Shown here: one piece after another, positions 1 through 64,000 of the stretch
How positions within the stretch are numbered: the first letter of the stretch is position 1
How the letters are laid out: every line of letters starts with the position of its first letter
From: Marsupella aquatica
Lineage: Eukaryota > Plantae > Marchantiophyta
Direction of reading: 5' to 3'
Assembly (NCBI GenBank): GCA_973895155.1
Contig: OZ316896.1
Span: 22,835,722 to 22,899,721, forward strand
DNA: 64,000 bases
The notes under the pieces: model-generated
Told to the model about the DNA's origin: nothing
Databases searched by the model: none
Seen by the model: only the letters and a program-made list of their open reading frames with translations
Program-made: the position numbers and the translations under genes

Positions 1-207
1 TCTTCCAAAAGCTCCATATAACTAGCTCTATCATTCTAGGGCTTCACTATTTTAACTTATTGAAAAATATATAAAAACTCAGTTATACTATCGTTTCTAA
101 ATTTATTAAAATTCAAATTTTGCATACTATAATGTAAATATAAAGTAACTATAAAACTTGTAATGATGAAGAGCATGGGAATTGAATAGTATCAAAAAAA
201 TGTCAAA
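1..207. repeat. Dispersed AT-rich repeat, near-identical to 20811-21014
   Basis: tcttccaaaagctccatata...aaaaaaatgtcaaa aligns with 20811-21014 with few substitutions; the track ORFs at both sites share FDIFLILFNSHALHHYKFYSYFIFTL. Confidence 0.85.
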
Positions 208-960
208 CTCTGTGCCCAGGACGAGGAGGTGCGGACCCAGAGGAGGTTGTGTGTCATGGAAATGTCGAATGTTTTTTATTTTAAATCTATTTAAGGTATG
301 TGATTCATACAATAGATCTATGTGACACGGTGGTAGAGGAGTGCAGTTTGAACCTTGAGGTCATGAGTTGAAATCAAGCACGTAATAGTTTTTCTTTTCC
401 TTTCAATTAACGGCAGAGAAAAGGTGGCACAGAAAAGGGGTTCAATCAATTTTTACATTGAAATGATAGATGGAATATTTATGGGGGGTTCAAGTAATTC
501 CCAGATAGAAAAAACAGAAAGGAAGCCAGCCATAGGAGACCCAAATTAAAATTAAAATAATCACCAAAACAAATTGGAGTTGGGAGACTGAAACATTGAT
601 GTACCATAAGGGGAAGTCGGAAAAAAGCCAGTCCTTTCTGTCAGATTACTTCCCAATGCATATGACCAACTGTACACTAGTAATGATTACTCACACTTTT
701 CGATGAACTACTCCAATAATGCAGGTGATCAATAGTACACAAATGACTCATAGGCATGTTGGGCTTCCATTAAGTTGGCAGAAGGTTGTCCTTTTTAGTT
801 AGAATAGATTACTTCCCAATGCATATGACCAACTGTACACTAATGATTACTCACACTTTTTGGTAAACTACTCCTCAATACTGCAGATGATCAACAATCT
901 TGACTCAGAATGCATGGGAGACTCAAATGACTCAGAATGCATGAGAGATGCACTTCTTTG

Positions 961-1051
961 TCTCACATCTATTCATGTTCAAAGAACTACTCTAGTATTG
1001 GGGCTCACATCTATTCATGTTCAAAGAACTACTCTAGTATTGGGGCTAGTA
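961..1051. repeat. 45-bp tandem repeat, 2 copies
   Basis: ctcacatctattcatgttcaaagaactactctagtattggggct is repeated directly; degenerate related units follow to about 1300. Confidence 0.8.
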
Positions 1052-1766
1052 CATATAGATATGTTTTGGGGCTAGTATATATAGACGAGGGCATTGCACG
1101 GTGCAAGGAGGGCGGGCCCATAGGGAGTAGGGGCATTTATGGGGCAATGTGGGGAAGCACATATGTGCCAAGGGATCGCATGTTTTTTGGTCCTTCATCC
1201 CAAATGAATACAAAAACGTTCCTGGGCGGGAAGATCCACAGCAGTTGGATATGTTCAAAGAACAGGGTATTGGGGCTATTGGACTAGTATATATCCATGA
1301 ACAAAAAGTACACACTTAATTACTCACACTTTTTAGTAAACTCTCTCCTTAATGAAGATGAGCAACAGAACACGAATGATTCCTCACAGGGAGGAGCTTT
1401 AGAGGAGTTATCATTGAGTTTCCAATGTCTCAATATCTGTGCTTACACCTCACGAGTGTGATGAATGCACTCAATATCTGTGCTTACACCTCACAATTAT
1501 CATGCATGGCCTCTCCTTTCATACCCCTGTCGGTGGGTTCTAGATTTTGGTTGCGCTCGCAGGTTCTCACTAAAGAATTCCTTGGGAAAATCACGAGGAC
1601 CGTCTGTAGCAATTATGTCATGAGTTCCAGCTTTTCTAAAATTGGTTCATTGGTAGAGATTGGATCATGGAGGATAACGACAGTGTGAATTCACGTAAAC
1701 TTTCTGAAACACAGGTCAATGCAAAAGTCCATTTTCATTCACACGGCAGAAATCGGCTGCAGATTC

Positions 1767-2203
1767 ATTGATTGGGCAGAGACGAGCCGATGATATTTCA
1801 ATGTATTCGCAAAGGTAACATGCTCCATCGCTGGAGCATACTTCAGCCAAAACTAGGCATCACTGTTAATGGCTTTGAGAGAGTCTGAATCATCTTTGCG
1901 GAGTATCTTCCTTTCCATTTCCGGAAAAAGCTCCCAAATGCTACCATTGATTGGGCAGAGACGAGCCGATGCTACGTCAATGTATTTGCAAAGGTAACGT
2001 GCTCCATCGCTGGAGCAAACTTCAGCCAAAACTAGGCATCACTGTTAATGGCTTTGAGAGAGTGTGAATCATCTTTGCGGATTATCCTTCCTTCCATTTC
2101 CGGAAAAAGCCCCCAAATGCTACCTGTGAAAATTTGGGCCCAGTGCTTGCATTGTCAACAGAGTGTGAAAATTTGGGCCCACTGCTTGCATTGTCAACAG
2201 AGT
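1767..2203. repeat. About 180-bp tandem duplication (1767-1945 / 1946-2124) followed by a 40-bp tandem pair
   Basis: attgattgggcagagacgagccgat...aaatgctacc occurs twice; tgtgaaaatttgggccc...tgtcaacagag occurs twice; a third partial copy lies near 2735-2850. Confidence 0.8.
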
Positions 2204-2971
2204 CATACGTAATGTACAGGGAGAAACTCAGAAAGTGTGTTGAGTTAAGCTCCAAAAAGAGTAACCGTAAATATTTCCGTTGAAGCTCTTTACTCACCAA
2301 AAGGAATGGCCGTTGTGATATACTTTTGGGAGTACCATCCTTTCTCATGTGAGGCGCACCGCGTTCAGCGGCCAAGCTGACCGTGGACTCCACCAGGCTA
2401 CCCTATTCCCTGACTCCAACCGCACCCAAGCTCCTCCCTTCCTTGTGAGTATTTGACAGGTGATAAGGAATTGAGCAAAGCAGGATACGGAGCGTGAATC
2501 AAATTTTTGATTGTCCAATTTCAATTGAGTTTTCGATTGCATTGGGTGGGTGTGTACGTAAATTTCAATTTTCTCTTCCACAGTTCAATTCGATTTTTTG
2601 ATTGCATTGGGTGGGTATATACGTGAGTTTCAATGTCACATGATTGAACTTTCGGTAGTACTTGGTGTGGTCGCAGGTATTGGCCAAGGTTCTTGCAGGA
2701 TCGCTCGAAAATACGACGGAAAAAACTCTCCGCCACTGCTAATGGCTTTGAGAGTGTGAATCATCTTTGTGGAGTATCCCGCTCTCTGTTTCTGGAAAAG
2801 GCACCGAATTCTACCGGTGAAATTTGGGCACAAAGCTTGAATTGTCAATGTTTTCATGAACCTTTCAATTAAACTGCACAGATCTGAATTAACGTTGCAG
2901 GAGTGCAGGACGAGAGCAAAGCCAGTCGAACACCGTCCTTCATACTCAACACCAGGAATTCGAACTACAGG

Positions 2972-5016
2972 ATGGGTCTATTGCAATCATTCTCGAGTCT
3001 CGTATCGGATTCATGGCCACCCAATGCTGTGCAGCAGCTCCTCACTGCAACCTTGGCGATTTCAGTAGTATTTGTGGTCCTCTATCTACTACGGCACAGT
3101 CAACCAAAAGGATCGTCCTCGAAGGCCTCCTGGACCCCGGCCGTGGCCAATCATTGGGAATATGGCAGTGTTCGGCGCTACTCCTCACCAAGACATGCAA
3201 AAACTTGCGAAGCTCTATGGGCCTATCCATCGCTTGCGTTTGTCGTCTCTTCCCCAAGGATTGCGGAAGAGGTACTCAAGAAAATGTTTGCTTCACGACC
3301 ACAAATCTCCGCGACCATGATCCTAGGCAACGGCGGCCAGACTGTGCTAACATGCCCTTCTGGTCGCTATGCTAGAAAGGTGTTCAGTCTTGAGCTGATG
3401 ACCCACAAATGAATCCAAGAGTTCCAGGTTAATGCCTTCCAAATCAATTTATTATCTGCATTAGCTTGTCGATTGACATGTTCTTCCCACTGTCGGAGCC
3501 TAATTGTTCGTTTCAATTGCAACATTAATTTATTTTAGATTCTTAATATGCGTTGGTTATCTGAATTTTGATTATCCTTTGAATCTATTTCACATGCGTG
3601 CAGCCTACCTTGGTAAGCCATCCTGATCGACTTGACGATGGAATTGACAGTACTGGTTGTTGTGTCGGAGTTCTTTCTGCCGGTAGGTACCGAGGAATTT
3701 GTGCATGTTGCATTGTTCTCCAAGGTGATAGATGTTTCGATAGTTTCGCGGGTTTCCATCGATGTCAAATGTGTAATTGATACTCAAGTGCATCATTACT
3801 AAATCGCTTGTCATTTTTCTCCAGAACATCAGGAGAGAGGAGATTCGGAGTGAAGTGTACACCATAATCGAACAATGTGAAAGCGGAAAACCCGTGCGCT
3901 TGGGTGAACAGCTAAAGCATGTCACGATGAACAACGTCACTCGGATGCTGATGAACAAGACCTTCTTCGGACCGAACCGTACCGCAGATTTGAGAGAAGG
4001 TGGAGAGTTTGTGGAAAATGCTCACGAGCTGCTCAAGTTCATTGCTACGTTCATTATCGGACATTTCATCCCTCTCCTAAAATCTGCAAGGCTACAGACT
4101 TAAAAAGAGGATGCACGCCGTGGCGCAAAAATTTGACAAGTTTTCCGGGAAAATCATTGCTGAGCGTCGGCAGAGGAAGTTTCCTGCTTCGGAGCAGTGC
4201 GCTGAGCAGGACGTAATGGACTTTCTTGATGTGCTGCTGACACGCCCCTCCGGAACTGGCGAAACTCCTGTGACGGATATCCAAATTCAAGGCATCTTAA
4301 AGGCAAGAGCTCGCGCTGTTCTTTCTCAGACATTGGAGTATTTTGCAACCTTGCACCACGATTGGGTCAGTTTCTTGAGTGCACTTTTCTTTTCCTAATA
4401 AACGACTGTGTACAGGATGTGGTGATTGCTGGGACTGATACATCAAGCTCACAGTTGAGTAGGCAATGGCAGAGGTCTTAAAACACCCGAATGTCCAAAA
4501 GGCCAAAGACGAACTGGACGCTGTTGTAGGGCGATATCGACTTGTGGAGGAAGATGACATCCCGAAGTTGAAGTACCTGCGGTGCATAGTGAGAGAGGCC
4601 ATGAGGTTACACCCAGCTGTCCCGGTGACTGCTCCCCGCAAGAGCATGGAATCAAGCGAGTTTGCAGGATATCACATACCAGCGAATTAAGTCTCAAATG
4701 TTCGTTCATCTGTACGCCATAGCGACGGACCCTGAGGTATGGGAGCGTCCGCTTGAGTTTTACCCAGAGAGGTTTTTGTCGACTAGCATCGATGTCCATG
4801 AGAAGAATCTGCCCCGGGAAAGAACATATTCTGGCAGTGTTCCTTCATACATGTGATTGGGCTTTTCCTCCGGGTGTAAACCCTGAGGATGTCGACCTTG
4901 GGGAGAGACCTGGAGTGACGCTGAATTTCAAAAACCCTGGACTTGAATTTATTGCGTCCCCTAGATTGCCCATGAGTACCATTTTTGCTGACCGGAAAAG
5001 TCCCTCATCTAAATAA
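2972..5016 (+). pseudogene. Cytochrome P450 (CYP71-clan / A-type) pseudogene, 3 exons
   Basis: TM anchor, PPGPRPWPIIGN hinge, FASRP, I-helix AGTDTSS followed by VE-stop (TGG>TAG at about 4460), EAMRLHP (ExxR), PERF. The FGxG part of the heme motif is deleted before RRICPG. Several frameshifts. Introns at about 3428-3823 and 4303-4416. Confidence 0.9.
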
Positions 5017-7789
5017 GCTGTAGAATGGTTTTGTATGAAGGTTTTAACATCGAGCAATAAAGAGACGAGTTGAATGATTTGGTCGCATGAACCTGGAACT
5101 AATAGTTGCCCGTTTGTTCGTTCGGTTCCTTTATCTACTATAGGCCTAGCTGCTTCAGGATTTAAGTTGGTGGAGGTGATAATATCAAAGTAATTTGAAG
5201 AGACTGAAATGTCATCAGCTACTTTCTCTCACATCGTTAAAGTTCTACAGTCGTTGTATATATAGAATAAAGGCTGAACCTGCCAGGCTTCACATTCTTA
5301 AATCGTTGCCCGTCAGCATCCCACTTTGGTTGCATTCCTATAGCCTCAACGTTTGCTCAGTTTCGATCACTTTCTTCTGTCACTTACAGCTCAGCAAGCA
5401 GGCTTTTGCACCTCATCTTCAAGCATCATCCATCTCCACATGCACATTTGAAATCAGTAAGGTGCTATGAGTTGTCCAGTAAGTTTTGTTTTGCCGAGCG
5501 TATCTTACCAATGAGAGCCGCAACTTCAGTTAGCACAATCTTCTATGAAACTTACTTCCTACTTCGGATTTTGACGTCGAGTTCATGTCAACCTTCATTA
5601 ACTCGATATGGTAATGTCCTTATTACATTACAAAACCGCAGTACTGCTCAATAAGTAGAGGTACACAGATGTAAGGTTCAATGTCGGTAAACCATTCATT
5701 CGACTGAATCGATCTATGATTTTTCTTTAATGAAAATCTCCATTTTACTTCACATTATTAAACGAAGTTGCCAAGTGAGTTTAAGTATGGAACTTAGTTT
5801 GATGCAACAAATACGTCTAGGTTGCTTAATTTCCTGTTTCGAAGCAACATTTAGGCTGACATATTTGTGAACTCTTGAGATCCATTTCAAATCTCATTTC
5901 TCAATCAAGGGTTCAGTCGTCAGTATTTACTTCCTCCCATTTAATCCGACTTTGTTTAATACTTCGCATGGAAAACAGATTTTTGAGCAGGTACGATTGA
6001 TGCTGTTTCAATCCAATGGAATCATTAATTTCGTTGCTTAAATGCTTTATTGTTATATACCTCTGCTGCAATCTCAGTTCTCAAGAGTTCAAGTGACAGC
6101 TCATAGCCGTAGAGCTTTTCATCGTAGGTACACAGATGCTTCAGTATACATAAGGAGTAAGCTGCACCCTCAATTACGAACCGTAGGGATGAGTAGAAGG
6201 AACTTGACCTAGTCTAGTACGAAGACACCCAAAATTTAATAGAGCTAAACTTTCAGTTAATCTAGATGTCGCAGCCATACGCGAGGGACTTTTCAATTGC
6301 GATCGAGGAAGTTGTTTTGGCAAGAAAGACGAGGCGCTTTAATTAAGTGACCGATATTGTGATTTTCCCGTTTTTTATGTCGACCTCCTGGTTAAGCCTT
6401 CTGGGCACCCAGGTCTACCAACTTTTACAAAATTGCCCGAATTTCGAAAGTTCGGCTTATAGCAAACCGACACATCGGACGTCGGTCCTCCCCATACCTT
6501 TGGAAAAGAACAGCAAAGGTTCTGAGAGATCATATTTGAGAAGACTGCGAGAGAGAGATTTGTTTTTTCGTTCGGATTCACTGATTGCATGTGATGTTTC
6601 ACGTGCTCGTTATAGAAATCGAAACAATGCTCATCAACTATGCTCACACAACTCATATATGTCTTCCTTCACCTTCTAAGGGGCAGCATTGAAAGGCGAG
6701 ACCCACTAATTAGGCAGCAATAAATGAGTTTCAGAGGAAAGCTAATCCAGATTCTAATTCGGTGTGACATCATATTCAAACCGATCAAGTAGTTGAGGTA
6801 CTCACGGTAATTAGGTGAGCAAATCTCTGCCCTTGTCTAGGCCTTCAGATTGGGGCTGGCACTTTGTGGTGTCTATGAGCACTACTGTATTATTTATACA
6901 AAGCCGTTTCTGACAGAGATGCTTGCTCGAATATCAGAGTAAGGATTTATGTGTTGCCCGAGAACGGAAATACGTAACACGTAGAGATCGAGGCAAAGTT
7001 TGAATCTGAAAACAAGCTGCAAAACGCTGTAGCGTCTGCTTTGACAGCAACTAAAAACAACTCGTCTTTGCTTAAACCGCACTTGTCACTATGAAAGCCC
7101 ATTCCATGTCTCATTGCTCACCATAAAAGGTGGAACACTAAGGACCTTCTGTGTACCACTTGCTAATAAAGGTTTTGCACTCACCACCTTTTGTGGAGAT
7201 CAAAACCATTAGACCATTTTTGAACCTTTGCATTTTACAATGAGAGCTACTGGCCCGTAGCCCTTTATAGGGGCAGTTGTGGTTTAACAAACCACAGCAC
7301 AGCAACGTACTCTGAGCTGAACAACGAGTGGCTTAATGCAACTAACCTCAAGAGTACTCTCTCAATAGCCTCTGGTATATTACTAAAAATTTGCTTCACG
7401 TCGAGCGTGTTCCTTCAGTTGTGACCGGAGATGTTTGCATCCTATAATCGGCCTCTTTTTCTTTGTGCGTGGCTAAAACGCTTGGTCCCCGCTTGTTCTA
7501 TCCAAGAGCTTTCAAAAACGTGTGACCGGTTCTGCAAAACGAAATTGTCTACTACGTCAACTGTCTAGCTAAACAACAGTCCAGTAAATTAGAGAACAAA
7601 TTGAAGAATGACGAGATTCTTATGAGTTTTCCCCGACTTGGGATCCCTTTGAGCAGGAGTCTGCCTTGGATTACAGAGTAGATTGATTGCGATCGTCAGA
7701 CCTGTTGGCTTGCGTTCGGGCCATCCAGCTTGGCACAAAGCTAACATAACCTCAACTTGTGACAAGTATCATAATATGAAAACTTTCTC

Positions 7790-8084
7790 TGCGCACTAAA
7801 TCACAGCGACTGCAAACAAAACTACAAGTGACTGAAGACTCGCGAGGACTGCGAGTGAAAACACCAACGCACGTCCGAAGGAACACTGCCAGCATCAACA
7901 GAAGTCCCAGATTTTTCCCGGGGCACATTCTTCTGCCAGAATTGAAGGGCAAGAGCTCGAAGTCTTGCACATGGCCATCGATGGTAGTTGACAACAATCT
8001 CTCTGGGTCAAACTCAAGCGAACCGTCCCAAACTTCAGGGTTCCTCGCTATGGCCTACATATTGACGAACACTTGAGATTTCAG
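7790..8084 (-). pseudogene. P450 3' fragment (PERF region and heme-binding motif)
   Basis: FELLPFNSGRRMCPGKNLG; paralogous to 51593-51920. Confidence 0.8.
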
Positions 8085-8438
8085 TGTGACAGGAAATTCT
8101 CTGTCTCTTCTTTGATCGACCGTTGGATCTCTGTCTTGATCTAGGGCTGTTGTTTCGCTTACTTTTGTGTTAAGCTTCTCAGTTTCGCTTACACGATAAA
8201 TGTCATGCAAGGTTTACGTGTCTTGGTTTGTTTGAATTTTAGGCGGAGCCACACGTCAATTTTAGGCGGCGCCCTGGTCCTTGCTGGACAGGACTGTTCG
8301 TGGCCTTTATGTACCCTTCGGGGAAACAACTGAATACACTTTGTGGAAATACAGTCACAATTGTCTTTCAACCAATTTCGTTCATGCGCACACTGTCTGT
8401 TTGTGTTATACTATGTGTTCTCGTTCTTTAGAATCACA
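8085..8438 (+). mobile_element. Solo LTR related to the Copia LTRs at 27194/32100
   Basis: Termini TGTGACAGG...TAGAATCACA resemble the reverse complement of the Copia LTR termini; absent from the paralogous site at about 51920; no clean TSD. Confidence 0.65.
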
Positions 8439-9930
8439 CTATGTGATACCCTGCCACCTCTAGTGATTCTCGTTTTCTCTTTGGTATGACGACAGTCCCC
8501 CAACTAAATCATTCAACCAAAGACTTTGGTGTGACAAGCCGCAAACTAAATTATCCAATAAGAGACCTTCCCGGCTACCTTCCGGGCTGGTATGAGGGCC
8601 CACACCAGGTGATGTAATCATCCACACACGAAACCCATCTGTCCCAACCCATAGCACAATTGGGGATGCCCTTGGTTTCGGCAGGGCAACGCAAGCGAAA
8701 TAGCAAGGAGACTGGGAAAATAATACAACGAAAAATAGGGACCGTCTATCGCAACCCGGAAATATCGGATACCATTGATCTGGGCCCAAATTGCCACAGC
8801 ATCGGTGACGTACTTATTCAACCAGCCAGCCGCCACGATCAAGAGAACCCTAACGAAGACTGGCATTGGAGATCCCACGCACAGCAGTTTGGCGATTTAC
8901 CCTCTTAATAATGGTCTTTGCTTGTATGCAACACCCAAATTGAGAAGTGGTTTTCGGGTATAACTCGCCTAAAATATAAAGACAGGCGTTTAGGGCCAAA
9001 TTACACCAATTAATGAAAATAGGTAAGGTACCGTTTGGAAAGAAGCCCTCGTGAATTGATCGAGACTACACCAGCTTCCTTGGGTGACACTTCACTCGTC
9101 GTGGTCATGCGACAACCCTCTAATTAAAGAACTACTCCCGGGTCATTCTTGTCACTGTCACATTTTGGACTCCGGACGGTTCTCCAACAGAAGTGGTGAC
9201 TCAAGTCTCGAGGTGACATGTACGTAAAGTCAGTGTGGATGATCTTCGCTGCTTCACAGAAATTTGTTTGTGATCTCATGAGAATCTCTATCTGTTTTCG
9301 TCCGTCGGTAATGGAGTTATGCTACTTCCTTTGTTGGTTTAGTGTTGCAGGGATGAGCCGAGGGATGAGCAAATGACATTAACAAATTTTCGCATATCTG
9401 AGGTCTACGGTCAACAGCTCGGAATCTGAATCCAACGTACATTGCCCAGTTTAGATGGACTCGTTGTTACTATAGCAGCTTTCCTCTAGAATGTTGTGGG
9501 CTGCAGGCATATCGATTGTCATACATCCAGGATATGAATTCGTTGATACTCTAACAACTTTGTTCAGGCTTCGCTTGTTCAATTCATAATTTACGTTCTT
9601 CAACTCATCTTAATGACATGTTGTGCATGCATGTAGCAATGGGATCATTCTGAGGTTGAGGTATCGGGCAAGTGGGAGAAGAACCTCGTCGCTCTTCCGA
9701 ACTTGTAGGGTCGGTACTTTTTTGGAATGGCGGGGGCAATATTTGTACCAACGGGTGATTACTCCGATTCGTACTGGGGTTGAAGGTGGACTGGCTGAGG
9801 AATACACACTGTTGAGACTTCCCTGAAGTGCGCATTCCAGCAAGCAAGTAGGCATCGATCGTCTTCTGTCTTCAGGCAGCAGTTGCGGCGGAGAAACCTC
9901 CGGAACACTAAGTTCACATAGGTATCGAAG

Positions 9931-11286
9931 ATGTTTCACCTGGCCAGGCTGAAAGCGGAGAATCTGATGAGGAAAAGAGGGAAACAACAGCGTGACGCAC
10001 TTGAGGGGAGCTCATCCACAGGAGCAATCACGGACGAAAACGGCAGCAGGGGACTTCTTCCTGGCATTCCGCACGATCTCACGGTACGGATGATTAGTCC
10101 AAAACTCTCATGGCGCTCAGTTGAGGCTCTCTCATCAGTGAGCCGTGCCTGGCAACGAGCAGTTCGAAGTCATGAAATTCATGACGAAAGAGCTCGCTCC
10201 CACTCGACGGAAACGTTTGTTGTCCTAAACCATACTCTATCTGTTTCTGAGAAGAAGTTTGGGATCGCTCTCTATAGCCTGCGAACAGGCGCTTGTCGTC
10301 AGCTTCCTCCCATCCCACACGTCAAGAATGGAATCCCAGATTTCTGCGAATGCACAACCTTGGATGGGAAAATATATATTTTGGGAGGATTGAAGAACAA
10401 TTCTACGAACTCCACTCTTCTGTGCCAAGCGGACGTATATATGTTTGATGTGGCTGGTCATGCACAGACTTGGAAAAACTGCTCTAGTATGCACACAGCT
10501 AGGTGTAGATTTGGGTGTGGCATTATAGACGGGAAGATTTATGTATGCGGTGGTTCTAAGTCGTCCAGTGTGGCAACTGTTTCGGACACAGAGGTGTATG
10601 ACCCCAAAGTAGATGCTTGGACTGAGCTTATGCCAATGATAGGTGGGCGCAGAGGTCATACAGTTGCAGTTGTTCATAATGAGCTTCTGGTGTATGGCGG
10701 AGAGTTCCTCCTTGGAGGGTACTGGATCTTCAACCTGATACACCGTCAGAATTGGTATACCCGTGCATACTCTGCAGATTATTTTGAGATTTATAACCCC
10801 ACCACGGGTGAGTGGAGACGACTGCCCAACGATCCGAGAATGGATCTTGGTGTGCTCCACCCGGTACCCAACATTCCGGGAATGGATCTTGATGACTGGC
10901 TTGGTAAAACAATGTTCTCTGTAGAGGGGAAACTGCATGCCATCACAGGGTCTGCTGTTTTTCAACTTGACCTTGAACAAGATGTCAGGACGCGTGTGCA
11001 TTTCATCGAACAGCGAAAGAGAAATTATTGGACACCATACACTCCAAAAAAGGGACCACTTGCAGTTTTAGCGATGGATGACCAGCTTTTAGCATTCGAT
11101 TTTTGGTATGAGTATCAGTATATTGGAAGGCGCGTTGAAAGAGGCCGAGATGGAGACCGGGTCTTTGCTCTTCTTCGAGGCACAGGGTTCGGTGTCAAGT
11201 ACCAAGATATTGTGTGGGAGAGAGTTCTATATTCTCTTTCCTTTAGTCGTTTGAAGTCTCCGTTCTTGCGTATTCTTCGACTCTGA
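9931..11286 (+). CDS. F-box/kelch-repeat protein, copy 1 (451 aa, intronless)
   Basis: F-box-like LLPGIPHDLTVRMI...LSSVSRAW; kelch repeats GKIYILGG, GKIYVCGG, EVYDPKVDAW, LLVYGG, EIYNPTTGEW. Confidence 0.9.
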   Translation: MFHLARLKAENLMRKRGKQQRDALEGSSSTGAITDENGSRGLLPGIPHDLTVRMISPKLSWRSVEALSSVSRAWQRAVRSHEIHDERARSHSTETFVVLNHTLSVSEKKFGIALYSLRTGACRQLPPIPHVKNGIPDFCECTTLDGKIYILGGLKNNSTNSTLLCQADVYMFDVAGHAQTWKNCSSMHTARCRFGCGIIDGKIYVCGGSKSSSVATVSDTEVYDPKVDAWTELMPMIGGRRGHTVAVVHNELLVYGGEFLLGGYWIFNLIHRQNWYTRAYSADYFEIYNPTTGEWRRLPNDPRMDLGVLHPVPNIPGMDLDDWLGKTMFSVEGKLHAITGSAVFQLDLEQDVRTRVHFIEQRKRNYWTPYTPKKGPLAVLAMDDQLLAFDFWYEYQYIGRRVERGRDGDRVFALLRGTGFGVKYQDIVWERVLYSLSFSRLKSPFLRILRL

Positions 11287-14200
11287 GCAGCTGCTGCACA
11301 ATTAAGTTGGGCCAAATCATTCAAGGGCATAGGCCGGTTCTTTCTCCGGAACTTATCCTCCTCCTTTGTCGATCTGTAGTTGATAGAACAGGAGATCGAT
11401 TTCCTGGCTGATAACATTTACGTAGACAAGATTTGGTTTGTTTCTTTGTTGAGATCCATTTCAAATCGTTCTCAATCAAGGATTCAGTCGTCAGTATATA
11501 CTTTCTCCCATTCTATCCGACCTTGTTTGATACTTCGCATGGAAAACAGATTTTTGAGCTGGTACAATTGATGCTGAATCATTGATTTCGTTAATTAAAT
11601 GCTTTGATTGTTGATTTCGTTAATTAAATGCTTTGATTGGTGATGGATTGGGGATTCTGGAAGCGGACCCTACTGGCTTTGATAGGATACACGTTACTTT
11701 GAGGTACAGAATGGTTGTAGGGGGGGCTGCGCTGGACAGAGCGGATGAGGGGGCGATGGTGCTGTGGTGTGAGGGGAAAAGGGAGCGGCCTCTTTTCTCT
11801 CTTTCTAGTTTGATCTTGGCAATTTGTTCTGCTTCCCGATCGGAAAGGTTTGAACACTCTGCAGAATGTGCCAGAGCTGAAATTGGTTAAGCATGCGCTG
11901 CTCGGGGATTTTGCTTCATCTCCTTGGTCTTGTTGTGCCGGGCTTGTGGTCTCTGGGCTAGGATTGTCCTGAGAATTGGCATCCAACGGAGGAGCAGTCC
12001 GAGCTGGGGAGAAAGAATTGGGGATAATTAGGGGCAGAATCAGTTTTGATCAAGCTTGGCGCCTGACTGGTGGCTATTATCGTTCTTTGGTGTGCTGCTT
12101 CGTGCTTCAGCAGGGAGATCGGGGGGTGCAAACATGCTCTGATCGGGGGCCTGATGAAGTTTCCTCGGGGAGGTTCTGGTGCTTCTTAAAGTGTTGGGCA
12201 GTGCTCTAGGGCCGGGCGCTAGGTTTGGCTGGTGGGTATCGAGTTGCCACCTGATTGGGCACTATTAGGTGGCGTTGCCTATGATGCTTTGTGATCGATC
12301 TTACGCAGAACGAACAATCGGAAAACAAACTTTGAACACACATCAATGTATTGATTGCGAAGTAAACATGTGTATAGATCTTTATTTTTATTTTCTGCCT
12401 TCTCCTTGAAGAGAATCGAAAGACAAACTCGGACATGTTCACTGATCCTTAAGACCTAAACTCCCCGCGGGGATCGCCGACATTTGAAAAGACATGAAGC
12501 ACCGACATTTGGAAAGACATGAAACACCTTCGGACAATAGACAATACTTCACACAATGACACGTGGTGAGTCCAACGACTTACACCGACGACCTTTTACA
12601 TGAGTAACAAGTAAACTGAGAACACTACACGATAGATAGCAGTCGATCAGAAAGAAGACAGAGAAACCTATCATGCTTTCTGGGCTCCCAAGTTATATAT
12701 CACACTGCCCAAGGGCAAGAAACGCCGAACCAGGAGAATAGATCCCAAAGGCAAAGCAACCCAATGAACCCAATGAAGGGGAGGAAAAGAGGGGAAAGGT
12801 CCCCAAGAAAAACAAGCCAAGGGGTCCCCAAGTCCCGTCGTGGTTGTTCTGATTGATTGGTGCATGGAGTTAGTGGTAGATTCAGAGACTTAAGTTTGTT
12901 CTGCCGATGTGGCCTTGTCTGACCTTGGTCTGGGCTTTGGGGCTTGGGTTCCTCTGCCCGGGTGGCCGAGTGTTGCCCTGCTTGAGTCCCCTGGGTGTGT
13001 TGGGGCGTTGGTGCGCTAGGGTGTTGAGTGGTTCTTTATTGTGCTCTCGAATGTTGGTTAGTTGTTCATCTGGTGCTGATTGATTAGTGTTTGGGTAGAT
13101 TTTGAAATTTGCTCCAATTCCTTGGGGGCGGCTTTCAACCTGGATTCAGGTGGTGCTGGTGTCCTTTTACGTTTCCCCTCTGGTGGTTCCTCCGGCTGGT
13201 GACTTGTGTCTGGGCACCCGGGTCTACCAACTTCTACAAAATTTCCCGAATTTCGCAAGTGCGGCTTATCGCAAACCGACACATCGGACGACGGTCCTCA
13301 CCATGCCTTTGGAAAAGAACAGCAAAGGTTCTGAGAGATCATAATTGAGAGGACTACGAGAGGGAGCTTTTGTGTTTCGGTCGGATGCACTAATTGCATG
13401 TGATGTTTCACGTGCTCGTAATGGAAATCGAAACAACGTTCATCAACTATGGTCACAGAACTGATATCTTCTCCTTCTAAGGGGCGGCATTGAATGGCGA
13501 GACCCAAAAATTAGGCAGCAACAAATGAGTTTTCGAGGAACGCTCATCCAGATTCTAATTCGATGTTACTTATCATATTCGAACGGATCATGTAGTTGAG
13601 GTACTTAGGGTAAATGGTGAGCAAATCTCTGCCCTTGTCTAGTCCTTCAGATTGGGCCTGGCACTTTGTGGGGACTATGAGCAGTACTGTATTATTTATA
13701 CAGAGTCGTTTCTGACCGAGATGCTTGTTCGAATATCAGAGTAAGGATTTATGTGTTGCCCGAGAACGGAAATACATGTAGAGATCGGGGCAAAGTTTCA
13801 ACCTGAAAACAAGCTGCAAAATGCTGTAGCGTCTGCTTTGACAACAACTAGAAGACTACAAACCACGCACAGCAACGTACTCTGAGCTGAACAACGAGTG
13901 GCTTAATGCAACTAACCTGAAGAGTCCTCTCTCGATAGCCTCTGGTAAATTACTAGAGATTTGCTTCACGTCGAGCGTGTTCCTTCAGTTGTGACCGGAG
14001 ATGTTTGCCCCCTATGATCGGCCTCTTTTTCTTTGTGCATGGCTAAAACGCTTGGTCCCCGCTTGTTCTACGTCCAAGAGCTTCCAAAAACGTGTGACCA
14101 GTTCTGCACAATGAAATTGTCTCGTCACATGTCTGGTTCGACAGAAAGTCTCCAGTAAAATTAGAAACCAAATTGAAGAATGACGAGATTCTTTATGAGT

Positions 14201-14833
14201 TCTCGCCGACTCGGGATCCCTTTGAGCAGGAGTCTGCCTTGATTAGATTGATTGCGATCGTCCTATACAAGTTGGCTTGCGTTTCGGGCCATCCAGCTTG
14301 GCACAAAGCTATTATAACTTCAAGTTGTGACAAGTATGATAATGTGACAGCTTGTCTCTTCGCACCATATCACAGCGACTGCAAACAAAACTACAAGTGC
14401 TTGAAGACTCGCGAGGACGTACTGCGAGTGAAAACACCAACTGATGGCACTGATGATGCGACGTTCTTTCTGTTTCATCCGTGATGTGTACTGTAGTCCA
14501 CTCAATCGATCGCATTTTATTTGTCCTTGTTCGAACCTTCCTCGGTATTGAGAGATTCTCAGTCACGCGCGAGAGATTGAAGAAGTGTCACTCAACGCAA
14601 TCACAACGAATTTCATGCCGAAGTGGAAAGTTATACAAGCTCGGGAATGTGGAATCTCAACTTATCCAGCTTTCTATGAATGAATTTGGTAATTTCCTCA
14701 CGCCCATCATTACTACTCACTGTGATTCGTCGGTTTTCTCTTGGAGGCTGATGTTGCAGACAAATCTTCGGTCAATGTGATCGATGGACAGTGAGTAATT
14801 GCTTCCTCGGTTAGCTACAGTCCGGTAGCTAGC

Positions 14834-16504
14834 CTAGCGATTGCGACGAGTGAGTCGCCAGTGAACAGTAAGGTAGCAGCTGATGCGGTAGAAGAGAATA
14901 AATCCGACCATGACCAACACATCATTCCACTTCTGGTGCCCTTGCACACCTGAATTGTGCAGCACCTGACTTCCCGTAAGCAAACAGAAGCTATTGGCAT
15001 CTGCGGCACCGATCACAGCAGTCGACGAGAGCCCTCTATCGTAGCACTTGGTTTTGTGAGCTCCGAACTCGTTCAATAGAAGCGCGTCGAACGGGTACTT
15101 GAAGAGCGAGATGTAGTGCATCCAGATCCAGTATTTGGGAATTTCGTGTCTGTTAATGATGTAGCCGGAGAAGAGGAAGAAGGCCCCCATGAAAGCGGCG
15201 ACGAGAGCTTTCCCCATGATGTAATTGGGTACAAGTGCGCTGAAGAAAGCTACGAAGGAGTTGGCGAGAAGGAGAGTCAACCACAGAACGAGACAATAGA
15301 ACAGAAAGCTCCCGATCGAGGAGGTCAGGCCCGCCAGCCAGTAGGACGGAGAACCGTAAAGGATTGCAATGGAAAATAGAAAGGGGACGAAGACTACGGC
15401 GTGCGAGAGGACGTACGACGAAATGCGGTAAGCACCTCTTGAGGTCTCGCGCAGCAAGATCTGGCGCTCTTGCAGGAAAATGGGGAGCGCTTCCGTGGTA
15501 GAGTTTAATAGAAACGAGAGGGTGAAAACGAAGAATCCGAGGCGGTCCTGGACACCTTGTCGATCGTTGTCCACATTGAGAAACACTGTGCCGAGGATTA
15601 CACCTGCTGTTAGAGCCTGGATGCTTCTGGCAGTGAAGAGCTCCTTAGTGCGCAGTATGTTCTTGAAGAACCGCTCCGTGAGAACTGCCGTCTCTTGCCA
15701 TATATTGTTCGCGTAAGAAAGCTTGTCTGGATAATCATCACCTCCTCCACCCTGCTCGAACCTGCCACCTTTAGGTTCATCATCCTCCCGATCATCCTTC
15801 GAAGTAGCTTAACCGTTCTCCAAATCAACCAATCTAGGATCGCTGCTGTGGAATTCCTTACCGAGCTCGAATTCGGACATGTGCAGCTGAGTAAGCCCTT
15901 TGGCTATGGTGGCATAGGCGCCCATGTATTCTTCGGTCTCCCAGGAATTGACCGCATCGATTGCGTACTCCATAACATTCGTCTGCGCGGGGACTTCATG
16001 TCCGGCAGTAGCGAGCCGTGTCGCCAGGAGATCCAGGCTACCGTGGTGGACCACCATCCCTCCCGCAACCAGGAGAATCGAGTGCATGAGCTGCAGAATT
16101 CTAAAGCTCGGCTGATGGATGCTAAGAATTACCGTCCGTCTTCGACACACAGCCATAGACCGTAGCATGGCGACGACGTTCAGGGCAGCTCCGCTATCCA
16201 AACCCGATGTCGGCTCGTCCAGGAGCAGCACCGCTGGGTCGTGAATTACATCCACGCCGATTGAAACCCGCCGTCTCTCACCTCCGGACACGCCTATGAT
16301 CATTTCGTTCCCGATGCGCGTGTCTGCCGCGTGCTGCAATCCCAGCTCGACCAGAAGGTCCTGCACTCTCGAAAGCTTCTCGGCCATTGACATAGATGAA
16401 GGGAGTCTCAACCTCGCGCTGAAGAGTAATGTCTCAATAACAGTCAGAGTTGGGAACAAAGCATCATCTTGCATCACATAACCTGAGATTCGTCGGAAAG
16501 TGGA
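14834..16504 (-). pseudogene. 5'-truncated duplicate of the ABCG half-transporter
   Basis: Near-identical to 57763-59457; lacks the N-terminus and Walker A; nonsense TTA>TAA at 15809-15811; in-frame deletion of about 21 bp near 15005. Confidence 0.92.
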
Positions 16505-16543
16505 AACCCTAAACCCACTCCACCGTAAACCCTAAACCCTAAA
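16505..16543 (-). repeat. Interstitial telomeric (TTTAGGG) filler at a rearrangement junction
   Basis: aaccctaaa-cccactccaccgtaa-accctaaaccctaaa lies between the ABCG fragment and the P450 fragment; the 15-bp middle is a copy of adjacent P450 sequence. Confidence 0.85.
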
Positions 16544-18123
16544 CCCACTCCACCGTAACGCTTGAAGTATCAGTCCCACCAAGCAGCACACTCTGTGCAC
16601 AAGCGATATTAGATCTCAATCCATAATTGAGGATTGAAATGACCAACTCGAATATCGTCTAAAGCAACGTGCAAGAATCTGGGGAAGAATTCTCCAACGT
16701 ACCAATGTCTAAACTGCAGAGCAGAATGACAATAAAACGCAAGACCTCAATTGGTTACAGTCTACGTGCATTCACAACTCTTACCTGTAAGACTCCTTTG
16801 ATTTGCGTATCCGTGAAAGGTTTTTCGCCATTTCCGGTGGAACTTGTTAGCAGCAATTGGTGGAAGTCCATGACAGGCTTATGGTTATCCTGCTGAGAAG
16901 ACTGAAGTGTCTGCCGACGGTTTTCGATGATTTCCTGGAAAAACTTGTCAATTGTATTTGCCACGACTCGCATACGTTTTTTATAACCTTGCAAATCGAA
17001 GGGCTTAAGGAGTGGGATGTAATCTCCGATGACGAACGCGCCGCTTAATGCGAAGAGCTCCTCTACACTTTCCAGTACCATTTTAGGCTCGTTCGGACCA
17101 GCAGCAGAGTTGGGCCCGAAGAAGGTCTTATTCATCATCATCCGAGTGATGTTGTTCATTAAGAGAAGCTTTAGCTTATGGCCCAAAAACACTGCTTTCC
17201 CGCTTTTACATTCTTCGATTATAGAGTGCAGCCCACTCAGAACCTCCGCTCTCCTTAGGCTCTGGCAAAACAGTCAGAGAAATGCAGTTTAGTACATACT
17301 GTCGCGTAAGTATTTTTCTTCTGCGAACATCGAACAAAGTCTACACTAAGTCAATGCACTTGTTGCCTATTTTTGTAAAAGATTAACCTACAGTGAATGA
17401 AATCGGATGACTGAAAGTGATCGTCGCTGTCACTGACTGGAGAACAATACTGCGTGCAACCTTGAGTTCATCTGTTTCTTGGACCATAAATGATTCGAGT
17501 ACTACGCACATAGCATCGTCAATTAGCATGTGTATGCGAAGCATTGAATCAAGATGAAACTCAAATATCTCAAGGGGAAATTGAAGCGACTTGTTAGTGA
17601 CGCTTGGACTTGGTTTCATTGCTAAGCCGCAATTCCAACCTGGAACTCTTGGACTCTTTTGTTGGTCAGCAGCTCAAGAGTTAACATCTTTTTGATATCG
17701 CGCCAGTATGGTCCATAAGGTGCCGAGACCACGGTCTGGTGGTTGTATTCCATGATCGTGAACTGCGACATCGGTGGTCGGGAGGCAAATGCGATGTCGT
17801 GCTTCTTGAGTACCTCTTCCGCAATTCTTGGAGAAGAGATGACGAAAGTTTCCTTTGATCCCAAAAGCAAGCGGAAGATTGGTCCATACTGTGTCGCAAG
17901 CTTTTGAAAGTCCTGGTGGGGACGCGGTCCGAGGAGCGCCAGATTCCCAATCATTGGCCACGGCCGGGGACCAGGAGGCCTTCGACCACTATCCTTTTTG
18001 CTTGGTTGGTCCCCAGTACAAGACCACCAGCAAGACTGAAATTGTCACGGCAAAAAGCTGCTGCGAAGGATCGGCCGGCCACGAAATCGAGAAGAGACTC
18101 GACAATGGTTTTAGTTGATCCAT
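16544..18123 (-). pseudogene. P450 (CYP71-clan) 5' half, truncated after the I-helix
   Basis: ATG at 18123, TM anchor, frameshift, RPPGPRPWPMIGNL, FASRP, PYGPYWR; GT-AG introns 17262-17639 and 16593-16784; exon 3 reads SVLLGGTDTSSVTVEW then enters the telomere repeat and stops. Confidence 0.9.
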
Positions 18124-21008
18124 CCTGTGTTCTAGCTAGTTCGAACTGCTCCACGTGATGCACGCTATGAATCTGCACACACGCTGATATATACCGAGGC
18201 AAGGAGAGACAGTAAAGATTACTGAGCAGCTACAAACCCTGGTAAAGGCCCATACACTATCACACTAACAGAGAAAATGATGCGCATCCCCGCACACACT
18301 TTACTTCACTGGAAGGAAAAATATGGACACTGAGTGAAGTGAGTGAAGTGAGAAGACACTGAGTGAAGTGTTCCCGCACACTTTAAGTACTTCACTGGAA
18401 AGAAAACTATAGAGTGACATAGTGAAGTGAGAAATACCAGTCACGAGACATTTGCTGTATTGTCAATACGAGAGTGACCAAAAGCTTGAGATCATCTTGG
18501 AGGACATCAGTGGTAGCTAAATAATCAAAAAGGAATCTGAGCACACTCGGTTCAGTCTAACCGATCACCCAGTGTAGACAGCACAGAGCCCGCTGATCAG
18601 AAAACCACAGCAGCAGATCGACAGCAAGTGCCAGACGATGTTTGCTCGGTGCCAAGTTAAGATATCTTCAATCTGAGCACCTTCATAAGTCGTTGTGAAA
18701 GCTCAGGAGAGTGAGATATTGTGCCGATCCCCAAGACGACCCCCAACTACTAATCATATCAAAGAAGCTTTTTCCTCTAAGGAAGGATCCTCTCTCCACA
18801 TCGCCCTGCAAAGACACAGTAAAGCCTGGGGAAAAGGGACAAAAGTCTGAAGATCGAATTAAGAGGCCAACAACCCTTTAATTGAGAGTCACCAACGACA
18901 ATAACTAAAACCCCCCAATAAGTTCTTCGAAAGCTTACATCACTGCAGCAGTGCAGCTCTACTCACACTTTTTGGAATCTAAGTCCTGCAAAGAATCAAT
19001 GCTGAACAGTTTTTCAATATCAAAAGTAAGTCCCAAGTAGACTCTCATCCGGAGAGCGATTTGGTCTAGAGACTCTACAACCTATAACCTCGGCCCTGGC
19101 TACCAAAAATAGTGAAAACCTGTCATCCCTTGAAAACCTGTCATCCCTTGAAAACCTGGCATGAGCCCTCTTAGGAGTACTTTACAAGACTTGGGGGCAC
19201 TTGGAAGTTTTTTTCACCAAAGCAAACTGGACGGCCATTGGGGCTAAAAGCATTTTTTTTTAATCCTTTTATTGCCCCCAATGTTATGAAAAGCCAAGTG
19301 CAGCCAATGGTGCCAGATTAATTTACTAAAAAACAGAGTAAGCACCCACTCCACCTGAATGTCACATAATCTTTGCCTCATGTCTTTCTAGATGTGAGAA
19401 AAGAAGATCTTATGAAGGACTGGTGGGTTCATTTTTAATGCAAATGACTTAAAATAAAAATGGACCAAGAGGCCAGAAGAAGAGACCTCCAAAAGAGGTG
19501 GTCTAAAATCTAGGACAAAAGAATGCTCCACATGAGCAAAAATTGGGCCCCATTACATTCCATGTAGGATTGGTAACAGGTTAGGTTGAAAGTGACCCCA
19601 AGGTTTTGTAATTAAAGTGAACAGTAGCAGTTTCTCCCAAATGGATGGCTGTGATCAGATCTTGGAGACAAAAGTGGAAATTAACTGCCCCCAAGGTCTT
19701 GTAAATCCACCCTTAAGAAAGAGTAACACACACCCTCTATCCATAAGGCCTAAGGACAGACATAGGGGATTGCATGGTATTCACAAAACTCCAGTATTTC
19801 CTAAATATTTTTGACCAAGTCTTTTGCTAAGTAAACCATACTTTAGTCAAGACTCCCCCCTACATGTTGTAAGAAATCTCTAATAAGAAAAGGAACATAA
19901 ATGATGGAGAACATCAACCACGCGCAACTCTATCATAATTATGACTCTTAACCAAAGTACTACTTAGGCTTTGCCTGCACACTTAGACTCTGTTACAAAG
20001 CAAACATGACTCAGTTAGAAATAAATAGGTGTTGCCATAACATAAACCACAACTCCACAAACTAAGGAGAAGTCAATGACACAAAGTCAATCAGGCTGGA
20101 GTGGGCGACAAAAAGTGAAGGGTGCCAAAACATAAACCTGAAGTCGATGGCACAAAGTTGACTGGGTAGCCAGGAGTGGGTGACAAAATGGTAGCTTGTA
20201 TAGACTTATGTTTTGGAAAACTCGGGCCGGAGCAGGTAGCAACATTGGGGACTGGGATAGGCCCAAGAGAATGAGCGAGCATTAACTTGATGTAGACTGA
20301 ACGTGTGTGGTGGTACAGGGCCCAGGGAAAATGAGGTCAGTCTGTAGTACTAACACGCAGTGGTATGCTTTACTTTGGCAGCTCTAAAGGTTACCTGTGG
20401 AGCAGGCACTTTAAACTTTTGTCAGTTGGGTTTGGTGATGGCCACCCTTCAAAATACACTGTCTTGCATGTGCACTCAAGAAACTCGATCAGGAAATTGT
20501 GGTCGGAAAAGCTAGCAGCAAAAAATGAAAGACAATGTCAAATGCAAAGTTTGCATCTCTGATTCTATCAGATTTTTTGCTACGAAGGTTGCACAAAGAA
20601 AATAGGAAAGGTAGTCAAGATCCATGACTATGTGGACTGAAGAGAAGGCAAGCCTATTTGTAAAGAGCTCGGACAGAGTGGTCTAGATAGTAATTTGTGG
20701 AGAGCTCTGCGCAGTCCAATTTCTGTTGTGAAGATGCAAAAGTTGAACACAAGTCATTATAAAAGAACTCCTTGTGACTCACGAGTCCTTTTGAGCTGTC
20801 TTTCTTCCTTTCTTCCAAAAGCTCCATATATCTAGCTCCATCATTCTAGGGCTTCACTATTTTAACTTATTGAAAAATATTTAAAAATCAGTTATACTAT
20901 CATTTCTAAATTTATTAAAATTAAAATTTTGCATACGATAATGTAAATATAAAGTAACTATAAAACTTGTAATGATGAAGAGCATGGGAATTGAATAGTA
21001 TCAAAAAA

Positions 21009-22327
21009 ATGTCAAAAAGAGGGAAACAACAGCGTGATGCACTTGAGGGGAGCTCATCCACAGCAGCAATCACGGACGAAAACGGCAGCAGGGGACTTCT
21101 TCCTGGCATTCCGCACGATCTCACGGTACGGATGATTAGTCCAAACTCTCATGGCGCTCAGTTGAGGCTCTCTCATCAGTGAGCCGTGCCTGGCAACGAG
21201 CAGTTCGAAGTCATGAAATTCATGACGAAAGAGCTCGCTCCCACTCGACGGAAACGTTCGTTGTCCTAAACCATACTCTATCTGTTTCTGAGAAGAAGTT
21301 TGGGATCGCTCTCTATAGCCTGCGAACAGGCGCTTGTCGTCAGCTTCCTCCCATCCCACACGTCAAGAATGGAATCCCAGATTTCTGCGAATGCACAACC
21401 TTGGATGGGAAAATATATATTTTGGGAGGATTGAAGAACAATTCTACGAACTCCACTCTTCTGTGCCAAGCGGACGTATATATGTTTGATGTGGCTGGTC
21501 ATGCGCAGACTTGGAAAAACTGCTCTAGTATGCACACAGCTAGGTGTAGATTTGGGTGTGGCATTATAGACGGGAAGATTTATGTATGCGGTGGTTCTAA
21601 GTCGTCCAGTGTGGCAACTGTTTCGGACACAGAGGTGTATGACCCCAAAGTAGATGCTTGGACTGAGCTTATGCCAATGATAGGTGGGCGCAGAGGTCAT
21701 ACAGTTGCAGTTGTTCATAATGAGCTTCTGGTGTATGGCGGAGAGTTCCTCCTTGGAGGGTACTGGATCTTCAACCTGATACACCGTCAGAATTGGTATA
21801 CCCGTGCATACTCTGCAGATTATTTTGAGATTTATAACCCCACCACGGGTGAGTGGAGACGACTGCCCAACGATCCGAGAATGGATCTTGGTGTGCTCCA
21901 CCCGGTACCCAACATTCCGGGAATGGATCTTGATGACTGGCTTGGTAAAACAATGTTCTCTGTAGAGGGGAAACTACATGCCATCACAGGGTCTGCTGTT
22001 TTTCAACTTGACCTTGAACAAGATGTCAGGACGCGTGTGCATTTCATCGAACAGCGAAAGAGAAATTATTGGACCCCATACACTCCAAAAAAGGGGCCAC
22101 TTGCAGTTTTAGCGATGGATGACCAGCTTTTAGCATTCGATTTTTGGTACGAGTATCAGTATATTGGAAGGCGCGTTGAAAGAGGCCGAGATGGAGACCG
22201 GGTCTTTGCTCTTCTTCGAGGCACAGGGTTCGGTGTCAAGTACCAAGATATTGTGTGGGAGAGAGTTCTATATTCTCTTTCCTTTAGTCGTTTGAAGTCT
22301 CCGTTCTTGCGTATTCTTCGACTCTGA
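21009..22327 (+). pseudogene. F-box/kelch copy 2 with replaced 5' end and a 1-bp deletion
   Basis: Protein identical to copy 1 from SRAW onward; upstream replaced by the repeat also seen at 1-207, which supplies an in-frame ATG (MSKRGKQQ); ccaaactctc versus ccaaaactctc at about 21143 shifts the frame inside the F-box. Confidence 0.85.
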
Positions 22328-23171
22328 GCAGCTGCTGCACAATTAAGTTGGGCCAAATCATTCAAGGGCATAGGCCGGTTCTTTCTTCGGAACTTATCCG
22401 CCTCCTTTGTCGATCTGTAGTTGATAGAACAGGAGATCGATTTCCTGGCTGATAAGATTTACGTAGACCAGCATTTGGTTTGTTTCTTTGTTGAGATCCA
22501 TTTCAAATCGTTCTCAATCAAGGATTCAGTCGTCAGTATATACTTTCTCCCATTCCATCCGACCTTGTTTGATACTTCGCATGGAGAACAGATTTTTGAG
22601 CTGGTACAATTGATGCTGAATCATTGATTTCGTTAATTAAATGCTTTCATTGTTGATCATACCTCTGCTGCAATCTCAGTTGACTTCTCAAGAGTTCAAG
22701 TGACAGCTCATAGCCGTAGAGCTTTTCATCGTAGGTTCACAGATCTTTAAATTACATATGGAGGGATGAGGAGGAGGAACTTAATTGGGACCAGTCGAGC
22801 ACGCCCGCTAGCACGAAGACAACCAAAATTTAATAAAGCTAAACTTTCAGTCAATCTAGATGTCGCAGCCATAAGCGAGGGACTTTCGATTGCGATCGGG
22901 GAAGTTGTTTTTGATGTCGACCTGGTTAAGCCTTCTGGGCACCCGAGGAGGCCATCCCCGAGGTGGGGGCTCCCCACAGTTTGCAGGCAATTCAACCCCT
23001 TCCAGCTTTCCTGTATTCCGGGCTGTATTCGACACAAGCCCCACAGGCAGCAGCGCTGGTCTGTGACCGCCGGCAGCACTCCCTTTGAGAGCCAAAGGAC
23101 ACACGAGAGTCGAGCCCGGCATCGGCAAATCCGTTCGGCCCCGCCCCTTGCCAGTCACATCGGTGGGCTGC

Positions 23172-23424
23172 GCTGAGCGGAGCTAGCTGGGAGAAATGTT
23201 GAGAACTGAGCGCGTGCTTGTTAATTAGGAATCCCCATCTCTTTCTTTGCTATGGCTGATAGAGGGATTTCTTCCGTGCTTCATGATGGGGAGGGCGAGA
23301 GCGCTGAGCGGATCTGGGAGAATGTTGAGAACTGAGCGCGTGCTTGTTAGGAATCCCCATCTCTTGCTTTGCTGTGGCTGATAGAGGGATTTTCTTCCGT
23401 GCTTCATGATGGGGAGGGCGAGAG
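23172..23424. repeat. About 125-bp tandem duplication
   Basis: gctgagcgga...gagaactgagcgcgtgcttgtta...ttcatgatgggagggcgagagc occurs twice. Confidence 0.75.
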
Positions 23425-26400
23425 CTGTCTGCAGAATGCGTCGAAGCTGATTTTCGTTCAGATTTGGTTACTTGCGGTAGAAGGGTTGCTTTTGCAGTGA
23501 GCGGAGCTGCGCTCACGTGAAACGTGGTAGAAATAGGTGTGGATAACTAAGCATGCAATTGCTTAGGAAAGCGCTATGGTTCGAGTGCCTAACGCATCGA
23601 CGGATGATTTCTACTGGTAAGGTTCGATCGTCTGCAAGATTTGTGGAGAGACGGCTTGGGCTCTTTTAGAGTAGACAACCGATCTTTCCCTCTTCAGAAT
23701 CTGAGGTCTAGAGTAGTGGCTAGGTGCTCTAACAAAGCCCGGATCTGTGCTCGATTTTGGCTAAGAATGGCTTTGGCGCTGTTTGTCGTTCTTTTTTGCA
23801 CTGAGAGGATCGGGAGGGGTTGAGCAAGATGATGAGCGCATTGAAGTGGGTTTCCTTTAGAATTGGCCCTTTGGAGATACTGATCATTCGTTGCGATGGG
23901 GCCTTGGTGTGGAGCTGACTTCTGTGTATTCAATCCTTTTGTACGTTTGAGGATTCACTGGGTGATCCAAAGCAAGTTGGAAGAAATGTCTGTAAGAAAT
24001 CTGAGTTCGCGAGGATGAGAGCTGTAGCTGATTGAGACAGACCAGAATTAATTGGCCTGTTGTACCGGATGCTCTTGATTTATTCTCTTTTGGATGGAAG
24101 ATGTCAAGGGCTTCCTGACCCCCGTACTAGCTTCATCTCTTCGTACTCTAGGAACGCTTCTTCACTGGTGATGTGGGATTCACTTGGTGGAAAGCTCGGG
24201 ATACTTAAGCTTGGAAAGGGAATGGAGTGAAGGCTTTGGCCTGCGGAGCGGTCTCGGCTTTGTTAAGGAAGGAGGTCGGGGACCGGTGGAGTGCTGCGCT
24301 GGGCTGAGCTGAGGACGGAGCTGTGAGGGCTTGAAACATGAGAAAGGCTTTTGGACTTGTTCTGCTGATTAATTAGCAGTGGGATTCTCGTGTTACTTCA
24401 GGGGCAAAGTTGCGCTTGGATGGACTTCAACTATAGTTCAGCTCCGATTGTTGAAATGATCTGGTCGAATGGTGCTTAGAGGTCTTTTGGTTTAATTGGA
24501 GACTCGACTGATTTGAAGTATGGGAGGTCTCTCTTTTAACTTGGCTTTTGTAGTTATACTTTTGAAAGCAACGGGCTCTGCGCAGGATACTCAATTGTGA
24601 CAATGGTGTTTGAATTAACGGAGGCAGCTTAGACCCGTGGAGCCCTGGCTATGATGGCTGAATCTGGTTTTTCATGGGTCCTTATCGCTGTGGCGGGACT
24701 TATTCTGAGTGCGGCAGTAACTTTGTGGGAGCAGATCGTTTGTCCCTCCTTGAGACGGGATGGCTTTGAATTAGACGGAAGCACTTATACGAGCATCCTG
24801 ATCGTATCTGCGAACGCAAGGGCGTTGGATTACATCTCGGTGGCTCGCAACTTTTTTGTTAGCAGTTTTACAGTGCGAGGCTGGGCTTCCATGGCTTTCG
24901 ATCTAATAGCAGAGGCAGCTTGCGGAAGGGTCAGAAGCGCTTTCACCTGGAATTAGAGAGGGATGGACGGCTATGGTTTGCAAGGCAATCTCTGCTCTAT
25001 GTTTAGCAGCTGTAGTTGAATACAATTCGACTATGGAAGAGATTGGAAGAGTGCGGCAGTGATGGAGGAGCTTGGGAGCTTGCAAAGGGGGATGAATATT
25101 ACGACAGTCTACTAGGCGATGGCTTATTGAAGTTTAAGGATTTAAGGAGTTACAGGATTGAGGATTTAAGGAGCTTGCAAAGGGGGATGTAATTACAACA
25201 GACTGCTAGGCGATACTGCTTGGCTGTGTTGCATTGGACTTGGTGCGACTAAATGTTGTCGATGGACTTTTGGGGATTCGGAAGAACATATTTTGAGTCT
25301 GCTGTTTAACACTATGGATTACTTGGGCTACTCCCGGTTGGAGAGCTGCTTTGTTTTGAGCAGAGGGCGAAGCTACAAGCACTTGGATTCTGGGAGAAAC
25401 GGTCGTGGATTTGATGGACGGCCGTATATGCGGTGTTGCTGATATTGGTGATGGATTGGGGATTCTGGGAGCGGACCCTAATGGCTTTGATAGGATACAC
25501 GTTACTTTGAGGTACAGAATGGTTGTAGGGGGGCCTGCGCTGGACAGAGCGGATGAGGGGGCGATGGTGCTGTGGTGTGAGGGGAAAAGGGAGCGGCCTC
25601 TTTTCTCTCTTTCTTGTTTGATCTTGGCAATTTGTTCTGCTTCTCGATCGGAAAGGTTTGAACACTCTGCAGAATGTGCCAGAGCTGAAATTGGTTAAGC
25701 ATGGGCTGCTCGGGGATTTTGCTTCATCTCCTTGGTCTTGTTGTGCCGGGCTTGTGGTCTCTGGGCTAGGATTGTCCTGAGAATTGGCATCCAACGGAGG
25801 AGCAGTCCGAGCTGGGGAGAAAGAATTGGGGATAATTAGGGGCAGAATCAGTTTTGATCAAGCTTGGCGCTTGACTGGTGGCTATTATCGTTCTTTGGTG
25901 TGCTGCTTCGTGCTTCAGCAGGGAGATCGGGGGGTGCAAACATGCTCTGATCGGGGGCCTGATGAAGTTTTCTCGGGGAGGTTCTGGTGCTTCTTAAAGT
26001 GTTGGGCGGTGCTCTAGGGCCGGGCGCTAGGTTTGGCTGGTGGGTATCGAGTTGCCACCTGATTGGGCACTATTGGGTGGCATTGCCTATGATGCTTTGT
26101 GATCGATCTTACGCAGAACGAACAATCGGAAAACAAACTTTCAACACACATCAATGGATTGATTGAGAAGTAAACATGTGTATAGATTTTTATTTTCCGC
26201 CTTCTCCTTGAAGAAAAACTCGGAAGTGTTCATTGATCCTTAAGACCTAAACTACTCGCGGGGATCACCGACATTTGAAAAGACATGAAGCACCTTTACC
26301 GGACAATAGACAATAGACAATACGTCTTCAAACAATGACACGTGGTGAGTCCAACGACTTACACCGGAGGCCTTTTACATGAGTAACAAGTAAACTGAGA

Positions 26401-27193
26401 ACACTGCACGACAGATAGCAGTCTATAGACAGAGAAACCTATCATGCTTTCTGGGCTCTGCCCAAGGGCAAAAAACGCCCAACTTGGATACAGGATCCCA
26501 AAGGCAAAACAACCCAATGAAGGGGAGGAAAAGAGGGGAAAGTGCCCCAAGAAAAACAAGCCAAGGGGTCCCCAAGTCCAGTCGTGGTTGTTCTGATTGA
26601 TTGGTGCATGGAGTTAGTGGTAGATTCAGAGACTTGAGTTTGTTCTGCCGATGTGGCCTTGTCTGACCTTGGTCTGGGCTTTGGGGCTTGGGTTTCTCTG
26701 CCCGGGTGGCCGAATGTTGCCCTGCTTGAGTCCCCTGGGTGTGTTGGGGCGTTGGTGCGCTTGGGTGTTGAGTGGTTCTTTATTGTGCTCTCGAATGTTG
26801 GTTAGTTGTTGATCTGCTGCTGATCGATTAGTGTTGGGGTATGACAAATAGTTTTAAGTTGTAGATTTTGAAATTTGCTCCAACTCCTTGGGGCGGGTTT
26901 CAACCTGGGTTCAGGTGGTGCTGGTGTCCGTTTACGTTCCCCTCTGGTGGTTCCTCCGGCTGGTGACCTGTGTCTGGGCACCCAGGTCTACCAACTTCTA
27001 CAAAATTTCCCGAATTTCGGAAGTTCGGCTTATCGCAAACCGACACATCGGACGGCGGTCCTCACCATGCCTTTGGAAAAGAACAGCAAAGGTTCTGAGA
27101 GATCATAATTGAGAGGACTACGAGAGGGAGCTTTTGTGTTTCGGTCGGATGCACTAACTGCATGTGATGTTTCACGTGCTCGTAATGGAAATC

Positions 27194-30100
27194 TGTGATT
27201 CTACAGAACAAACAACAAAGGATGTGCAAGAACAAAAACGGTGCGCACGACAAGAGCTAGGAAAAGCAGGAATTCTGTAATTCTGTATTCTGCAGATGAA
27301 CTGCACAACTCCACGAAGGGGAAAGATAAAGGCCACGGACAGCCCTGCGACCAGGAGACACACAGCCAGGGCGCGGCAGAGATTCAAACCAAACAAGGCG
27401 CGTCGCCCTTGCTTCTCATTGTGGCAAGTGGCAAGTTGCACTTGGTGGAGTGCAAAAGAAAAGCTAAAAGTGAAAACGTAACTAGGGCTAAAATCTGATG
27501 TAAGAGTAAAACATATCTCCCTAGATAGAAAGAGATCGACGATCAGATATCAGACTAAAGAACCGGTCGAGCAGAGAAGAGAACAGGGCATTCCTTGTCA
27601 CACTTCCCCCCGATCGACCATATCCAAAGAAGACAACAGCGGCAGCATTTGTAAACCCAGCAGTTGCACAAAACGCCGAAAAGCTTCACCCGACAGAGGT
27701 TTGGTGAGACCATTAGCCGGCATGATTGTTGTGGACAAGTATTGGAGTTTCACAATACCCTGTCGAACTTGATCACGAACAAAATGCCATTGAATGTCAA
27801 TGTGCTTGGTCTTTGCATGGTGCTCCGGATTAATAGTCAATGCCAAGGCAGGTTTGTTGTCACCATGAATGACCATAGTCTGCACATCAGGTGTAAGAAC
27901 TTGAAGCTCGTGAAGTAGACACCGTAACCACACTGCCTCCTTACAGGCAATCGAATAGGCAACATATTCTGCCTCAGTAGAACTAGTGGCAATTAGAGGC
28001 TACTTGCGAGATTTCCAGCTGATAGCACCGCCTGCTAGCTTAAAAAGATAACCAGATGTCGATTTGCGATCCGTGGAGTTGCTGGCATAGGAAGCGTTAG
28101 AGTAACCTTGAAAATTGAGAGAATGTACTTCAAGCCCCAAGGAGGGTGCATTCTGATAGCGAAGTCCAAGATTGAGTGTATGATTGACATAAGCCATGAC
28201 AGTACGAATGCAGCTATGATGCTCGGGTGCAGGATTATGAGCAAACTGGCCCAGACGAGCACAACGCTCAGCAATGTCTGGACGCATCCAGACAGACAGA
28301 TACATCAAAGATCCTACCATAGATTGATAGTGATGACATTGATCAGGAGTTGCCTGCATAGGACTTGGTTGAAGATCATCAAGACCCATTGAAGGAGCAG
28401 ACATTGGTGCTGCATTTTCCATGTGAAAGCGACGAACAATCTTTGAGCATAAACATTTTGTGCCAAATAGAGAACACCAGCAGCACGATCGCGATGTATA
28501 GTGAGACCCAGGTACTCAGTGAGTTCTCCCATATCCCGAACCTCATATTTGGATAACAGTATTGCCTTCATTCGAGCAATACCTTGCTTAGTAGGAGAAA
28601 TGCAGATGATGTCGTCGACCCAGAGGACTATTATATCCCCATTCTGATGTCATAACACGCAAGGATCAGATGGAAGAGGAAAGAAACCATGGCGAGCCAG
28701 GAACTTAGTAATCTCAATGTACCACAGGCGCGGTGACTGCCGCAAACCATACAGTGCCTTAAGAAGAAGCCATATCAAGAGAGCCCCATGTCGATCATAG
28801 GTCTCGTACCCGGGAGGTGGTCGGATATAGATGGGTGGTTGACCTGCCATAAGAGCGTAAAGGAAAGCAGTGACCACATCAAAGCAATGAGCCTCAAGGT
28901 TTCCAAAGGCCAGCAGCGCCATGAGCAAGCGAAAAGTCTCAGGACGAACTACTGAAGCAAACGTATCATGAAAATCTTCTCCCGGACGCTGTTTATCGCC
29001 CCGGGCCACAAAACGAGCTTTGTGAATTCCCGAACATTTGCGAGAATACACCCATTTTAATGGCAGTAAACGTGCGCCTGGAGGAAGAGTAGTGAGCTTA
29101 GCTACTTGTAATTTTTGTAATTGAGTGATCTCAGTGAACTCAGCAACACGCCATTTGTCAGCATCTGGTCGAGAGAGCGCCTCTCGATGTGTTTTCGGGA
29201 CATCATCATCAGATGAAGAAAAAAGCGCAGCCGAATAGGAATATACCAGAGAAGAAGGAAGATGAGCGAGCATGGTATAAGCATTCATCGTATTATTGTA
29301 CCGAGCAGGAGGAACTCCTTTAGTGGTCCGAGCAGAGCGACAAAGCTCTAAAGGCATTAATGCAAGAGCGGCTTCAAAATCATGCTGAAAATCATCACTC
29401 GGTGGATTCCCAAGTGGTGGTGCCATGGTGACAAGTGCCGGTGGAGTTAGAATCAATGGATCGATATTGGAATGATCAATAGATGAAATGGCAGCATCCA
29501 AACTAGTTGTGATTGCAGACGTTGATGGTGTCGGGGGACCATTACACAGTGGAGAACAGGTACCACTCACAGCAGGCGCCAAATCTGGAACAACCGGAGC
29601 CGGAAGAGACAATTACAGCGGAAGAAGTAGCCGGGGTGGATCAAAAGATACTGGAACATTATCCAGTGAATCCAAAGTAGAAGCAATTGATGAGGAATCT
29701 TCAAAGAGGAGTGGACTGTTCCGTGGTGAGACAACCATGATTCGAGGAGTTTCAACAAAAGTAACATAGGCTGAAATAATGATTGAATTTTGGTGCGGCA
29801 ACCAGATGCGATAATTAAGACCGTCATCATATCCAACCAAATAGCCTTGTTGTGCACGCGGCTGAAATTTCTCACCACGAGGTCGTGTTTCAGGTGGTAT
29901 GTGAACATACGCTGTGGCACCAAAAGTTTTAAAATGAGCAAGATTAGTGATCTCAGGAAGATCCTATGTCTTCCGTAAGCAAGATATGGGAGCTGCAAGA
30001 TCAGTGTGAGCCGTCGTAGGAAGACGATTGGTGAGATAGACCGCTGTTCTAATTGCCTCAGGCCAAAGCAGAGTCGGTAATTTTGAATCCAGTAGCATAT

Positions 30101-32508
30101 ATAGCTCGAGCCTTCTCCGTGATAATGCTATTTGAGCGCTCTGCAATACCATTTTGCGTATGATGGTAAGGAGCTGAATGTATCATGCGACACCCCTTCT
30201 CTGCAAGGAAAGTACGAAACAGTGTGCTGCCAAATTCGGTACCATTATCACAGAAAACTTCCAAAATAGTGGATGAGTACTGATTCGCAATAGCAGCAAA
30301 GAATTGTTGAAGAACCACTACTGCTTCACCCTTGTTATGTAGACACGAGACCCATCGATAACGAGTATGATCATCAGTGATCAAAAGAAAATACTTCATG
30401 TTACCCAAACCGAGAGACGACATTGGTCCACAAAGATCAAGATGTATTCTCTGAAAAGGTTTGGAAGCACGAGTATGTTGTTCTCGACAAATGATAGCAG
30501 ATTTGGCCAAAGCACAGGGTTCCCATGGCACAAATGGAGCAGAGTCAGTAAGATGAATCCCTTGGCTCTGAATGAAATGTTTCACACCATCAATGTGTAG
30601 GTGTGCCAGGCGCCTATGGAGAGTATTAAGATTGAAGGTTTGAAGAGAGAGAGTACTGTTGAGAAGATCTGCAGCAAGAGCTGACTGAACACGGAAAACC
30701 TTAAGACCATCCACTTTGGTAACACAAGCAAACTCTTGACCGCTAGGGAGAAGGACAAATTTAGAGTGCCGGCCTTGCCAGTACACACCCCGCTGTTCAA
30801 GAAGATGTTCAGAGATAGTGTTAAGAACACTTGTAGGCATATAGCGTACATTATTTAAGCGTATTGGCCTAAATGTCTGATCAGTACACTGAACATGTAG
30901 ATCAATATTGCCATATCTAGGAGATATGATGGACCCCGCCCCGGTGTTGATGGAGATAGGATCGACGATGTATTGTTGTATTAGCTTTTGATTATTGCAT
31001 AAATGATGATTGGCTCCGGAGTCAGCGATCCAAGTATCTTGATCAATTAAAAATGCTGCTGCAAAATGAGCTTGATGCGCAAACTGAACAAAATTAAACA
31101 CATCCAGCGACACTGATTCGGTTGGAGTGGGAATTGAGGCAGTCGTCTGAACATTGTTGACACCTCGTAGCCTCTCCTGTATTCTCTGCATTGTAATAGT
31201 ATTTGGTTGCCATCCAGGTCTACGTAGATGGACATGTTTGTAGTAGCACATCTCTTCCCGATGTCGAGGCAGCCGACAATATGGACAGATTTCCTTGCGT
31301 GGTGCAGCATTAGGAAGAACAGCGCGAGTAAACGCAGGAGTTGCCACAGCCACTTGAAGTGTAGGTGGCTCGCGCTCAGTTTTACGATGCCATTCATCCT
31401 TTGCTTCAAAGATAAGAGAATCTAACGAAGGTGCATTGGTAGGATCACGATGCATTAACTCCCGCTTAGAAAAAGCCCATTGATCGAAGTGTCCATCCAT
31501 AATACGAATGAACTACATGATTTGAACTGTAGGATCAATCGTGATCCCAGCCGCGGTGCAATGATCAATAGCTTCTCGGTAAGCAATGTCGAACACTTCC
31601 ATCTTTTCCCCACGATAATGAAGTTTCACAAAATGAACCCAATTATCATGTTTCTGTAACAAACCTTGCGGTTGATAGGTCTTCTTCAAATGATCCTAAC
31701 ATTCTTTAGGCGTAGAGATGGTGGCCAAAGAAGTCTAGATATGGGGCTTACAAGTGGAGAGAATGAGCATGCGTGCATGAGCACCCTGCGCTGTGTAGGT
31801 CTCAAGCCGCGCCTGAAAATGGTAGTCACGTTCATCGACATCTTGTAACGGAGGAATGGAATCTTGTAACTTTCCAAACACTACCAGCGGCCAAGCTCGC
31901 AGAGACCAGCATTTGCCAAGCTTCGTAGTTGGCATTGCCATCAAGTTTTGGGACAAAATGAATAGTATGATCGCGATAAGAGAGTGACATGATTCCAGAT
32001 AATTGAAAAAACAGATAAGAATTCTAGCCCGAAAGAACGCAAGTTTGCACTAAAACGAAGATGTTCAAGAAGAATCAAAGAAATTCTAGGCCCATAACCT
32101 GTGATTCTACAGAACAAACAACAAAGGATGTGCAAGAACAAAAATGGTGCGCATGACAAGAGCTAGGAAAAGCAGGAATTCTATAATTCTGTATTCTGCA
32201 GATGAACTGCACAACTCCACGAAGGGGAAAGATAAAGGCCACGAACAGCCCTGCGACCAGGAGACACACAGCTAGGGCGCGGCAGAGATTCAAACCAAAC
32301 AAGGCACGTTGCCCTTGCTTCTCATTGTGGCAAGTGGCAAGTTGCACTTGGTGGAGTGCAAAAGAAAAGCTAAAAGTGAAAACGTAAGTAGGGCTAAAAT
32401 CTGATGTAAGAGTAAAACATATCTCCCTAGATAGAAAGAGATCGACGATCAGGGATCAGACTAAAGAACTGGTCGAGCAGAGAAGAGAACAGGGCATTCC
32501 CTGTCACA
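27194..32508 (-). mobile_element. Full-length but decayed Ty1/Copia LTR retrotransposon
   Basis: 409-bp LTRs at 27194-27602 and 32100-32508 (TG...CA, about 12 mismatches); TSD aaatc/aaatt with empty site gaaatcgaaac in the paralogous repeats; PPT at 27603-27612; PBS GGTTATGGGCC at 32089-32099. Confidence 0.95.
27603..31956 (-). pseudogene. Copia gag-pol polyprotein with stops and frameshifts
   Basis: Zinc knuckle CPYCRLPRHREEMC, protease WIADSGANHH, integrase HRRLAH...DLCGP...DNGTEF...NGIAERSN, RT KARFVARG/LYGLRQSPRLWY/WVDD, RNase H STSGY/DNKPAL/KHIDIQWHFVR; order PR-IN-RT-RH. Confidence 0.93.
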
Positions 32509-33597
32509 AAATTGAAACAACGCTCATCAACTATGCTCACAGAACTAATATCTTCTCCTTCTAAGGGGCGGCATTGAATGGCGAGACCCAAAAATTAGGC
32601 AGCAACAAATGAGTTTTTGAGGAAAGCTCATCCAGATTCTAATTCGATGTGACTTATAATATTCGAACCGATCATGTAGTTGAGAACACGATTTCGGACC
32701 GACCGAGAAGTGTGTCGGAGTTCTCGTTTAGCCCGATCCCCTTTTTTTTCTAAGGCAATGCAATGACCGATAAAACTAGCAAAAACTCTCCGAAACGCCA
32801 CTTTCCTCCATTGCATCGTCGTGGGAATGCAGGGAGCGATACGTGCATCGGGTTTTACATTCCGTCAGTGAAAAAGTCCGAAGTGCAAGTAACTTGGTCC
32901 GAACCGCGTAATCCAGGAACGACCACGCACTAACCCAGGTAAAGGGGAAACTTAACCATGGTTAAGGGGAAATTAACCATGGTTTAGAGCGTCTCCTATA
33001 TAAAGAGGAGCGGGCTGCCCATAAAACGTTTGCTTTCGCTAGAGCAAATATCTCCTGACTGAGAGCGAATACCAAACTCCCATAGAGTCTTACATTCCTC
33101 CCAAGCGATTCGACTCTTTCTACCGAAAACCTGATAAATTTATTGAAACAGCCATTCCTGTTCAAGTTCTCCATGTAAGACTGACTAGTCATTTAGTGTA
33201 AAATGTCCCGATCCGAGCGGACTGCGATAAATTTATCGCATTCTGCATTCCTCTGTTGCAATCATTTGATCCAGTGTTTAGAGAGGTGTTGCCTTCATTC
33301 CGATAAATTTATCGGAGTCTTCATTCCTTTCATGGAAAGAGGAGTAATTGAGAATCCGATAAATTTATCAGAGTTGTCATTTTTGTGAAAGATTGAATTC
33401 AGGGCTTAGGTGTCTGAGGAAGTCATATTTTCAATTCAAATGCGGAGTGCGATAAACTTATCGCATCCTCCTGTGAGAATCATTTTCCTTTGTTTTGTTT
33501 GGAGACTCATCTTCATCTCTGATGTCGCAGTGTTGCCGGGTTTAGGAGGCACAACGGAAGGTCGATTGCACTCCGTGGACAACAGGTATTGTGACAA

Positions 33598-33927
33598 ATG
33601 GCTGTCTTCCTTGAAAATCGTGTCAAACGTGCACGCCGGTTGTACAAGAAACTCGTGCGACTCAAAGTTCTCCCCATTGGTATAAGAGCATTGTGGATGG
33701 GTGGTACTGATCCTGGAGACAGGCAGAATCCTCTTCGCATTGAATTCTGCGGAATGAATGATGCAAGAGTTCCAATTCGTTCGAGGTTGATGTTAACGGC
33801 GTGTTTATATTCTTTGGAGTTTTCTTGTAACTATTGTTGTCGTCGTCTTGACAACAAGTACCACAAACAGGCTCACTTCTGTTGTAAGATTTGGAACGAA
33901 GACCCTTGGGTGAACCTTTCACGATGA
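33598..33927 (+). CDS. Hypothetical Cys/His-rich transposon cargo ORF (109 aa)
   Basis: ATG-initiated ORF inside the TE with CNYCC...H...HFCC; no family recognised. Confidence 0.35.
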   Translation: MAVFLENRVKRARRLYKKLVRLKVLPIGIRALWMGGTDPGDRQNPLRIEFCGMNDARVPIRSRLMLTACLYSLEFSCNYCCRRLDNKYHKQAHFCCKIWNEDPWVNLSR

Positions 33928-34121
33928 GTGTTTCGACCTTTTCATTGAGGCGCGTCTTGTAAGGACATATTTAAATAAACAAGTCCTACCCTTGCGTAGC
34001 GAATATAATACGTCACGAGTCCTAATCGTTAAACTGTCGTGCAGGGTTGGTACTATGGATGTGTTCGGTTACACCTGGTGATTGAAGGTATTTTTATTGG
34101 TGGTTTTGGTAGCTTTGCTTC

Positions 34122-34660
34122 ATGGCTGCATCGGAGAATCTAATTGTTGCAAAGATGGGATCCGTTTTAGCCCACGAGCGTAGGAAATATATTCAAGGAA
34201 AAGTGCCCGGTGTGGAATGCGGAAGTTTGTTGAATGGACTTCCCGATCAACTCGTTGAATCTCACATTTGGCCCCTCCTAGCCTTGTCTTGCACACAAGA
34301 TGAACACCTTGGCCTTGACCTAAAACTTCTACCAGAAGAACGACTGACTCGAATGAGAACAATCATTTGTCTTGGAGCCACCTCAAAGAAATGGAACCTG
34401 TTGTTGGTACACGATTTTGGGCGCTATTGAAATATGCAGTCCGTGAGATCAATGACATAAACAAAATGCTCGCAAGCATTCCTAATGCCGACCTTCTCTC
34501 AAACATACATATTGCTAGGGTCTTCCGAGAGGAAACTCATTTCCTCCCTCCCATAGATATGCTTGGGTGCTTTTCGTATGAGCAATTAGATCAGTTTCGT
34601 AGAGTTTGGATAAATCATGGAAAAAGCGGGAAGCGGACAATTCTTGCATGGCATGGATGA
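34122..34660 (+). pseudogene. Transposon cargo ORF with F-box-like motif, frameshifted
   Basis: LLNGLPDQLVESHIWPLL...LGATSKKWN resembles an F-box; continues in overlapping ORF 34367-34660. Confidence 0.45.
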
Positions 34661-34981
34661 GTCTGAGTGGATGAGGCATTGCTGCAAACATCCGATAAAT
34701 TTATCGCACTCCTCATTCCTCTAGTCAATTTTGGGTGCTCTAAGGTTTGCTCGAGAAGAGCTTGTAAAGAAACACTTTGAATGTAATTGACTCTGCCTCC
34801 CCTGACTTCGGGTTGTGTGGTCCAAAGTGTATTTGTTTGCGCCTCTTTGGACGATTAGCTGACAAGTGCATTGGCTTCACAGCCCGTTATACAAGGTACT
34901 GTAAAGTTGGATGAAACTTGTAGAATTGTAATTAGTATGTTCTCCAAAATTTATTCCTGATTTCTATTCGATGATCAGGCC

Positions 34982-35998
34982 ATGCTCGAGCGACGCATTT
35001 TTGTACCCTACTTGGATCCTCCAGAATGGGGGAATGGAGCCATGCTGGACCAACTAAGGAGGCTGGATGAGTCACTAATTTTAAAGATATGCAGGCTGGT
35101 AGTAAAACCATTTTACCATAACGCATTTCACTTCTACGTAGATCAGGTAGGGGGAGAAATTTATATTCGGTGGGATAGATATGTTGGATTTTCTAGAAGA
35201 GTTATCCTACTCTTTCTGAAAACCGGTGCAGTAAGACGTTTTATACTCCACTGCTGTCATGTTGTGAAGGGCAATCCTGCTTATGAGCCAGAATTCTATG
35301 CCGACAACAGACGTAGAGCATTTGATGAGATTCAGGATGTGATTGCTCGGGGGTTTCACTTCCACAAAAATGGCATATCACGTGCGACGAAGGATAGGGT
35401 CATTTTATTGGTTGTAAGGGAAGACTTAAGAATTTTTGTAGAAGAACAATAGGGTCTTTTAAATTCAATTTTGAAACTTATAAGAACATTAGGGCCTTTT
35501 TAATCCAATTTTTGGAATATTCTAAGAATATTCCAACTTTATAGGGGTTAAAAAATAATATTTTTTTCTTACATTTTAGGGGGTCCAAGGCCTAAAAACG
35601 TCGCAGGTGATGGGGAGGTCCCCATGTAGTGAGACCCCCGAGTGTGATTGACGAGCTGGACAATCCTCTTGCCACCGAGTTTTTTATTGACACTGGTGGG
35701 AAACTATATTCATACAAGATTCGTCAACTCCCCCCAGCCGGTCTGTGCGCTCTTTAACTTGATCTATGTAAGTTGCCTGTGGACGAACGTCCTTGCCAAT
35801 GGTGAGATCTGTCCATGCTGCACAAATGCTTGTTGTGACATTCCGTCACGCCGGTATTCAGTAGCAGTAGTGAATCCTGAGACTGGTGAAGTTGATTTCC
35901 ATTGGCTGTGGGCTTATGATCATCGCGTCACTCATATTCCCCAATGGCCCAAGAAGCGGATTGAACGCTTTGCTCTGGCGAGGTTCAACTATGATTAG
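34982..35998 (+). pseudogene. Transposon cargo ORF interrupted by a MITE; Cys-rich C-terminus
   Basis: ORF 34982 reads into the MITE at 35346; after excision it continues DELDNPLATEFF, and one more frameshift joins it to CPCCTNACC of ORF 35648-35998. Confidence 0.5.
35346..35642. mobile_element. 297-bp MITE, copy A
   Basis: TIRs CTCGGGGGT(T/C)TCACT; 8-bp TSD tgtgattg at 35338-35345 and 35643-35650. Confidence 0.92.
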
Positions 35999-38456
35999 GG
36001 TTTAGGTTTAGGGGTTAAGGTTTTGGATTTAGGGTTCCGAAGCTGATTCTTCGACCTGTACACTCGGCCGTCAATTTAAAGAAGGCTCACTTTTGCAATA
36101 ATTTTATCGGTCATTTGCATTGCGGATCTCTTTGTCCTTGTGTGATGAGATGTCGTGTCCACATGTGCTGTGAGATTGGCGGCGATAATTTTATCGCTCT
36201 TTGCATTGGAATTTGTTTATTTGCAGACTTTGCCATGGCTGCTAGTGGAAAGAGTGGATCTGCTGAGGCAGAAAGTCTCATGACAAGCCTCACCAATGCA
36301 ATTTGGACAAGTGAAGACATTTGTGAAGAGGTCAAGTGTATCAAGAAGTCATGGTACTTCCGTGACGCCAGATTACAGTCCACGGGTTTTGAAGATTGTG
36401 CTACCCCAATCCTTTGGGTCCAGTTGCAAAAATTGGCGAAGGTTAATGTTTCGTATGGCCCTGTCATTGCTGTTGCCGTCGTTGAGTTCATGGTTGGCCA
36501 CGGGGAGGGAAAAGTGTTGACAGAGGGCCTTAGTTTCTTGACAATGTGTGGGCGCAAGGGTTTCACATCTCTCATTGTTACTCTCGATAACTTTGATGAG
36601 AAATCGATGGACAGTTATCCAGAAGATCCCCTTGTTGCCGAAGTTCGGGCAGCAAGAGAGATGAATGTTATGGGTTCGGCTTGGATCGGCCAGTATGTGC
36701 AAGATTGTGATGCCATCATGCTTCCAAGGGTGAACGCAGAGTACAAGAGACTTGTGGGTGAAGAGTTCAAACCTGTCCGCAAAATTGTTTTCAAGAAACC
36801 AGGTTCAAGTGGCAGCGGTGGTTCTAATGCCGATAAAATGTCGGGGCGGAAAGAACCATTGCAATCCTCTACACATATTGACGTGGACGAACCTACAACT
36901 TCTGGTCGGGTTTTGGGAAGTGGAAGAGGGAAAGGGAGAGGTAGCGGCAGGGGAGATGCTGTGGGAACCTCTGACGGTGGGAAGAAGAGCCAGGAAACTG
37001 GCGGTAGTGGGAGAGGCCGGGGCAACCGTCAAGGACCATCCGTTAAACCAAGCAAAAATAAAGGATCCGAGGGATCCGGGCCATCTGGTTCTGGACTTAG
37101 CACAAAGAGGAAGAGGACTGGCTGGACTGAGACGATGGCTGCAGAAGTAGATAGAGCTCCGTCAATTCCATCAGTTCCAGTCGCGGTTCCTGCGGCGCCA
37201 TTGGTAAGTACTACGTTGTTGTACTGTTTAACAAATACGAAATTCGATAAAAATCTCACTGTTTATTTCCTGAATTGTGGATTGTGGAGTTATGTTGAAC
37301 AAATGCAAACTCCGATAAAAATCTCACAGTTTCTTTCCTTAATTGAATTTGCAACGCTTTTGTAGGCTGATCAGGAGGAGGAGACGGTTCTTTTGATGTA
37401 TGAGACGGACGCAATCAAGGCAGAGCTCAGTCTTCTGATGCAACAAAGGGTGCAAAGGACAACTGTGCTTCTGCATGTCGACAATCTCATATTTGATGAG
37501 GAGGGGGATTTGTCAACTTTGATTAGACCAGTGGATAGATTTCATGTGGAAAATATCAAGATACTTCTCATGAAAAACCCCACCAACTTCAGTGCCCCGT
37601 TCGTGCTGTGTGTGGATCCGAAGGATTGTCCCACAACCGCAGATTGGGACATCCTGAAGTCAAGGGTATGGAACTTGTATAGAATTATTGGAGGGAATCA
37701 TGGTGCTCGGGCAAAGTCCGAGTCGTTTAAAATATACGGGAAGCAAATATATGGTGAGCTGGAAGCTTGGGTTTACGCTGGGCTTACGAGATCCGAGGTC
37801 CGAAAGTTAGGCTTCCAGCATAACTATGACCAGGAGTATCGGAAGAACATGACTAAAATTGACCAAGTTCGCGCTTGTCACAATATTTTCCTTGAAATGG
37901 GTGTGGGCTCGACTAAAGATGTCCGCAAAGCATGTTGTCAAGAATGCATGATGGAGTACACGCCAGGAGTTCGTGACTCCATGGCCAAACATGATCCGGC
38001 TTTCCAAATTGTTTTCCGAACAGGTGAAATTTGGGATCTTCAGGAGCAGATTTTCCAGATGTGGGAGAAAGGTATTGTCTTAGGACAACCCAAAAAAATT
38101 GTGGCAACGACGAACGCAAAGGGAAAGGTAAAACCTTTGATGGTAAGGGAGATTAAAATGAATAAACTTGCTGGTGACCTCAACTTAAATTCATTTCGAG
38201 GTCTCCAAGGACTGTCAAATAAGGAGCATGTCAAGCGTCTCTTGAATAGGGTTATCGGGAAGGTGATCACTTTGGATCAAATGCACAAGGAAGGTGAGAA
38301 GTTGAAAAAGCTTGCCAAGGTGAAGAAACTATTTTTGCAGATATCTGGTCAGCCAGATTGGGCAACATGCAGAGAAATGTTTCCCAACAAAACAGATGTC
38401 TCGGTCCTTGGCATATGGGCGGAGAAATTGAATGACCCGGTAAGCATTCCTCTCAC

Positions 38457-38719
38457 AGCATGCTCTATCGCAAGATTTTTATCGGCTTTAGCATTCCTTT
38501 GTTGGTTTCTAAGCGATTGCATCTATCAGCTAGCGTGCTCCATTGCGAGATTTTTATCGGCTTTAGCATTCCTTTGTTGGTTTCTAAGCGATTGCATCTA
38601 TCAGCTAGCGTGCTCCATCGCGAGATTTTTATCGGCTTTAGAATTCCTTTGTTGGTTTCTAAGCGATTCCATCTATTGGCTAGCGTGCTCCATCGCGAGA
38701 TTTTTATCGGCTTTAGCAT
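38457..38719. repeat. 75-bp tandem repeat (about 3.5 units) in intron 2 of the ParB-MTase gene
   Basis: agcgtgctccatcgcgagatttttatcggctttagcattcctttgttggtttctaagcgattgcatctatcagct repeated. Confidence 0.9.
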
Positions 38720-39016
38720 CTCGGGGGTCTCACTATATGGGGACCTCCCCATCGCCTGCAACGTTTTTAGGCCTCGGACCCCTTAAAATGTAAGAATTTT
38801 TTTTAATTTTTTAACCCCTATAAAGTTGGAATATTCTTGGAATATTCTAAAAATTGGATTAAAAAGACCCTAATGTTCTTATAAGTCTCAAAATTGAATT
38901 TAAAAGACCCTATTGTTCTTCTACAAAAATTCTTAAGTCTTCCCTTAGAACCAATAAAATGACCCTATCCTTCATCGCACGTGATATGCCATTTTTGTGG
39001 AAGTGAGACCCCCGAG
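38720..39016. mobile_element. 297-bp MITE, copy B (inverted relative to copy A)
   Basis: TIRs CTCGGGGGTCTCACT; 8-bp TSD tttagcat at 38712-38719 and 39017-39024. Confidence 0.92.
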
Positions 39017-42000
39017 TTTAGCATTCATCTCACGCTATTCTAATTGTAGATGTGTCTGACATTTTTACAGCTGAAGATTAATTCAAAAAGGAAAAGCAAA
39101 GTGGTTCCGGCTATCACTTATAATTCTGCGGGGGAGGTTATTGTTCCCTTAGCTGAAATCCCTTATGTGTTTAAGAATTTTGTGTTTGCTGCAATCGATA
39201 AGTACAATCGGCTGAGGTCCTTAGGCGAGGGCACAGCAGAAGCGTTTGAACAAACATGGAAAAATGCAGACGGGGATTCTTTTCCCTACTATCTCCATGT
39301 TGGTGATGTTCGAATTTTGGATTCTTTTGTTCAGCCAAGGGCTTACACCCTTGCGGTTGCGGATATTCCGTATGGTTAATTTAATGCTCCTGGTTCGGAG
39401 TTTGATGAAGTGGCCTTCACAGAAAAGGACATTTTAGACATGTTGACAAGTTTCTCAAAGATGACGACCGCTAAGCAGTGGAGGTTTGTTGTGATCCATT
39501 CACTACAACAAACGCATATGGTGATGTCTGCACTGGAGAGTGTATGCAACTGTGGGGTCGAGGCTAGAATCTGGGAGAAGACTAACATTCATGAGCGTCC
39601 CGCTGGAGCTCGATTGGCGTGGGGTTTTGAGAACTGGTCGATAGGTTTCTATAGCGAGGAAGGCATTCGAAACATGGACATGTACAATTTCCAACCGGAT
39701 GAGTCTTGCGTCAATATCATCAAGGTTCCATGTGTAACCAAGAAGTCCGTTGATCCGTTGGGATTTGTTGTGAACCCGTATCAGAAGCCTGTTGGTTTGG
39801 GGGCTTGGTTTGTTTCCCATTTCTTTGAGAAAGAGGATTGGGTTATTGATCTTTGTTGTGGAACCGGATCGACATTAGCTGCTACGCTCCTCAATTCTCG
39901 CCAGGGTTGTGCTGTTGATAAGAGTTCTGCGCAGATTGATTTTATGAAATCCTGGATCATGATTCTGGAGTCAAACTGGAATTTATATGAAGAATCCCAG
40001 ATTGAAGGGCACGGCGTTGAAGGTCATGAGATTCAACCACCAATTGCAGGCCAATTGGGTGTTCTCGGGACATCAACTTACGTAGTTGAGTTCGTGAAGG
40101 AGACCGAAGAGGAACAAGAAGAAACTGAGGAAGAGCCTCCCAGAACACCAAATGAGGATGATTTCAACGACATGTTATTAGATTAGTTGCGTGTGCTCGT
40201 TAGGATAATGTCAATCACCAATGGAGTTGTCGATAAATTTATCGGATTCTGTATTCCATGAGGAAGAACCTTTGTCACCTTTATTAATGCGATAAATTTA
40301 TCGGACTTTGCATATATCGGACTATCGCGGTGTTCTAGCTGGGGGAATGGAGTTGTCGATAATCTTATCGGACTTAGCATTGTATGCTCTAATTGGTTTG
40401 TCATTGCAATTATTTCAAAAAAAAAGATATCATTATAGCTGCGGAGTACATAGTCCCAGAACGATAACCACTGTACATATTCATGGGAACGATAACCATT
40501 ATAACTTAAACCTGCAACAAGCTTCGACTATCAACGACTACAGTCTCCATTGCATTTTGAATGATTCGTCTTGTTTGTATAGGGAGAGTACTATTTGCCA
40601 ATAACACAAAGTTATACGCATAAACGGCAGTTTCTGCTAGGGACAATTCATCCTCCAGTACTTTGCTAGACGAAGCCTCTTTCTCCGGATAATATCTGCC
40701 TTCAATTGCAGACTCTTCCTCCGAATCCATTGCATACCAAGTGATTTTAATCCGCTCCGGGATGTCGTTAATTCTTGTGAGAATCTCAGTCACTTTTGCC
40801 ATCCAGAATGGTCTTCCCTTGGGATCCTGATGGGCTGCTACACATATCATTGCAAATTTAGTATTCACCTCTAGATCCTTGAAGTCTCCAATTTCTGTGA
40901 CTTTTCTTCGACTTCCGGAATACATGACTGTCCTCACACCCGCTACTTTATCAACCAAGCTAGGTTCCATTGCTGCTTTCGTAGGATTACTCGGAAGTTC
41001 TCTCTGTACGTTTACCTTGGGCCAACTCCAATCGAAACTCCATTGTGCAGGTTTCAGGTGGTGCTGAATCACTTCTTTTTGTTTGTCAAAAAAACGACCC
41101 CACCATAGACGATCTTCATCGTCAAAGTAATTGAATCCATCTTCAATTGCTCTTCGATATTTTTGAAGAGTTGACAAATAACTTTGAGCCGCCCGCTCAT
41201 CTTGTTCCTCAACATCATTCTCTTGCTCTTCATTGTCTCCTGTCGCTCCCGTGGCCGACTTCAATGCCATTTGTGGTGCAACCCACATTCCAGATGATGG
41301 AATGTACCGAACAAAATCCACTGTCTCCCCCCAATCGGTTGTCGTTGAAAGATGTTTGGCATGGAATACGGACCGAGCACTTCCATCTTCGAGTACTCTA
41401 GTAATCCAAAATTGTTTTTGAGCACTTATGCCGTGGAGAGTACGTAGAACCTGACCATCCATATCCTTGTCATTTGCTTGATCCTTGTCTGACACAAATT
41501 TCTTGAAATCGGCAACCTCGTCGACGAAAAATATCTTTGCCATAGGATTGTAGGATTCCTCTATGATTGCTGAAAGAGTGTCCAACCAGAAAGCTTTCCG
41601 CTTGTTCAATTTTGAAGAAAACTTGCTAAACATTTGATCAATTTGATCATGGGTGTGCCCCACCAATAGGAAACCAACCTTTATTTTCTGGAAAACACCT
41701 ATCTCCACCAACATATTCAAATATGCCATAAGATATTTATTCTTGTTTTCCCGAGCTGTGTTATCAAGCTAGAGGTAAAGCACTGGAGGGAACAGACCTT
41801 CCCAGGTATTCAGAATATGCTGGATAACGTGGATGGTCAGGTTGCTATCATTGTGAATATTTGGATAGTTCAAAAAAACATTTGAACTTAATTTTTTGTT
41901 GAAGATCAAACAACCCACTACATGTACGGGGATGAAATACTTTTCATCCATATTCTTCGGACACCGAATGAAATGAGGTAACTCTGTCTTCTTTTGATCC

Positions 42001-42170
42001 ATTCCATCAATACAGATGCCCAAATATTTCTCCGAATTCTTGTAACATTTGCTCCGGTGCTTTGCTAACTTCTCCCTCTCGACTGCTTGTGCCTTCCGAT
42101 GCTCGTTTAGCAATGTTGAGAATTTTCCTACAATAATAAAAATGTTTAGGACAAAACATGATAACCGCAA

Positions 42171-42335
42171 TGTTGAACCCTGACAGCGATAAATTTATCG
42201 GGTTCAGTATTCAAACACGAGACCGTAATGATAAACCCTGACAATGATAAATTTATCGGGTTTAGTATTCAAACACAAGACCGTAATGAAAAACTGTGAC
42301 AGTGATAAATTTATCAGGTTCAGTATTCAAACTTT
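42171..42335. repeat. 58-bp tandem repeat (about 3 units) in the transposase intron
   Basis: aaccctgacagcgataaatttatcgggttcagtattcaaacacgagaccgtaatg repeated. Confidence 0.85.
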
Positions 42336-43209
42336 CAAACGATATATTCACTCATATGGCCAAAGAAGAAGCACATGAATACTCAACCCGATAAAATTAT
42401 CGGGAGTAACACACAGGTTTAGAAACTTACTCTTTTCTACTTCGAGTGTTGCCTTGTCACAGAGTGCTTTGAATTCAGTACACGGGGCGCAGGTGGAGAA
42501 ACGGCTCCTTTTGGGGATGCGCACGCGAGGAAACTCCTTGTTCCAAATGCGAACAAACCACGAATATGTCATGCCTTGTTCTTGGCGCATTAGAGTTTCG
42601 GACTGGAAGGCATCAAAAACTTCTGTTTTTGTCCAATTGTCAGGTAAGTGAAAGATATCCTTGTTGGGGAGACTCTCGACATTTGTGGAAAAAAAATCAT
42701 CCAGCCATTGGACGAGACCAAGATGTGCGGGTGATTTTTCTCGACAAACTGTACCGATCTGTATCTGAGAAAACATGTTCTGCGAGATTTTTTGGAGACG
42801 ATTATTTCCTAGTGAAAATAATTTCTTAAAACCACTCCGTCAAAAGGATCTACCGCTAACTGAGTAACCACTTGCACCAGCATGCCCACCCTTCACACAT
42901 CCTCTAAGAAGGACGTTTTTCTTTGGGTAGGATAGCCCATAGTAATAAGTGCGTTGTTTTGTCACGGCTAGCAGACCCAAATTCCTCAGACAGTAATTAT
43001 CACAACACGAATACTTATGAATTTCTCTCATTTTGTTTCTATTCAATTTGTCATTTATCACATTGTCTTTCCTAGTAATTCGGTCCCTATCTTTTTTACT
43101 AGGCTCATTTGACTTCTCTACAGCCTGAAATCCGTTCATAACATTGGCATTTTTGGGTCCTTCAGGTGCCTCGCGAATAGATGCATCACTCTCTGCTGAG
43201 CTACCATCC

Positions 43210-46200
43210 TGTCACTTGCCTATCCAACGATTAATACGTGCAACCCGTACTATCCCTTGCTTAAACCGTTGGTATCGTATTACGGGGTCGTGGAGGGACG
43301 CTATTTGGAGGATTTCCACACCTAAGGATGAGTATGTTTGATTCCGCTCCCGAAAGTGTACTTTTTGATCAAGTCTACCGACTGGTCTCTCCGTTTTTGA
43401 TCAAGTCCAAGGGACTGGTCCTACCATCTACAACTCATGCCCACCGGGTGAGTGCTGTCACCACCCCCCTCCTCTCTTGGGCAAGCATACCAACATTTAC
43501 AATAAGATTTGAACTGTCGTATAGTGCTAAGTATCAAAAGTGACTCTTCTCACCTAAAACCAGGGTTTCGATCCCTTAAAGAACAGATTTCAGAATGAAT
43601 TGTATAACTTTTATCTCTCGGAGTGATTTAGAGCCCTGAACTCTATGCTGAATTCACTTTTCAACGAAAAAATCAAATAAACAAACCACCAAGTAACTGA
43701 ACTTCAGATTTATGAATCAAAGAAGAAATGAGTAAGAATTTAGAGACTACAAGCTGCTACTGCCACTCCTTCAGAAAGGATCTGGGCTCAGTATAGACAT
43801 GAAATCTGTCTCATAATTCATCAATCTCACATTTCAAAACACCAAGGTTAATGATAATGGAATTCTCAATCTAGAAGCTTTCTGGTTGCAAATGAATGAT
43901 ATGATTTAAAATGCCGTCAACATGGTTTGACGTCAGCGATGCGCAATTCAGTCAAACTCTAAACCATATTCCAGAATCAAAACAACGGTACTAACTATTC
44001 TGAGAATCAGAATTTACTTCTCATTTATCAACAACTAATCTTGAATTGGCTAGCGAATCTTGACTTCACAAGTAAGCCTAGCAGTGAATTCAATTGGAGT
44101 ATCAGAAGTCTGCAACTGAATTCAATCACCACAGGAATTTCTTGAATTCAATCTCAACTTCAATCAATACAGCTTTACTTCCATACAAAACACTCACAGC
44201 ATGCCTTGTTACAATGGAAGGAGGAGAAAACTATTCAGAAGACTTAATTCTGAATAGAGTATTAAGTCTATTTCTCTCCCCGAAAATGAGCACTCTACTC
44301 TGTCTTATAAGTGCTGGAATCCAAAAATGGAGGAGGCAAGAACAGTCGTGCCTTTCCAAGTTTAAAACTAAACAAGGGAGAAGTACAGCATAAGTACTGC
44401 CAGGGTGGCAAAATACTACTCTACTAGTAATCTACTTCAAAAAACTAAGTCTAAGTGTCGAGTGGACGCTGCTAGAAGCGTCTTAAGAAAACCAACGGAC
44501 GCTGCTCACAGCGTCAATACTAGGGTGGACGCTGCTCACAGCGTCGTGTGTTGAAGCGGACGCTTTGCACCGCGTCGGTCAAAATTCTCATAGAGTCTTG
44601 GTGGCGGTGGGGCAAAGTACACTAGGAATCGTCAGGAAAGCCGGAGATGTCAAATATTTCAATAAGTGTCCAGAACAAGTAAATGTTGGCCAGGAGGCGT
44701 CTAAAGTGTAAGTAAATCTTGAGATATGCCAAAAATAAACAAGTTTCCAGAAAAAATTGCAGGGACACCCATACCACATGAACACTAGTGACAAGGGCAA
44801 ATGTTTCCACAACGACACCGACCACACGCACTAGGGGAGGAAAACAACCAACACAAGCAACAACAAGTGACACACAAAATATTGGAACCTCAAGCCAAAT
44901 CCATATCTCTTGGTGTTTCCCGTAACACATGCAAGGACAACCCGGCCTCCTGCCGTCTGCCCAACTCCTGCCTCCCGGGGACAAGTGCTACGTTCTCCAC
45001 CTCACTACTCTGGCTTGAACTTCTCCTAATCGGTGCGCTACTCACAAAAGCTACTCCAAAGCATCCAAGTACTACGCTGAGTTCCCCCCCTCACTACTCC
45101 GGGGCTCTCCCCCTAAATACCAAAAAAACCACACCAAAGCACCCCTCATGGGGTCACAACGATGGCGGCTACCCTAGCGGCGCCGCTAAAATCCTGTACT
45201 AAGAAATCCCTAAACTAAAAAGGCATGCGGCACACACATGCTGCTAAAACCCTAAACCCTAAACAAGGGGTCGACGGTGCCTTCGACGGCGCCCCAACTG
45301 TACACAGTGAACCCTGAAATTGCAAGGCACCCCACAATGGCCGAAACTAGGTGCCCTATCAATTGTACTTTTGAGCTCACCCTTGGATAGCCCTTCTCCT
45401 CCTGATCCCGAATCACTCAACCGTACTCGCAACGGACATCGGACGCCTGAGTTATGGTCGTTTCCGTATCGCGAAAACACAATTTCGCCGGGCCATAACT
45501 TGCTCATCCTGGCTCCGTTTGAGGAGCGCCGCCTCTTGTTGGAATCAACTCCGCGAGCTCTTTCCAACAAGCCCGTGAGTGACCCCTCAAAAAAAGTTGG
45601 AAATCCAGAGGCCGTACAACCACATCCGTACGACTATCTACTCCTCCTCTTCTTCACTCTCGGTGCCCTGGCTTGTGCCCCGTGAGTGGGCCTCCTCTTC
45701 ATCACTCACGGGAGTGAGTGCCACCTCACTTTTCTTCTTCTTTACCGGGGTACTCTGCTCTAACGTCTCTACTCTGGCTGTGGCGTGCTTGAGAGAATCT
45801 CTCAATGCGTGGACTAGCTTGAGTCCCTCATGGACTCCCTCTCTGAAATCCCGTAGCTCTGCCAGGTAAACATCCGGAATGTTGTAGACCAGGGGCTTTT
45901 TCGGATCTCCCACGAGTGATTCAAGCCACTCCAACGTGTAGTCCTCATCCTGGTTTTCTTCTCCTCTATCCCCACCAGCCGACGATGATTCCTCCGTGAG
46001 CTTCCCTAAAACGGTAGTGGCAATACTCTGGATCTCCATGGTGAGAGATGATCCCGTGTCTTCCTGTCCCGGGGAACCAATCAACCCTTCTGCCCTGGCC
46101 AATACAAATGACCCCATCAAATGTACAGCCCCACCTGGTTTCACACTCCCGGGATCAGCGGCCAACAGCTTCTTCAACCCGTAGTACCACCATCCGTACA

Positions 46201-48330
46201 CATGGGCTGGGTGGTTCTTGATGTCCATAGCTACCACAAAATGCTCTTCATTCACCACCCCGGATTGCACATTGCCAAGGACCTGTTGATGAACCTTGGC
46301 CAGGAATCCCTTATAGTCAACATCCTTGACAGCGTAAAGAGGGATGGCAGTGGTTGAGGTGGGATTAATCACCCAAGTGGCCACCATCTTCAACGTGAGT
46401 TCTCCCCTAATGTGCCGAGGTGTGAATGAGAATTTCTGATTGTCCAGAAACAACAGCCTAGCCAACTCCACATGGGGCACTACACGTTTGAGACATTCAA
46501 AGTAGATTCCCTCCGTTCGTAACTCCATCCCGGCCTCAATGTCCCAGCTCTTCTCCGGAGGGATGGTAATCTCCACCTTCATGAATTTTGTAACCCCGGT
46601 GGCTTGGAAAATATTCCGACAATCCTCCATCACCTTGGCGGAGGTCTTGGGATAAATTCGACAAAAAATCCTCCTACCCACCGGTGTGGAACCTGCTGCC
46701 AATCCCATGCTCATCGTAGCTTCTCTCTCTTCTCTCTCCCTTGCAATCAAAGTCTCCACGTAGTCACGGTAAGCAGCCTTGTATCTCCGAATGCGTGCCA
46801 CACTAAACTCCGGTTGATCTAGCATTCATGCATCCCGAAATCAAATCCTCAATCACCAAATCCCGTCACCCGTAGCAATGTCAATTCCCTAGCCCAAACA
46901 GCCCCCGTAGCCCGATCAATCAATCAACCTCCTCAATTCCCTCAGAAGCCACTCCGTGCTGCTACCGCTAATGCCCGGAAGAATCATGCCAACAAGCCCC
47001 AACAATTGACCAAGAGAAAGAGCTTCCAGAATAATTGCAAAATGTGGAGAGAGCTTTCGGCAGAGCAAGAAGTCACGCAAAAAGAAGGGAGGCAAAAAAA
47101 TGAAATACAAAGAAAAGGGGAGAAAACCCCTTTCTTCACCCTTCCCAACAATCCTTTGTCCTGGCTCCCCTCACGCCATACGCCCCGGCTCGCGGCCCTA
47201 TGCAGGGCGCACACAAGCTGACACGCGGCTGTCGCTTCCCCGTTTCTCGCCCGCCGTGCCCAGTACTTGCCTCCCACTAGTCGGGGAGCATTTACTCCCC
47301 CCGTACCTCTCTGCCTTGGGCCTCCGCGCCCCCCCGTTTCCTCCTGCAGCCCCGCGCCCTCCTCCTGCTCGCGGGAGCCCTGGCTTGCCCCGGCTTGCCT
47401 CCGTACATGGCACGCGGCCCTATGCAGGGCGCACTGCCTCATTACTCCCGGCCTCAGCCTCCCATCTGTTCCTCCCGGCTGTCGTTTAGTCCCCCTCATG
47501 GGAGGGTACAGGGTGCCTCCCCTATCCCAGAGTGCTGCGCCCCTTTTGGGGGATTTAATTTTCTCCCCTGGCATCCTCTCTCACAGCCACCCCCGCTCAC
47601 GGGCTCACGGGAGGGTTTAATACCCCCCCTTTACTCCTCTTACTCCTCGGCTGCGGCCCGGCTGCCCAACTCCGAGCACCTTGGCTTGCCCCGGCTCGCC
47701 CTCTGCCAGCCTGGGGATTCCATGTGGCGGCCCTAGGGCTGCCCCTTATGGGCTCCCAAGTGCTCGCCCTCTGCCAGGCCACTTTAAGGGGCATTTAACC
47801 CCCCTCCGCGACCTCTCTGATCACCGGCCTCCTGCTACCCCGGCCTCCTCCTTAGTACTCGCGGTGTCCCATAAGGGGGAATTTTAATTCCCCCCCCATC
47901 CCCGAGCGCACCCCGGCTCCGCCGCGCCTCGCTACGGTAGCTCTTTTGGGGGGGTTTACCTCCCCTACAGCCTTACCTTAACGCTCCCCCCGGTGGCGCC
48001 TCGCTTTTCCCTTATTCCGTAAAGGTTAGCACTCCTCCTAATCCTTATTTGGGGTCTCAACGAAAGAAAGAGGGAATCAGGGCCTAAGGGAAATAGGGGG
48101 TCCACTTAGACCGACCCTAGTTTCAAGGTCCCAACATCCTGGCTTACTGGGAAGCCATAGGCCTCCAAACTATTAGGATATCAAAGAATGTCAAGACCTC
48201 CTGGGCATAGCAACCGATAATGACGGTCGTAACAAAAAAACAAAAAAACGGCTTATTTACAATGGTTATTTACACTCACAACACCCCGCGACCATTATTC
48301 GTGATTTTGAGTGACGGGGACCCCGTCACA
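43210..48330. mobile_element. 5.1-kb nested insertion, probably a very long solo LTR
   Basis: TGT...ACA termini; perfect 5-bp TSD catcc at 43205-43209 and 48331-48335; no terminal direct repeat or pol motifs seen. Confidence 0.8.
45638..46825 (-). CDS. Uncharacterised 395-aa ORF inside the solo LTR
   Basis: Intact ATG-initiated ORF with a coiled-coil-like segment, basic PVKKKKSE and an acidic tail; no family recognised. Confidence 0.55.
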   Translation of the reverse strand: MLDQPEFSVARIRRYKAAYRDYVETLIAREREEREATMSMGLAAGSTPVGRRIFCRIYPKTSAKVMEDCRNIFQATGVTKFMKVEITIPPEKSWDIEAGMELRTEGIYFECLKRVVPHVELARLLFLDNQKFSFTPRHIRGELTLKMVATWVINPTSTTAIPLYAVKDVDYKGFLAKVHQQVLGNVQSGVVNEEHFVVAMDIKNHPAHVYGWWYYGLKKLLAADPGSVKPGGAVHLMGSFVLARAEGLIGSPGQEDTGSSLTMEIQSIATTVLGKLTEESSSAGGDRGEENQDEDYTLEWLESLVGDPKKPLVYNIPDVYLAELRDFREGVHEGLKLVHALRDSLKHATARVETLEQSTPVKKKKSEVALTPVSDEEEAHSRGTSQGTESEEEEE

Positions 48331-49489
48331 CATCCTCTATAGATCTCCTTGACGCATTTAGAGGGGCACTGAATAGACGACTATAACTATTCTCTTCGAC
48401 AGCTCCTTCTAAACATTCAGACACAACTTGTGCTATTATATCGGATTCTCTATCTCCTTCCTCATCTTCGTCCTCCGATGCACTCGACTCATCTGAAAAC
48501 ACAATTGGACTCCGTGGCTCTCTATACATAACCCGAACGCCACTAAGACCTCTCCTCGATACTTGGAGCCTGGAACCAATGATAGTCCGCCCTTGAGAAC
48601 TTGGAGATTCTGGATTCGCACGTGCAGTCCCAACGACTCCGCGAGCTGCTGGAAAATTGAGCACTTGTTCACCACGATTCCCACGAACCATTCGAGAAAG
48701 GGCCGAGTCTGGACTTCGCAGTCTGATTCCCTTGCTTGCTCGCACATCCAGTCCAGGCAATGCAAAGACCGATCGCCGTATCAGTCTTTGTATTTCTGTG
48801 TTCCGATCCTTACCTGGAGACTGAAAGATCCGTCGTTGAACTTGTGTTGAATGTGGCGACTTGATTGCCGACTGCGATACGCGTATCGGTCATCGGATAC
48901 CCTCTCCATAACCCAGGATGGATGGCTTGAAGCGATGTCTCGGACCTAAACCTGGGATTGAAAGTTTCTCATTTCTTGGCGATGGAACGCTCAAGAGACG
49001 ACGCTTCTCAGGTTTACTAGGCGACACATAGTAAGCACTGGGCTTAGGACCAGAACTTGCATCAGAATCTGAGTCAGAGATTTCGGGCACTATTTGCTGT
49101 GAGAGAGGTAGAGCTTTAAGTATGCGACTTGGCAAACAGCGAGCGACAAGATTAGGAGAGGATTCAACTGAACTGGAAGGAGAATCTGTGTCTGATTGAG
49201 ACATGGCTATTCGAGACACTATGGGGCTTTGCATTCCTCCCGCAATCAGGGAAAACGAAAGGCTCAACGGACAAAATGTTGCTCCAAGAACACAACTCCC
49301 AAAACTCTACTCTCGATAATGACGCCAAAAACTTATCGGCGGTGGCCCTTTTATAGTGTCTATTGAGGGGTTGGCCCACGTGTCCACTTTTGATTGGCTG
49401 TCACCCTAAACGACAAAATAGCAGAAAAGGGTATATTTCTTGGATTTCCAATTTCATTCTCACACGTGCATCGTGGCAAAATTATATAG

Positions 49490-49705
49490 TTTTGAAATTG
49501 AAGCGATAAATTTATCTAATGTTGGTATTGCAAAAGTGGTTCCTTCATATGGAAGTTGCAATTTGAAATTGAAGCAATAAATTTATCTGATGTTGGTATT
49601 GCAAAAGTGATTCCTTCATATGGAAGTTGCAATTTTGAAATTGAAGCGATAAATTTATCTGATGTTGGTATTGCGAAGAGTTTTCTTCATATGGATAGGA
49701 ATTTT
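49490..49705. repeat. About 71-bp tandem repeat (3 units) in the right subterminal region of the TE
   Basis: tttgaaattgaagcgataaatttatct...ggtattgcaaaagt...catatggaagttgcaa repeated. Confidence 0.85.
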
Positions 49706-51166
49706 GAAATTTAACCGATGAACCGAAGGATCTTAGTATTATCGACTAGTATTTTTGTCGCCCGTATTTTCGATAATTTTATCGGACTGCGCATTGCTGT
49801 TGAAAGAATGGCATGTTGACTATATGGTCACTTGCGGAGGTAACTGGTCAATTGCGGAGGTAACTGCAAGGTAAGTTTGACGAACCGTGCAGTAATTCTT
49901 ATCGACTGTGATGTAAAATATTTTTGGTAAATATCCAAAAACTGAGAAAACTGAGATTGGGTCGGAGCTTTCGTGGCTCAAATCCGGAGTCCGATACAGT
50001 TATCGCACTTGGCTCGAAACGTGGATATGGATTTATAGATAAGACCTTTCATATATCTTCGGAGAGCGTGAATATGAGGTTGAGGAGAAAGTTTTTCGGA
50101 TCTAATTGTTCCTTGATAATATGAATGTTTGTTAGTATGAATTTCATTGGTTTTGATCATTATTAAATTTGCTGTTTCAATCCGAACTCCGATACGAATT
50201 ACATTATTTCCCCAAAAATGTGTTTTTGATGAAAAAAACTGTCGATTTCGCGAGATTCGGCGGAAAATGAAAATACACTTCTCGTTTAGAGGAAATAGTT
50301 CTCGTTCGGTCCGAAATCGTGATTGAGGTACTTAGGGTAAATGGTGAGCAAATCCCCCCTTGTCTAGTCCTTCAGATTGGGGCTGGCACTTTGTGGTGTC
50401 TATGAGCAGTACTGTATTATTTATACAGAGTCGTTTCTGACTGAGATGCTTGTTCGAATATCAGAGTAAGGATTTATATGTTGCCCAAGAACGGAAATAC
50501 ATGTAGAGATCGGGGCAAAGTTTCAACCTGAAAACAAGCTGCAAAATGCTGTAGCGTCCTTTGACAACAACTAGAAGACGACTTGTTATTGCTTAAAGCA
50601 CACGTGCCACTAGAAAAGCCCCATTCCATGTCTCATTACTCACCATAAAAGGTGGAACACTAAGCACCTTTTATGGAACACTTGCTAATGAAAGGTTTTG
50701 CACTCACCACTTCTGTGCAGCTCAAAGCACATTCTTGACCGTGTGCATCTTACAATGAGAGCTAGGGGCCCGTAGCCGTTTATAGGGGCAGTTGTGGTTT
50801 AACAAACCACGCACAGCAACGTACTCTGAGCTGAACAACGAGTGGCTTAACGCAACTAACCTCAAGAGTCCTCTCTCGATAGCCTCTGGTATATTACTAA
50901 AAATTTGCTTTGACACGTCGAGCGTGTTCTTTCAGTTGTGACCAGCCTCTTTTTGTTTGTGCATGGCTAAAACGCTTGGTGAGTCCCCGGTTGTTCTATC
51001 CAAGAGCTTTCAAATGCAAACGTTTGACCATTTCTGCAAAACAAGATTGTCTAGTCAACTGTCTAGCTGGGTCGACAGACTGTCTCCAGTAAATTAGAAA
51101 ACAAATTGAAGAATGACGAGATTCTTATGAGTTTCGCCGACTTGGGATCCTTTTGAGCGGGAGTCT

Positions 51167-51478
51167 TGTCAGCTCCATAGATGCACAAGAACGTGGACAC
51201 GAGAACGAGAGACTACAAGATTACGTGATTTGAATATGCAGAAGTGTAAATTTCATAATGCCCAAAACAAAGCCGGAGCAGAATACCTATGAGACTCGGG
51301 GTGGACCTCGGTCCTTATCCCACCATTGTCTCGAGGCAGCCATGTGGTAACGGTAAAAGACCTAACAAAGCGGCTTACTGTAAGAATGTCACTACTGTAT
51401 GTAAACTGCGGACTAACCAACACCTGGAGAAATGGGAAGAAGTTTAGACGAGCACAAACAGAAAGGGCAACTTTGACA
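51167..51478. mobile_element. 312-bp solo LTR
   Basis: TGTCA...TGACA termini; TSD agtct/agtgt; empty site ggagtctgcctt in three paralogous repeats (about 7657, 14230, 57177). Confidence 0.85.
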
Positions 51479-51592
51479 AGTGTGCCTTGGACTACAGAGT
51501 AGATTGATTGCGATCGTCCTATACCTGTTGGCTTGCGTTTCGGGCCATCCAGCTTGGCACAAAGCTATTATAACTTCAACTTGTGACAAGTG

Positions 51593-51920
51593 TCATAATC
51601 TGAAAACTTGTCTCTGCGCACTAAAATCACAGCGACTGCAAGCAAAACTACAAGTGACTGAAGACTCGCGAGGACTGCGAGTGAAAACATCAACGCACGC
51701 CTGAAGGAACACTGCCAGCATAAACTGCACCAACAGAACTTCCAGATTTTTCCCGGGGCACATTCTTCTGCCAGAACTGAAGGGCAAGAGCTCGAAGTCT
51801 TGCCCATGGACATTGATGGTAGTCGACAACAATCTCTCTGGGCCAAACTCAAGGGGACGCTCCCATACTTCAGGGTTCCTCCCTATGGCGTACATATTGA
51901 CGAACACTTGAGATTTCAGT
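51593..51920 (-). pseudogene. P450 3' fragment
   Basis: VNMYAIGRNPEVWERPLEFGPERL...FELLPFSSGRRMCPG. Confidence 0.85.
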
Positions 51921-53701
51921 GGTAGTGATACCCTGCCACCTCTAGTGATTCTCGTTTTCTCTTTGGTGTTCAGACGACAGCTCCCCAACTAAATCATCCA
52001 ACCATGCAAAGACTTTGGTGTGACAGCCCCAACACTAAATTCTTCAACCAGACACCTTCCTGGCTACCTTCCGGGCTGGTGTGAGGGCCCACACCCCCGC
52101 CCACACCCGGTGAGGTAAATCATCCACACAAGAAACCCATCTCTCCCACCCCATAGCACAATTGGGATGCCCTTGGTTTCGGCAGGCAACGCAAGCGAAA
52201 GGGCAAGGAGACTGGGAAAATAATACAACGAAAAATAGGGACCGTCTATCGCAACCCGGAAATATCGGATCAATTGATCTGGGCGCAATCTGCCAGAGGA
52301 TATCGGTGACAGCCAGCCGCCACGATCAAGAGAGCCCTAACGTAAACTGGCATTGATCCCGCGCACACTCAGCAGTTTGGCGATGTACCCTCTGATCTAC
52401 TCGCCTTTGCTTGTATGCAACACCCAAATTGAGCGATGGTTTTCGGGTATAACTCGCCTAAAATAAAAAGACAGGCGTTGAGGGCCGAATTGCACCAATT
52501 GATGAAATATGTACAGTTTGGAAGGAAGCCCTCATGAATTGATCGACACGACACAGCTACCTTGGGTGACACTTCAGTCGTCGTTGGTCATGCGACAACC
52601 TTCTAAAGGACTACTTGATCCCGGGTCATTCTTGTCACAGTCACTATTTGGACTCCTCCAACAGTAGTGGTGACTCCCAGGTCATTCTTGTCAAAGTCAC
52701 TATTTGGACTCCTCCAACAGTAGTGGTGACTCAAGTGTCGAGACTGAGATGTACGTAAAGTCAATGTGGATGATCTTCGCTGCTTCACTGATATTTGTTT
52801 GTGAGACTCTCTCTCTGTTTTCGTCGTTCGGTAATGGAGTTATGCTACCTCCTTTGTTGGTTTAGTGTTGCAGGTATGAGCCGAGGGATGAGCAAATGAC
52901 ATTAACAAATTTTCCCTTTCTTCCCTTTTGCTTTGTCAGCAACCGTATGGTGTCTATTGAGTCTTCGAGTTTGAACGCTACTCATTGAACTGATGCAAAG
53001 AATTACCGTCAAGCAAGGAATTCGACACAACTCTCGATCCTAGCGCGCAACGACCGGCAATCAATTCCGTAGTAACTCATCAATTCCATTCCAAATTGAT
53101 TGTCCAGGTGCATTGCCGAACAGTAGGAATACAGATAAATGCCATTTTCGATTATTCTCGTTTAGTGCTATCAAGACCGGAGAAGTTGCTGCCACTCCGA
53201 AATGAAACTTATTTCGCATATCGATCTGAGGTCTACGGTCAACAGCTCGGAATCTGAATCCAACGTACATTGCCCAGTTTAGATGGACTCGTTGTTACTA
53301 TAGCAGCTTTGCTCTAGAATGTTGTGGGCTGCAGGCAGATCGATTATCATACTATACATCTTACGTTCTTCAACTCATCTTAATGACATGTTGTGCATGT
53401 AGCAGTGGGATCATTCTGAGGTTGAGGTATCCGGCAAGTGGGAGAAGAGCCTCGTCGCTCTTCCGAACTTGTAGGGTCGGTACGTTTCTGGAATCGGCGG
53501 GGGCAATATTTTTACCAACGGGTGATTACTCCGATTCGTACTGGGGTTGAAGGTGGACTGGCTGAGGAATACACACTGTTGAGACTTCCCTGAAGTGCGC
53601 ATTCCAGCAAGCAAGTAGGCATCGATCGTCTTCTGTCTTCAGGCAGCAGTTGCGGCGGAGAAACCTCCGGAACACTAAGTTCACATATATAGGTATCGAA
53701 G

Positions 53702-55057
53702 ATGTTTCACCTGGCCAGGCTGAAAGCGGAGAATCTGACGAGGAAAAGAGGGAAACAACAGCGTGATGCCCTTGAGGGGAGCTCATCCACAGCAGCAATC
53801 ACGGACGAAAACGGCAACAGGGGACTTCTTCCTGGCATTCCGCACGATCTCACGGTACGGATGATTAGTCCAAAACTCTCATGGCGCTCAGTTGAGGCTC
53901 TCTCATCAGTGAGCCGTGCCTGGCAACAAGAAGTTCGAAGTCACGAAATTCATGACGAAAGAGCTCGCTCCCACTCGACGGAAATGTTTGTTGTCCTAAA
54001 CCATACTCTATCTGTTTCTGAGGAGAAGTTTGGGATCGCTCTGTATAGCCTGCGAACAGGCGCTTATCGTCAGCTTCCTCCCATCCCACACATCAAGAAT
54101 GGAATCCCAGATTTCTGCGAATGCACAACCTTGGATGGGAAAATATATATTTTGGGAGGATTGAAGAACAATTCTACGGACTCCACTCTTCTGTGCCAAG
54201 CGGACGTATATATGTTTGATGTGGCTCGGCGGGCGCAGACTTGGGCAAAATGCGCTAGTATGCACACAGCTAGGTGTAGATTTGGGTGTGGCATTATAGA
54301 CGAGAAGATTTATGTATGCGGTGGTTCTAAGTCGTCCAGTGTTGCAACCGTTTCGGACACAGAGGTGTATGACCCCAAAGTCGATGCTTGGACTGAGCTT
54401 ATGCCAATGATAACTGGGCGCAGAGGTCACACAGTTGCAATTGTTCATAATGAGCTTCTGGTGTATGGCGGAGAGTTCCTCCTTGGAGGGTACTGGATCT
54501 TCAACCTGATTCACCGTCAGAATTGGTATACCCGTGCATACCCTGCAGATTATTTCGAGATTTATAACCCCACAACGGGTGAGTGGAGACGACTGCCCAA
54601 CGATCCGAGAATGGATCTTAACGTGCTCCACCCGGTACCCAACATTCCGGGAATGGATCTTGATGACTGGCTTGGTAAAACAGTGTTCTCTGTAGAGGGG
54701 AAACTACATGCCATCACAGGGTCTGCTGTTTTTCAACTTGACCTTGAACAAGATGTCAGGACGCGTGTGCATTCCATCGAACAGCGAAAGAGAAATTATT
54801 GGACACCATACACTCCAGAAAAGGGGCCACTTGCGGTTTTCGCGATGAATGACCAGCTTTTAGCCTTCGATTTTTGGTATGAGTATCAGTATATTGGAAG
54901 GTGCGTTGAAAGAGGCCGAGATGGAGACCTGATCTTTGCTCTTCTTCGAGGCACAGGGTTCGGTGTCAAGGACCAAGATATTGTGTGGGAGAGAGTTCTA
55001 TATTCTCTTTCCTTTAGTTGTTTGAAGTCTCCATTCTTGCGTATTCTTCGACTTTGA
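53702..55057 (+). CDS. F-box/kelch-repeat protein, copy 3 (451 aa)
   Basis: Intact ORF; roughly 30 aa differences from copy 1. Confidence 0.9.
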   Translation: MFHLARLKAENLTRKRGKQQRDALEGSSSTAAITDENGNRGLLPGIPHDLTVRMISPKLSWRSVEALSSVSRAWQQEVRSHEIHDERARSHSTEMFVVLNHTLSVSEEKFGIALYSLRTGAYRQLPPIPHIKNGIPDFCECTTLDGKIYILGGLKNNSTDSTLLCQADVYMFDVARRAQTWAKCASMHTARCRFGCGIIDEKIYVCGGSKSSSVATVSDTEVYDPKVDAWTELMPMITGRRGHTVAIVHNELLVYGGEFLLGGYWIFNLIHRQNWYTRAYPADYFEIYNPTTGEWRRLPNDPRMDLNVLHPVPNIPGMDLDDWLGKTVFSVEGKLHAITGSAVFQLDLEQDVRTRVHSIEQRKRNYWTPYTPEKGPLAVFAMNDQLLAFDFWYEYQYIGRCVERGRDGDLIFALLRGTGFGVKDQDIVWERVLYSLSFSCLKSPFLRILRL

Positions 55058-56018
55058 GCAGCTGCTGCACAAGTTGGGCCAAATCATTCAAGGGCATAGG
55101 CCGGTTCTTTCTTCGGAACTTATCCGCCTCCTTTGTCAAGAATGTTCGATCTGTAGTTGATAGAACAGGAGATCGATTTCCTGGCTGATAAGATTTACGT
55201 AGACCAGCATGAGGTTTGTTTCTTTGTTGAGATCCATTTCAAATCTTTCTCAATCAAGGGTCAGTCGTCAGTATATTATACTTTCTCCCATTCCATTCGA
55301 CCTTGTTTGATACTTCGCATGGAGAACAGATTTTTGAGCAGGTACAATTGATGCTGATTCAATCCAGTGGAATCATTAATTTCGTTGATTAAATGCTTTA
55401 TTGTGTTGATCATACCTCTGCTGCAATCTCAGTTCTCAAGAGTCCAAGTGACAGCTCATAGCCGTAGAGCTTTTCATCGTAGGTACACAGATGTTCAATA
55501 TACATATGGAGGAAGCTGCACGCTCAATTACGAATCCTAAACCGCTTGATCGGAAAGGTTTGAACACTCTGTAGAATGTGCCAGAGCTGAAATACGTTAA
55601 GCATAGGCTGCTCGGGGATTTTGCTTCATCTCCTTGGTCTTGTTGTGCCGGGCTTGTGGTCTCTGGGCGAGGATTGTCCTGAGAATTGGCATCCAACAGA
55701 GGAGCGGTCCGAGCTAGCTGGGGAGAAAGAATTGGGGATAATTTGGGGCAATCAATTTTGGTCAACCTTGGCGCTTGACTGGTGGCTATTACCGTTCTTT
55801 GGTGTGCTGCTTCGTGCTTCAGCAGGGGAGATCGGGAGCCAGGTGCAAACATGCTCTGACCGGGGCTCTGATGAAGTTTTCTCGGGGAGGTTCTGGTGCT
55901 TCTCCTGACTGGGCACTATTGGGTGGCATTGCCTATGATGCTTTGTGGGCTCCCAAGCCCCGTCGTGGTTGTTCTGATTGGTGCATGGAGTTAGTGTTAG
56001 AGTCAGAGACTTAAGTCT

Positions 56019-56116
56019 GTTTAGGGTTTAGGGTTTGAACCCAGAACTGATTGGTGCATGGAGTTAGTGGTGAGTTAGTGGTACAGTCAGAGACTTAAGT
56101 TTGTTTAGGGTTTAGG
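56019..56116 (+). repeat. Telomeric TTTAGGG filler plus local duplication at a deletion junction
   Basis: gtttagggtttagggttt (56019-56036) and gtttagggtttagg (56103-56116) replace about 270 bp present at 12901-13171. Confidence 0.75.
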
Positions 56117-57762
56117 CTTCCCCTCTCGTGTTTCCTCCGGCTGGTGACTTCCTTCTGGGCACCAATTTCTACAAAATTTCCCGAATTTCGGAAGTTAGGC
56201 TGATCGCAAACCGACACACCGGACGTCGGTCCTCACCATGCCTTTGGAAAAGAACAGCAAAGGTTCTGAGAGATCTTAATTGAGAGGACTGCGAGAGGGA
56301 GCTTTTGTGTTTCGTTCGGATGCACTGATTGCATGTGATGTTTCACGTGCTCGTAATGGAAATCGCAACAACGCTCATCAACTATGCTCACAGAACTGAT
56401 ATCTTCTCCCTCTAAGGGGCGGCATTGAATGACGAGACCCAATAATTAGGCAGCAACAAATGAGTTTCCGAGGAAAGCTCATCCAGATTCTAATTCGGTG
56501 CGACTTATCATATTCGAACCGATCATGTAGTTGAGGGACTTAGGGTATGTGGTAAGCAAATCTCTGCCCTTGTGTAGGACTTCAGATTGGGTCTGGCACT
56601 TTGTGGTGTCTTTGAGCACTACTGTATTATTTATACAGAGCCGTTTCTGACTGAGATGCTCGTTCGAATATCAGAGTAAGGATTTATGTGTTGCCCGAGA
56701 ACGGAAATACATGTAGAGATCGGGGCAAAGTTTGAATCTGAAAACAAGCTGCAAAACGCTGTAGCGTCTGCCTTGACAACAACTAGAAGACAACTCGTCT
56801 CTGCTTAACAAACCACGCACAGCAACGTACTCTGAGCTGAACAACGAGTGGCTTAATGCAACTAACCTGAAAAGTCATCTCTCGATAGCCTCTGGTAAAT
56901 TACTAGAGATTTGCTTCACGTCGAGCATGTTCCTTCAGTTGTGACCGGAGATGTTTGCCCCCTATGATTTGCCTCTATTTCTTTGTGGATGGCTAAAACG
57001 CTTGGTCCCCGCTTGTTCTACCTCCAAGACCTTCTAAAAAGGTGTGACCAATTCTGCACAATGAATTGTCTCGTCACGTGTCTGGTTCGACAGAAAGTCT
57101 CCAGTAAATTAGAAAACAAATTGGAGAATGACGAGATTCTTTATGAGTTCTCGCCGACTCGGGATCCCTTTGAGCAGGAGTCTGCCTTGATTACAAAGTA
57201 GATTGATTGCGATCGTCCTATACAAGTTGGCTTAGGTTTCGGGCCATCCAGCTTGGCACAAAGCTATTATAACTTCAAGTTGTGACAAGTATGATAATAT
57301 GACAGCTTGTCTCTTCGCACCATTTCACAGCGACTGCAAACAAAACTACAAGTGATTGAAGACTCGCGAGGACTGCGAGTGAAAACACCAACTGATGGCA
57401 CTGATGATGCGACGTTCTTTCTGTTTCATCCGTGATGTGTACTGTAGTCCACTCAATCGATCGCATTTATTTGTCCTTGTTCGAACGTTCCTCGGTATTG
57501 AGAGATTCAAGAAGTGTCACTCAACGCAATCACAACGAATATCATGCCGAAGTGGAAAGTTATACAAGCTCGGGAATGTGGAATCTCAACTTATCCAGCT
57601 TTCTATGAATGAATTTGGTAATTTCCTCACGCCCATCATGACTACTCACTGTGATTCGTCGGTTTTCTCTTGGACGCTGATGTTGGATACAATTCTTCGG
57701 TCAATGTGATCGATGGACAGTGAGTAATTGCTTCCTCGGTTAGCTACAGTCCGGTAGCTAGC

Positions 57763-60228
57763 CTAGCGATTGCGACGAGTGAGTCGCCAGTGAACAGTAA
57801 GGTAGCAGCTGATGCGGTAGAAGAGGATAAATCCGACCATGACCAACACATCATTCCACTTCTGGTGCCCTTGCACACCTGAATTGTGCAGCACCTGACT
57901 TCCCGTAAGCAAACAGAAGCTATTGGCATCGGCGGTGGCTCCTCCACTCGCAGCGGCGGCAGCGATCACAGCAGTCGACGAGAGCCCTCTATCGTAGCAC
58001 TTGGTTTTGTGAGCTCCGAACTCGTTCAATAGAAGCGCGTCGAACGGGTACTTGAAGAGCGAGATGTAGTGCATCCAGATCCAGTATTTGGGAATTTCGT
58101 GTCTGTTAATGATGTAGCCGGAGAAGAGGAAGAAGGCCCCCATGAAAGCGGCGACGAGAGCTTGCCCCATGATGTAATTGGGTACAAGTGCGCTGAAGAA
58201 AGCTACGAAGGAGTTGGCGAGAAGGAGAGTCAACCACAGAACGAGACAATAGAACAGAAAGCTCCCGATCGAGGAGGTCAGGCCCGCCAGCCAGTAGGAC
58301 GGAGAACCGTAAAGGATTGCAATGGAAAACAGAAAGGGGAAGAAGACTACGGCGTGCGAGAGGACGTAAGACGAAATGCGGTAAGCACCTCTTGAGGTCT
58401 CGCGCAGCAAGATCTGGCGCTCTTGCAGGAAAATGGGGAGCGCTTCCGTGGTAGAGTTTAATAGAAACGAGAGGGTGAAAACGAAGAATCCGAGGCGGTC
58501 CTGGACACCTTGTCGATCGTTGTCCACATTGAGAAACACTGTGCCGAGGATTATACCTGCTGTTAGAGCCTGGATGCTTCTGGCAGTGAAGAGCTCCTTA
58601 GTGCGCAGTATGTTCTTGAAGAACCGCTCCGTGAGAACTGCCGTCTCTTGCCATATATTGTTCGCGTAAGAAAGCTTGTCTGGATAATCATCACCTCCTC
58701 CACCCTGCTCGAACCTGCCACCCTTAGGTTCATCATCCTCCCGATCATCCTTCGAAGTAGCTAAACCGTTCTCCAAATCAACCAATCTAGGATCGCTGCT
58801 GGGGAATTCCTTACCGAGCTCGAATTCGGACATGTGCAGCTGAGTAAGCCCTTTGGCTATGGTGGCATAGGCGCCCATGTATTCTTCGGTCTCCCAGGAA
58901 TTGACCGCATCGATTGCGTACTCCATAACATTCGTCTGCGCGGGGACTTCATGTCCGGCAGTAGCGAGCCGTGTTGCCAGGAGATCCAGGCTACCGTGGT
59001 GGACCACCATCCCTCCCGCAACCAGGAGAATCGAGTGCATGAGCTGCAGAATTCTAAAGCTCGGCTGATGGATGCTAAGAATTACCGTCCGTCTTCGACA
59101 CACAGCCATAGACCGTAGCATGGCGACGACGTTCAGGGCAGCTCCGCTATCCAAACCCGATGTCGGCTCGTCTAGGATCAGCACAGCTGGGTCGTGAATT
59201 ACGTCCACGCCGATTGAAACCCGCCGTCTCTCACCTCCGGACACGCCTCTGATCATTTCGTTCCCGATGCGGGTGTCTGCCGCGTGCTGCAATCCCAGCT
59301 CGACCAGAAGGTCCTGCACTCTCGAAAGCTTCTCGGCCATTGACATAGATGAAGGGAGTCTCAACCTCGCGCTGAAGAGTAATGTCTCAATAACAGTCAG
59401 AGTTGGGAACAAAGCATCATCTTGCATCACATAACCTGAGATTCGTCGGAAAGTGGAGGAGTTCATGACTTGGTTGTTGACAAGGATGCATCCCGGCGGA
59501 CTAGAAGGTGTCACCCGCCCGGCCAGGCACTCTAGAATTGTTGATTTGCCTGCGCCGCTAGGACCAGCAATTCCCAGAAGCTCCCCTGGCTTAGCATCGA
59601 AGTTTATATTCCTCAAAATGTACCGATCAGTCGTCTTGAAAATGTCATCATCCTCATCCTTGGGAGGTCCGGTGTAAAATCTCTTGAGCTTCGACAGAAA
59701 ACTAGGCTTGGGCGGTGGCAGCTTGAAAAAAAGCTTCTTTACTTTAATCTCGTATACTTTCGCTCTGGGCGATGGAATTGAGTTCAACCTAGGAGATTCA
59801 TCTGATGGCGTCGCAAGTGACGACCGCCCATCGGCATCAGAACCATCGGACGTGGAGCTTGACGGATCGGAAGAACCCGAATCATGTTTCTTTGCAGGAG
59901 GGAATGGTAGCCAACCTTGCTTTCTGCTCATGCTAGCTTCCAACAATTGCTCAGGTATCCCAGCTGCAGCGTGCTCTGCGAAGTCTAAGCTTTGGCTGCC
60001 ACGCCTCCTACTCCGCGCAGTGTCCATTTCTGCACATTCATTTGAACAAATGGAAGCGACAGACGACCGCCTCGAGCTCGCGTTCGAGGATCCATTTCGC
60101 CAGACAGTTGACATCCGATTCAATTGAACATCAGCATATTGAACAGGTGATATTCCAAAGCTGGGCGTGTCTGCGTCTTCTTCCTCTTCTGGCAGCAGCT
60201 GCTGTTCCTGATACGCCGTTCTAGCCAT
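57763..60228 (-). CDS. ABCG (WBC-type) half-size ABC transporter, intronless, 821 aa
   Basis: Walker A GPSGAGKS, Q-loop YVMQDD, signature VSGGERRRVSIG, Walker B LILDEPTSGLD, H-loop SIHQP, C-terminal TMD (NBD-TMD order). Confidence 0.95.
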   Translation of the reverse strand: MARTAYQEQQLLPEEEEDADTPSFGISPVQYADVQLNRMSTVWRNGSSNASSRRSSVASICSNECAEMDTARSRRRGSQSLDFAEHAAAGIPEQLLEASMSRKQGWLPFPPAKKHDSGSSDPSSSTSDGSDADGRSSLATPSDESPRLNSIPSPRAKVYEIKVKKLFFKLPPPKPSFLSKLKRFYTGPPKDEDDDIFKTTDRYILRNINFDAKPGELLGIAGPSGAGKSTILECLAGRVTPSSPPGCILVNNQVMNSSTFRRISGYVMQDDALFPTLTVIETLLFSARLRLPSSMSMAEKLSRVQDLLVELGLQHAADTRIGNEMIRGVSGGERRRVSIGVDVIHDPAVLILDEPTSGLDSGAALNVVAMLRSMAVCRRRTVILSIHQPSFRILQLMHSILLVAGGMVVHHGSLDLLATRLATAGHEVPAQTNVMEYAIDAVNSWETEEYMGAYATIAKGLTQLHMSEFELGKEFPSSDPRLVDLENGLATSKDDREDDEPKGGRFEQGGGGDDYPDKLSYANNIWQETAVLTERFFKNILRTKELFTARSIQALTAGIILGTVFLNVDNDRQGVQDRLGFFVFTLSFLLNSTTEALPIFLQERQILLRETSRGAYRISSYVLSHAVVFFPFLFSIAILYGSPSYWLAGLTSSIGSFLFYCLVLWLTLLLANSFVAFFSALVPNYIMGQALVAAFMGAFFLFSGYIINRHEIPKYWIWMHYISLFKYPFDALLLNEFGAHKTKCYDRGLSSTAVIAAAAASGGATADANSFCLLTGSQVLHNSGVQGHQKWNDVLVMVGFILFYRISCYLTVHWRLTRRNR

Positions 60229-61446
60229 GGGGCATGCCTTGAAGAAGACGCATATACGCCCAGCTAGGGAATGAAGTTGAGTGAACGTATTTTATTAAGA
60301 ACCTATTCGCTCCACTACACTTGGCAATGGTTCATGATCTGCTCCATTCTACTCCGACAGCTCTCAAAATTCAACAAATTCAGAGTATGTTCATGTTCTT
60401 TTCCATTCGACCCCGAGGCCTCTCAAAATTCAACAAAACAATTCAACAAAATTAGATTACATGGGACGCTGAATTTGCAGGTTGGTTGTATCCGTCCGAA
60501 GATCTCAGCGTCCCACCTCTTCCCTGTTCGATCAAATCATGCGTGAATCAGAGGCCGAAATGAGCGACAGTAGAGTAACACGTATATCACCATGGTAGGT
60601 TCACCTACGACAAGGTTCATTCCAGAAATGTTGACTAGCTTGCTCGCCAAACCCATCCTCACTCCCTTCAGAATAAGTACACCTACTCGCCCTCCTCATT
60701 TCTCATCAATCAATGCCATCGACGCAAAGTATAGAATACGCATTGAAGATGTGTGAACGACCGTGCACGACCGAATCTGAATGCCATCTGTACCTAAGAA
60801 TGTCGTCAAAGCTCTCAAGACAGAGAGCGTCCCAGGCTTCAGAGCACAGATTGATCCGCACTCTTGCTGATTAGTAATGGTTGTTTGACTTGTAAAATGA
60901 ACGTGATTTCCACCGACAGAGCAAAAATCAGTACGACCACTAACTCTTGCCTACTGCCTCTTCGTTCGATGGTTTCCGCATTTTTCGTAGGGCGGGCAGG
61001 GCTACCTAAGCCACCCTCGCGGCAATTCTGGGCACATGCGTCTAGGGCGGACCAGCTGCCGGTCTGGGCGAGGCGACGGGGCAGAGCCTGGGAAGGCAGA
61101 GCAAAAAACTTGCGTCTGAGCAAGGGGGGTTGAAGGACCATGACGAGCCTGGGAGGAAAAGAGCCTTCCACGGAGATGAAAACTTCGAAGCCCAATTTTG
61201 CCCGCTTGCAGTCACAGATTTCCAGAGATTTCCAGCTGACAAAGTGAAATGAATCCTATCCTTTATGCTAGTGCGGCGATTCTTTTAAAGATTTGCCATA
61301 GGATTCTGCAGAGCAGGATTATGGTAGTGAATTCTGGGACATTCTTCGTCAATAGGATCGCTTGTGGGTGTGCTTCAACGTTGAGAATAAGCGGGGTGGT
61401 GAGAGTCGTGTACGTAGCTAGAGCAGCTGAAGAGACACAGAAGAAG

Positions 61447-61778
61447 CGTTGGAAATGAACCACACTCGAACGAAGATGGATACCCCCACAAAGGGCCTGT
61501 AGCTCAGTGGTAGAGCACTACGATGTACACGGGAGGTCCTAGGTTCAATTCCTAGCCGGTCCATGCTGCTGAAAGTTCCAACATGGTATCAGAGCCAAAG
61601 AAAAGGAGTTTCCCTTGTAGCGAGTGCGGCTCAAGGGTGGGTGTTGGAAATGAACCACACTCGAACGAAGATGGATACCCCCACAAAGGGCCTGTAGCTC
61701 AGTGGTAGAGCACTACGATGTACACGGGAGGTCCTAGGTTCAATTCCTAGCCGGTCCATGCTGCTGAAAGTTCCAACA
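61447..61778 (+). mobile_element. 332-bp TRIM with tRNA-like sequence in both LTRs (Helenus-type)
   Basis: 137-bp LTRs at 61447-61583 and 61642-61778 differing at one base; PBS TGGTATCAGAGCC; PPT aagggtggg; 5-bp TSD agaag; tRNA-like segments at 61493-61563 and 61688-61758. Confidence 0.93.
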
Positions 61779-62881
61779 AGAAGAAGAACAATAGAGAGAG
61801 AGACCAGAACTTACGAAAGCGTTTATTCTCAAATCTGTACAGAGAGTGCTCATTACCGTGGCAATCGCCCAGGATCTTAATGCGTCTCTCTCGCTGGTGG
61901 GTTTGAAAATAAATTCTGAGTTCCAATTTCTGTCTCTCTCAATATGGACTCTCCGGTAGCCAACTCTTCGTCTCATCTCTCTCTGTGGACTTGGAAGGTA
62001 CTTCGGTCGTCTTTCTGTTTCTCTCCGGCCATTTATGGTCCATAAATTAGCCAATTTGGGTCCTTGGGGACTTCAAATTGATTCACTCATCCTCCGTCCA
62101 CGAGAATTTGGAAAATCGATACTCTTTGGGCTGTGTTCTGTTGATGCTGACGAATGTATTCTTCTTTCTTTCCTATGTCCCTGCCAGGGGAGTTGGAAGG
62201 CAATTTGCTGTCCCGCTCTCTGACAGTCCGCAACCCTCAATCGTCGAGTATAGAACTCAGACGTCAGTGCAGGAATTTGATTGTTCTATGGACGGTACTG
62301 GAAAATGATGGTCCCATGGACCGAGCCGTGAACCCTGGAACCCCATGGACTGAAATATTTAACGCCTTCACTCATCGACTCCATTCTTGTCTCCAAAATC
62401 ATTTCAACAGAAAGTTTGAGTTTCAATATCTCGCTTGATATCCAACAGAATAGGCTCGTCTTGGGGTGGTTAAAAGCAACTGGGAAAGATCTTTCAAACC
62501 AGTCTAGTGTCTCCAATTTTCATGAATTATTGAGAAACTTGTGAATTTGTAAAGATCACTCCATCATGTCCACACTTCGGGCTTCCAAATGTTTTCTGAA
62601 GCTGCCTTTGACATTTAGTGTCTCCCTCGATATCAAATGGAATCTGATTTGTTGTAATATGCTCGAAACTTATGGGAAAGATATTTCCAATGAGCCTATT
62701 ATAGTCAAATTTCATTAAGAATTAAGACACCTAAGACGAGCGTCTAGTATTCTTCCCACATTTCACTCGTCACAATAACCTCCACAGGTTAAAATGTGTG
62801 ACTATCATAGGCGAGATCGCAGGTCACAAGTCTGAAGGTACATATGCAACGTAGGATCAATCTGTTGAAACCCAGTCAGAG

Positions 62882-62920
62882 TCCCTCACCGAAATCCCTC
62901 ACCGAAATCCCTCACCGAAA
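62882..62920. repeat. 13-bp tandem repeat x3
   Basis: tccctcaccgaaa three times. Confidence 0.8.
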
Positions 62921-64000
62921 TTGTAGGGGAGGGAACAAGTTATCAAGAAAATGCTGCGAGGGGAACAGAGAAGCTGAGGAAATCACTTATAGGCGGTGAT
63001 AGTAAGACTGTTGAAGATTTGAAGATCCATCCAACAAAACCAAGGTATTCCGTGAAGGTAAACCTTTTGGGGATGTGGATAATTAGTGTTTGTTGTTTGT
63101 AATGTGCAATTACCAACGAGGCGGGTAGTACTGTGCAAAATGGATGCCAACCAGCATGCAGAGTATCTCAGAAGAAGCGTAAGCCAAACCTTGCATCCAC
63201 TGACGCAAATGTCAAGCCGATCAGGGTTGAGAAAGGGAAGTCCGTGGTCATGGTGTGGAAGACCTTTGAACATTCTGACAAGGGAAAGGCTATGCTGGAG
63301 AGGAGTACGATGAAGAAGATTACAACGGGGATTGGGCCAGTCTTGAAGTCGAATGGGTGCCGAGACGAAGGACAGTCGTCGACCCTATACAAGTGGCATT
63401 GTTGGGCAGATTCCAAAATTGACAAACTGTTTTAAGGTGATGAAATGTATCCACAAATCACATAATTATGAGCCTGTGTGGGGATTTCAAGAGGATAAAA
63501 TGTATAAACATATCATTCGATCATAAACCATTGTGGCCAAGAGATTCATTTGCAGATAGGATGTTTGATAGACAGGGAAGTAAGTTTAATTAATGTCACG
63601 CGAGGATAATACAGATAGGAGATATCTACGTACATGGAAGCTAGATTGGTAAGAGTCAACGATAGCTCCTTATCATCAACGGGCTGTGCTTTTCTGTAAT
63701 GTACAACAATAAAGTTTTCGCTCTGCAGTCAGACAATACCCGCAAGAAATCTCAATTACTTTGACGTTGTTTTCTGCGGAGGATTGTGAATTGCACTTCC
63801 GGAAGTGTAAACTGTCAGTAGTTTGAAAATTGTCGGTCAATCTGAAGTGTACATTTTGAATTGAATGTAGATTGCTGTGCATCGAAATAGAATGTTAATT
63901 GTGTGAACCGAGATGGTGGTTCTGCCAGATAGCAATTCAAACGTTTGTCGACAAAAATTAATAATGAATAAACTTAGGAGACGTGGCCGGGCAGGATGCA

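Follow-up and report, generated by a model that had tools for sequence, protein, structure and literature searches.

A decayed liverwort DNA transposon carrying a ParB-like/methyltransferase gene and a dispersed palindromic motif

The window analysed here, 64,000 nucleotides from the liverwort Marsupella aquatica, contains a decayed member of a high-copy TIR DNA transposon. One element holds a transposase gene, a gene for a ParB-like/amino-methyltransferase fusion, and many copies of a palindrome, as the preliminary description had proposed, and diverged relatives show the same order of genes. Tentatively, and as a near-even proposition in our judgement, the fusion protein may dock on the element's own palindromes and methylate element DNA.

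Limits, insertions and transposase of the element

Positions 32685-50323 form a single TIR element of 17639 bp, including nested insertions. The 23-nt TIR, CACGATTTCGGACCGACCGAGAA, has two matches in the window: 32687-32709 (plus strand, 0 mismatches) and 50299-50321 (minus strand, 1 mismatch); 0 are expected by chance. The arms reach 30 nt at 87% identity. TGAG stands at both flanks, although a 5-bp target-site duplication, TTGAG, fits equally well if the right end is moved one base earlier. Nested insertions were defined by contigs from other family copies that skip them.

32681-32684: left target-site duplication TGAG (same four bases at 50324-50327; 5-bp alternative TTGAG)
32685-32716, plus strand: left terminal inverted repeat (23 nt without mismatch; 30 nt at 87%)
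35338-35642: nested MITE insertion, 305 bp (joint 35337>35643, 8 shared bases; runs X2, X4, X5)
38712-39016: second MITE copy, 305 bp, inverted relative to the first (joint 38711>39017, found twice)
43205-48330: nested insertion of another repeat, 5126 bp (joint 43204>48331)
43510-44778: insertion inside the 5126-bp repeat, 1269 bp, TG..CA (joint 43509>44779, 5 shared bases)
50292-50323, minus strand: right terminal inverted repeat (1 mismatch in 23 nt; 30 nt at 87%)
50324-50327: right target-site duplication TGAG (pairs with 32681-32684)

Removal of the nested insertions (17639-5126-305-305) leaves 11903 bp, in agreement with the element of about 11.9 kb, bounded by TIRs and a 4-bp duplication, that had been outlined before. 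The first MITE has a local depth roughly tenfold that of the adjoining sequence.

The transposase noted earlier is a broken minus-strand gene with DUF7869 matches in a Pfam search (E 3.8e-32 and 5.5e-9). By coordinate arithmetic on the ORFs, its reading frame is in phase across the 5.1-kb insertion.

40506-42127, minus strand: last exon with the DUF7869 core (Pfam; tblastn to L002, L005, L003; stop at 41769-41771)
42128-42430, minus strand: predicted intron with four motif copies in 58-nt tandem units (AAAAGA/GTAAGT ... TTATTGTAG/GA, phase 1 on both sides)
42431-43204, minus strand: middle coding part (ORF listing, splice model; in-frame stop 42840-42842)
48331-49306, minus strand: 5' coding part, Ser-rich (in phase with 43204 after removal of the insertion; stop 48890-48892)

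Most family contigs read G at 41771 and at 48892, within two of the three in-frame stops. About 40 residues separate the presumed second and third acidic residues. These three stops, a TAA in the methyltransferase exon and the 5.1-kb insertion mark the decay of the window copy, which is dead.

The fusion gene

The cargo gene lies on the plus strand, convergent with the transposase, and has three exons with canonical, in-phase GT-AG introns. Its product contains, in order, an N-terminal domain of no recognised family; a ParB-like domain; and a beta-class amino-methyltransferase. The convergent gene of the preliminary description is thereby upheld.

34113-35998, plus strand: small candidate ORFs (ORF listing; one motif copy at 34693)
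36235-37203, plus strand: exon 1, a domain without family assignment, then a Gly/Ser/Arg-rich linker (ORF; donor TTG/GTAAGT, phase 0)
37204-37365, plus strand: intron 1, with two half-site repeats (GTAAGT...TTTTGTAG)
37366-38439, plus strand: exon 2, ParB-like N-terminal domain and helical DNA-binding-like domain (AF2 model, Foldseek, VIA)
38440-39070, plus strand: intron 2 (CCG/GTAAGC ... TTTTTACAG/CTG, phase 0)
39071-40186, plus strand: exon 3, beta-class amino-methyltransferase with acidic tail (Pfam, fold match, motifs DIPYG and DLCCGTGS)

Three smaller cargo ORFs had been proposed. ORF 36019-37365 is not a separate cargo gene but contains exon 1 of the fusion; the intron acceptor accounts for its in-frame "stop" (37363-37365). 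For the three small candidate ORFs at 34113-35998, a Pfam search with a limit of E 5 gave no family; the one searched for relatives, 34961-35337, has a single one at 47% identity. Exon 1 has no match in Pfam or Atlas. Intron 2 contains a 75-nt tandem repeat (38457-38719) with degenerate motif copies, as well as the second MITE.

The AF2 model of exon 2 has a pLDDT of 82.7, and its top Foldseek matches are all ParB, Noc, KorB or Spo0J proteins, with 7BNR the best match of the ParB-like domain. By VIA, the N-domain aligns with Caulobacter ParB, 7bm8_A (Z 10.3, rmsd 2.1, 96 residues), and the N-domain plus DNA-binding domain aligns with the ParB-parS complex 6t1f (Z 8.3, 185 residues) and with KorB (Z 7.9, 197 residues). 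The Pfam ParB family matches neither the window ORF nor any of 38 relatives, and the putative ParB-like assignment is seen only by fold. The nucleotide-binding motif of ParB is GERR. The segment aligned to it here reads GGNHGARA, without the arginine pair, so a CTP-clamp mechanism is unlikely.

The ParB-like exon has 140 relatives. PF01555 is present in 9 of 38 of them (8 above the Pfam cut-off), in 8 cases C-terminal of the ParB-like match and in 1 overlapping it; annotated proteins from Chara, Ginkgo, Riccia, and Holothuria are among the 9. The window methyltransferase ORF itself scores 21.8 bits against PF01555, under the cut-off of 26.7, whereas 24 of its 26 relatives carry the family. Its best fold match is CcrM (E 4.4e-11); TTHA0409, rotifer N4CMT, M.PvuII, and M.RsrI come next. 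Motif IV, DIPYG, lies N-terminal of motif I, DLCCGTGS. The 15/15 aligned relatives retain both, with motif IV as DIPYG or DVPYG. A motif IV of the D type suggests an N6-adenine target; the beta-class domain is described as having switched repeatedly between 6mA and 4mC (Rodriguez 2022, PMC8885841). A Pfam search found no SET or oxygenase domain in the genes of the window element, and a pattern scan of 185,579 prokaryotic species genomes and IMG/VR found no close relatives.

The palindromes and their possible readers

The motif GATAAATTTATC has 11 exact copies in the window, all within the element. The same holds for 17/17 copies at up to 1 mismatch and for 21 of 22 at up to 2 mismatches, the remaining one lying outside; 100 dinucleotide shuffles of the element gave a mean of 1.18 copies and a maximum of 6. 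The earlier count of about 20 copies in non-coding DNA is thus borne out. Sites are promoter-proximal, intronic, 3' intergenic, or subterminal, and all are non-coding: the predicted exons of both modelled genes and the nested insertions, including the 5126-bp one (0 copies), are free of them.

33132-33463: left subterminal cluster of 5 copies with core CGATAAATTTATCG, frequently with N7 and CATTCC after it (repeat and motif scans)
36096-36196: two copies, 40-140 bp upstream of the predicted cargo ATG (motif scan)
40231-40370: three copies between the convergent stop codons (motif scan)
49504-50005: right subterminal cluster, 5 copies, upstream of the transposase gene (repeat and motif scans)

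The sequence [CT]ATT stands exactly 7 nt from the core in 17/48 flanks.

Related loci reveal the composite nature of the motif. A tblastn search found the ParB-like block followed by the methyltransferase in five metagenome contigs (L001-L005), at 48-60% amino-acid identity, and this order holds in 5/6 diverged loci. All six come from a single metagenome, and the co-variation seen is between families, not between species. Three of the contigs (L002, L003, and L005) extend into the convergent transposase, and the remaining ones stop short of it. Exon 1 has a counterpart in L001 and L003 (31-33% identity, tblastn), and at the corresponding position L005 has a GT donor (AAAGAG/GTAACT) and a CAG acceptor. 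L001, L004, and L005 share GAATG-N28-CATTC with core CGAGACnnGTCTCG; L003 has GAAT(A/G)-N7-CGATCCAAACATCG, 12 times; and L002 carries GGAGCGAGACGGGTATCGCT. The motif co-varies with family: each has its own 14-bp core, and GAAT(G/A) arms seven bases off are common to them. Full units are 38-40-nt palindromes, and half-core matches in the five loci fall in non-coding segments in 62 of 62 cases. The ParB-like domain is well conserved across loci with different cores, varying only around residues 178-206 and in the basic linker, so specificity-determining changes are not evident.

The palindromes could instead be binding sites of the transposase, subterminal ones acting in cis for excision and internal ones for autoregulation, while the ParB-like/methyltransferase acts elsewhere or without sequence specificity. 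We regard this as possible, though somewhat unlikely. The 5-copy clusters lie within about 330-820 bp of each end, resembling subterminal repeats bound by a transposase, and an internally deleted derivative (joint 33477>49327, one contig of run X4) retains exactly these two clusters; the TIR itself, however, lacks the motif, and in every one of the five loci that cover these parts, copies also occupy both introns of the cargo gene, its promoter, and the intergenic stretch 3' of it. In Ac and En/Spm, classically, subterminal repeats are bound by element proteins. A 2026 preprint reports transposases acting as sequence-specific activators (10.64898/2026.08.24.746577). The transposase here, of about 1120 aa, has a Cys-rich pre-catalytic region, but a Pfam search of its N-terminus found no DNA-binding family, whereas the ParB-type helical domain is a known palindrome reader. 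Dimers of chromosomal ParB, Noc, and KorB recognise palindromes.

Methylation of the element's protein-binding sites might also couple transposition to replication, with fully methylated sites inert and hemimethylated ones competent, rather than oppose silencing; Dam methylation controls IS10/Tn5 in this way. One element carries both the enzyme and the repeated sites, which are inherited together, and conserved GAAT(G/A) arms beside variable cores would be in keeping with a docking site that varies and an adjoining methylation target that does not. The sites are not limited to the ends, where a transposase acts, and we consider this account improbable.

It is less probable still that the repeats have no protein partner and are slippage-expanded tandem or hairpin DNA in non-coding parts, or a source of small RNA. 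Many copies do lie in tandem units of 45-75 nt, and the full palindromes can form hairpins. Nonetheless, the geometry of GAAT(G/A), N7, and 14-nt core is retained among families with saturated synonymous sites (pS at least 0.75), where neutral DNA would have lost it; and the long hairpin is not conserved, since many window copies keep the core and a single arm only.

Least probable of all is a passenger gene captured once and without a role for the element, an outcome that the preliminary description had raised: host or foreign genes are indeed picked up by DNA transposons, and the window copy is broken by the TAA at 39377-39379, but the gene order recurs in the five further loci, depth is roughly even over cargo and transposase, and the proteins are under purifying selection, strong for the cargo gene (methyltransferase pN 0.05-0.30 versus pS 0.49-0.87; dN/dS 0.07 for L004 versus L005), so the cargo gene is not a one-off capture. 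The TAA, moreover, is missing from the majority-depth contigs in X1 (1019/1551) and X2 (934/1049) and from about half of the depth in X3 (1254/2558) and X4 (891/1975), and analogous genes are described in algal Sola1, Plavaka, and Zisupton elements.

Known systems and proposed function

Bacterial, phage, and plasmid ParB, Noc, and KorB share with the window protein the N-domain and helical DNA-binding fold, and with the window element a palindromic site of 14-16 bp. A ParB-like domain N-terminal to a PF01555 methylase is a common fusion order in prokaryotic mobile elements (phages, plasmids). The window gene differs in having no Pfam ParB match, in the loss of the nucleotide-motif arginines, and in its spliceosomal introns.

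The preliminary description did not recognise the architecture as one described in land-plant TIR elements. As a general claim of novelty this does not hold: algal elements have been published with the same self-marking hypothesis. The available account of Ectocarpus Sola1-1_Ec32 (Genome Biol 2025, PMC12477816) describes a TIR DNA transposon of large size in which a ParB-like/methyltransferase gene lies on the opposite strand; self-binding and epigenetic self-modification were proposed for it. Its host is a brown alga, its length is 21.5 kb rather than 11.9 kb, and that account, to which the window element is likened by description, gives no cognate motif, splice model, or co-variation. The Bostrychia preprint (10.1101/2025.02.11.637652; Petroll et al. 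2025) describes accessory genes with ParB-like and PF01555 domains next to inverted repeats in tandem, and advances a self-binding, self-modifying hypothesis for the red-algal Plavaka PAG cassette. Likenesses include a ParB-like domain with 7BNR as best HHpred match, the same structure as here; a PF01555 methylase accessory gene; and inverted-repeat tandem arrays across families. There, as described, the ParB-like domain is joined to a 2OG oxygenase (PAG3) and PF01555 to SET (PAG2), in an EnSpm/Plavaka carrier; here ParB-like is fused directly to PF01555, beside a DUF7869 transposase.

Two other systems are comparable in part. VANC of Arabidopsis VANDAL elements is reported to act on short motifs that build up in the element's own non-coding DNA, often in tandem, and that differ between related families (Hosaka 2017, PMC5735166). 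It is not such an enzyme, causes 5mC loss, and is carried by a MULE; no sequence or fold relation is expected. Rotifer N4CMT (PMC8885841), whose structure is among the top fold matches here, and DN4MT1 of Marchantia, likewise a liverwort (10.1101/2021.02.12.428880), are described as active PF01555 enzymes making 4mC, and are bacterial-type beta-class amino-methyltransferases in eukaryotic chromatin. These are host genes, in Marchantia with the motif TSPPY, in contrast to the transposon-borne, D-type (DIPYG) enzyme, in which the fusion partner is a ParB-like domain and not a chromodomain.

A literature search found no land-plant report of such an architecture; the land-plant case is new, as is the composite motif that co-varies. 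We infer the motif-reading protein, the enzyme activity, the methylated base, and the mark's benefit to the element. The ParB-like helical domain likely docks on the element's own composite palindromes, and the docked fusion protein would methylate element DNA, predicted at adenine N6. Self-marking or anti-silencing is a hypothesis here as in the algal papers: the mark would benefit the element, by opposing host silencing or by licensing or timing transposition.

The element and its neighbourhood

Two inverted copies of the 23-nt terminal sequence CACGATTTCGGACCGACCGAGAA delimit the element, at 32687-32709 (plus strand) and 50299-50321 (minus strand, one mismatch). These are its only two sites in the window, and none is expected from shuffles; the terminal inverted repeat (TIR) arms reach 30 nt at 87% identity. 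The sequence TGAG immediately flanks both ends and forms a 4-bp target-site duplication (TSD). A 5-bp duplication, TTGAG, is equally good if the right boundary is moved by one base. Nested insertions were mapped by aligning Logan contigs of four public sequencing runs to the region.

Nested insertions in the element
35338-35642, 305 bp: MITE, skipped in contigs of other copies, with 8 shared bases at the joint
38712-39016, 305 bp: MITE in opposite orientation, skipped in contigs of other copies, with 8 shared bases
43205-48330, 5126 bp: repeat, skipped in contigs of other family copies
43510-44778, 1269 bp: TG..CA insertion inside the 5126-bp repeat, with 5 shared bases

With the nested DNA taken out the element measures 11,903 bp, which bears out the preliminary figure of about 11.9 kb. 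The 297-nt inverted repeat at 35346-35642 and 38720-39016 was considered as the ends of an inner element around the ParB-like exon. This candidate was rejected: each arm is separately missing in other copies, with 8 shared bases, so the 305-bp pieces represent one MITE that inserted twice, independently. The 5.1-kb nested repeat is G+C-rich (up to 0.57), and its depth exceeds that of the host element; its 395-aa open reading frame (ORF) at 45638-46825 (minus strand) matches no Pfam family. The 1269-bp insertion looks like a solo LTR.

The element lies among host genes and other mobile DNA. Three Kelch-repeat genes, two ABCG genes and a Ty1/copia element share the window. Two pairs, each a Kelch-repeat gene and then an ABCG half-transporter gene, lie about 43.8 kb apart at 9922-16531 and 53693-60291, and the third Kelch ORF, at 21140-22327, is between them. 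This arrangement looks like a segmental duplication with the transposon between its copies.

Neighbouring features
28650-31512, minus strand: Ty1/copia remnants (RVT_2, rve, Pol_BBD), adjoining the left side of the element
57763-60291: intronless ABCG gene, 79% identical to a Calypogeia fissa protein; the next named ABCG matches are from Calypogeia, Marchantia and Riccia; a liverwort host is most likely on these matches
61493-61563 and 61688-61758, plus strand: two tRNA genes with identical Rfam scores, 195 bp apart

Transposase, cargo gene and state of the family

The minus-strand gene encodes a DUF7869 transposase (Pfam), detected in the ORFs at 40506-41768 (E 3.8e-32) and 41769-42194 (E 5.5e-9). 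Its reading frame runs from about 49306 to 48331 and, with the 5.1-kb insertion cut out, picks up again in phase at 43204; it ends at 40506, for a total of about 1120 codons. An Atlas search matched the transposase only to DUF7869 clusters from Streptophyta, and a PDB sequence search found no relative.

Transposase features
42430-42128, minus strand: predicted intron of 303 nt (GTAAGT...TTGTAG), phase 1 on both sides
48890-48892, 42840-42842 and 41769-41771, minus strand: in-frame stops in the window copy

Positions 48892 and 41771 are G in the majority of family contigs and A in the window. Two of the three stops are thus coding-strand C-to-T changes, private to the window copy or to a minority.

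Sola1 transposons create a 4-bp TSD. Sola2-type elements have a 4-bp TSD as well (PMC3627910), and Sola domains had no Pfam match in 2017 (PMC5751038). The CAC... termini hint at CMC/EnSpm, an assignment that is not favoured. By reading of the translation, the second and third acidic residues stand only about 40 residues apart, and neither C(2)C nor H(3-4)H lies between the acidic residues; the available text of Kojima 2025 (PMC12730594) gives these two motifs as defining the EnSpm-Transib clade.

The convergent cargo gene consists of three coding blocks, linked by canonical and phase-compatible predicted splice sites into a predicted product of about 1050 residues. None of the contigs from the four runs links one exon to the next over a predicted intron.

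Predicted cargo gene, plus strand
36235-37203: exon 1, donor TTG|GTAAGT
37365/37366: intron 1 acceptor, TTTTGTAG|GCT
37366-38439: exon 2 (ParB-like), donor CCG|GTAAGC
39070/39071: intron 2 acceptor, TTTTTACAG|CTG
39071-40186: exon 3 (amino-methyltransferase)

A stop codon at 37363-37365 was considered and rejected, since these bases are the intron 1 acceptor. In the related metagenome contig L005, the place matching intron 2 is bounded by a GT donor and a CAG acceptor. Exon 1 has no family in Pfam and no match in Atlas; by tblastn, it is conserved in the related contigs L001 and L003.

The sole cargo lesion of the window copy is an extra TAA at 39377-39379, directly after the catalytic DIPYG. 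Relatives read DIPYGFNAPG, with no TAA codon, and contigs without it carry about half or more of the depth in all four runs (1019/1551, 934/1049, 1254/2558 and 891/1975). A second in-frame 3-bp insertion private to the window copy lies at 37674, in the ParB-like exon: its bases are missing from the one covering contig in each of the four runs.

Dominant contigs in the four runs differ from the window at about 1% of positions. Among the 54 differences listed for run X1 (36000-40400), 42 are G/C in the contigs and A/T in the window, the pattern expected if the window copy decayed by deamination of methylated cytosines when silenced. Summed contig depth, which is not copy number, has a similar magnitude for cargo gene, transposase and ends. 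The 305-bp MITE belongs to a very abundant family: in X1 its summed depth exceeds that of the host element 30- to 100-fold, and the factor is larger still in the other runs, with depths of up to about 570,000. In run X4 a single contig (depth 363) passes straight from 33477 to 49327. This internally deleted derivative lacks 15.8 kb and retains nothing of the element beyond its ends and the two subterminal motif clusters. The family was likely active recently, since high-depth contigs lie about 1% from the window and lack both the TAA and two of the three transposase stops.

ParB-like and methyltransferase domains

An exhaustive HMMER search with exon 2 returned 140 relatives. They include hypothetical proteins of Chara braunii, Ginkgo biloba, Riccia sorocarpa and Adiantum nelumboides; hypothetical proteins of the animals Holothuria leucospilota and four Haliotis species; and a transcript of the amoebozoan Clastostelium. 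The methyltransferase family PF01555 was found in 9 of the 38 relatives scanned (8 above cut-off), C-terminal of the exon 2 match in eight and overlapping it in one. Neither the window ORF nor the 38 relatives matched a ParB family in Pfam (E up to 0.01). The family profile matched only methyltransferases in the PDB, because long fused relatives are in the alignment.

Structure prediction identifies the fold. A model of the window's own exon 2, built with 29 relatives (pLDDT 82.7), gave best Foldseek matches that are all ParB, Noc, KorB or Spo0J. In VIA-align, the N-domain superimposes on Caulobacter ParB 7bm8_A with Z 10.3 and rmsd 2.1 Å over 96 residues; the exon 2 model also scores against PadC (Z 9.9) and sulfiredoxins (Z 7-8). 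With the helical domain included, the model aligns with the ParB-parS complex 6t1f (Z 8.3, 185 residues), KorB 8qa9 (Z 7.9, 197 residues) and 4umk (Z 5.9), alignments that continue over model residues 158-315, where helical regions score readily. The ParB nucleotide-binding motif is of GERR type. The segment aligned to it here reads GGNHGARA, in which only G110, H112 and A116 are near-invariant and the GERR arginine pair is absent. "ParB-like" is therefore right as a statement about the modelled fold and fails as sequence-profile membership.

The abalone relatives (P0099 and P0301-P0303, 543-548 aa) have weak Tudor-type Pfam matches and form one 90%-identity cluster from Haliotis rubra, cracherodii, rufescens and asinina. 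The cluster may represent a host gene that arose by domestication, not cargo of a transposon.

The exon 3 ORF scores 21.8 bits against PF01555, where the Pfam gathering cut-off is 26.7. Its 26 relatives (51-73% identity) nonetheless include 24 with PF01555. Motif IV (ADIPYG) precedes the AdoMet motif I (DLCCGTGS), the permuted order of the beta class, and both motifs are kept in 15 of 15 aligned relatives, three with a DVPYG variant. The fold test used the AlphaFold model of P0001, a relative 72% identical to the window (pLDDT 68), which matched CcrM 6pbd (E 4.4e-11) as well as TTHA0409, rotifer N4CMT, M.PvuII and M.RsrI. PDB sequence searches with the two cargo ORFs gave chance-level matches only. 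The methyltransferase alignment was also run as a pattern against prokaryotic genomes and viral contigs, a type of scan that detects close relatives only, and no relative was found.

The D-type motif IV hints at an N6-adenine target; Marchantia 4mC enzymes, by the available text, have a TSPPY motif. The PF01555 domain has repeatedly switched base specificity, according to the portion available of Rodriguez 2022 (PMC8885841), so the D-type motif does not fix the target base of exon 3.

The composite motif, its possible role and known systems

The palindrome GATAAATTTATC has 11 exact copies in the window, all within the element. At up to two mismatches there are 22, of which 21 are within the element; 100 shuffles of the element gave a mean of 1.18 matches and a maximum of 6. 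Placement was counted with the 14-mer CGATAAATTTATCG at up to three mismatches (24 copies).

Placement of the CGATAAATTTATCG copies
left subterminal region: 5
34693, among small plus-strand ORFs: 1
upstream of the cargo ATG: 2
cargo intron 2: 3
between the two stop codons: 3
transposase intron: 4
right subterminal region: 6

None of the 24 lies in the predicted exons of the two modelled genes or in the nested insertions, and two more half-sites are in cargo intron 1. Of 48 flanks, 17 have [CT]ATT at a distance of exactly 7 nt from the core. The unit thus reads GGAATG-N7-core-N7-CATTCC and often has just a single arm.

The methyltransferase alignment, used to scan metagenomes, retrieved six related contigs, which all come from one metagenome. 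In five of them the ParB-like block precedes the methyltransferase, and identity to the window is 48-60% (tblastn). The convergent transposase is reached in L002, L003 and L005, and the other contigs end before it; L006 has a distant methyltransferase only (38%). Between family versions synonymous sites are saturated (pS 0.75-0.87), against a pN of 0.13-0.30. For L004 and L005, the closest pair, dN/dS is 0.07, and the ParB-like block of L003 versus L005 gives pN 0.245 and pS 0.775; the L001 block (stop or frameshift) was left out of this test.

The window palindrome is absent from all of the related loci, which carry their own versions. L001, L004 and L005 have GAATG-N28-CATTC units with the core CGAGACnnGTCTCG; L003 has 12 copies of GAAT(A/G)-N7-CGATCCAAACATCG; and L002 has its own motif, GGAGCGAGACGGGTATCGCT. 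Arm, 7-nt spacing and a CGA...TCG frame are common to loci and window, and the core centre differs. The five loci have 62 half-core matches, every one of them in non-coding DNA: ahead of exon 1, in the gaps separating exons, or in the stretch that divides the convergent genes. Coding blocks contain none, though they account for over half of the five-locus sequence. The composite motif occupies matching non-coding places across six family versions. That its geometry is kept while synonymous sites are randomised argues for selection on a cis element. Five sequences, too small a set for this purpose, were compared in search of a reader helix that follows the core; the ParB-like domain varies between these loci only at residues 178-206 and in the basic linker.

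From the observed anatomy, folds, linkage, selection and co-varying motif, a working scheme can be proposed. ParB, Noc and KorB act as dimers. The ParB-like helical domain would read the composite palindromes of the element, probably also as a dimer, and its binding would place the methyltransferase at promoters, introns and ends of the element. The enzyme would methylate these sites, likely at adenine N6, and the mark would serve the element, most plausibly against host silencing. This whole sequence, from reader through self-methylation to benefit, is put forward tentatively, at a little under an even chance.

The main rival, somewhat unlikely, takes the repeated units for transposase-binding sites; the subterminal clusters, and their retention in the deletion derivative, fit it and the methylation scheme equally well. 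A replication-coupled switch of the Dam/IS10 type, in which the cargo enzyme would likewise act on the element, is improbable, and repeats with no protein partner at all are more improbable still. That the cargo is a functionless passenger gene is hardly credible given the conservation data.

The self-methylation scheme has published counterparts in algae. Sola1-1_Ec32, described in the available text of PMC12477816, is a 21.5-kb Ectocarpus element. Its opposite-strand accessory gene encodes about 1100 aa with ParB-like and DNA amino-methyltransferase parts, an arrangement matched here by a convergent gene of about 1050 aa. The TIRs and, in the 4-bp reading, the TSD that characterize the Sola1 class are both present in the window element. 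The 140 exon 2 relatives include no 1104-aa protein that would correspond to the Ectocarpus one. The same text cites Iyer et al. 2011, for green-algal cases, and Petroll et al. 2025.

In the red alga Bostrychia, the preprint in its available part describes Plavaka accessory genes PAG2 (PF01555 plus SET) and PAG3 (ParB-like plus 2OG oxygenase); tandem inverted-repeat arrays beside PAG3 across families; and accessory genes that have moved between Plavaka, Zisupton, Mutator and Fanzor-bearing elements. In contrast to PAG2 and PAG3, the window element fuses the ParB-like part directly to PF01555, and no ORF of the element has a SET or oxygenase family in Pfam. Arabidopsis VANC is an element-encoded protein that binds motifs of its own element and removes 5mC. 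With it, only the cis pattern is comparable: non-coding motifs that differ between families.

The preliminary description had observed a transposase, a ParB-like/methyltransferase fusion and a dispersed palindrome in one element, and anatomy, folds and motif counts confirm this. Its interpretation stands as to linkage and a co-varying motif; its claim of an undescribed architecture fails, since the Ectocarpus element and the Bostrychia accessory genes were already published. As far as their available text goes, Kojima's 2025 review lists no amino-methyltransferase among transposon-borne epigenetic modifiers, and Rodriguez 2022 (PMC8885841) lists no transposon-borne case among eukaryotic PF01555 genes. 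Searches of articles and preprints, outside Repbase, turned up no land-plant case.

The window element extends the algal class to land plants. To that class the present analysis adds a predicted splice model, fold support for both domains, and evidence of selection and of a young family. It also adds a composite motif with a conserved arm, a family-specific core and conserved non-coding positions.

A newly recognised class of transposons, known until now from algae, pairs a putative DNA-modifying enzyme with the addresses that it would read. Annotated protein relatives come from Riccia, Adiantum, Ginkgo and Chara; ParB-like relatives extend to abalones, a sea cucumber and an amoebozoan. The defined motif and the recent family make the idea that the protein marks its own element directly testable. 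A more specific version, quite unlikely as it stands, is that a ParB-like dimer reads the fast-evolving 14-bp core (CGATAAATTTATCG here, CGATCCAAACATCG and CGAGACnnGTCTCG in sister loci) and the methyltransferase then marks an adenine in the conserved GAAT(G/A) arms 7 bp away. Each family would then have a private 6mA signature at its promoters, introns and ends, and core and reader would change together to give new families. If this is true, liverworts, ferns and Ginkgo carry transposon-written, sequence-addressed 6mA, which would provide a natural programmable DNA-methylation tool and a concrete source for the disputed 6mA signals of plants.

Follow-up and report, generated by a model that had tools for sequence, protein, structure and literature searches.

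Why does one DNA transposon carry the same short palindrome again and again in its non-coding DNA, and which protein would read it? We addressed this question in the window, the whole stretch of 64,000 nucleotides that was analysed, for which an earlier note had described a 14-bp palindrome, CGATAAATTTATCG, and had suggested a binding site for a dimeric protein, either a ParB-like methylase or a transposase.

The palindrome is confined to one element and is part of a longer unit

All six perfect copies of CGATAAATTTATCG listed before were present (33225, 33301, 34693, 40231, 40290, and 42187), whereas 0 of 100 shuffled controls yielded any perfect copy. The extension to 18-bp perfect palindromes at 33225 and 33301 was seen as well. 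With the 14 previously listed variants of one or two mismatches, all of which were recovered, the window held 20 sites at two mismatches or fewer against 0.20 expected, all within 33132–50005. The half-site variants were confirmed as CGATAAAAATCTCA at 37245 and 37313, and C[GA]AGATTTTTATCG at 38471, 38546, 38621, and 38696. Scanning the window for CGATA-N4-TATCG gave 13 occurrences against 0.02 expected. A decay-tolerant pattern matched 25 times, always in the element; the 46 kb of flanking DNA and the three nested insertions gave no match, in agreement with the note's exclusion of the nested LTR and the flanks. Similarly, a 25-nt weight matrix gave 41 strand-hits in the element, corresponding to about 29 sites, and 0 in the other 46 kb.

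The palindrome holds as the core of the site, but the site itself is longer and asymmetric. The full unit is CGATAAATTTATCG-GnnTTnG[C/T]ATT, a core followed by a 3′ extension of 11 nt, and its flanks carry only about 0.1–0.4 bits per position. Arrays with unrelated spacers and periods of 56–93 bp have the 14-nt core and the 11-nt extension in common, which we count as support for selection acting on the unit and not on the repeats that carry it. The variants regarded as mismatched do exist, but most of them represent CpG-to-TpG/CpA decay. In other family copies, 33132 and 33144 are C and 33370 is G, and thus these sites are perfect palindromes elsewhere. The statement that no exon contains a copy was correct for 28 of the ~29 sites; the exception is the weak variant CGATACGCGTATCG at 48875, within the open N-terminal frame of the transposase.

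The element, its genes, and its nested insertions

The sites lie in a DNA transposon of 17,635 bp, or about 11.9 kb without its three nested insertions (Table 1). The tip CACGATTTCGG was found solely at its two ends, and a match to the element in a contig of another organism ended exactly at 50321. The element is decayed, with in-frame stops in all three genes; this copy is dead, and its own activity is therefore uninformative. Internal long direct repeats were not found in the 5,126-bp insertion, which thus looks like a solo LTR, and the insertion held 0 motif copies.

Table 1. Coordinates of the transposon, its genes, and its site arrays in the window
Feature	Position	Strand	Remarks
Whole DNA transposon	32687..50321	.	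Bounded by terminal inverted repeats
Left terminal inverted repeat	32687..32716	+	Begins CACGATTTCGGACCGA; first 16 bp perfect against the right end
Array A, left subterminal arm	32757..33474	+	Weak sites at ~32768 and ~32837; sites at 33132, 33225, 33301, 33357, and 33450 (33450 inverted)
Left accessory gene	34122..35998	+	No Pfam match; F-box-like stretch (by eye); interrupted by a small nested insert
Array B, gap/intron of the left accessory gene	34693..34717	+	Single perfect site
Nested 297-bp MITE	35346..35642	.	Outside the motif system; missing from other copies; empty-site joint (35337>35643) has 8 bp common to both sides
Array C	36096..36207	+	Two sites, 40–140 bp upstream of the ParB-like-methylase ATG (36236)
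ParB-like-methylase gene (predicted, three exons)	36236..40186	+	GT/AG junctions, all phase 0
Exon 1	36236-37203	+	No known family
Array C′, intron 1 (37204-37365) of the ParB-like-methylase gene	37234..37338	-	Two inverted variant sites CGATAAAAATCTCA
Exon 2	37366-38439	+	ParB fold
Array D, intron 2 of the ParB-like-methylase gene	38457..38719	+	75-bp tandem repeat, 3.5 units; four variant sites CGAGATTTTTATCG
Second copy of the 297-bp insert, in intron 2	38720..39016	.	Opposite orientation; 94% complementary pair; joint 38711>39017
Exon 3	39050-40186	+	N6_N4 methylase (Pfam match); in-frame TAG 39377-39379
Array E	40220..40381	+	Three sites, flanked by the stop codons of the convergent methylase and transposase genes
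Transposase gene	40548..49306	-	Split by a 5.1-kb insertion
DDE exon	42129-40548	-	In-frame TAG 41766-41768
Array F, fills the transposase intron (42431 to 42130, minus strand)	42164..42402	+	58-bp repeat, three units, plus one inverted site
N-terminal transposase exons	43211-42432 and 49306-48326	-	
Nested 5,126-bp insertion	43205..48330	.	TG...CA ends; 5-bp duplication CATCC; joint 43204>48331
Array G, right subterminal arm, upstream of the transposase gene	49490..50016	+	71-bp repeat, three units; site 49771; inverted site 49992
Right terminal inverted repeat	50292..50321	-	Pairs with the left end

The transposase matched Pfam DUF7869 (E 3.8e-32). All leading Foldseek matches of its structure model (pLDDT 75) were RNase-H-like and all were weak, including NurA, PIWI, the IstA transposase 8b4h_A (E 2e-3, probability 0.96), and retroviral integrases; a DDE-type enzyme with an RNase-H-like fold is predicted. 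Its N-terminal region is cysteine-rich and conserved.

On the opposite strand, an accessory protein of about 1,060 residues is predicted. The structure model of its exon 2 (pLDDT 82) matched ParB, Noc, and KorB in both the N-terminal domain and the helical domain that follows. The hits included 7bnr_A with Foldseek (E 1.8e-5) and 7bnk_B with VIA (Z 11.3, 179 of 193 residues aligned); the N-terminal domain superposed on the ParB structure 7bm8_A in VIA (Z 10.5, rmsd 2.2 A over 99 residues), and the whole-chain alignments spanned ParB residues 37–229. The helical part alone, where a DNA-binding helix-turn-helix domain would be expected, matched the Spo0J–parS structure 4umk_A weakly (Z 5.9), and the Pfam ParB model matched neither the window protein nor 32 relatives. 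An N6_N4_Mtase domain was found in 8 of the 32 longer relatives, including proteins with the names Chara, Riccia, Ginkgo, and Holothuria as their source. Methylase motif IV has the form D-x-P-Y-G in the window, as it does in 7 of 27 relatives checked. The fold of exon 2, the in-phase methylase exon, and these relatives support the name of ParB-type methyltransferase that the protein had been given.

The nucleotide-binding motif is less typical. ParB proteins have the arginine-rich motif GERRxRA, whereas the window protein has GGNHGARA (it reads YRIIGGNHGARA), with G110, H112, and A116 near-invariant in 25 relatives. This makes ParB-style CTP clamping and sliding doubtful. Among the open frames of the element, no Pfam family of ParA-type ATPases was detected. 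We therefore describe the sites as parS-like by analogy alone.

The sites form evenly spaced arrays

The sites are grouped into eight short arrays with about 1.5 kb between them (1.1–2.3 kb with nested inserts removed). The arrays occupy the subterminal arms at both ends, the gaps between genes, and the introns of the two large genes. Their spacing is even, with a gap coefficient of variation of 0.275 that was matched by 170 of 100,000 random placements; it could just reflect exon sizes. The orientation of the sites is constant regardless of the direction of the neighbouring gene.

Related elements keep the positions and change the word

In related elements with transposase identities to the window of 62–63% (L001 and L002) and 55% (L006), the palindromes were CGAGACCGGTATCG, CGATACCCGTCTCG, or CGATACCGGTATCG. 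They occurred behind the transposase stop codon, the position of array E, in all three and in the homologous transposase intron in L001 and L002. Several of the L001 and L002 sites had outer GAATAC...GTATTC arms as well. In the more distant L007 (42%), the palindrome was a different one, CATGATATCATG, with seven copies, one of which was in the homologous intron; two palindromes of L007 fell within the open N-terminal reading frame of its transposase. Other non-coding DNA of the relatives was unlike that of the window, as judged by eye without alignment. The recurrence of palindromes at the same intronic and intergenic positions argues for a function. Since the relatives keep the palindrome in place while their other non-coding DNA differs, the case for a dimeric binder encoded by the element is strengthened; the suggested dimer-binding site fits all the evidence and is in part supported.

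L007 also has a word resembling the terminal tip, CACGATTT, although in L007 this word is not established as an end of the element. A tip-like word that is retained next to palindromes that differ completely is a hint that ends and palindromes may have separate, differently evolving readers. In L001 a methylase gene is convergent with the transposase gene, and in L007 the transposase gene has a divergent neighbour related to the ParB-like family. No family was seen with the transposase but without a ParB-like gene, or the reverse, so the two candidate binders are not told apart by co-occurrence.

Candidate readers of the sites

The reading we favour, held tentatively and a little short of an even chance, is that these are self-recognition sites for a dimeric binder encoded by the element, most likely the ParB-like methylase. 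A recognition site of about 25 nt with a palindromic core, repeated in all non-coding gaps, would be bound by a dimer of this protein, and the bound methylase might mark the whole element, by predicted N6-adenine methylation, or regulate it. In favour of this reading we count the enrichment and confinement of the sites, their even spread over the whole element, their recurrence in relatives, the ParB-type fold with its methylase fusion, the neighbouring genes in L001 and L007, and the published parallels discussed below; the sites in the two arms, the altered nucleotide motif, the lack of a Pfam ParB match, the weak helix-turn-helix match, and the L007 palindromes in an open frame count against it. 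Binding would lead to methylation or to spreading along the element, and the outcome could be self-recognition or anti-silencing, like that of VANC on VANDAL or KorB on plasmid RK2. ParB, Noc, and KorB bind palindromes of about 13–16 bp as dimers. The unit of 25–36 nt is longer than one helix-turn-helix dimer needs, so a second reader may be involved. A stronger version, which we consider unlikely, is a true parS-like system: a dimer of the ParB-fold methylase would load at palindromes spaced by about 1.5 kb, spread or slide, and lay adenine methylation over its own DNA alone, as a self-addressed mark shielding the element from host silencing, and the address, consisting of the palindrome centre and the outer arms, would co-evolve with its reader. 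Each family would then mark itself alone.

The sites may instead be bound by the transposase, which is the main alternative but a less likely one. They would then serve as subterminal repeats for building the transposition complex, as with En/Spm, Ac, or Mutator, and the internal copies would be transposition enhancers or sites for self-regulation of the transposase. The 12 or 13 sites in the two arms, in arrays about 80–790 bp from the left end and 320–830 bp from the right end, stand in the classical place of transposase-binding repeats, but 16 of the ~29 sites lie at least 2 kb from either end, including a mid-element cluster between two gene 3′ ends that is conserved in L001, L002, and L006. 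The tips aside, the palindrome is the sole multi-copy word common to both arms; however, its asymmetric extension points in the same direction at both ends and is not mirrored, and the outermost 80–300 bp of each arm contain weak sites or none. The intron of the transposase gene itself also holds a site cluster, both in the window and in three of the five closest relatives in which the intron was read (L001, L002, and L007, but not L003 and L004), and the cysteine-rich region could read DNA. Transposases can be sequence-specific regulators of their own copies, according to a preprint (bioRxiv 10.64898/2026.08.24.746577). The L007 element, with its tip-like word and a palindrome wholly unlike that of the window, is a hint against the same protein reading both.

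It is very improbable that the sites are promoters or other transcriptional control elements for host factors, such as GATA/I-box or MYB-related proteins. GATAA and AGATTTTT look similar to plant cis-elements, the sites at 36096 and 36183 lie just 5′ of the accessory-gene ATG, and others are upstream of the transposase gene. Many sites, however, are in introns or between gene 3′ ends, and they keep one orientation whichever direction the adjoining gene has. The 46 kb of host DNA, with at least eight host genes or gene copies, do not contain the motif, and it changes completely between related element families, which the site of a host factor would not. Neutral minisatellites, spread within the element by duplication and conversion and without function, are a very improbable explanation. 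Tandem repeats are common in transposon non-coding DNA, and the arrays here are tandem and differ in copy number between family copies, as seen at the joints, but one unit is kept although the spacers of the arrays are unrelated, and related families again have palindromes at the homologous positions, amid other non-coding DNA that looks unlike. Among family copies, the left-arm cores changed at CpG only, with 0 of 50 non-CpG core positions variable against 17 of 331 spacer positions, a weak test in which about 2.6 changes were expected. A variant of this explanation, in which the palindromes act as hairpins or cruciforms, meets weak folds of −4.7 to −9.2 kcal/mol, and only one of the three folds differs from shuffles.

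Comparison with known systems

En/Spm, with its TnpA 12-mers, and Ac likewise carry a short word in many copies in both subterminal regions. The En/Spm word is bound by the element's non-catalytic protein, and the sites also control the element's promoter. In both systems the repeats stay within the last few hundred bp at each end, whereas more than half of the sites in the window are internal.

Like ParB/parS, Noc/NBS, and KorB/OB, the element combines palindromes of 14–18 bp, in many copies on one replicon or element, with a protein whose N-terminal domain superposes on ParB and is followed by a helical domain. KorB has 12 operator sites scattered between genes on plasmid RK2. Unlike these systems, the element lacks a ParA partner, has the arginine-rich CTP motif replaced, and carries a methylase fusion in place of the C-terminal dimerisation domain. 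It is also a eukaryotic nuclear element with introns, and its unit has the extra asymmetric arm of 11 nt.

On Arabidopsis VANDAL, a Mutator-like element, VANC motifs are often tandem repeats and vary between relatives (PMC5735166). Like the site described here, the motif gains and loses units and differs between related families, and the binder is an accessory protein of the element, as we propose for the candidate in the window. The VANC motif, however, is a non-palindromic 9-mer, and VANC is a DUF1985/DUF287 protein with no enzymatic domains that causes loss of cytosine methylation, whereas our candidate has a ParB fold and a methylase. No Pfam match to DUF1985/DUF287 was found in the element, which by analogy might at most work like the VANC system and is not a member of it.

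The closest parallels are algal. The Ectocarpus Sola1 element (Sola1-1_Ec32) has a ParB-methylase gene of 1104 aa on the strand opposite the transposase (PMC12477816), the Bostrychia Plavaka elements (PAG2/PAG3) have tandem inverted-repeat arrays beside ParB-domain genes (bioRxiv 10.1101/2025.02.11.637652), and the authors have proposed binding and modification of the transposon by the protein that it encodes (PMC12477816; bioRxiv 10.1101/2025.02.11.637652). As in the window, these are giant cut-and-paste elements in which an opposite-strand accessory gene combines a ParB-like domain with an N4/N6 DNA methylase and inverted-repeat arrays adjoin the ParB-domain gene. The host of the window is plant-like (streptophyte type) and not algal, and Bostrychia differs in having two separate genes, one with a fusion of ParB and a 2OG oxygenase and the other with a fusion of the methylase and a SET domain. 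A link to Sola1 would rest on the Ectocarpus parallel. Sola1 elements make a 4-bp AWWT target-site duplication, as stated in PMC3845634 (citing Bao 2009); none was seen at the window copy, one old copy flanked by AGAA and ATTG, and Sola1 membership is therefore not established. The flanking 8-mers GTTGAGAA and ATTGAGGT share 5 of 8 bases, and a decayed 8-bp target duplication is possible. In the algal elements the arrays adjoin the gene, whereas in the window the sites run through all non-coding gaps, including introns. ParB-methylase transposon genes with nearby inverted-repeat arrays are already reported in algae; here we describe the site as such, in its 25-nt form, and how it turns over between families.

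A palindrome confined to the element

The 14-bp palindrome CGATAAATTTATCG was found six times in the window (33225, 33301, 34693, 40231, 40290, and 42187), exactly where the earlier note had placed it, and the 18-bp extension reported for the copies at 33225 and 33301 could be read directly in the sequence. Perfect copies were absent from every one of 100 dinucleotide-preserving shuffles. When up to two mismatches were allowed, 20 sites were found against 0.20 expected, all of them between 33132 and 50005, and the pattern CGATA-N4-TATCG was found 13 times in the window against 0.02 expected. Most of the mismatched variants (TGATA, TATCA, CAATA, and TATTG) differ by transitions at the two CpG positions. 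Positions 33132 and 33144 are C in the family copies of three other organisms, and 33370 is G in the family copies of organisms X1 and X5. In other copies, then, these sites form perfect palindromes.

From an alignment of 27 sites, we defined a 25-nt unit, CGATAAATTTATCG-G-a-t-T-T-n-G-c/t-A-T-T, in which the extension is conserved on one side of the palindrome and the opposite flank carries nearly zero information. Because some copies (e.g., 40231 and 40357) also have the mirror arm, AATG-N7-core-N7-CATT, the ancestral site may have been a two-tier palindrome of 36 nt. Its outer arm is centred approximately 11 nt from the centre of the TATCG arm, which would correspond to roughly one helical turn.

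Using a decay-tolerant pattern, which allowed for CpG decay and the T/G arm variant, we found all 25 matches within the element, the decayed transposon at 32687-50321. With a weight matrix built on the 25-nt unit, 41 strand-hits were obtained in the element, representing approximately 29 distinct sites, and seven in 300 kb of sequence from related metagenome loci. Neither the pattern nor the matrix matched anywhere in the 46 kb outside the element, and the pattern matched in none of the three nested insertions, which upholds the earlier statement that the motif is missing from flanking DNA and from the nested LTR. In a viral contig collection, the exact 14-mer occurred once per locus, without arrays, in the 80 loci listed of at least 120, and no transposase relative was found in that collection.

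Arrangement of the sites along the element

The units form short tandem arrays whose spacers are unrelated between arrays, and eight groups of units, A to G, are distributed along the element (see table). With the nested inserts removed, the gaps between arrays were 1410, 1141, 1140, 1304, 1405, 1995, and 2329 bp. This is more even than random placement, as a coefficient of variation of 0.275 was reached in 170 of 100,000 simulations, and may be partly due to exon sizes. Sixteen of the approximately 29 sites lie at least 2 kb from both element ends. The claim that no site falls in an exon held with one exception, a weak variant at 48875 within the transposase's open N-terminal frame.

Three larger arrays (33132-33463, 42187-42402, and 49504-50005) have a common layout of three or four units in the same orientation and then one inverted, the closing inverted copies on the right being at 33450, 42389, and 49992. 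About 20 of 29 units are on the plus strand; since units of the same array are not independent of each other, no weight was given to this bias.

Genes and site arrays of the element (window coordinates)
Feature	Coordinates	Strand	Description
Accessory gene, three exons	36236-37203, 37366-38439, 39050-40186	plus	GT/AG junctions, phase 0
Transposase, DDE-type exon	42129-40548	minus	in-frame TAG at a position where relatives have Q
Transposase, N-terminal exons	back to 49306	minus	split by the 5.1-kb insertion
Array A			left arm
Array B			gap of the left gene
Array C			40-140 bp upstream of the accessory gene's ATG
Array C'			intron 1 of the accessory gene; two inverted variant sites
Array D			intron 2 of the accessory gene; 75-bp repeat array
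Array E			between the 3' ends of the methylase and transposase genes, which converge
Array F			transposase intron (42431-42130), nearly all of which it fills
Array G			right arm, upstream of the transposase
Tandem array	42164-42332		58-bp period, 3 units
Tandem array	49490-49719		71-bp period, 3 units
Tandem array	38457-38719		75-bp period, 3.5 units
Left-arm units			spacing 56-93 bp

Genes encoded by the element

Exon 2 of the accessory gene had no match in Pfam, a PDB sequence search, or the ESM Atlas, and its ParB fold was revealed by structure prediction alone. The model (pLDDT 82) matched ParB, Noc, and KorB (Foldseek E 1.8e-5; VIA Z 11.3, 179/193 residues), and the N-terminal domain did so by itself (VIA Z 10.5, rmsd 2.2 A); the match of the helical domain to the Spo0J-parS structure was weak (VIA Z 5.9). 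The label ParB-MTase used in the earlier note is thus justified by the predicted fold, although the protein has GGNHGARA instead of GERRxRA and the element has no ParA. An exhaustive protein search returned 140 relatives of exon 2, whereas a word-index search gave nothing useful for the longer ones; among 32 longer relatives scanned, 8 had an N6_N4 methylase domain. Named relatives of exon 2 or of the fusion protein come from Chara braunii, the liverwort Riccia sorocarpa, Ginkgo biloba, and the sea cucumber Holothuria leucospilota.

Exon 3 encodes an N6_N4 methylase in which motif IV reads D-I-P-Y-G and motif I is C-terminal. Its Pfam score was below the threshold in the window and above it in L001, a metagenome locus with a transposase relative, and a PDB profile search with alignment A2 gave weak matches for the methylase part only (M.MboIIA and M.RsrI). 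The window methylase and seven relatives have D-x-P-Y-G. A motif IV of the D-x-P-Y type is associated with N6-adenine. An N4-cytosine methylase resembling Marchantia DN4MT1 was considered and rejected, since TSPPY is described for that enzyme (bioRxiv 10.1101/2021.02.12.428880) in place of the D-x-P-Y-G shared by these eight.

The transposase is encoded on the minus strand and matches Pfam DUF7869 (E 3.8e-32), with named relatives in a fern, sea urchins, oyster, coral, and sponge. Its model (pLDDT 75) matched RNase-H-like folds only, all weakly (IstA transposase at E 2e-3, integrases, RNase H, and NurA). Searching 14 relatives against Pfam at E up to 5 gave no link to a named transposase family, and a full-text literature search found no paper on DUF7869. 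A third gene lies to the left, at 34122-35998, and belongs to no known family. In the left arm (32931-32984 and approximately 33003), a 22-bp tandem repeat with the palindrome AACCATGGTT stands just upstream of a TATAAA-like box, possibly the promoter region for the left accessory gene. In-frame stops interrupt each of the three genes, indicating that this copy is dead.

Boundaries, insertions, and surroundings

Terminal inverted repeats lie at 32687 and 50321, their first 16 bp (CACGATTTCGGACCGA) being perfect between the ends, and a match to another organism's contig ends exactly at 50321. The nested insertions were recognised from family-copy contigs without them, and their removal leaves an element of approximately 11.9 kb. 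Two are copies of a miniature inverted-repeat element of 297 bp (35346-35642 and 38720-39016; 94% alike, in opposite orientations). Each is missing from other family copies, where the empty site shows 8 shared bp. The 297-nt inverted repeat was also considered as the two termini of a nested element enclosing the ParB exon, which was rejected because the empty-site joints are those of two separate small insertions. In two organisms, the bins holding these inserts reached depths of approximately 10,000-74,000, at least ten-fold over adjacent bins. The third insertion, of 5,126 bp (43205-48330), is GC-rich, with TG...CA ends, and is accompanied by a 5-bp duplication (CATCC). Long direct repeats are absent from its interior and its open frames gave no Pfam match, so that it resembles a solo LTR of very large size; within it, 1,269 bp (43510-44778) are missing from some copies elsewhere. 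The family is abundant in two organisms, with depth roughly even along the element.

The flanking DNA is plant-like, with Kelch-repeat genes (FKB95 Kelch-repeat model, under the cut-off), an ABCG transporter, a P450, and a Copia element. The transposon sits between two blocks of a segmental duplication (9586-16504 and 53354-59457, ~95% identity) that contains Kelch-repeat and ABCG transporter genes, and a third Kelch copy lies at 21015-22764. Copia-type retrotransposon fragments with reverse transcriptase and integrase frames occupy 28003-31512 on the minus strand, 1.2 kb left of the element.

Other palindromes at related loci

We compared 65 metagenome loci encoding relatives of the transposase. 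The exact window palindrome was found in none of the 65, and other palindromes were present instead; in the closest relatives, the word is a related one and occupies matching positions. L001 and L002 (62-63% identity) carry CGAGACC[G/A/T]GTATCG and CGATACCC[G/A]TCTCG in the homologous transposase intron and behind the transposase stop codon, with outer GAATAC...GTATTC arms at several sites, and L006 (55%) has two perfect copies of CGATACCGGTATCG behind the stop codon. Set against the window word, these words keep the arms CGA[T/G]A and T[A/C]TCG together with the outer arm, and the centre changes from AATT to CCGG. A different palindrome, CATGATATCATG, occurs seven times in L007 (42%), mostly paired, with one copy in the homologous transposase intron and two inside the open N-terminal frame, and L023 has five copies of TAGATCTCCTATCTA in a 44-bp array. 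No palindrome was seen in the visible part of the homologous intron of L003 and L004.

L001 also has a convergent methylase gene, and in L007 a relative of the ParB-like family is divergent from the transposase. Among the loci with context long enough to judge, none had a transposase without an accessory gene. Between the divergent genes of L007 (735-765), the palindrome CACGATTTTGCGAAATCGTG resembles the terminal tip of the window element, CACGATTTCGG; the tip-like words of the two are alike, whereas their array palindromes are quite different. On the 15.5-kb contig L013, the N-terminal exon of the transposase is present twice, in inverted orientation (2407-2974 and 9307-9874), which suggests two elements head to head.

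The probable reader of the sites

Position and architecture are kept while the word turns over, the sites are confined to the element and occur in every non-coding gap, and the arrays show tandem-repeat dynamics. Together, these features point to a cis-acting site read by an element-encoded protein that evolves with it; a host factor as the reader, or arrays that are neutral repeats, fits them poorly. A structural role, with the palindromes forming hairpins or cruciforms, was dropped because the stems are weak, and a search of 32000-51000 against Rfam gave no family match.

The earlier note had proposed either the ParB-MTase or the transposase as the binding protein. We favour the ParB-like methylase, because its predicted fold is shared with dimeric palindrome binders, the sites span the whole element rather than its ends only, and the mid-element cluster E is conserved; furthermore, the algal reports (PMC12477816; Bostrychia preprint, bioRxiv 10.1101/2025.02.11.637652) propose that such proteins bind and modify their own element. 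The transposase is still a serious rival, since both subterminal arms hold arrays. If the ParB-like methylase is the reader, its dimer would bind the palindromes across its own element and, as the predicted outcome, methylate that element at adenine or regulate it.

Comparison with known systems

The same pattern of word turnover, confinement, non-coding placement, and tandem-repeat dynamics has been established by experiment for VANC21 on VANDAL21 (PMC5735166). Reports of transposons that bear ParB-like and DNA-methylase genes of bacterial style are recent and concern brown, red, and green algae. ParB-methylase accessory genes in algal transposons are in print (PMC12477816), as are inverted-repeat arrays beside algal ParB-domain genes (Bostrychia preprint), and the main texts of these reports name no defined binding site for such proteins. 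The 25-nt unit now gives the ParB-like methylase a concrete, sequence-defined candidate address, so that the self-marking idea can be tested directly with one oligonucleotide and one recombinant domain; if true, it would be a natural sequence-addressed methylation module. Beyond the algal reports, our analysis shows that the unit recurs at regular intervals over the whole element, introns included, and that it co-varies across families, which keep the arrangement and change the word; it also extends the design to a plant-like host genome.

Follow-up and report, generated by a model that had tools for sequence, protein, structure and literature searches.

The window, by which we mean the whole 64,000-nt stretch analysed here (Marsupella aquatica, GCA_973895155.1, contig OZ316896.1, positions 22,835,722-22,899,721, forward strand), holds a giant TIR DNA transposon, and inside it a ParB-methyltransferase gene lying tail-to-tail with a transposase gene. 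The element is laid out as follows.

32681..32684, forward strand: left target-site duplication, TGAG (TTGAG if 5 bp)
32685..50323, no strand assigned: whole TIR DNA transposon, 17.6 kb, or 12.5 kb without the nested insertion, with TIRs and target duplication
32685..32709, forward strand: left TIR, about 25 bp, overlapping a CGA-N8-TCG site at 32704
35346..35642, forward strand: second copy of a 297-bp MITE, from the window sequence and read joints
40506..43209, reverse strand: DUF7869 DDE-type transposase gene (PF25273, E 1e-31)
43210..48330, no strand assigned: nested TG..CA insertion with a CATCC duplication (runs X1 and X2 join 43204 to 48331)
50299..50323, reverse strand: right TIR, 22/23 matches from its CACG start
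50324..50327, forward strand: right target-site duplication, TGAG

The proposal, made from the sequence alone, that the methyltransferase gene moves with a transposon is borne out by its position within these boundaries, and empty-site paralogues near 13596, 56531 and 6793 in the window join the element's flanks into one sequence. A 4-bp reading of the target duplication gives symmetric ends and, with a single insertion at hand, a 5-bp reading fits too. The tail-to-tail arrangement of the two genes is repeated in L002, L003 and L004 which, with L001, are among five related loci that carry one dataset prefix in common. The transposase is broken by two premature stops; it has one likely intron (~42128-42428), packed with palindromes, and the nested insertion, in which an internal LTR pair was looked for and none found, sits at the 5' end of its recognised coding region. 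The DN..ENKN and GH.....D..FS motifs of this transposase would link it to Sola. The term DUF7869 was not found in the literature searched.

The ParB-methyltransferase gene itself comprises the following parts.

36235..37203, forward strand: exon 1, a conserved ~185-aa N-terminal domain, then a G/S/K linker with KRKR
37204..37365, forward strand: intron 1, with two degenerate palindrome copies at 37245 and 37313
37366..38439, forward strand: exon 2, predicted ParB/Srx-fold domain (conserved R, GG[NG]H, HN) and ParB-type helical/HTH region
38440..39070, forward strand: intron 2, with palindrome-bearing 75-bp tandem repeats and a MITE
38720..39016, reverse strand: the MITE inside intron 2, 297 bp with an 8-bp duplication (joint 38711-39017 skips it in runs X1 and X2)
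39071..40186, forward strand: exon 3, predicted beta-class amino-methyltransferase domain (DIPY ... PYQKP ... DLCCGTG) and acidic tail
39377..39379, forward strand: in-frame TAA, codon 784, directly 3' of the DIPYG codons, a 3-nt insertion

As read from the window sequence, the gene begins at the ATG at 36235 and runs through three exons and 1052 codons, and both of its introns are GT..AG and phase 0. The sequence-only reading had this start, these introns and a length of about 1050 codons, and it was equally right about the GGNH, DIPY, YQKP, DLCCGTGS and KRKR motifs, the linker and the acidic tail. Its step from three ORFs to an intact enzyme holds for the exon structure but overlooked the TAA: because codon 784 is a stop, exon 3 is two ORFs and the window copy ends before motif I. 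This copy of the gene is dead. The three nucleotides are missing from the dominant contigs in 4/4 public runs, and none of the 21 aligned relatives covering the site has a residue there; by these sequence comparisons the stop is an insertion particular to the window copy and absent from most other copies.

Splicing of the three exons is supported by sequence comparison on two counts: the second-intron donor lies at the identical position in 5/5 related loci, all of them saturated at synonymous sites when compared with the window, and homologues exist in which both domains share a single chain. Of the 139 exon-2 homologues, 15 also match exon 3 and are such chains; proteins bearing the names of Chara, Ginkgo, Riccia and Adiantum are among them. 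Once the MITE and one copy of its duplication are removed, intron 2 measures 326 nt. Exon 1 shares 32-33% identity with its counterparts in L001 and L002, with a start position common to all three, and its N-terminal domain has no Pfam match.

Exon 2 is predicted to adopt a ParB/Srx fold, in keeping with the ParB/Srx-like domain first suspected there. Its AF2 model (pLDDT 88.7) aligns with Noc over 290 columns (Foldseek E 8.8e-6), with PadC (VIA Z 9.1, rmsd 2.9, 97 aligned) and with pNOB8 ParB (VIA Z 8.5, rmsd 4.6, 208 aligned), and its helical region aligns with the KorB DNA-binding domain at Z 5.2 (rmsd 4.2, 111 aligned), which is middling for a helical domain. Across the sequences searched singly, PDB searches gave no useful match, and weak Myb, zf-C2H2_3 and PPR matches were rejected as chance. 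ParB CTPase clamps (ParB, Noc, KorB) carry a GxRRxxA arginine patch. That patch is absent from the exon 2 family, which has GG[NG]H in its place (G 71/79, G 75/80, N 43/80, H 73/80), and because of this replacement we do not assume CTP-gated sliding like that of bacterial ParB. Modelling predicts that the ParB part self-dimerises via its N-terminal domain, with the interface within the ParB domain. The homodimer model scored 0.36 against 0.00 for the best control, a marginal pass with one of three runs at 0.01 (contact agreement between runs of 38% or more, pLDDT 55 or more); the mark was reached by 21/30 solved homodimers and 0/23 monomers from microbes, and by 17/29 eukaryotic homodimers, and the score may mirror resemblance to solved ParB dimers.

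For exon 3, a beta-class amino-methyltransferase fold is predicted, and the class first assigned to it stands. Motif IV precedes motif I in a permuted Rossmann fold (order IV-TRD-I), the model matches CcrM (Foldseek E 2.9e-13), and the family profile matches DpnA-type, MboIIA, CcrM and RsrI among PDB sequences. Against Pfam N6_N4_Mtase, the part of exon 3 that follows the stop reaches 21.8 bits, under the curated cut-off of 26.7, which is passed by 8/41 longer homologues (Ginkgo at 65.7). Could this domain be catalytically dead, a dimerisation or DNA-binding scaffold in a protein that binds its own palindromes? Motif IV is non-consensus, DIPY fitting (D/N/S)PP(Y/F/W) (PMC7544214) at 3/4 positions. 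The motifs are also decayed in Chara and animal relatives, as is motif IV in many remoter ones (DFPC in 6/54 rows, DAPY in 3/54). We nevertheless consider a dead enzyme quite unlikely, as D[IV]PY is kept in 20/21 close relatives covering motif IV, and the D, P and Y of that motif, PYQKP and motif I are almost unchanged across families whose synonymous sites are saturated. With pN of 0.26-0.37 and saturated pS between the window and the five related loci, the gene subfamily, D[IV]PY included, is under purifying selection as read from these alignments. DLPY occurs in 3/6 phage relative genes that are annotated as phage methyltransferases. What the first proline of motif IV supplies is a main-chain carbonyl (PMC10406627), which likewise speaks for a working motif.

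Identity to the phage enzymes is just 23-31%. A small tree of 19 chosen family rows and six phage enzymes sets the eukaryotic family apart with support of 99/99; with MpDN4MT1, N4CMT and the algal proteins left out and its backbone open, it names no donor. Close relatives of the gene were found in none of the viral contigs or prokaryotic genomes searched, and a search with exon 3 among longer proteins returned zero.

Throughout the element's non-coding DNA lies a dispersed palindrome.

32826..50005, no strand assigned: motif AAT-N8-CGA-N8-TCG-N8-ATT, centre mostly CGATAAATTTATCG, dispersed across the element
Palindrome cores, first part: 32837, 33225, 33301, 33450, 34693, 36183, 38546, 38621
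Palindrome cores, second part, with others besides: 38696, 40231, 40290, 40357, 42187, 42389, 49771, 49992

Counting the inner CGA-N8-TCG gives 19 copies in the 12.5-kb element core, where shuffled sequence gives 2.1 (maximum 7 in 100 shuffles), and 9 copies in the rest of the window, against 6.8 expected; the enrichment appears at spacer 8 alone, and recurs in 5/5 related loci (5-22 sites versus 0.5-1.1). With the AAT flank included, all 18 window matches fall in the element core, against 0.42 expected. The sites populate introns and spacers in the window element and in 5/5 related loci, coding sequence holding 0/26 relaxed window sites and 5/53 related-locus sites. The frame of the palindrome is constant and its centre family-specific. 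Many of the sites are non-independent, having arisen by tandem duplication.

The left TIR overlaps one of the sites, and further sites cluster towards each end of the element and within the intron of the transposase gene. Such positions would suit binding by the transposase, much as with subterminal repeats; the ParB-methyltransferase would then have a different sequence-specific target, or none. We think this unlikely, since in 6/6 elements, as far as these are covered, further sites occupy the two introns of the methyltransferase gene and the DNA on either side of it, at a distance of kilobases from the element ends. ParB-type domains bind palindromes, which again counts against the transposase as the reader of these sites. 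Likewise, in the accessible text of bioRxiv 10.1101/2025.02.11.637652, ParB cargo genes of red algae adjoin inverted-repeat arrays.

Returning to the ParB-methyltransferase as the binding protein, we consider it somewhat probable, from sequence and structural models, that in intact copies it binds the palindromes of its own element and methylates nearby, keeping cognate elements active; the best reading, by analogy, would be a VANC-like self-marking system. The protein, probably as a dimer, would bind the palindromes dispersed through its element's non-coding DNA, with the ParB-type helical region reading the inner CGA-N8-TCG. As the centre differs between families, it would serve each family as its own address. 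Co-variation between the putative recognition helix and the palindrome centre was sought among families and none was seen, because the helix varies little across families with differing centres. The methyltransferase, tethered at the palindrome, would then modify neighbouring DNA, likely at adenine, and the outer AAT/ATT at fixed distance is a candidate 6mA target or second contact. Host silencing may be opposed, or mobilisation aided, either by the mark or by the protein when bound, in the way that VANC acts on behalf of VANDAL elements. A CpG-protection footprint was looked for and none seen, as CpG depletion is no weaker in the element's coding parts (0.69-0.74) than in its flanks (0.73-0.80).

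Might an active enzyme instead make 4mC, at the palindrome's CG pairs or genome-wide, or act on RNA, as a forerunner of domesticated plant 4mC enzymes? The invariant core does contain two CG pairs, the fold search with exon 3 returned N4CMT and PvuII among its matches, and a D-type motif IV does not decide between 6mA and 4mC, sequence failing to separate the two kinds of enzyme (PMC7544214). Yet 6mA DNA enzymes give the strongest matches in both sequence and fold, METTL3 and MTA1 rank lower, and N4CMT is missing from the family profile's 12 PDB matches and elsewhere gains only a tie with RsrI. MpDN4MT1 has TSPPY without extra domains and N4CMT has SPPY with a chromodomain, whereas the window gene has DIPY and a ParB fusion. 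We regard this alternative, taken as a whole, as very improbable, and the earlier suggestion of a source for domesticated 4mC genes is unsupported.

A wider form of the self-marking proposal is one that we hold only tentatively. Giant DNA transposons of land plants would run a private, family-addressed methylation system from prokaryotes, in which parS-like operators (AAT-N8-CGA-N8-TCG-N8-ATT), scattered through the element, are the loading sites of a ParB-type dimer, which possibly spreads clamp-like, and cognate elements receive 6mA or 4mC from an active methyltransferase, against host 5mC silencing. The subfamily offers both an enzyme with catalytic residues held by purifying selection and a candidate operator of constant frame and family-specific centre. 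If self-marking is true, plants would have another self-protection system besides VANC, and 6mA or 4mC would have a local origin; if the prokaryote-derived reading is also true, this would be an unrecognised origin of amino-methylated plant DNA and a naturally targeted methyl writer.

How does this compare with known systems? A literature search, with most subscription papers outside its reach, found no land-plant element of this kind and no such motif; supplements to the Bostrychia preprint may describe similar repeats. Exon 3 has its predicted fold and IV-TRD-I order in common with CcrM, M.MboIIA, M.RsrI, M1.HpyAVI, rotifer N4CMT and Marchantia DN4MT1, and differs in DIPY, the ParB fusion and the introns. 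Similarly, exon 2 resembles the ParB/Noc/KorB clamps in its predicted nucleotide-binding and helical DNA-binding folds and self-dimer, but has GG[NG]H rather than GxRR, an enzyme fusion and no ParA partner seen. VANC of the Arabidopsis VANDAL elements is, in the accessible text of PMC5735166, likewise a transposon-encoded accessory protein with family-specific short motifs, amplified as tandem repeats in introns and non-coding DNA; it is, however, an unrelated protein (DUF1985/DUF287) that removes 5mC, and its action is experimentally shown where ours is inferred. Red-algal Plavaka PAG2/PAG3, as far as the preprint's accessible text goes (bioRxiv 10.1101/2025.02.11.637652), also have a ParB-like domain, a PF01555 methylase and inverted-repeat arrays proposed as binding sites, but there two separate genes are involved, one coupling ParB with a 2OG oxygenase and the other coupling the methylase with a SET domain; the repeats form adjacent arrays, and the transposase is of the EnSpm/Plavaka type. 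A further close counterpart is Sola1-1_Ec32 of Ectocarpus, whose accessory gene, ParB-like plus N4C/N6A methyltransferase, is already published (PMC12477816, accessible part), as is its authors' proposal of self-binding and self-modification, and so the architecture is not new. Both are giant TIR elements encoding one ParB and methyltransferase product (~1,100 aa in Sola1-1_Ec32) on the strand opposite the transposase, and the 4-bp target duplication of Sola1-1_Ec32 agrees with the 4-bp reading in the window. They differ in host (land plant versus Ectocarpus), termini (AACACG..CGTGAT versus AACCG..CGGTT) and TIR length (~25 bp versus 282 bp), and the accessible portion of PMC12477816 gives no binding motif. 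What the present family adds to this published cargo is a D[IV]PY conserved under purifying selection, together with a cis motif whose centre is specific to each family.

The gene at 36235-40186 (plus strand) has the structure proposed in the sequence-only reading: three exons (36235-37203, 37366-38439 and 39071-40186), joined through two GT..AG phase-0 introns into 1,052 codons, with the described motifs present. That reading overlooked a TAA at codon 784 (39377-39379), immediately 3' of DIPYG. The three bases are absent at this position from most contigs of four public sequencing runs; one 184-nt contig of run X2 lacks them and is otherwise identical to the window copy, and no residue stands there in any of the 21 aligned relatives covering the site (24 of 25 hits were taken in, three of which begin downstream of it). 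As the triplet is missing from most run contigs and all 21 relatives, the family reading frame is open and the window copy is a pseudogene. The gene is probably spliced, since five related loci, all saturated at synonymous sites relative to the window, have the intron-2 donor at the identical position, and 15 of 139 exon-2 homologues carry an exon-3 match in the same chain. The N-terminal domain (~185 aa, 36235-36798) is conserved, at 32-33% identity to two of these loci, L001 and L002, and searches of Pfam and PDB gave no Pfam and no credible PDB match for it.

Both predicted folds agree with the domains first proposed. The exon-3 model (X placed at the stop; pLDDT 73.1) lies nearest CcrM (E 2.9e-13) and also matches M.BceJIV, N4CMT and M1.HpyAVI, with METTL3 ranking below, and the family profile retrieves DpnA-type, MboIIA, CcrM and RsrI enzymes, as expected of a beta-class amino-methyltransferase. 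Motif IV, D[IV]PY in 20/21 close relatives and DLPY in three of six fetched phage relatives, reads DIPY (27), DFPY (7), DFPC (6), DVPY (4), DAPY (3), DPPY (2) or otherwise (5) in a wider census of 54 rows that contains near-duplicates; that the methyltransferase is a dead scaffold is distinctly improbable. The D-type motif IV and the best matches make 6mA the more likely predicted product, a point that sequence does not decide, and an enzyme that makes 4mC or acts untargeted seems very unlikely. The nearest homologues reach 57-74% over the methyltransferase, and those named among 30 hits looked up come from Chara, Ginkgo, Riccia, Adiantum, a dictyostelid (Clastostelium) and marine animals. Phage matches are distant, and no close locus was found in viral contigs or prokaryotic genomes.

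The ParB/Srx-like domain went undetected by Pfam in the window protein, and HTH_ParB matched only 2 of 102 aligned rows. The exon-2 AlphaFold2 model (pLDDT 88.7) has Noc and ParB as its best Foldseek matches (E 8.8e-6), and VIA-align pairs it with PadC (Z 9.1, rmsd 2.9, 97 aligned), pNOB8 ParB (Z 8.5, rmsd 4.6, 208 aligned), sulfiredoxin (Z 7.6) and the KorB DNA-binding domain (Z 5.2). Conservation falls on R377, GG[NG]H (432-435) and HN (475-476) and does not include the GxRR patch, a feature of ParB CTPases. Modelled as two copies, exon 2 passed marginally, with a score of 0.36 where the best control had 0.00 (runs of 0.01, 0.36 and 0.39; at least 38% of contacts in common; pLDDT at least 55); this pass may stem from resemblance to solved ParB dimers. 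Three ParB-like relatives (P0030, P0063, P0102) lack the methyltransferase. A SAM (sterile alpha) domain is present in one of them, and a protein from abalone that ends in a Tudor-like part occurs in four Haliotis species and is possibly domesticated.

Carriage by a transposon, also proposed from sequence, is borne out by an empty site in paralogous host repeats within the window, with TGAG as the target duplication, TTGAG also being compatible.

Transposon features in the window
32685-50323: TIR element enclosing the gene, based on the empty site
35346-35642 and 38720-39016: 297-bp MITE copies, TIR beginning CTCGGGGGT, 8-bp duplications, both inside the transposon
43210-48330: nested TG..CA element, 5-bp duplication

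The methyltransferase gene has a tail-to-tail neighbour, a DUF7869 gene (E 1e-31) that shows DDE-type motifs and carries two stops; this pairing recurs in three of the five metagenome loci, the other two stopping inside the expected gap. The 5.1-kb nested insertion and both MITEs are later additions, skipped by contigs from other runs. The nested element has no internal LTR pair and may be a long solo LTR. Within it lie a second TG..CA piece (43510-44778), bypassed by other contigs, and a 394-codon ORF (45638-46825, minus strand) with no Pfam match. MITE contig depth far exceeds that of the remaining element in the compared runs, and the copy at 38720-39016 immediately adjoins a palindrome site at 38696. 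The left arm (33500-36000, ~2.5 kb) contains fragmented ORF pieces with no Pfam match, is covered by the runs like the remaining element, apparently has no counterpart in L001 and L002, and is possibly another decayed cargo gene. The conserved transposase C-terminal domain (40509-41000, minus strand; FWMAKV..KITWY) looks Tudor/BAH-like by eye, with no support from Pfam, and Ser-rich open stretches beyond the nested insertion (48332-49306, minus strand), with no domain match, possibly represent the 5' portion of that gene. Segmental repeats make up the flanks (1-32600, 50324-64000) and contain three kelch-repeat genes, two copies of ABCG and P450 fragments, plus a broken copia element at ~27.6-32.0 kb; these kelch, ABCG, P450 and copia sequences mark the host as a land plant.

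With at most one mismatch allowed, the window has 17 copies of the palindrome GATAAATTTATC, all inside the 12.5-kb element core. The five loci have versions of their own: four carry CGAGACNNGTCTCG types and the fifth CGATCCAAACATCG. These sites occupy the 5' region, the spacer and both introns, and all loci share with the window the frame AAT-N8-CGA-N8-TCG-N8-ATT. The core holds 19 copies of CGA-N8-TCG (2.1 in shuffles), the remaining window 9 (6.8) and each locus 5-22 (0.5-1.1), with no enrichment at other spacers, although the pattern was built from the very sequences tested, tandem duplication produced many of the copies and one dataset prefix is common to the five loci. Half-sites carry the AAT/ATT flank in 62/106 cases in the loci, 18/38 in the element and 0/20 outside; with the one-sided pattern, 18 sites match where 0.42 are expected, and none lies outside the core. 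Coding sequence is avoided (0/26 window and 5/53 locus sites). Window 32950-33015 and L001 1-40 share a promoter-like AACCATGGT palindrome with a TATA-like box after it, and L001 non-coding DNA is otherwise unalignable with the window.

We posit that gene and palindromes most likely form a self-marking system, in which a ParB-type dimer would recognise the palindrome of its own family and the attached beta-class domain, a type for which PMC7544214 describes a dimer as required for activity, would methylate DNA close by. The outer AAT/ATT contains ApT, the dinucleotide context in which, according to PMC12695648, other eukaryotes have transcription-linked 6mA; a tie between the two is speculation. 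The self-marking reading is weakened by the absence of co-variation between the putative recognition helix and the palindrome and of a CpG footprint in the element, and because palindromes also sit at the element ends, accessible to the transposase; that they are instead repeats bound by the transposase is unlikely.

The gene is real but broken in this copy and belongs to a published transposon cargo class of putative function; its subfamily is of more than routine value because the catalytic residues are kept and a candidate operator is defined and conserved. The suggested tie to the Marchantia enzyme and N4CMT is unsupported, since the Marchantia preprint and N4CMT papers describe SPPY enzymes with an architecture unlike the ParB-methyltransferase fusion, and the ParB-linked clades outlined by Iyer et al. 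2016 (PMC4738411) are also different. The palindrome layout resembles that of VANC targets, which are family-specific and multiplied in introns via tandem repeats (PMC5735166), and the red algal elements in the Petroll et al. preprint carry ParB and methylase cargo genes with inverted-repeat arrays. In Ectocarpus, Sola1-1_Ec32 likewise carries a 1104-aa ParB+N4C/N6A methyltransferase gene opposite its transposase, for which Dinatale et al. suggest self-modification (PMC12477816).

Follow-up and report, generated by a model that had tools for sequence, protein, structure and literature searches.

The three tandem-repeat arrays described here lie in a 64,000-nucleotide stretch of contig OZ316896.1 of the liverwort Marsupella aquatica (the window) and are separate tandem duplications, each copying one 25–36-bp site. 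Because the frame of this site is kept with other centres in the same introns of related elements, and because nearly all copies lie in non-coding DNA, sequence comparison makes it very likely that the site has a function and is specific to its family. Sequence and structure modelling suggest that it is probably an operator for the ParB-like/DNA-methyltransferase protein (ParB-MTase) of the element that carries it.

All of the arrays are enclosed by a 17.6-kb giant DNA transposon (positions 32685–50323 of the window; 11.9 kb without three nested inserts), an empty paralogous target of which is found at 13577. The terminal inverted repeats (32685–32716, forward strand, and 50292–50323, reverse strand) are flanked by TGAG at 32681–32684 and 50324–50327, probably a 4-bp target duplication; a 5-bp reading, TTGAG, is possible. 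Two genes converge inside the element. The ParB-like/amino-methyltransferase gene (36235–40186, forward strand, ~1,059 residues) has exons at 36235–37203, 37366–38439 and 39050–40186, joined as predicted from splice consensus. The DUF7869 transposase gene (40506–49230, reverse strand) has an intron at 42128–42430 and is interrupted by a nested 5.1-kb TG...CA insert with a 5-bp target duplication (43210–48330). Introns were placed by splice sites read from the sequence. The transposase stop at 41769–41771 is private to the window copy, and the ParB-MTase frame of this copy is interrupted by a stop at 39377, a point at which the others are 3 nt shorter. The interval 32600–43300 is covered in 30 of 30 bins in runs X1, X2 and X5; the left part of the window copy differs from the other copies at 1,226 positions, 40 of which are used in the copy comparisons.

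Tandem Repeats Finder (TRF) calls all three arrays, at 38457–38719 (75 bp × 3.5, 94%), 42164–42332 (58 bp × 2.9, 88%) and 49490–49719 (71 bp × 3.2, 89%), each on the forward strand and with one site per unit. As originally described, one occupies ParB-MTase intron 2, another the transposase intron and the third the right arm, upstream of the transposase gene. The 75-bp array holds four variant sites and the other two hold three each, those of the 71-bp array having cores that end in ATCT. A single origin of the three repeat units is ruled out: outside the site they align no better than shuffled sequence, either locally (p = 0.98, 0.35 and 0.87) or globally (p = 0.96, 0.97 and 0.17; 1000 shuffles for each test). 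The claim that the units have nothing but a core in common is incorrect: an alignment of 27 nt joins the 75- and 58-bp units, because the site runs on, as core, 7 nt and YATT. Nor is the 12-bp core GATAAATTTATC present in every array as had been proposed, since none of its 17 matches with at most one mismatch falls inside the 75-bp array. The cores there read CGAGATTTTTATCG, three mismatches from CGATAAATTTATCG (four in the first unit), and the same variant occurs twice in MTase intron 1, in a fourth tandem duplication whose units have diverged further (37225–37345, reverse strand; 68 bp × 1.8, one site per unit). The fourth site of the 75-bp array is interrupted within its YATT arm by a 297-bp MITE with an 8-bp target duplication (38720–39016), which is missing from other copies. 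TRF also finds two short site-free arrays in the element, of 22 bp at 32931 and 20 bp at 49825. The earlier description had omitted these, the 68-bp duplication and the dispersed sites.

The dispersed sites begin with a cluster of five (33132, 33225, 33301, 33357 and 33450; 33132–33463) just downstream of a TATA-like box at ~32997, followed by a lone site past the first open frames of the left arm (34693–34718, forward strand) and two sites immediately 5' of the ParB-MTase start codon (36096–36208, forward strand). Three more, two of them two-sided, lie between the converging 3' ends of the two genes (40231–40382). The transposase intron has a fourth, inverted site at 42389, beyond the 58-bp array, and the right arm has two further sites at 49771 and 49992 (49771–50005, forward strand).

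The shared site is longer than the 12-bp motif first proposed: it comprises a 14-bp core and a YATT arm 7 nt away, and extends to 36 bp when two-sided. In seven elements (that of the window and six related loci), the arm is present on 64 of 72 sites, on one side in 50 and on both in 14, against a background of 3.4% per side, and the spacer is 7 nt in 66 of 80 arms. In the window, GATAAATTTATC with at most one mismatch has 17 matches (0.21 expected), every one inside the element, and with up to three mismatches the element holds 24 of 25; this latter search finds no site in the 5.1-kb nested insert, which serves as an internal control. The strict frame occurs 17 times in the element, where ~0.3 are expected, and three times in the other 46 kb, where 2.1 are expected. 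Across the seven elements, 71 of the 72 sites are non-coding (71 in 8,975 bp of non-coding and one in 22,583 bp of coding sequence), a count that is favoured by taking the family consensus cores from the same sequences; the frame test is less exposed to this. At 33132 and 33144 other copies have C, which yields a perfect palindrome, and core CpGs have decayed in the window copy at these two positions and in two units of the 58-bp array.

The six close loci, L001–L005 and L019, have transposases 54–60% identical to that of the window. The frame CGA[TG]-N6-[AC]TCG is kept there around different centres; it recurs in the corresponding introns, and its arrays differ in period. All six carry it (3, 6, 5, 2, 6 and 20 sites, against 0.03–0.23 in shuffles), whereas none of 13 distant transposase loci does. 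Centres never cross among three classes, represented by the window, L001–L005 and L019, so the expectation that related families amplify different motifs is borne out among these seven elements. By eye, the flanking intron DNA shows no other likeness across families. L019 has its 20 sites in both orientations around a centre that is not palindromic, and no TRF array of at least 35 bp. A converging ParB and/or MTase gene is reached in four of the six close loci, and L002, L005 and L019 have the same ParB-MTase layout as the window; a profile search finds no such gene in the 13 distant loci, eight of which have at least 2 kb of downstream sequence. The distant loci represent one or two families, 12 of the 13 being joined by blastn at 80–99% DNA identity, and the link between site and ParB gene is therefore confounded by descent. 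Site likeness tracks the likeness of the methyltransferases, which are 90% identical between L001 and L002 and 81% between L002 and L005, with L019 at 67–74% and the window at 62–64%. No related locus was found in viral contigs.

The prediction that the core is better kept than the rest of each unit holds across 10 arrays (9/373 changes in cores versus 86/1,630 elsewhere, p = 0.02, a count in which the phasing of the L005 intron-2 array puts most of its core into the remainder), but not in the three window units when all positions are included (4/140 versus 28/498, p = 0.27). The four core changes in these units are all in CpG, and at non-CpG positions the difference is 0/106 versus 24/460 (p = 0.013); the same test is flat in the relatives (2/119 versus 30/924, p = 0.57). 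Confinement to non-coding DNA, retention of the frame across families and the smaller number of core changes in the 10 arrays support the proposal that the motif is functional, and do so better than the arrays themselves.

Whether each array was positively selected, more sites giving more activity as has been proposed for VANC targets, is less clear; we consider this a serious possibility that falls somewhat short of probable. Across the seven elements, all nine duplications with a period of at least 30 bp contain a site (3.8 expected), and random placement in non-coding DNA gives a product of 7.6e-5 for the nine and 0.007 for the four in the window. The transposase intron has four sites in the window copy, two in L003 and one in L001, and VANC targets are reported to build up through tandem repeats (PMC5735166). 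However, the nine of nine is largely explained by introns that are small and rich in sites: under a local null, the probability that all three arrays hold a site is 0.73 × 0.57 × 0.24 = 0.10. Two of the nine duplications have a null probability of 1, and the 46-bp unit of L002 and the 45-bp unit of L005 are homologous (0 of 2,000 shuffles reach the score) and therefore not independent cases. The local null for the L005 intron-2 array is 0.30 and the global values for L005 are slightly low; the detector missed gapped duplications in L005 (125 bp) and L019 (~188 bp). L019 has reached 20 sites without a long array, and L001 and L003 carry their one or two sites in the same transposase intron without an array. 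The left boundary of the 75-bp array lies 14 bp from the first core and its right boundary at the arm of the fourth site, so that it spans from site edge to site edge, which fits slippage between two existing sites; palindromes or a bound protein may themselves raise the rate of duplication. Repeated independent selection, as originally proposed, thus goes beyond these data, and positive selection for more sites is possible. Short duplications in small, site-rich introns would usually carry a site along, and those bearing sites may be tolerated or mildly favoured.

The fusion of ParB-like and methyltransferase parts in the window rests on predicted splicing. The predicted fold of exon 2 (model pLDDT 89) resembles ParB, Noc and KorB, and Foldseek places a ParB or Noc structure in each of its first 10 rows (E 3e-5 to 1.5e-4). 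VIA-align superimposes 100 residues on PadC (Z 9.8, rmsd 3.1), consistent with a ParB/Srx N-terminal fold, and 188 residues on both domains of KorB (Z 8.3, rmsd 9.8). For the helical part alone the best rows are Noc/ParB, at E ~1 and TM 0.37–0.40, and the match to the KorB DNA-binding domain (Z 4.8, rmsd 4.0, 109 residues) is at a level common for helical bundles. The GERRxR motif, which binds phosphate and CTP in ParB (PMC11790492), reads GGNHGAR in the window and GGNH[GS]A[RC] in the 10 aligned sequences covering it, making CTP clamping doubtful. A search with exon 2 among long proteins gave no match, whereas a HMMER search gave 139 hits; homologues from Chara, Riccia and Adiantum can be named. 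A sequence search of the PDB and tblastn in phage records found nothing; the nearest Atlas clusters, which are leads only, are unnamed phage proteins (0.92–0.94) and DUF3723 (0.91). The methyltransferase segment of the window scores 21.8 bits against PF01555, below the cut-off of 26.7, and among 32 homologues scanned, 8 exceed the N6_N4_Mtase cut-off within the same chain. The usual catalytic motif of beta-class enzymes is DPPY or SPPY. In all four aligned copies D[IV]PYG precedes DLCCGTGS, a departure from DPPY; Marchantia DN4MT1 (MpDN4MT1) has TSPPY, in an available description that makes no mention of ParB.

The site occupies every non-coding part of the element, and ParB-MTase would dock there. 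A putative dimer of its ParB-like part would read the 14-bp core through the helical domain and contact the YATT arms one turn further out, and the fused beta-class methyltransferase would mark promoters and introns of the element with 6mA or 4mC. Such marks would most plausibly protect the activity of cognate copies from silencing by host 5mC, and divergence of the 6-bp centre may hold the protein of each family to its own copies. In ParB and Noc, palindromes are bound by a helix-turn-helix and specificity shifts through four residues (PMC7383237).

The main rival binder is the transposase, which (or else a left-arm protein) might read the site for transposition or self-activation, with ParB-MTase as separate cargo; we regard this as unlikely. 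There is precedent in subterminal repeats, since TnpA of Spm and the transposase of AtMu1c each bind clusters of a motif particular to their family and act as activators of cognate copies (10.64898/2026.08.24.746577), and in the present element 10 of the 27 window sites are within 1 kb of an end; site divergence also mirrors transposase divergence. However, TnpA and AtMu1c binding is described at termini and terminal inverted repeats (10.64898/2026.08.24.746577), whereas 17 of the 27 sites are over 1 kb away from either end and none is within 300 bp, and the distant loci with homologous transposases lack the frame (0 of 13), the same intron being without a site in the seven introns compared. 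Two genes of the left arm, to which no function is assigned, are further candidate binders. That the motif is a functionless, duplication-prone palindrome spread by slippage and descent is highly improbable: core CpGs do decay in the window copy and the MITE does interrupt one site, but the frame and the 7-nt-spaced arm persist across families despite unlike flanking DNA, the L019 site recurs 20 times in both orientations with a non-palindromic centre, and of the 27 window sites 15 are dispersed, away from any array.

The parallel with VANC drawn in the original prediction is apt in that the motif is non-coding, often in tandem repeats and family-specific, and the site may by analogy work like VANC targets, in an element that is not a VANDAL. 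Transposase segments match DUF7869 (E 4e-32 and 4e-9) and no MULE family, and the VANC families DUF1985 and DUF287 are found in none of 15 scanned frames, a scan that excluded four short frames at 33410–33970. The motif of VANDAL elements is likewise specific to each family and found, frequently within tandem repeats, in introns and upstream regions, but these elements are Mu-like and the motif is 9 bp and non-palindromic; VANC, a DUF1985/DUF287 protein, removes 5mC, whereas the candidate here combines a ParB fold with a methyl writer, and VANC binding has been demonstrated, whereas the present binder is predicted from sequence and model (PMC5735166).

A closer likeness is to Sola1-1_Ec32 of Ectocarpus, a giant DNA transposon with an opposite-strand fusion of ParB-like and N4C/N6A methyltransferase domains (1,104 residues), for which binding and modification of the encoding element have been proposed; Sola1-1_Ec32 is from a brown alga and its available description names no binding site, whereas the present element is from a plant, and the likeness is one of description (PMC12477816). 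Features of this type seen here are a length above 10 kb, terminal inverted repeats and an opposite-strand ParB-MTase. The conserved motifs of the transposase are DGMDQ, DNT and GHTHDQID, which we take to resemble those of Sola transposases. Sola has a 4-bp target duplication, AWWT/AWDT in Sola1 (PMC3845634), so that TGAG, from one insertion, fits Sola in length and is unlike Sola1 in sequence. Plavaka PAG2/PAG3 elements of red algae also have a ParB-like accessory protein, a PF01555 methylase and tandem inverted-repeat arrays as a proposed target, but their transposase is of the EnSpm/Plavaka type, the genes are separate (one joining ParB to a 2OG oxygenase, the other joining the methylase to SET), the arrays adjoin PAG3 rather than occupying all non-coding segments, and no site consensus is given in the portion available (10.1101/2025.02.11.637652). 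ParB, Noc and KorB with parS, NBS and OB are similar in fold, domain order, multiple palindromes of ~14 bp and specificity that varies between relatives, and KorB, from sites at a distance, controls genes of the mobile element that encodes it (PMC7383237, PMC11790492). The present element also has multiple palindromic sites of ~14–16 bp on the same replicon but differs in the loss of GERRxR, the fused methyltransferase, the additional YATT arms, a eukaryotic gene with introns and no ParA seen. Spm TnpA and AtMu1c share with it clustered family-specific motifs, bound there, and putatively also here, by an element protein, but their clusters are at the termini and the binder is transposase-derived (10.64898/2026.08.24.746577).

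The design of the element is thus already in print for algae, in Sola1-1_Ec32 and Plavaka; to this the present element adds a defined site with family-specific centres, in a plant. In searches confined to open-licence papers, outside Repbase, neither this site nor land-plant elements of this kind were found described. A wider interpretation, which we hold tentatively and with more doubt than confidence, is that a land-plant transposon clade has a self-addressed epigenetic system in the style of bacteria, with a ParB-fold reader of a 36-bp operator, a 6-bp-centre family barcode and a fused 6mA/4mC writer that beats host silencing, the operators being multiplied by selected tandem duplication and the whole being an independently evolved writer counterpart of VANC. 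Two papers from 2025 proposed self-binding and self-modification by ParB-like and methyltransferase proteins of giant algal transposons, and an explicit site, a fixed frame and three natural centre variants make that proposal testable. ParB-like proteins are matched to site centres in three pairs (window, L005 and L019), so that specificity swaps could be assayed in vitro. If the self-addressed reading is true, the protein would be a programmable targeted methylase. Should the enzyme be active, plants would have a transposon-encoded source of 6mA or 4mC, and transposons a second route, next to VANC and TnpA, for managing their own chromatin.

The three tandem arrays predicted from the sequence were recovered by TRF at 38457–38719 (75 bp, 3.5 copies, MTase intron 2), 42164–42332 (58 bp, 2.9 copies, transposase intron), and 49490–49719 (71 bp, 3.2 copies, right arm). 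The shared site comprises a 14-bp core of the frame CGA[TG]-N6-[AC]TCG and, usually, one or two YATT arms; its two-sided form is AATR-N7-core-N7-YATT (36 bp). In seven elements the arm is present at 64 of 72 sites, and the core-to-arm spacer is 7 nt in 66 of 80 arms. The right half-core plus arm pattern has 25 matches in the window, 24 of them inside the element, and GATAAATTTATC at ≤1 mismatch has 17 (0.21 expected), all within 33133–49783. The original prediction of one core copy in every unit holds for the site, present in each unit of all three arrays, but the 75-bp array contains a variant, CGAGATTTTTATCG, with 3 mismatches to the 14-bp palindrome CGATAAATTTATCG and none of the 17 GATAAATTTATC matches. 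The units had also been described as unrelated except for the core. Without the site their alignments do not exceed those of shuffled sequences (local p 0.98, 0.35, and 0.87), and the arrays are therefore separate duplications, ruling out a single origin; with the site kept in, however, the 75- and 58-bp units share a 27-nt alignment comprising the core and YATT arm.

The element (32685–50323, 17.6 kb) has terminal inverted repeats of roughly 30 bp and is flanked by TGAG, probably a target duplication. An empty target is visible at 13577 in a paralogous repeat; the repeat that took up the element has four copies in the window. The DUF7869 transposase gene, on the minus strand, converges on a gene of three exons and ~1,059 codons with borders from splice prediction (ParB-MTase), whose exon 2 is ParB-like and whose last exon resembles N6_N4_Mtase in a Pfam search at a level under the cut-off (E 2e-4). 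Two further left-arm genes have no Pfam match: 34113–34660, with a start that appears F-box-like by eye, and 34980–35998, which has a cysteine-rich end and is interrupted by a MITE. This 297-bp MITE has two copies here (35346–35642 and 38720–39016) with 8-bp target duplications; its contig depth far exceeds that of the rest of the element, and it has many different flanks, indicating a large MITE family. A nested 5.1-kb insert (43210–48330) with TG...CA ends and a 5-bp duplication is probably an LTR-element remnant and contains zero sites; it includes a 395-codon frame without a Pfam match (45638–46825, minus strand) and a GC-rich stretch at 47–48 kb. Contigs of sequencing runs X1 and X2 span the left 10.7 kb in full (30 of 30 bins) and are continuous across both MITE positions. 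In them the three letters of the 39377 stop are missing, and 33132 and 33144 are both C, making the palindrome perfect again. Both large genes of the window copy have private stops (39377 and 41769–41771) that are absent in other copies. These differences are consistent with several similar copies forming one family, in which the window copy has decayed; contig depth is not usable here as copy number. Elsewhere in the window are three near-identical F-box/kelch-like gene segments (10102, 21143, and 53873) and, by eye, fragmented copia-like polyprotein frames (28000–31512, minus strand).

Nineteen loci were recovered when metagenomes were scanned with the transposase alignment: six close (54–58% identity in the scan) and 13 distant. 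The ParB-like and MTase exons converge on the transposase in L002, L005, and L019; L001 has the MTase end only, and the L003 and L004 sequences stop too early. The frame occurs in all six close loci (L001–L005 and L019: 3, 6, 5, 2, 6, and 20 sites; shuffle means 0.03–0.23) and in none of the 13 distant ones, which represent one or two families and have at least 2 kb downstream in eight cases only. Site positions match across loci: they lie in the transposase intron (one in L001, two in L003, four in the window), in each of the two MTase introns, and between the 3' ends of the two genes. The centres are AAATTT in the window, ACCGGT, ACGGGT, or ACCAGT in L001–L005, and CCAAAC in L019, and none crosses between these groups at one mismatch. 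These centres, together with homologous MTase intron 2 arrays of 46 bp in L002 and 45 bp in L005, bear out the expectation that related families repeat different motifs. In L019, seven MTase intron 2 sites lie in an imperfect ~188-bp duplication (1590–2058) in alternating orientation. At 32837 and 48875 of the window the frame is kept with other centres (ACGTGC and ACGCGT); the latter, a perfect palindrome within the transposase reading frame, is like the L004 site, and both are relics or chance. The distant family has its own short AAATTTCGTAG-like repeat near the probable end, downstream of the transposase (L006, L007, and L011), forming 12-bp arrays in L006 and L007 and a related 109-bp duplication in L011; these are possibly ordinary subterminal sites.

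Across the seven elements, 8,975 bp of non-coding DNA contain 71 sites and 22,583 coding bp a single one, with the coding borders drawn manually from tblastn matches and splice consensus. The suggested check was whether the core is kept better than the rest of the unit. This is so in gap-aware counts over 10 arrays (9/373 core versus 86/1,630 other positions changed, p = 0.02) and at non-CpG positions of the three window arrays (0/106 versus 24/460, p = 0.013), but not when all positions of the latter are counted (4/140 versus 28/498, p = 0.27). In the relatives' arrays by themselves, core and remainder do not differ significantly at non-CpG positions (p = 0.57) but do so at CpG positions (3/86 versus 20/130, p = 0.006). 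Because of the confinement to non-coding DNA, these counts, and a frame kept across families at 54–60% transposase identity to the window, sequence comparison makes it very likely that the site is functional, as had been proposed.

The further proposal, repeated independent selection for more sites, goes beyond what the counts show. All nine duplications with a period of at least 30 bp hold a site, versus 3.8 expected from random placement in non-coding DNA; under a local null that confines each duplication to its own segment, the probability that all three arrays hold one is ~0.10, because the introns are short and already site-bearing. Moreover, 15 of the 27 window sites lie outside arrays, two short TRF arrays within the element are site-free, and L019 has its 20 sites without any TRF array of at least 35 bp. 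The 75-bp array is three periods long with one site added, and both of its ends fall on site edges, a shape that slippage between two sites would give. Selection for more sites is conceivable, though we lean somewhat against it, and is not what demonstrates function.

The exon 2 product has a predicted fold with pLDDT 89. ParB and Noc fill the ten best Foldseek rows (E 3e-5 to 1.5e-4), and the VIA-align scores are Z 9.8 for PadC and Z 8.3 for KorB, the latter over residues 32–316; for the helical part alone, Noc and ParB rank first at E of only about 1. It has GGNHGAR in place of the ParB CTP motif, GERRxR in the available text of PMC11790492. ParB and Noc are described as reading palindromes via a helix-turn-helix whose specificity is switched by four residues (available part of PMC7383237). 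Most of the window sites are internal, 17 of the 27 lying >1 kb from an element end, whereas TnpA and AtMu1c targets are terminal in the accessible text of 10.64898/2026.08.24.746577. D[IV]PYG and DLCCGTGS are kept in four of four aligned methyltransferase copies. From the fold, palindrome reading, internal sites, and kept motifs we infer a model in which the ParB-like domain would dock on the site and the fused methyltransferase would mark the element. By analogy with VANC (PMC5735166, available part), our guess is that the effect might be anti-silencing rather than self-repression. The N6_N4_Mtase cut-off is passed in the same chain by 8 of 32 scanned exon 2 homologues; named homologues (7/10 looked up) are from Chara braunii, Riccia sorocarpa, and Adiantum nelumboides. 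Two other ParB-like homologues, P0127 and P0160, are fused to SAM or Tudor-like domains, with no methylase.

The site would work like VANC targets, but the element differs in transposase and accessory gene, and VANDAL membership fails on both. As for Sola, the TGAG duplication has the 4-bp length expected of that superfamily but departs from the AWWT/AWDT targets of Sola1 (PMC3845634), so that the transposase is at most a putative Sola-type enzyme. The element design is already in print. In the portions of the sources available, Sola1-1_Ec32 of Ectocarpus has an opposite-strand ParB-like/N4C-N6A methyltransferase gene (1,104 aa versus ~1,059 codons here), and its protein was proposed to bind and modify its own element (PMC12477816); in red algal Plavaka elements the ParB-like PAG3 adjoins tandem arrays of inverted repeats (10.1101/2025.02.11.637652), and eukaryotic adenine methylases linked to ParB have been noted (PMC4738411). 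The site consensus, the family-specific centres, and a land-plant description were not found in searches of open-licence papers, and the supplements of the two algal papers may bear on them. The finding makes the published guess directly testable for binding and methylation.
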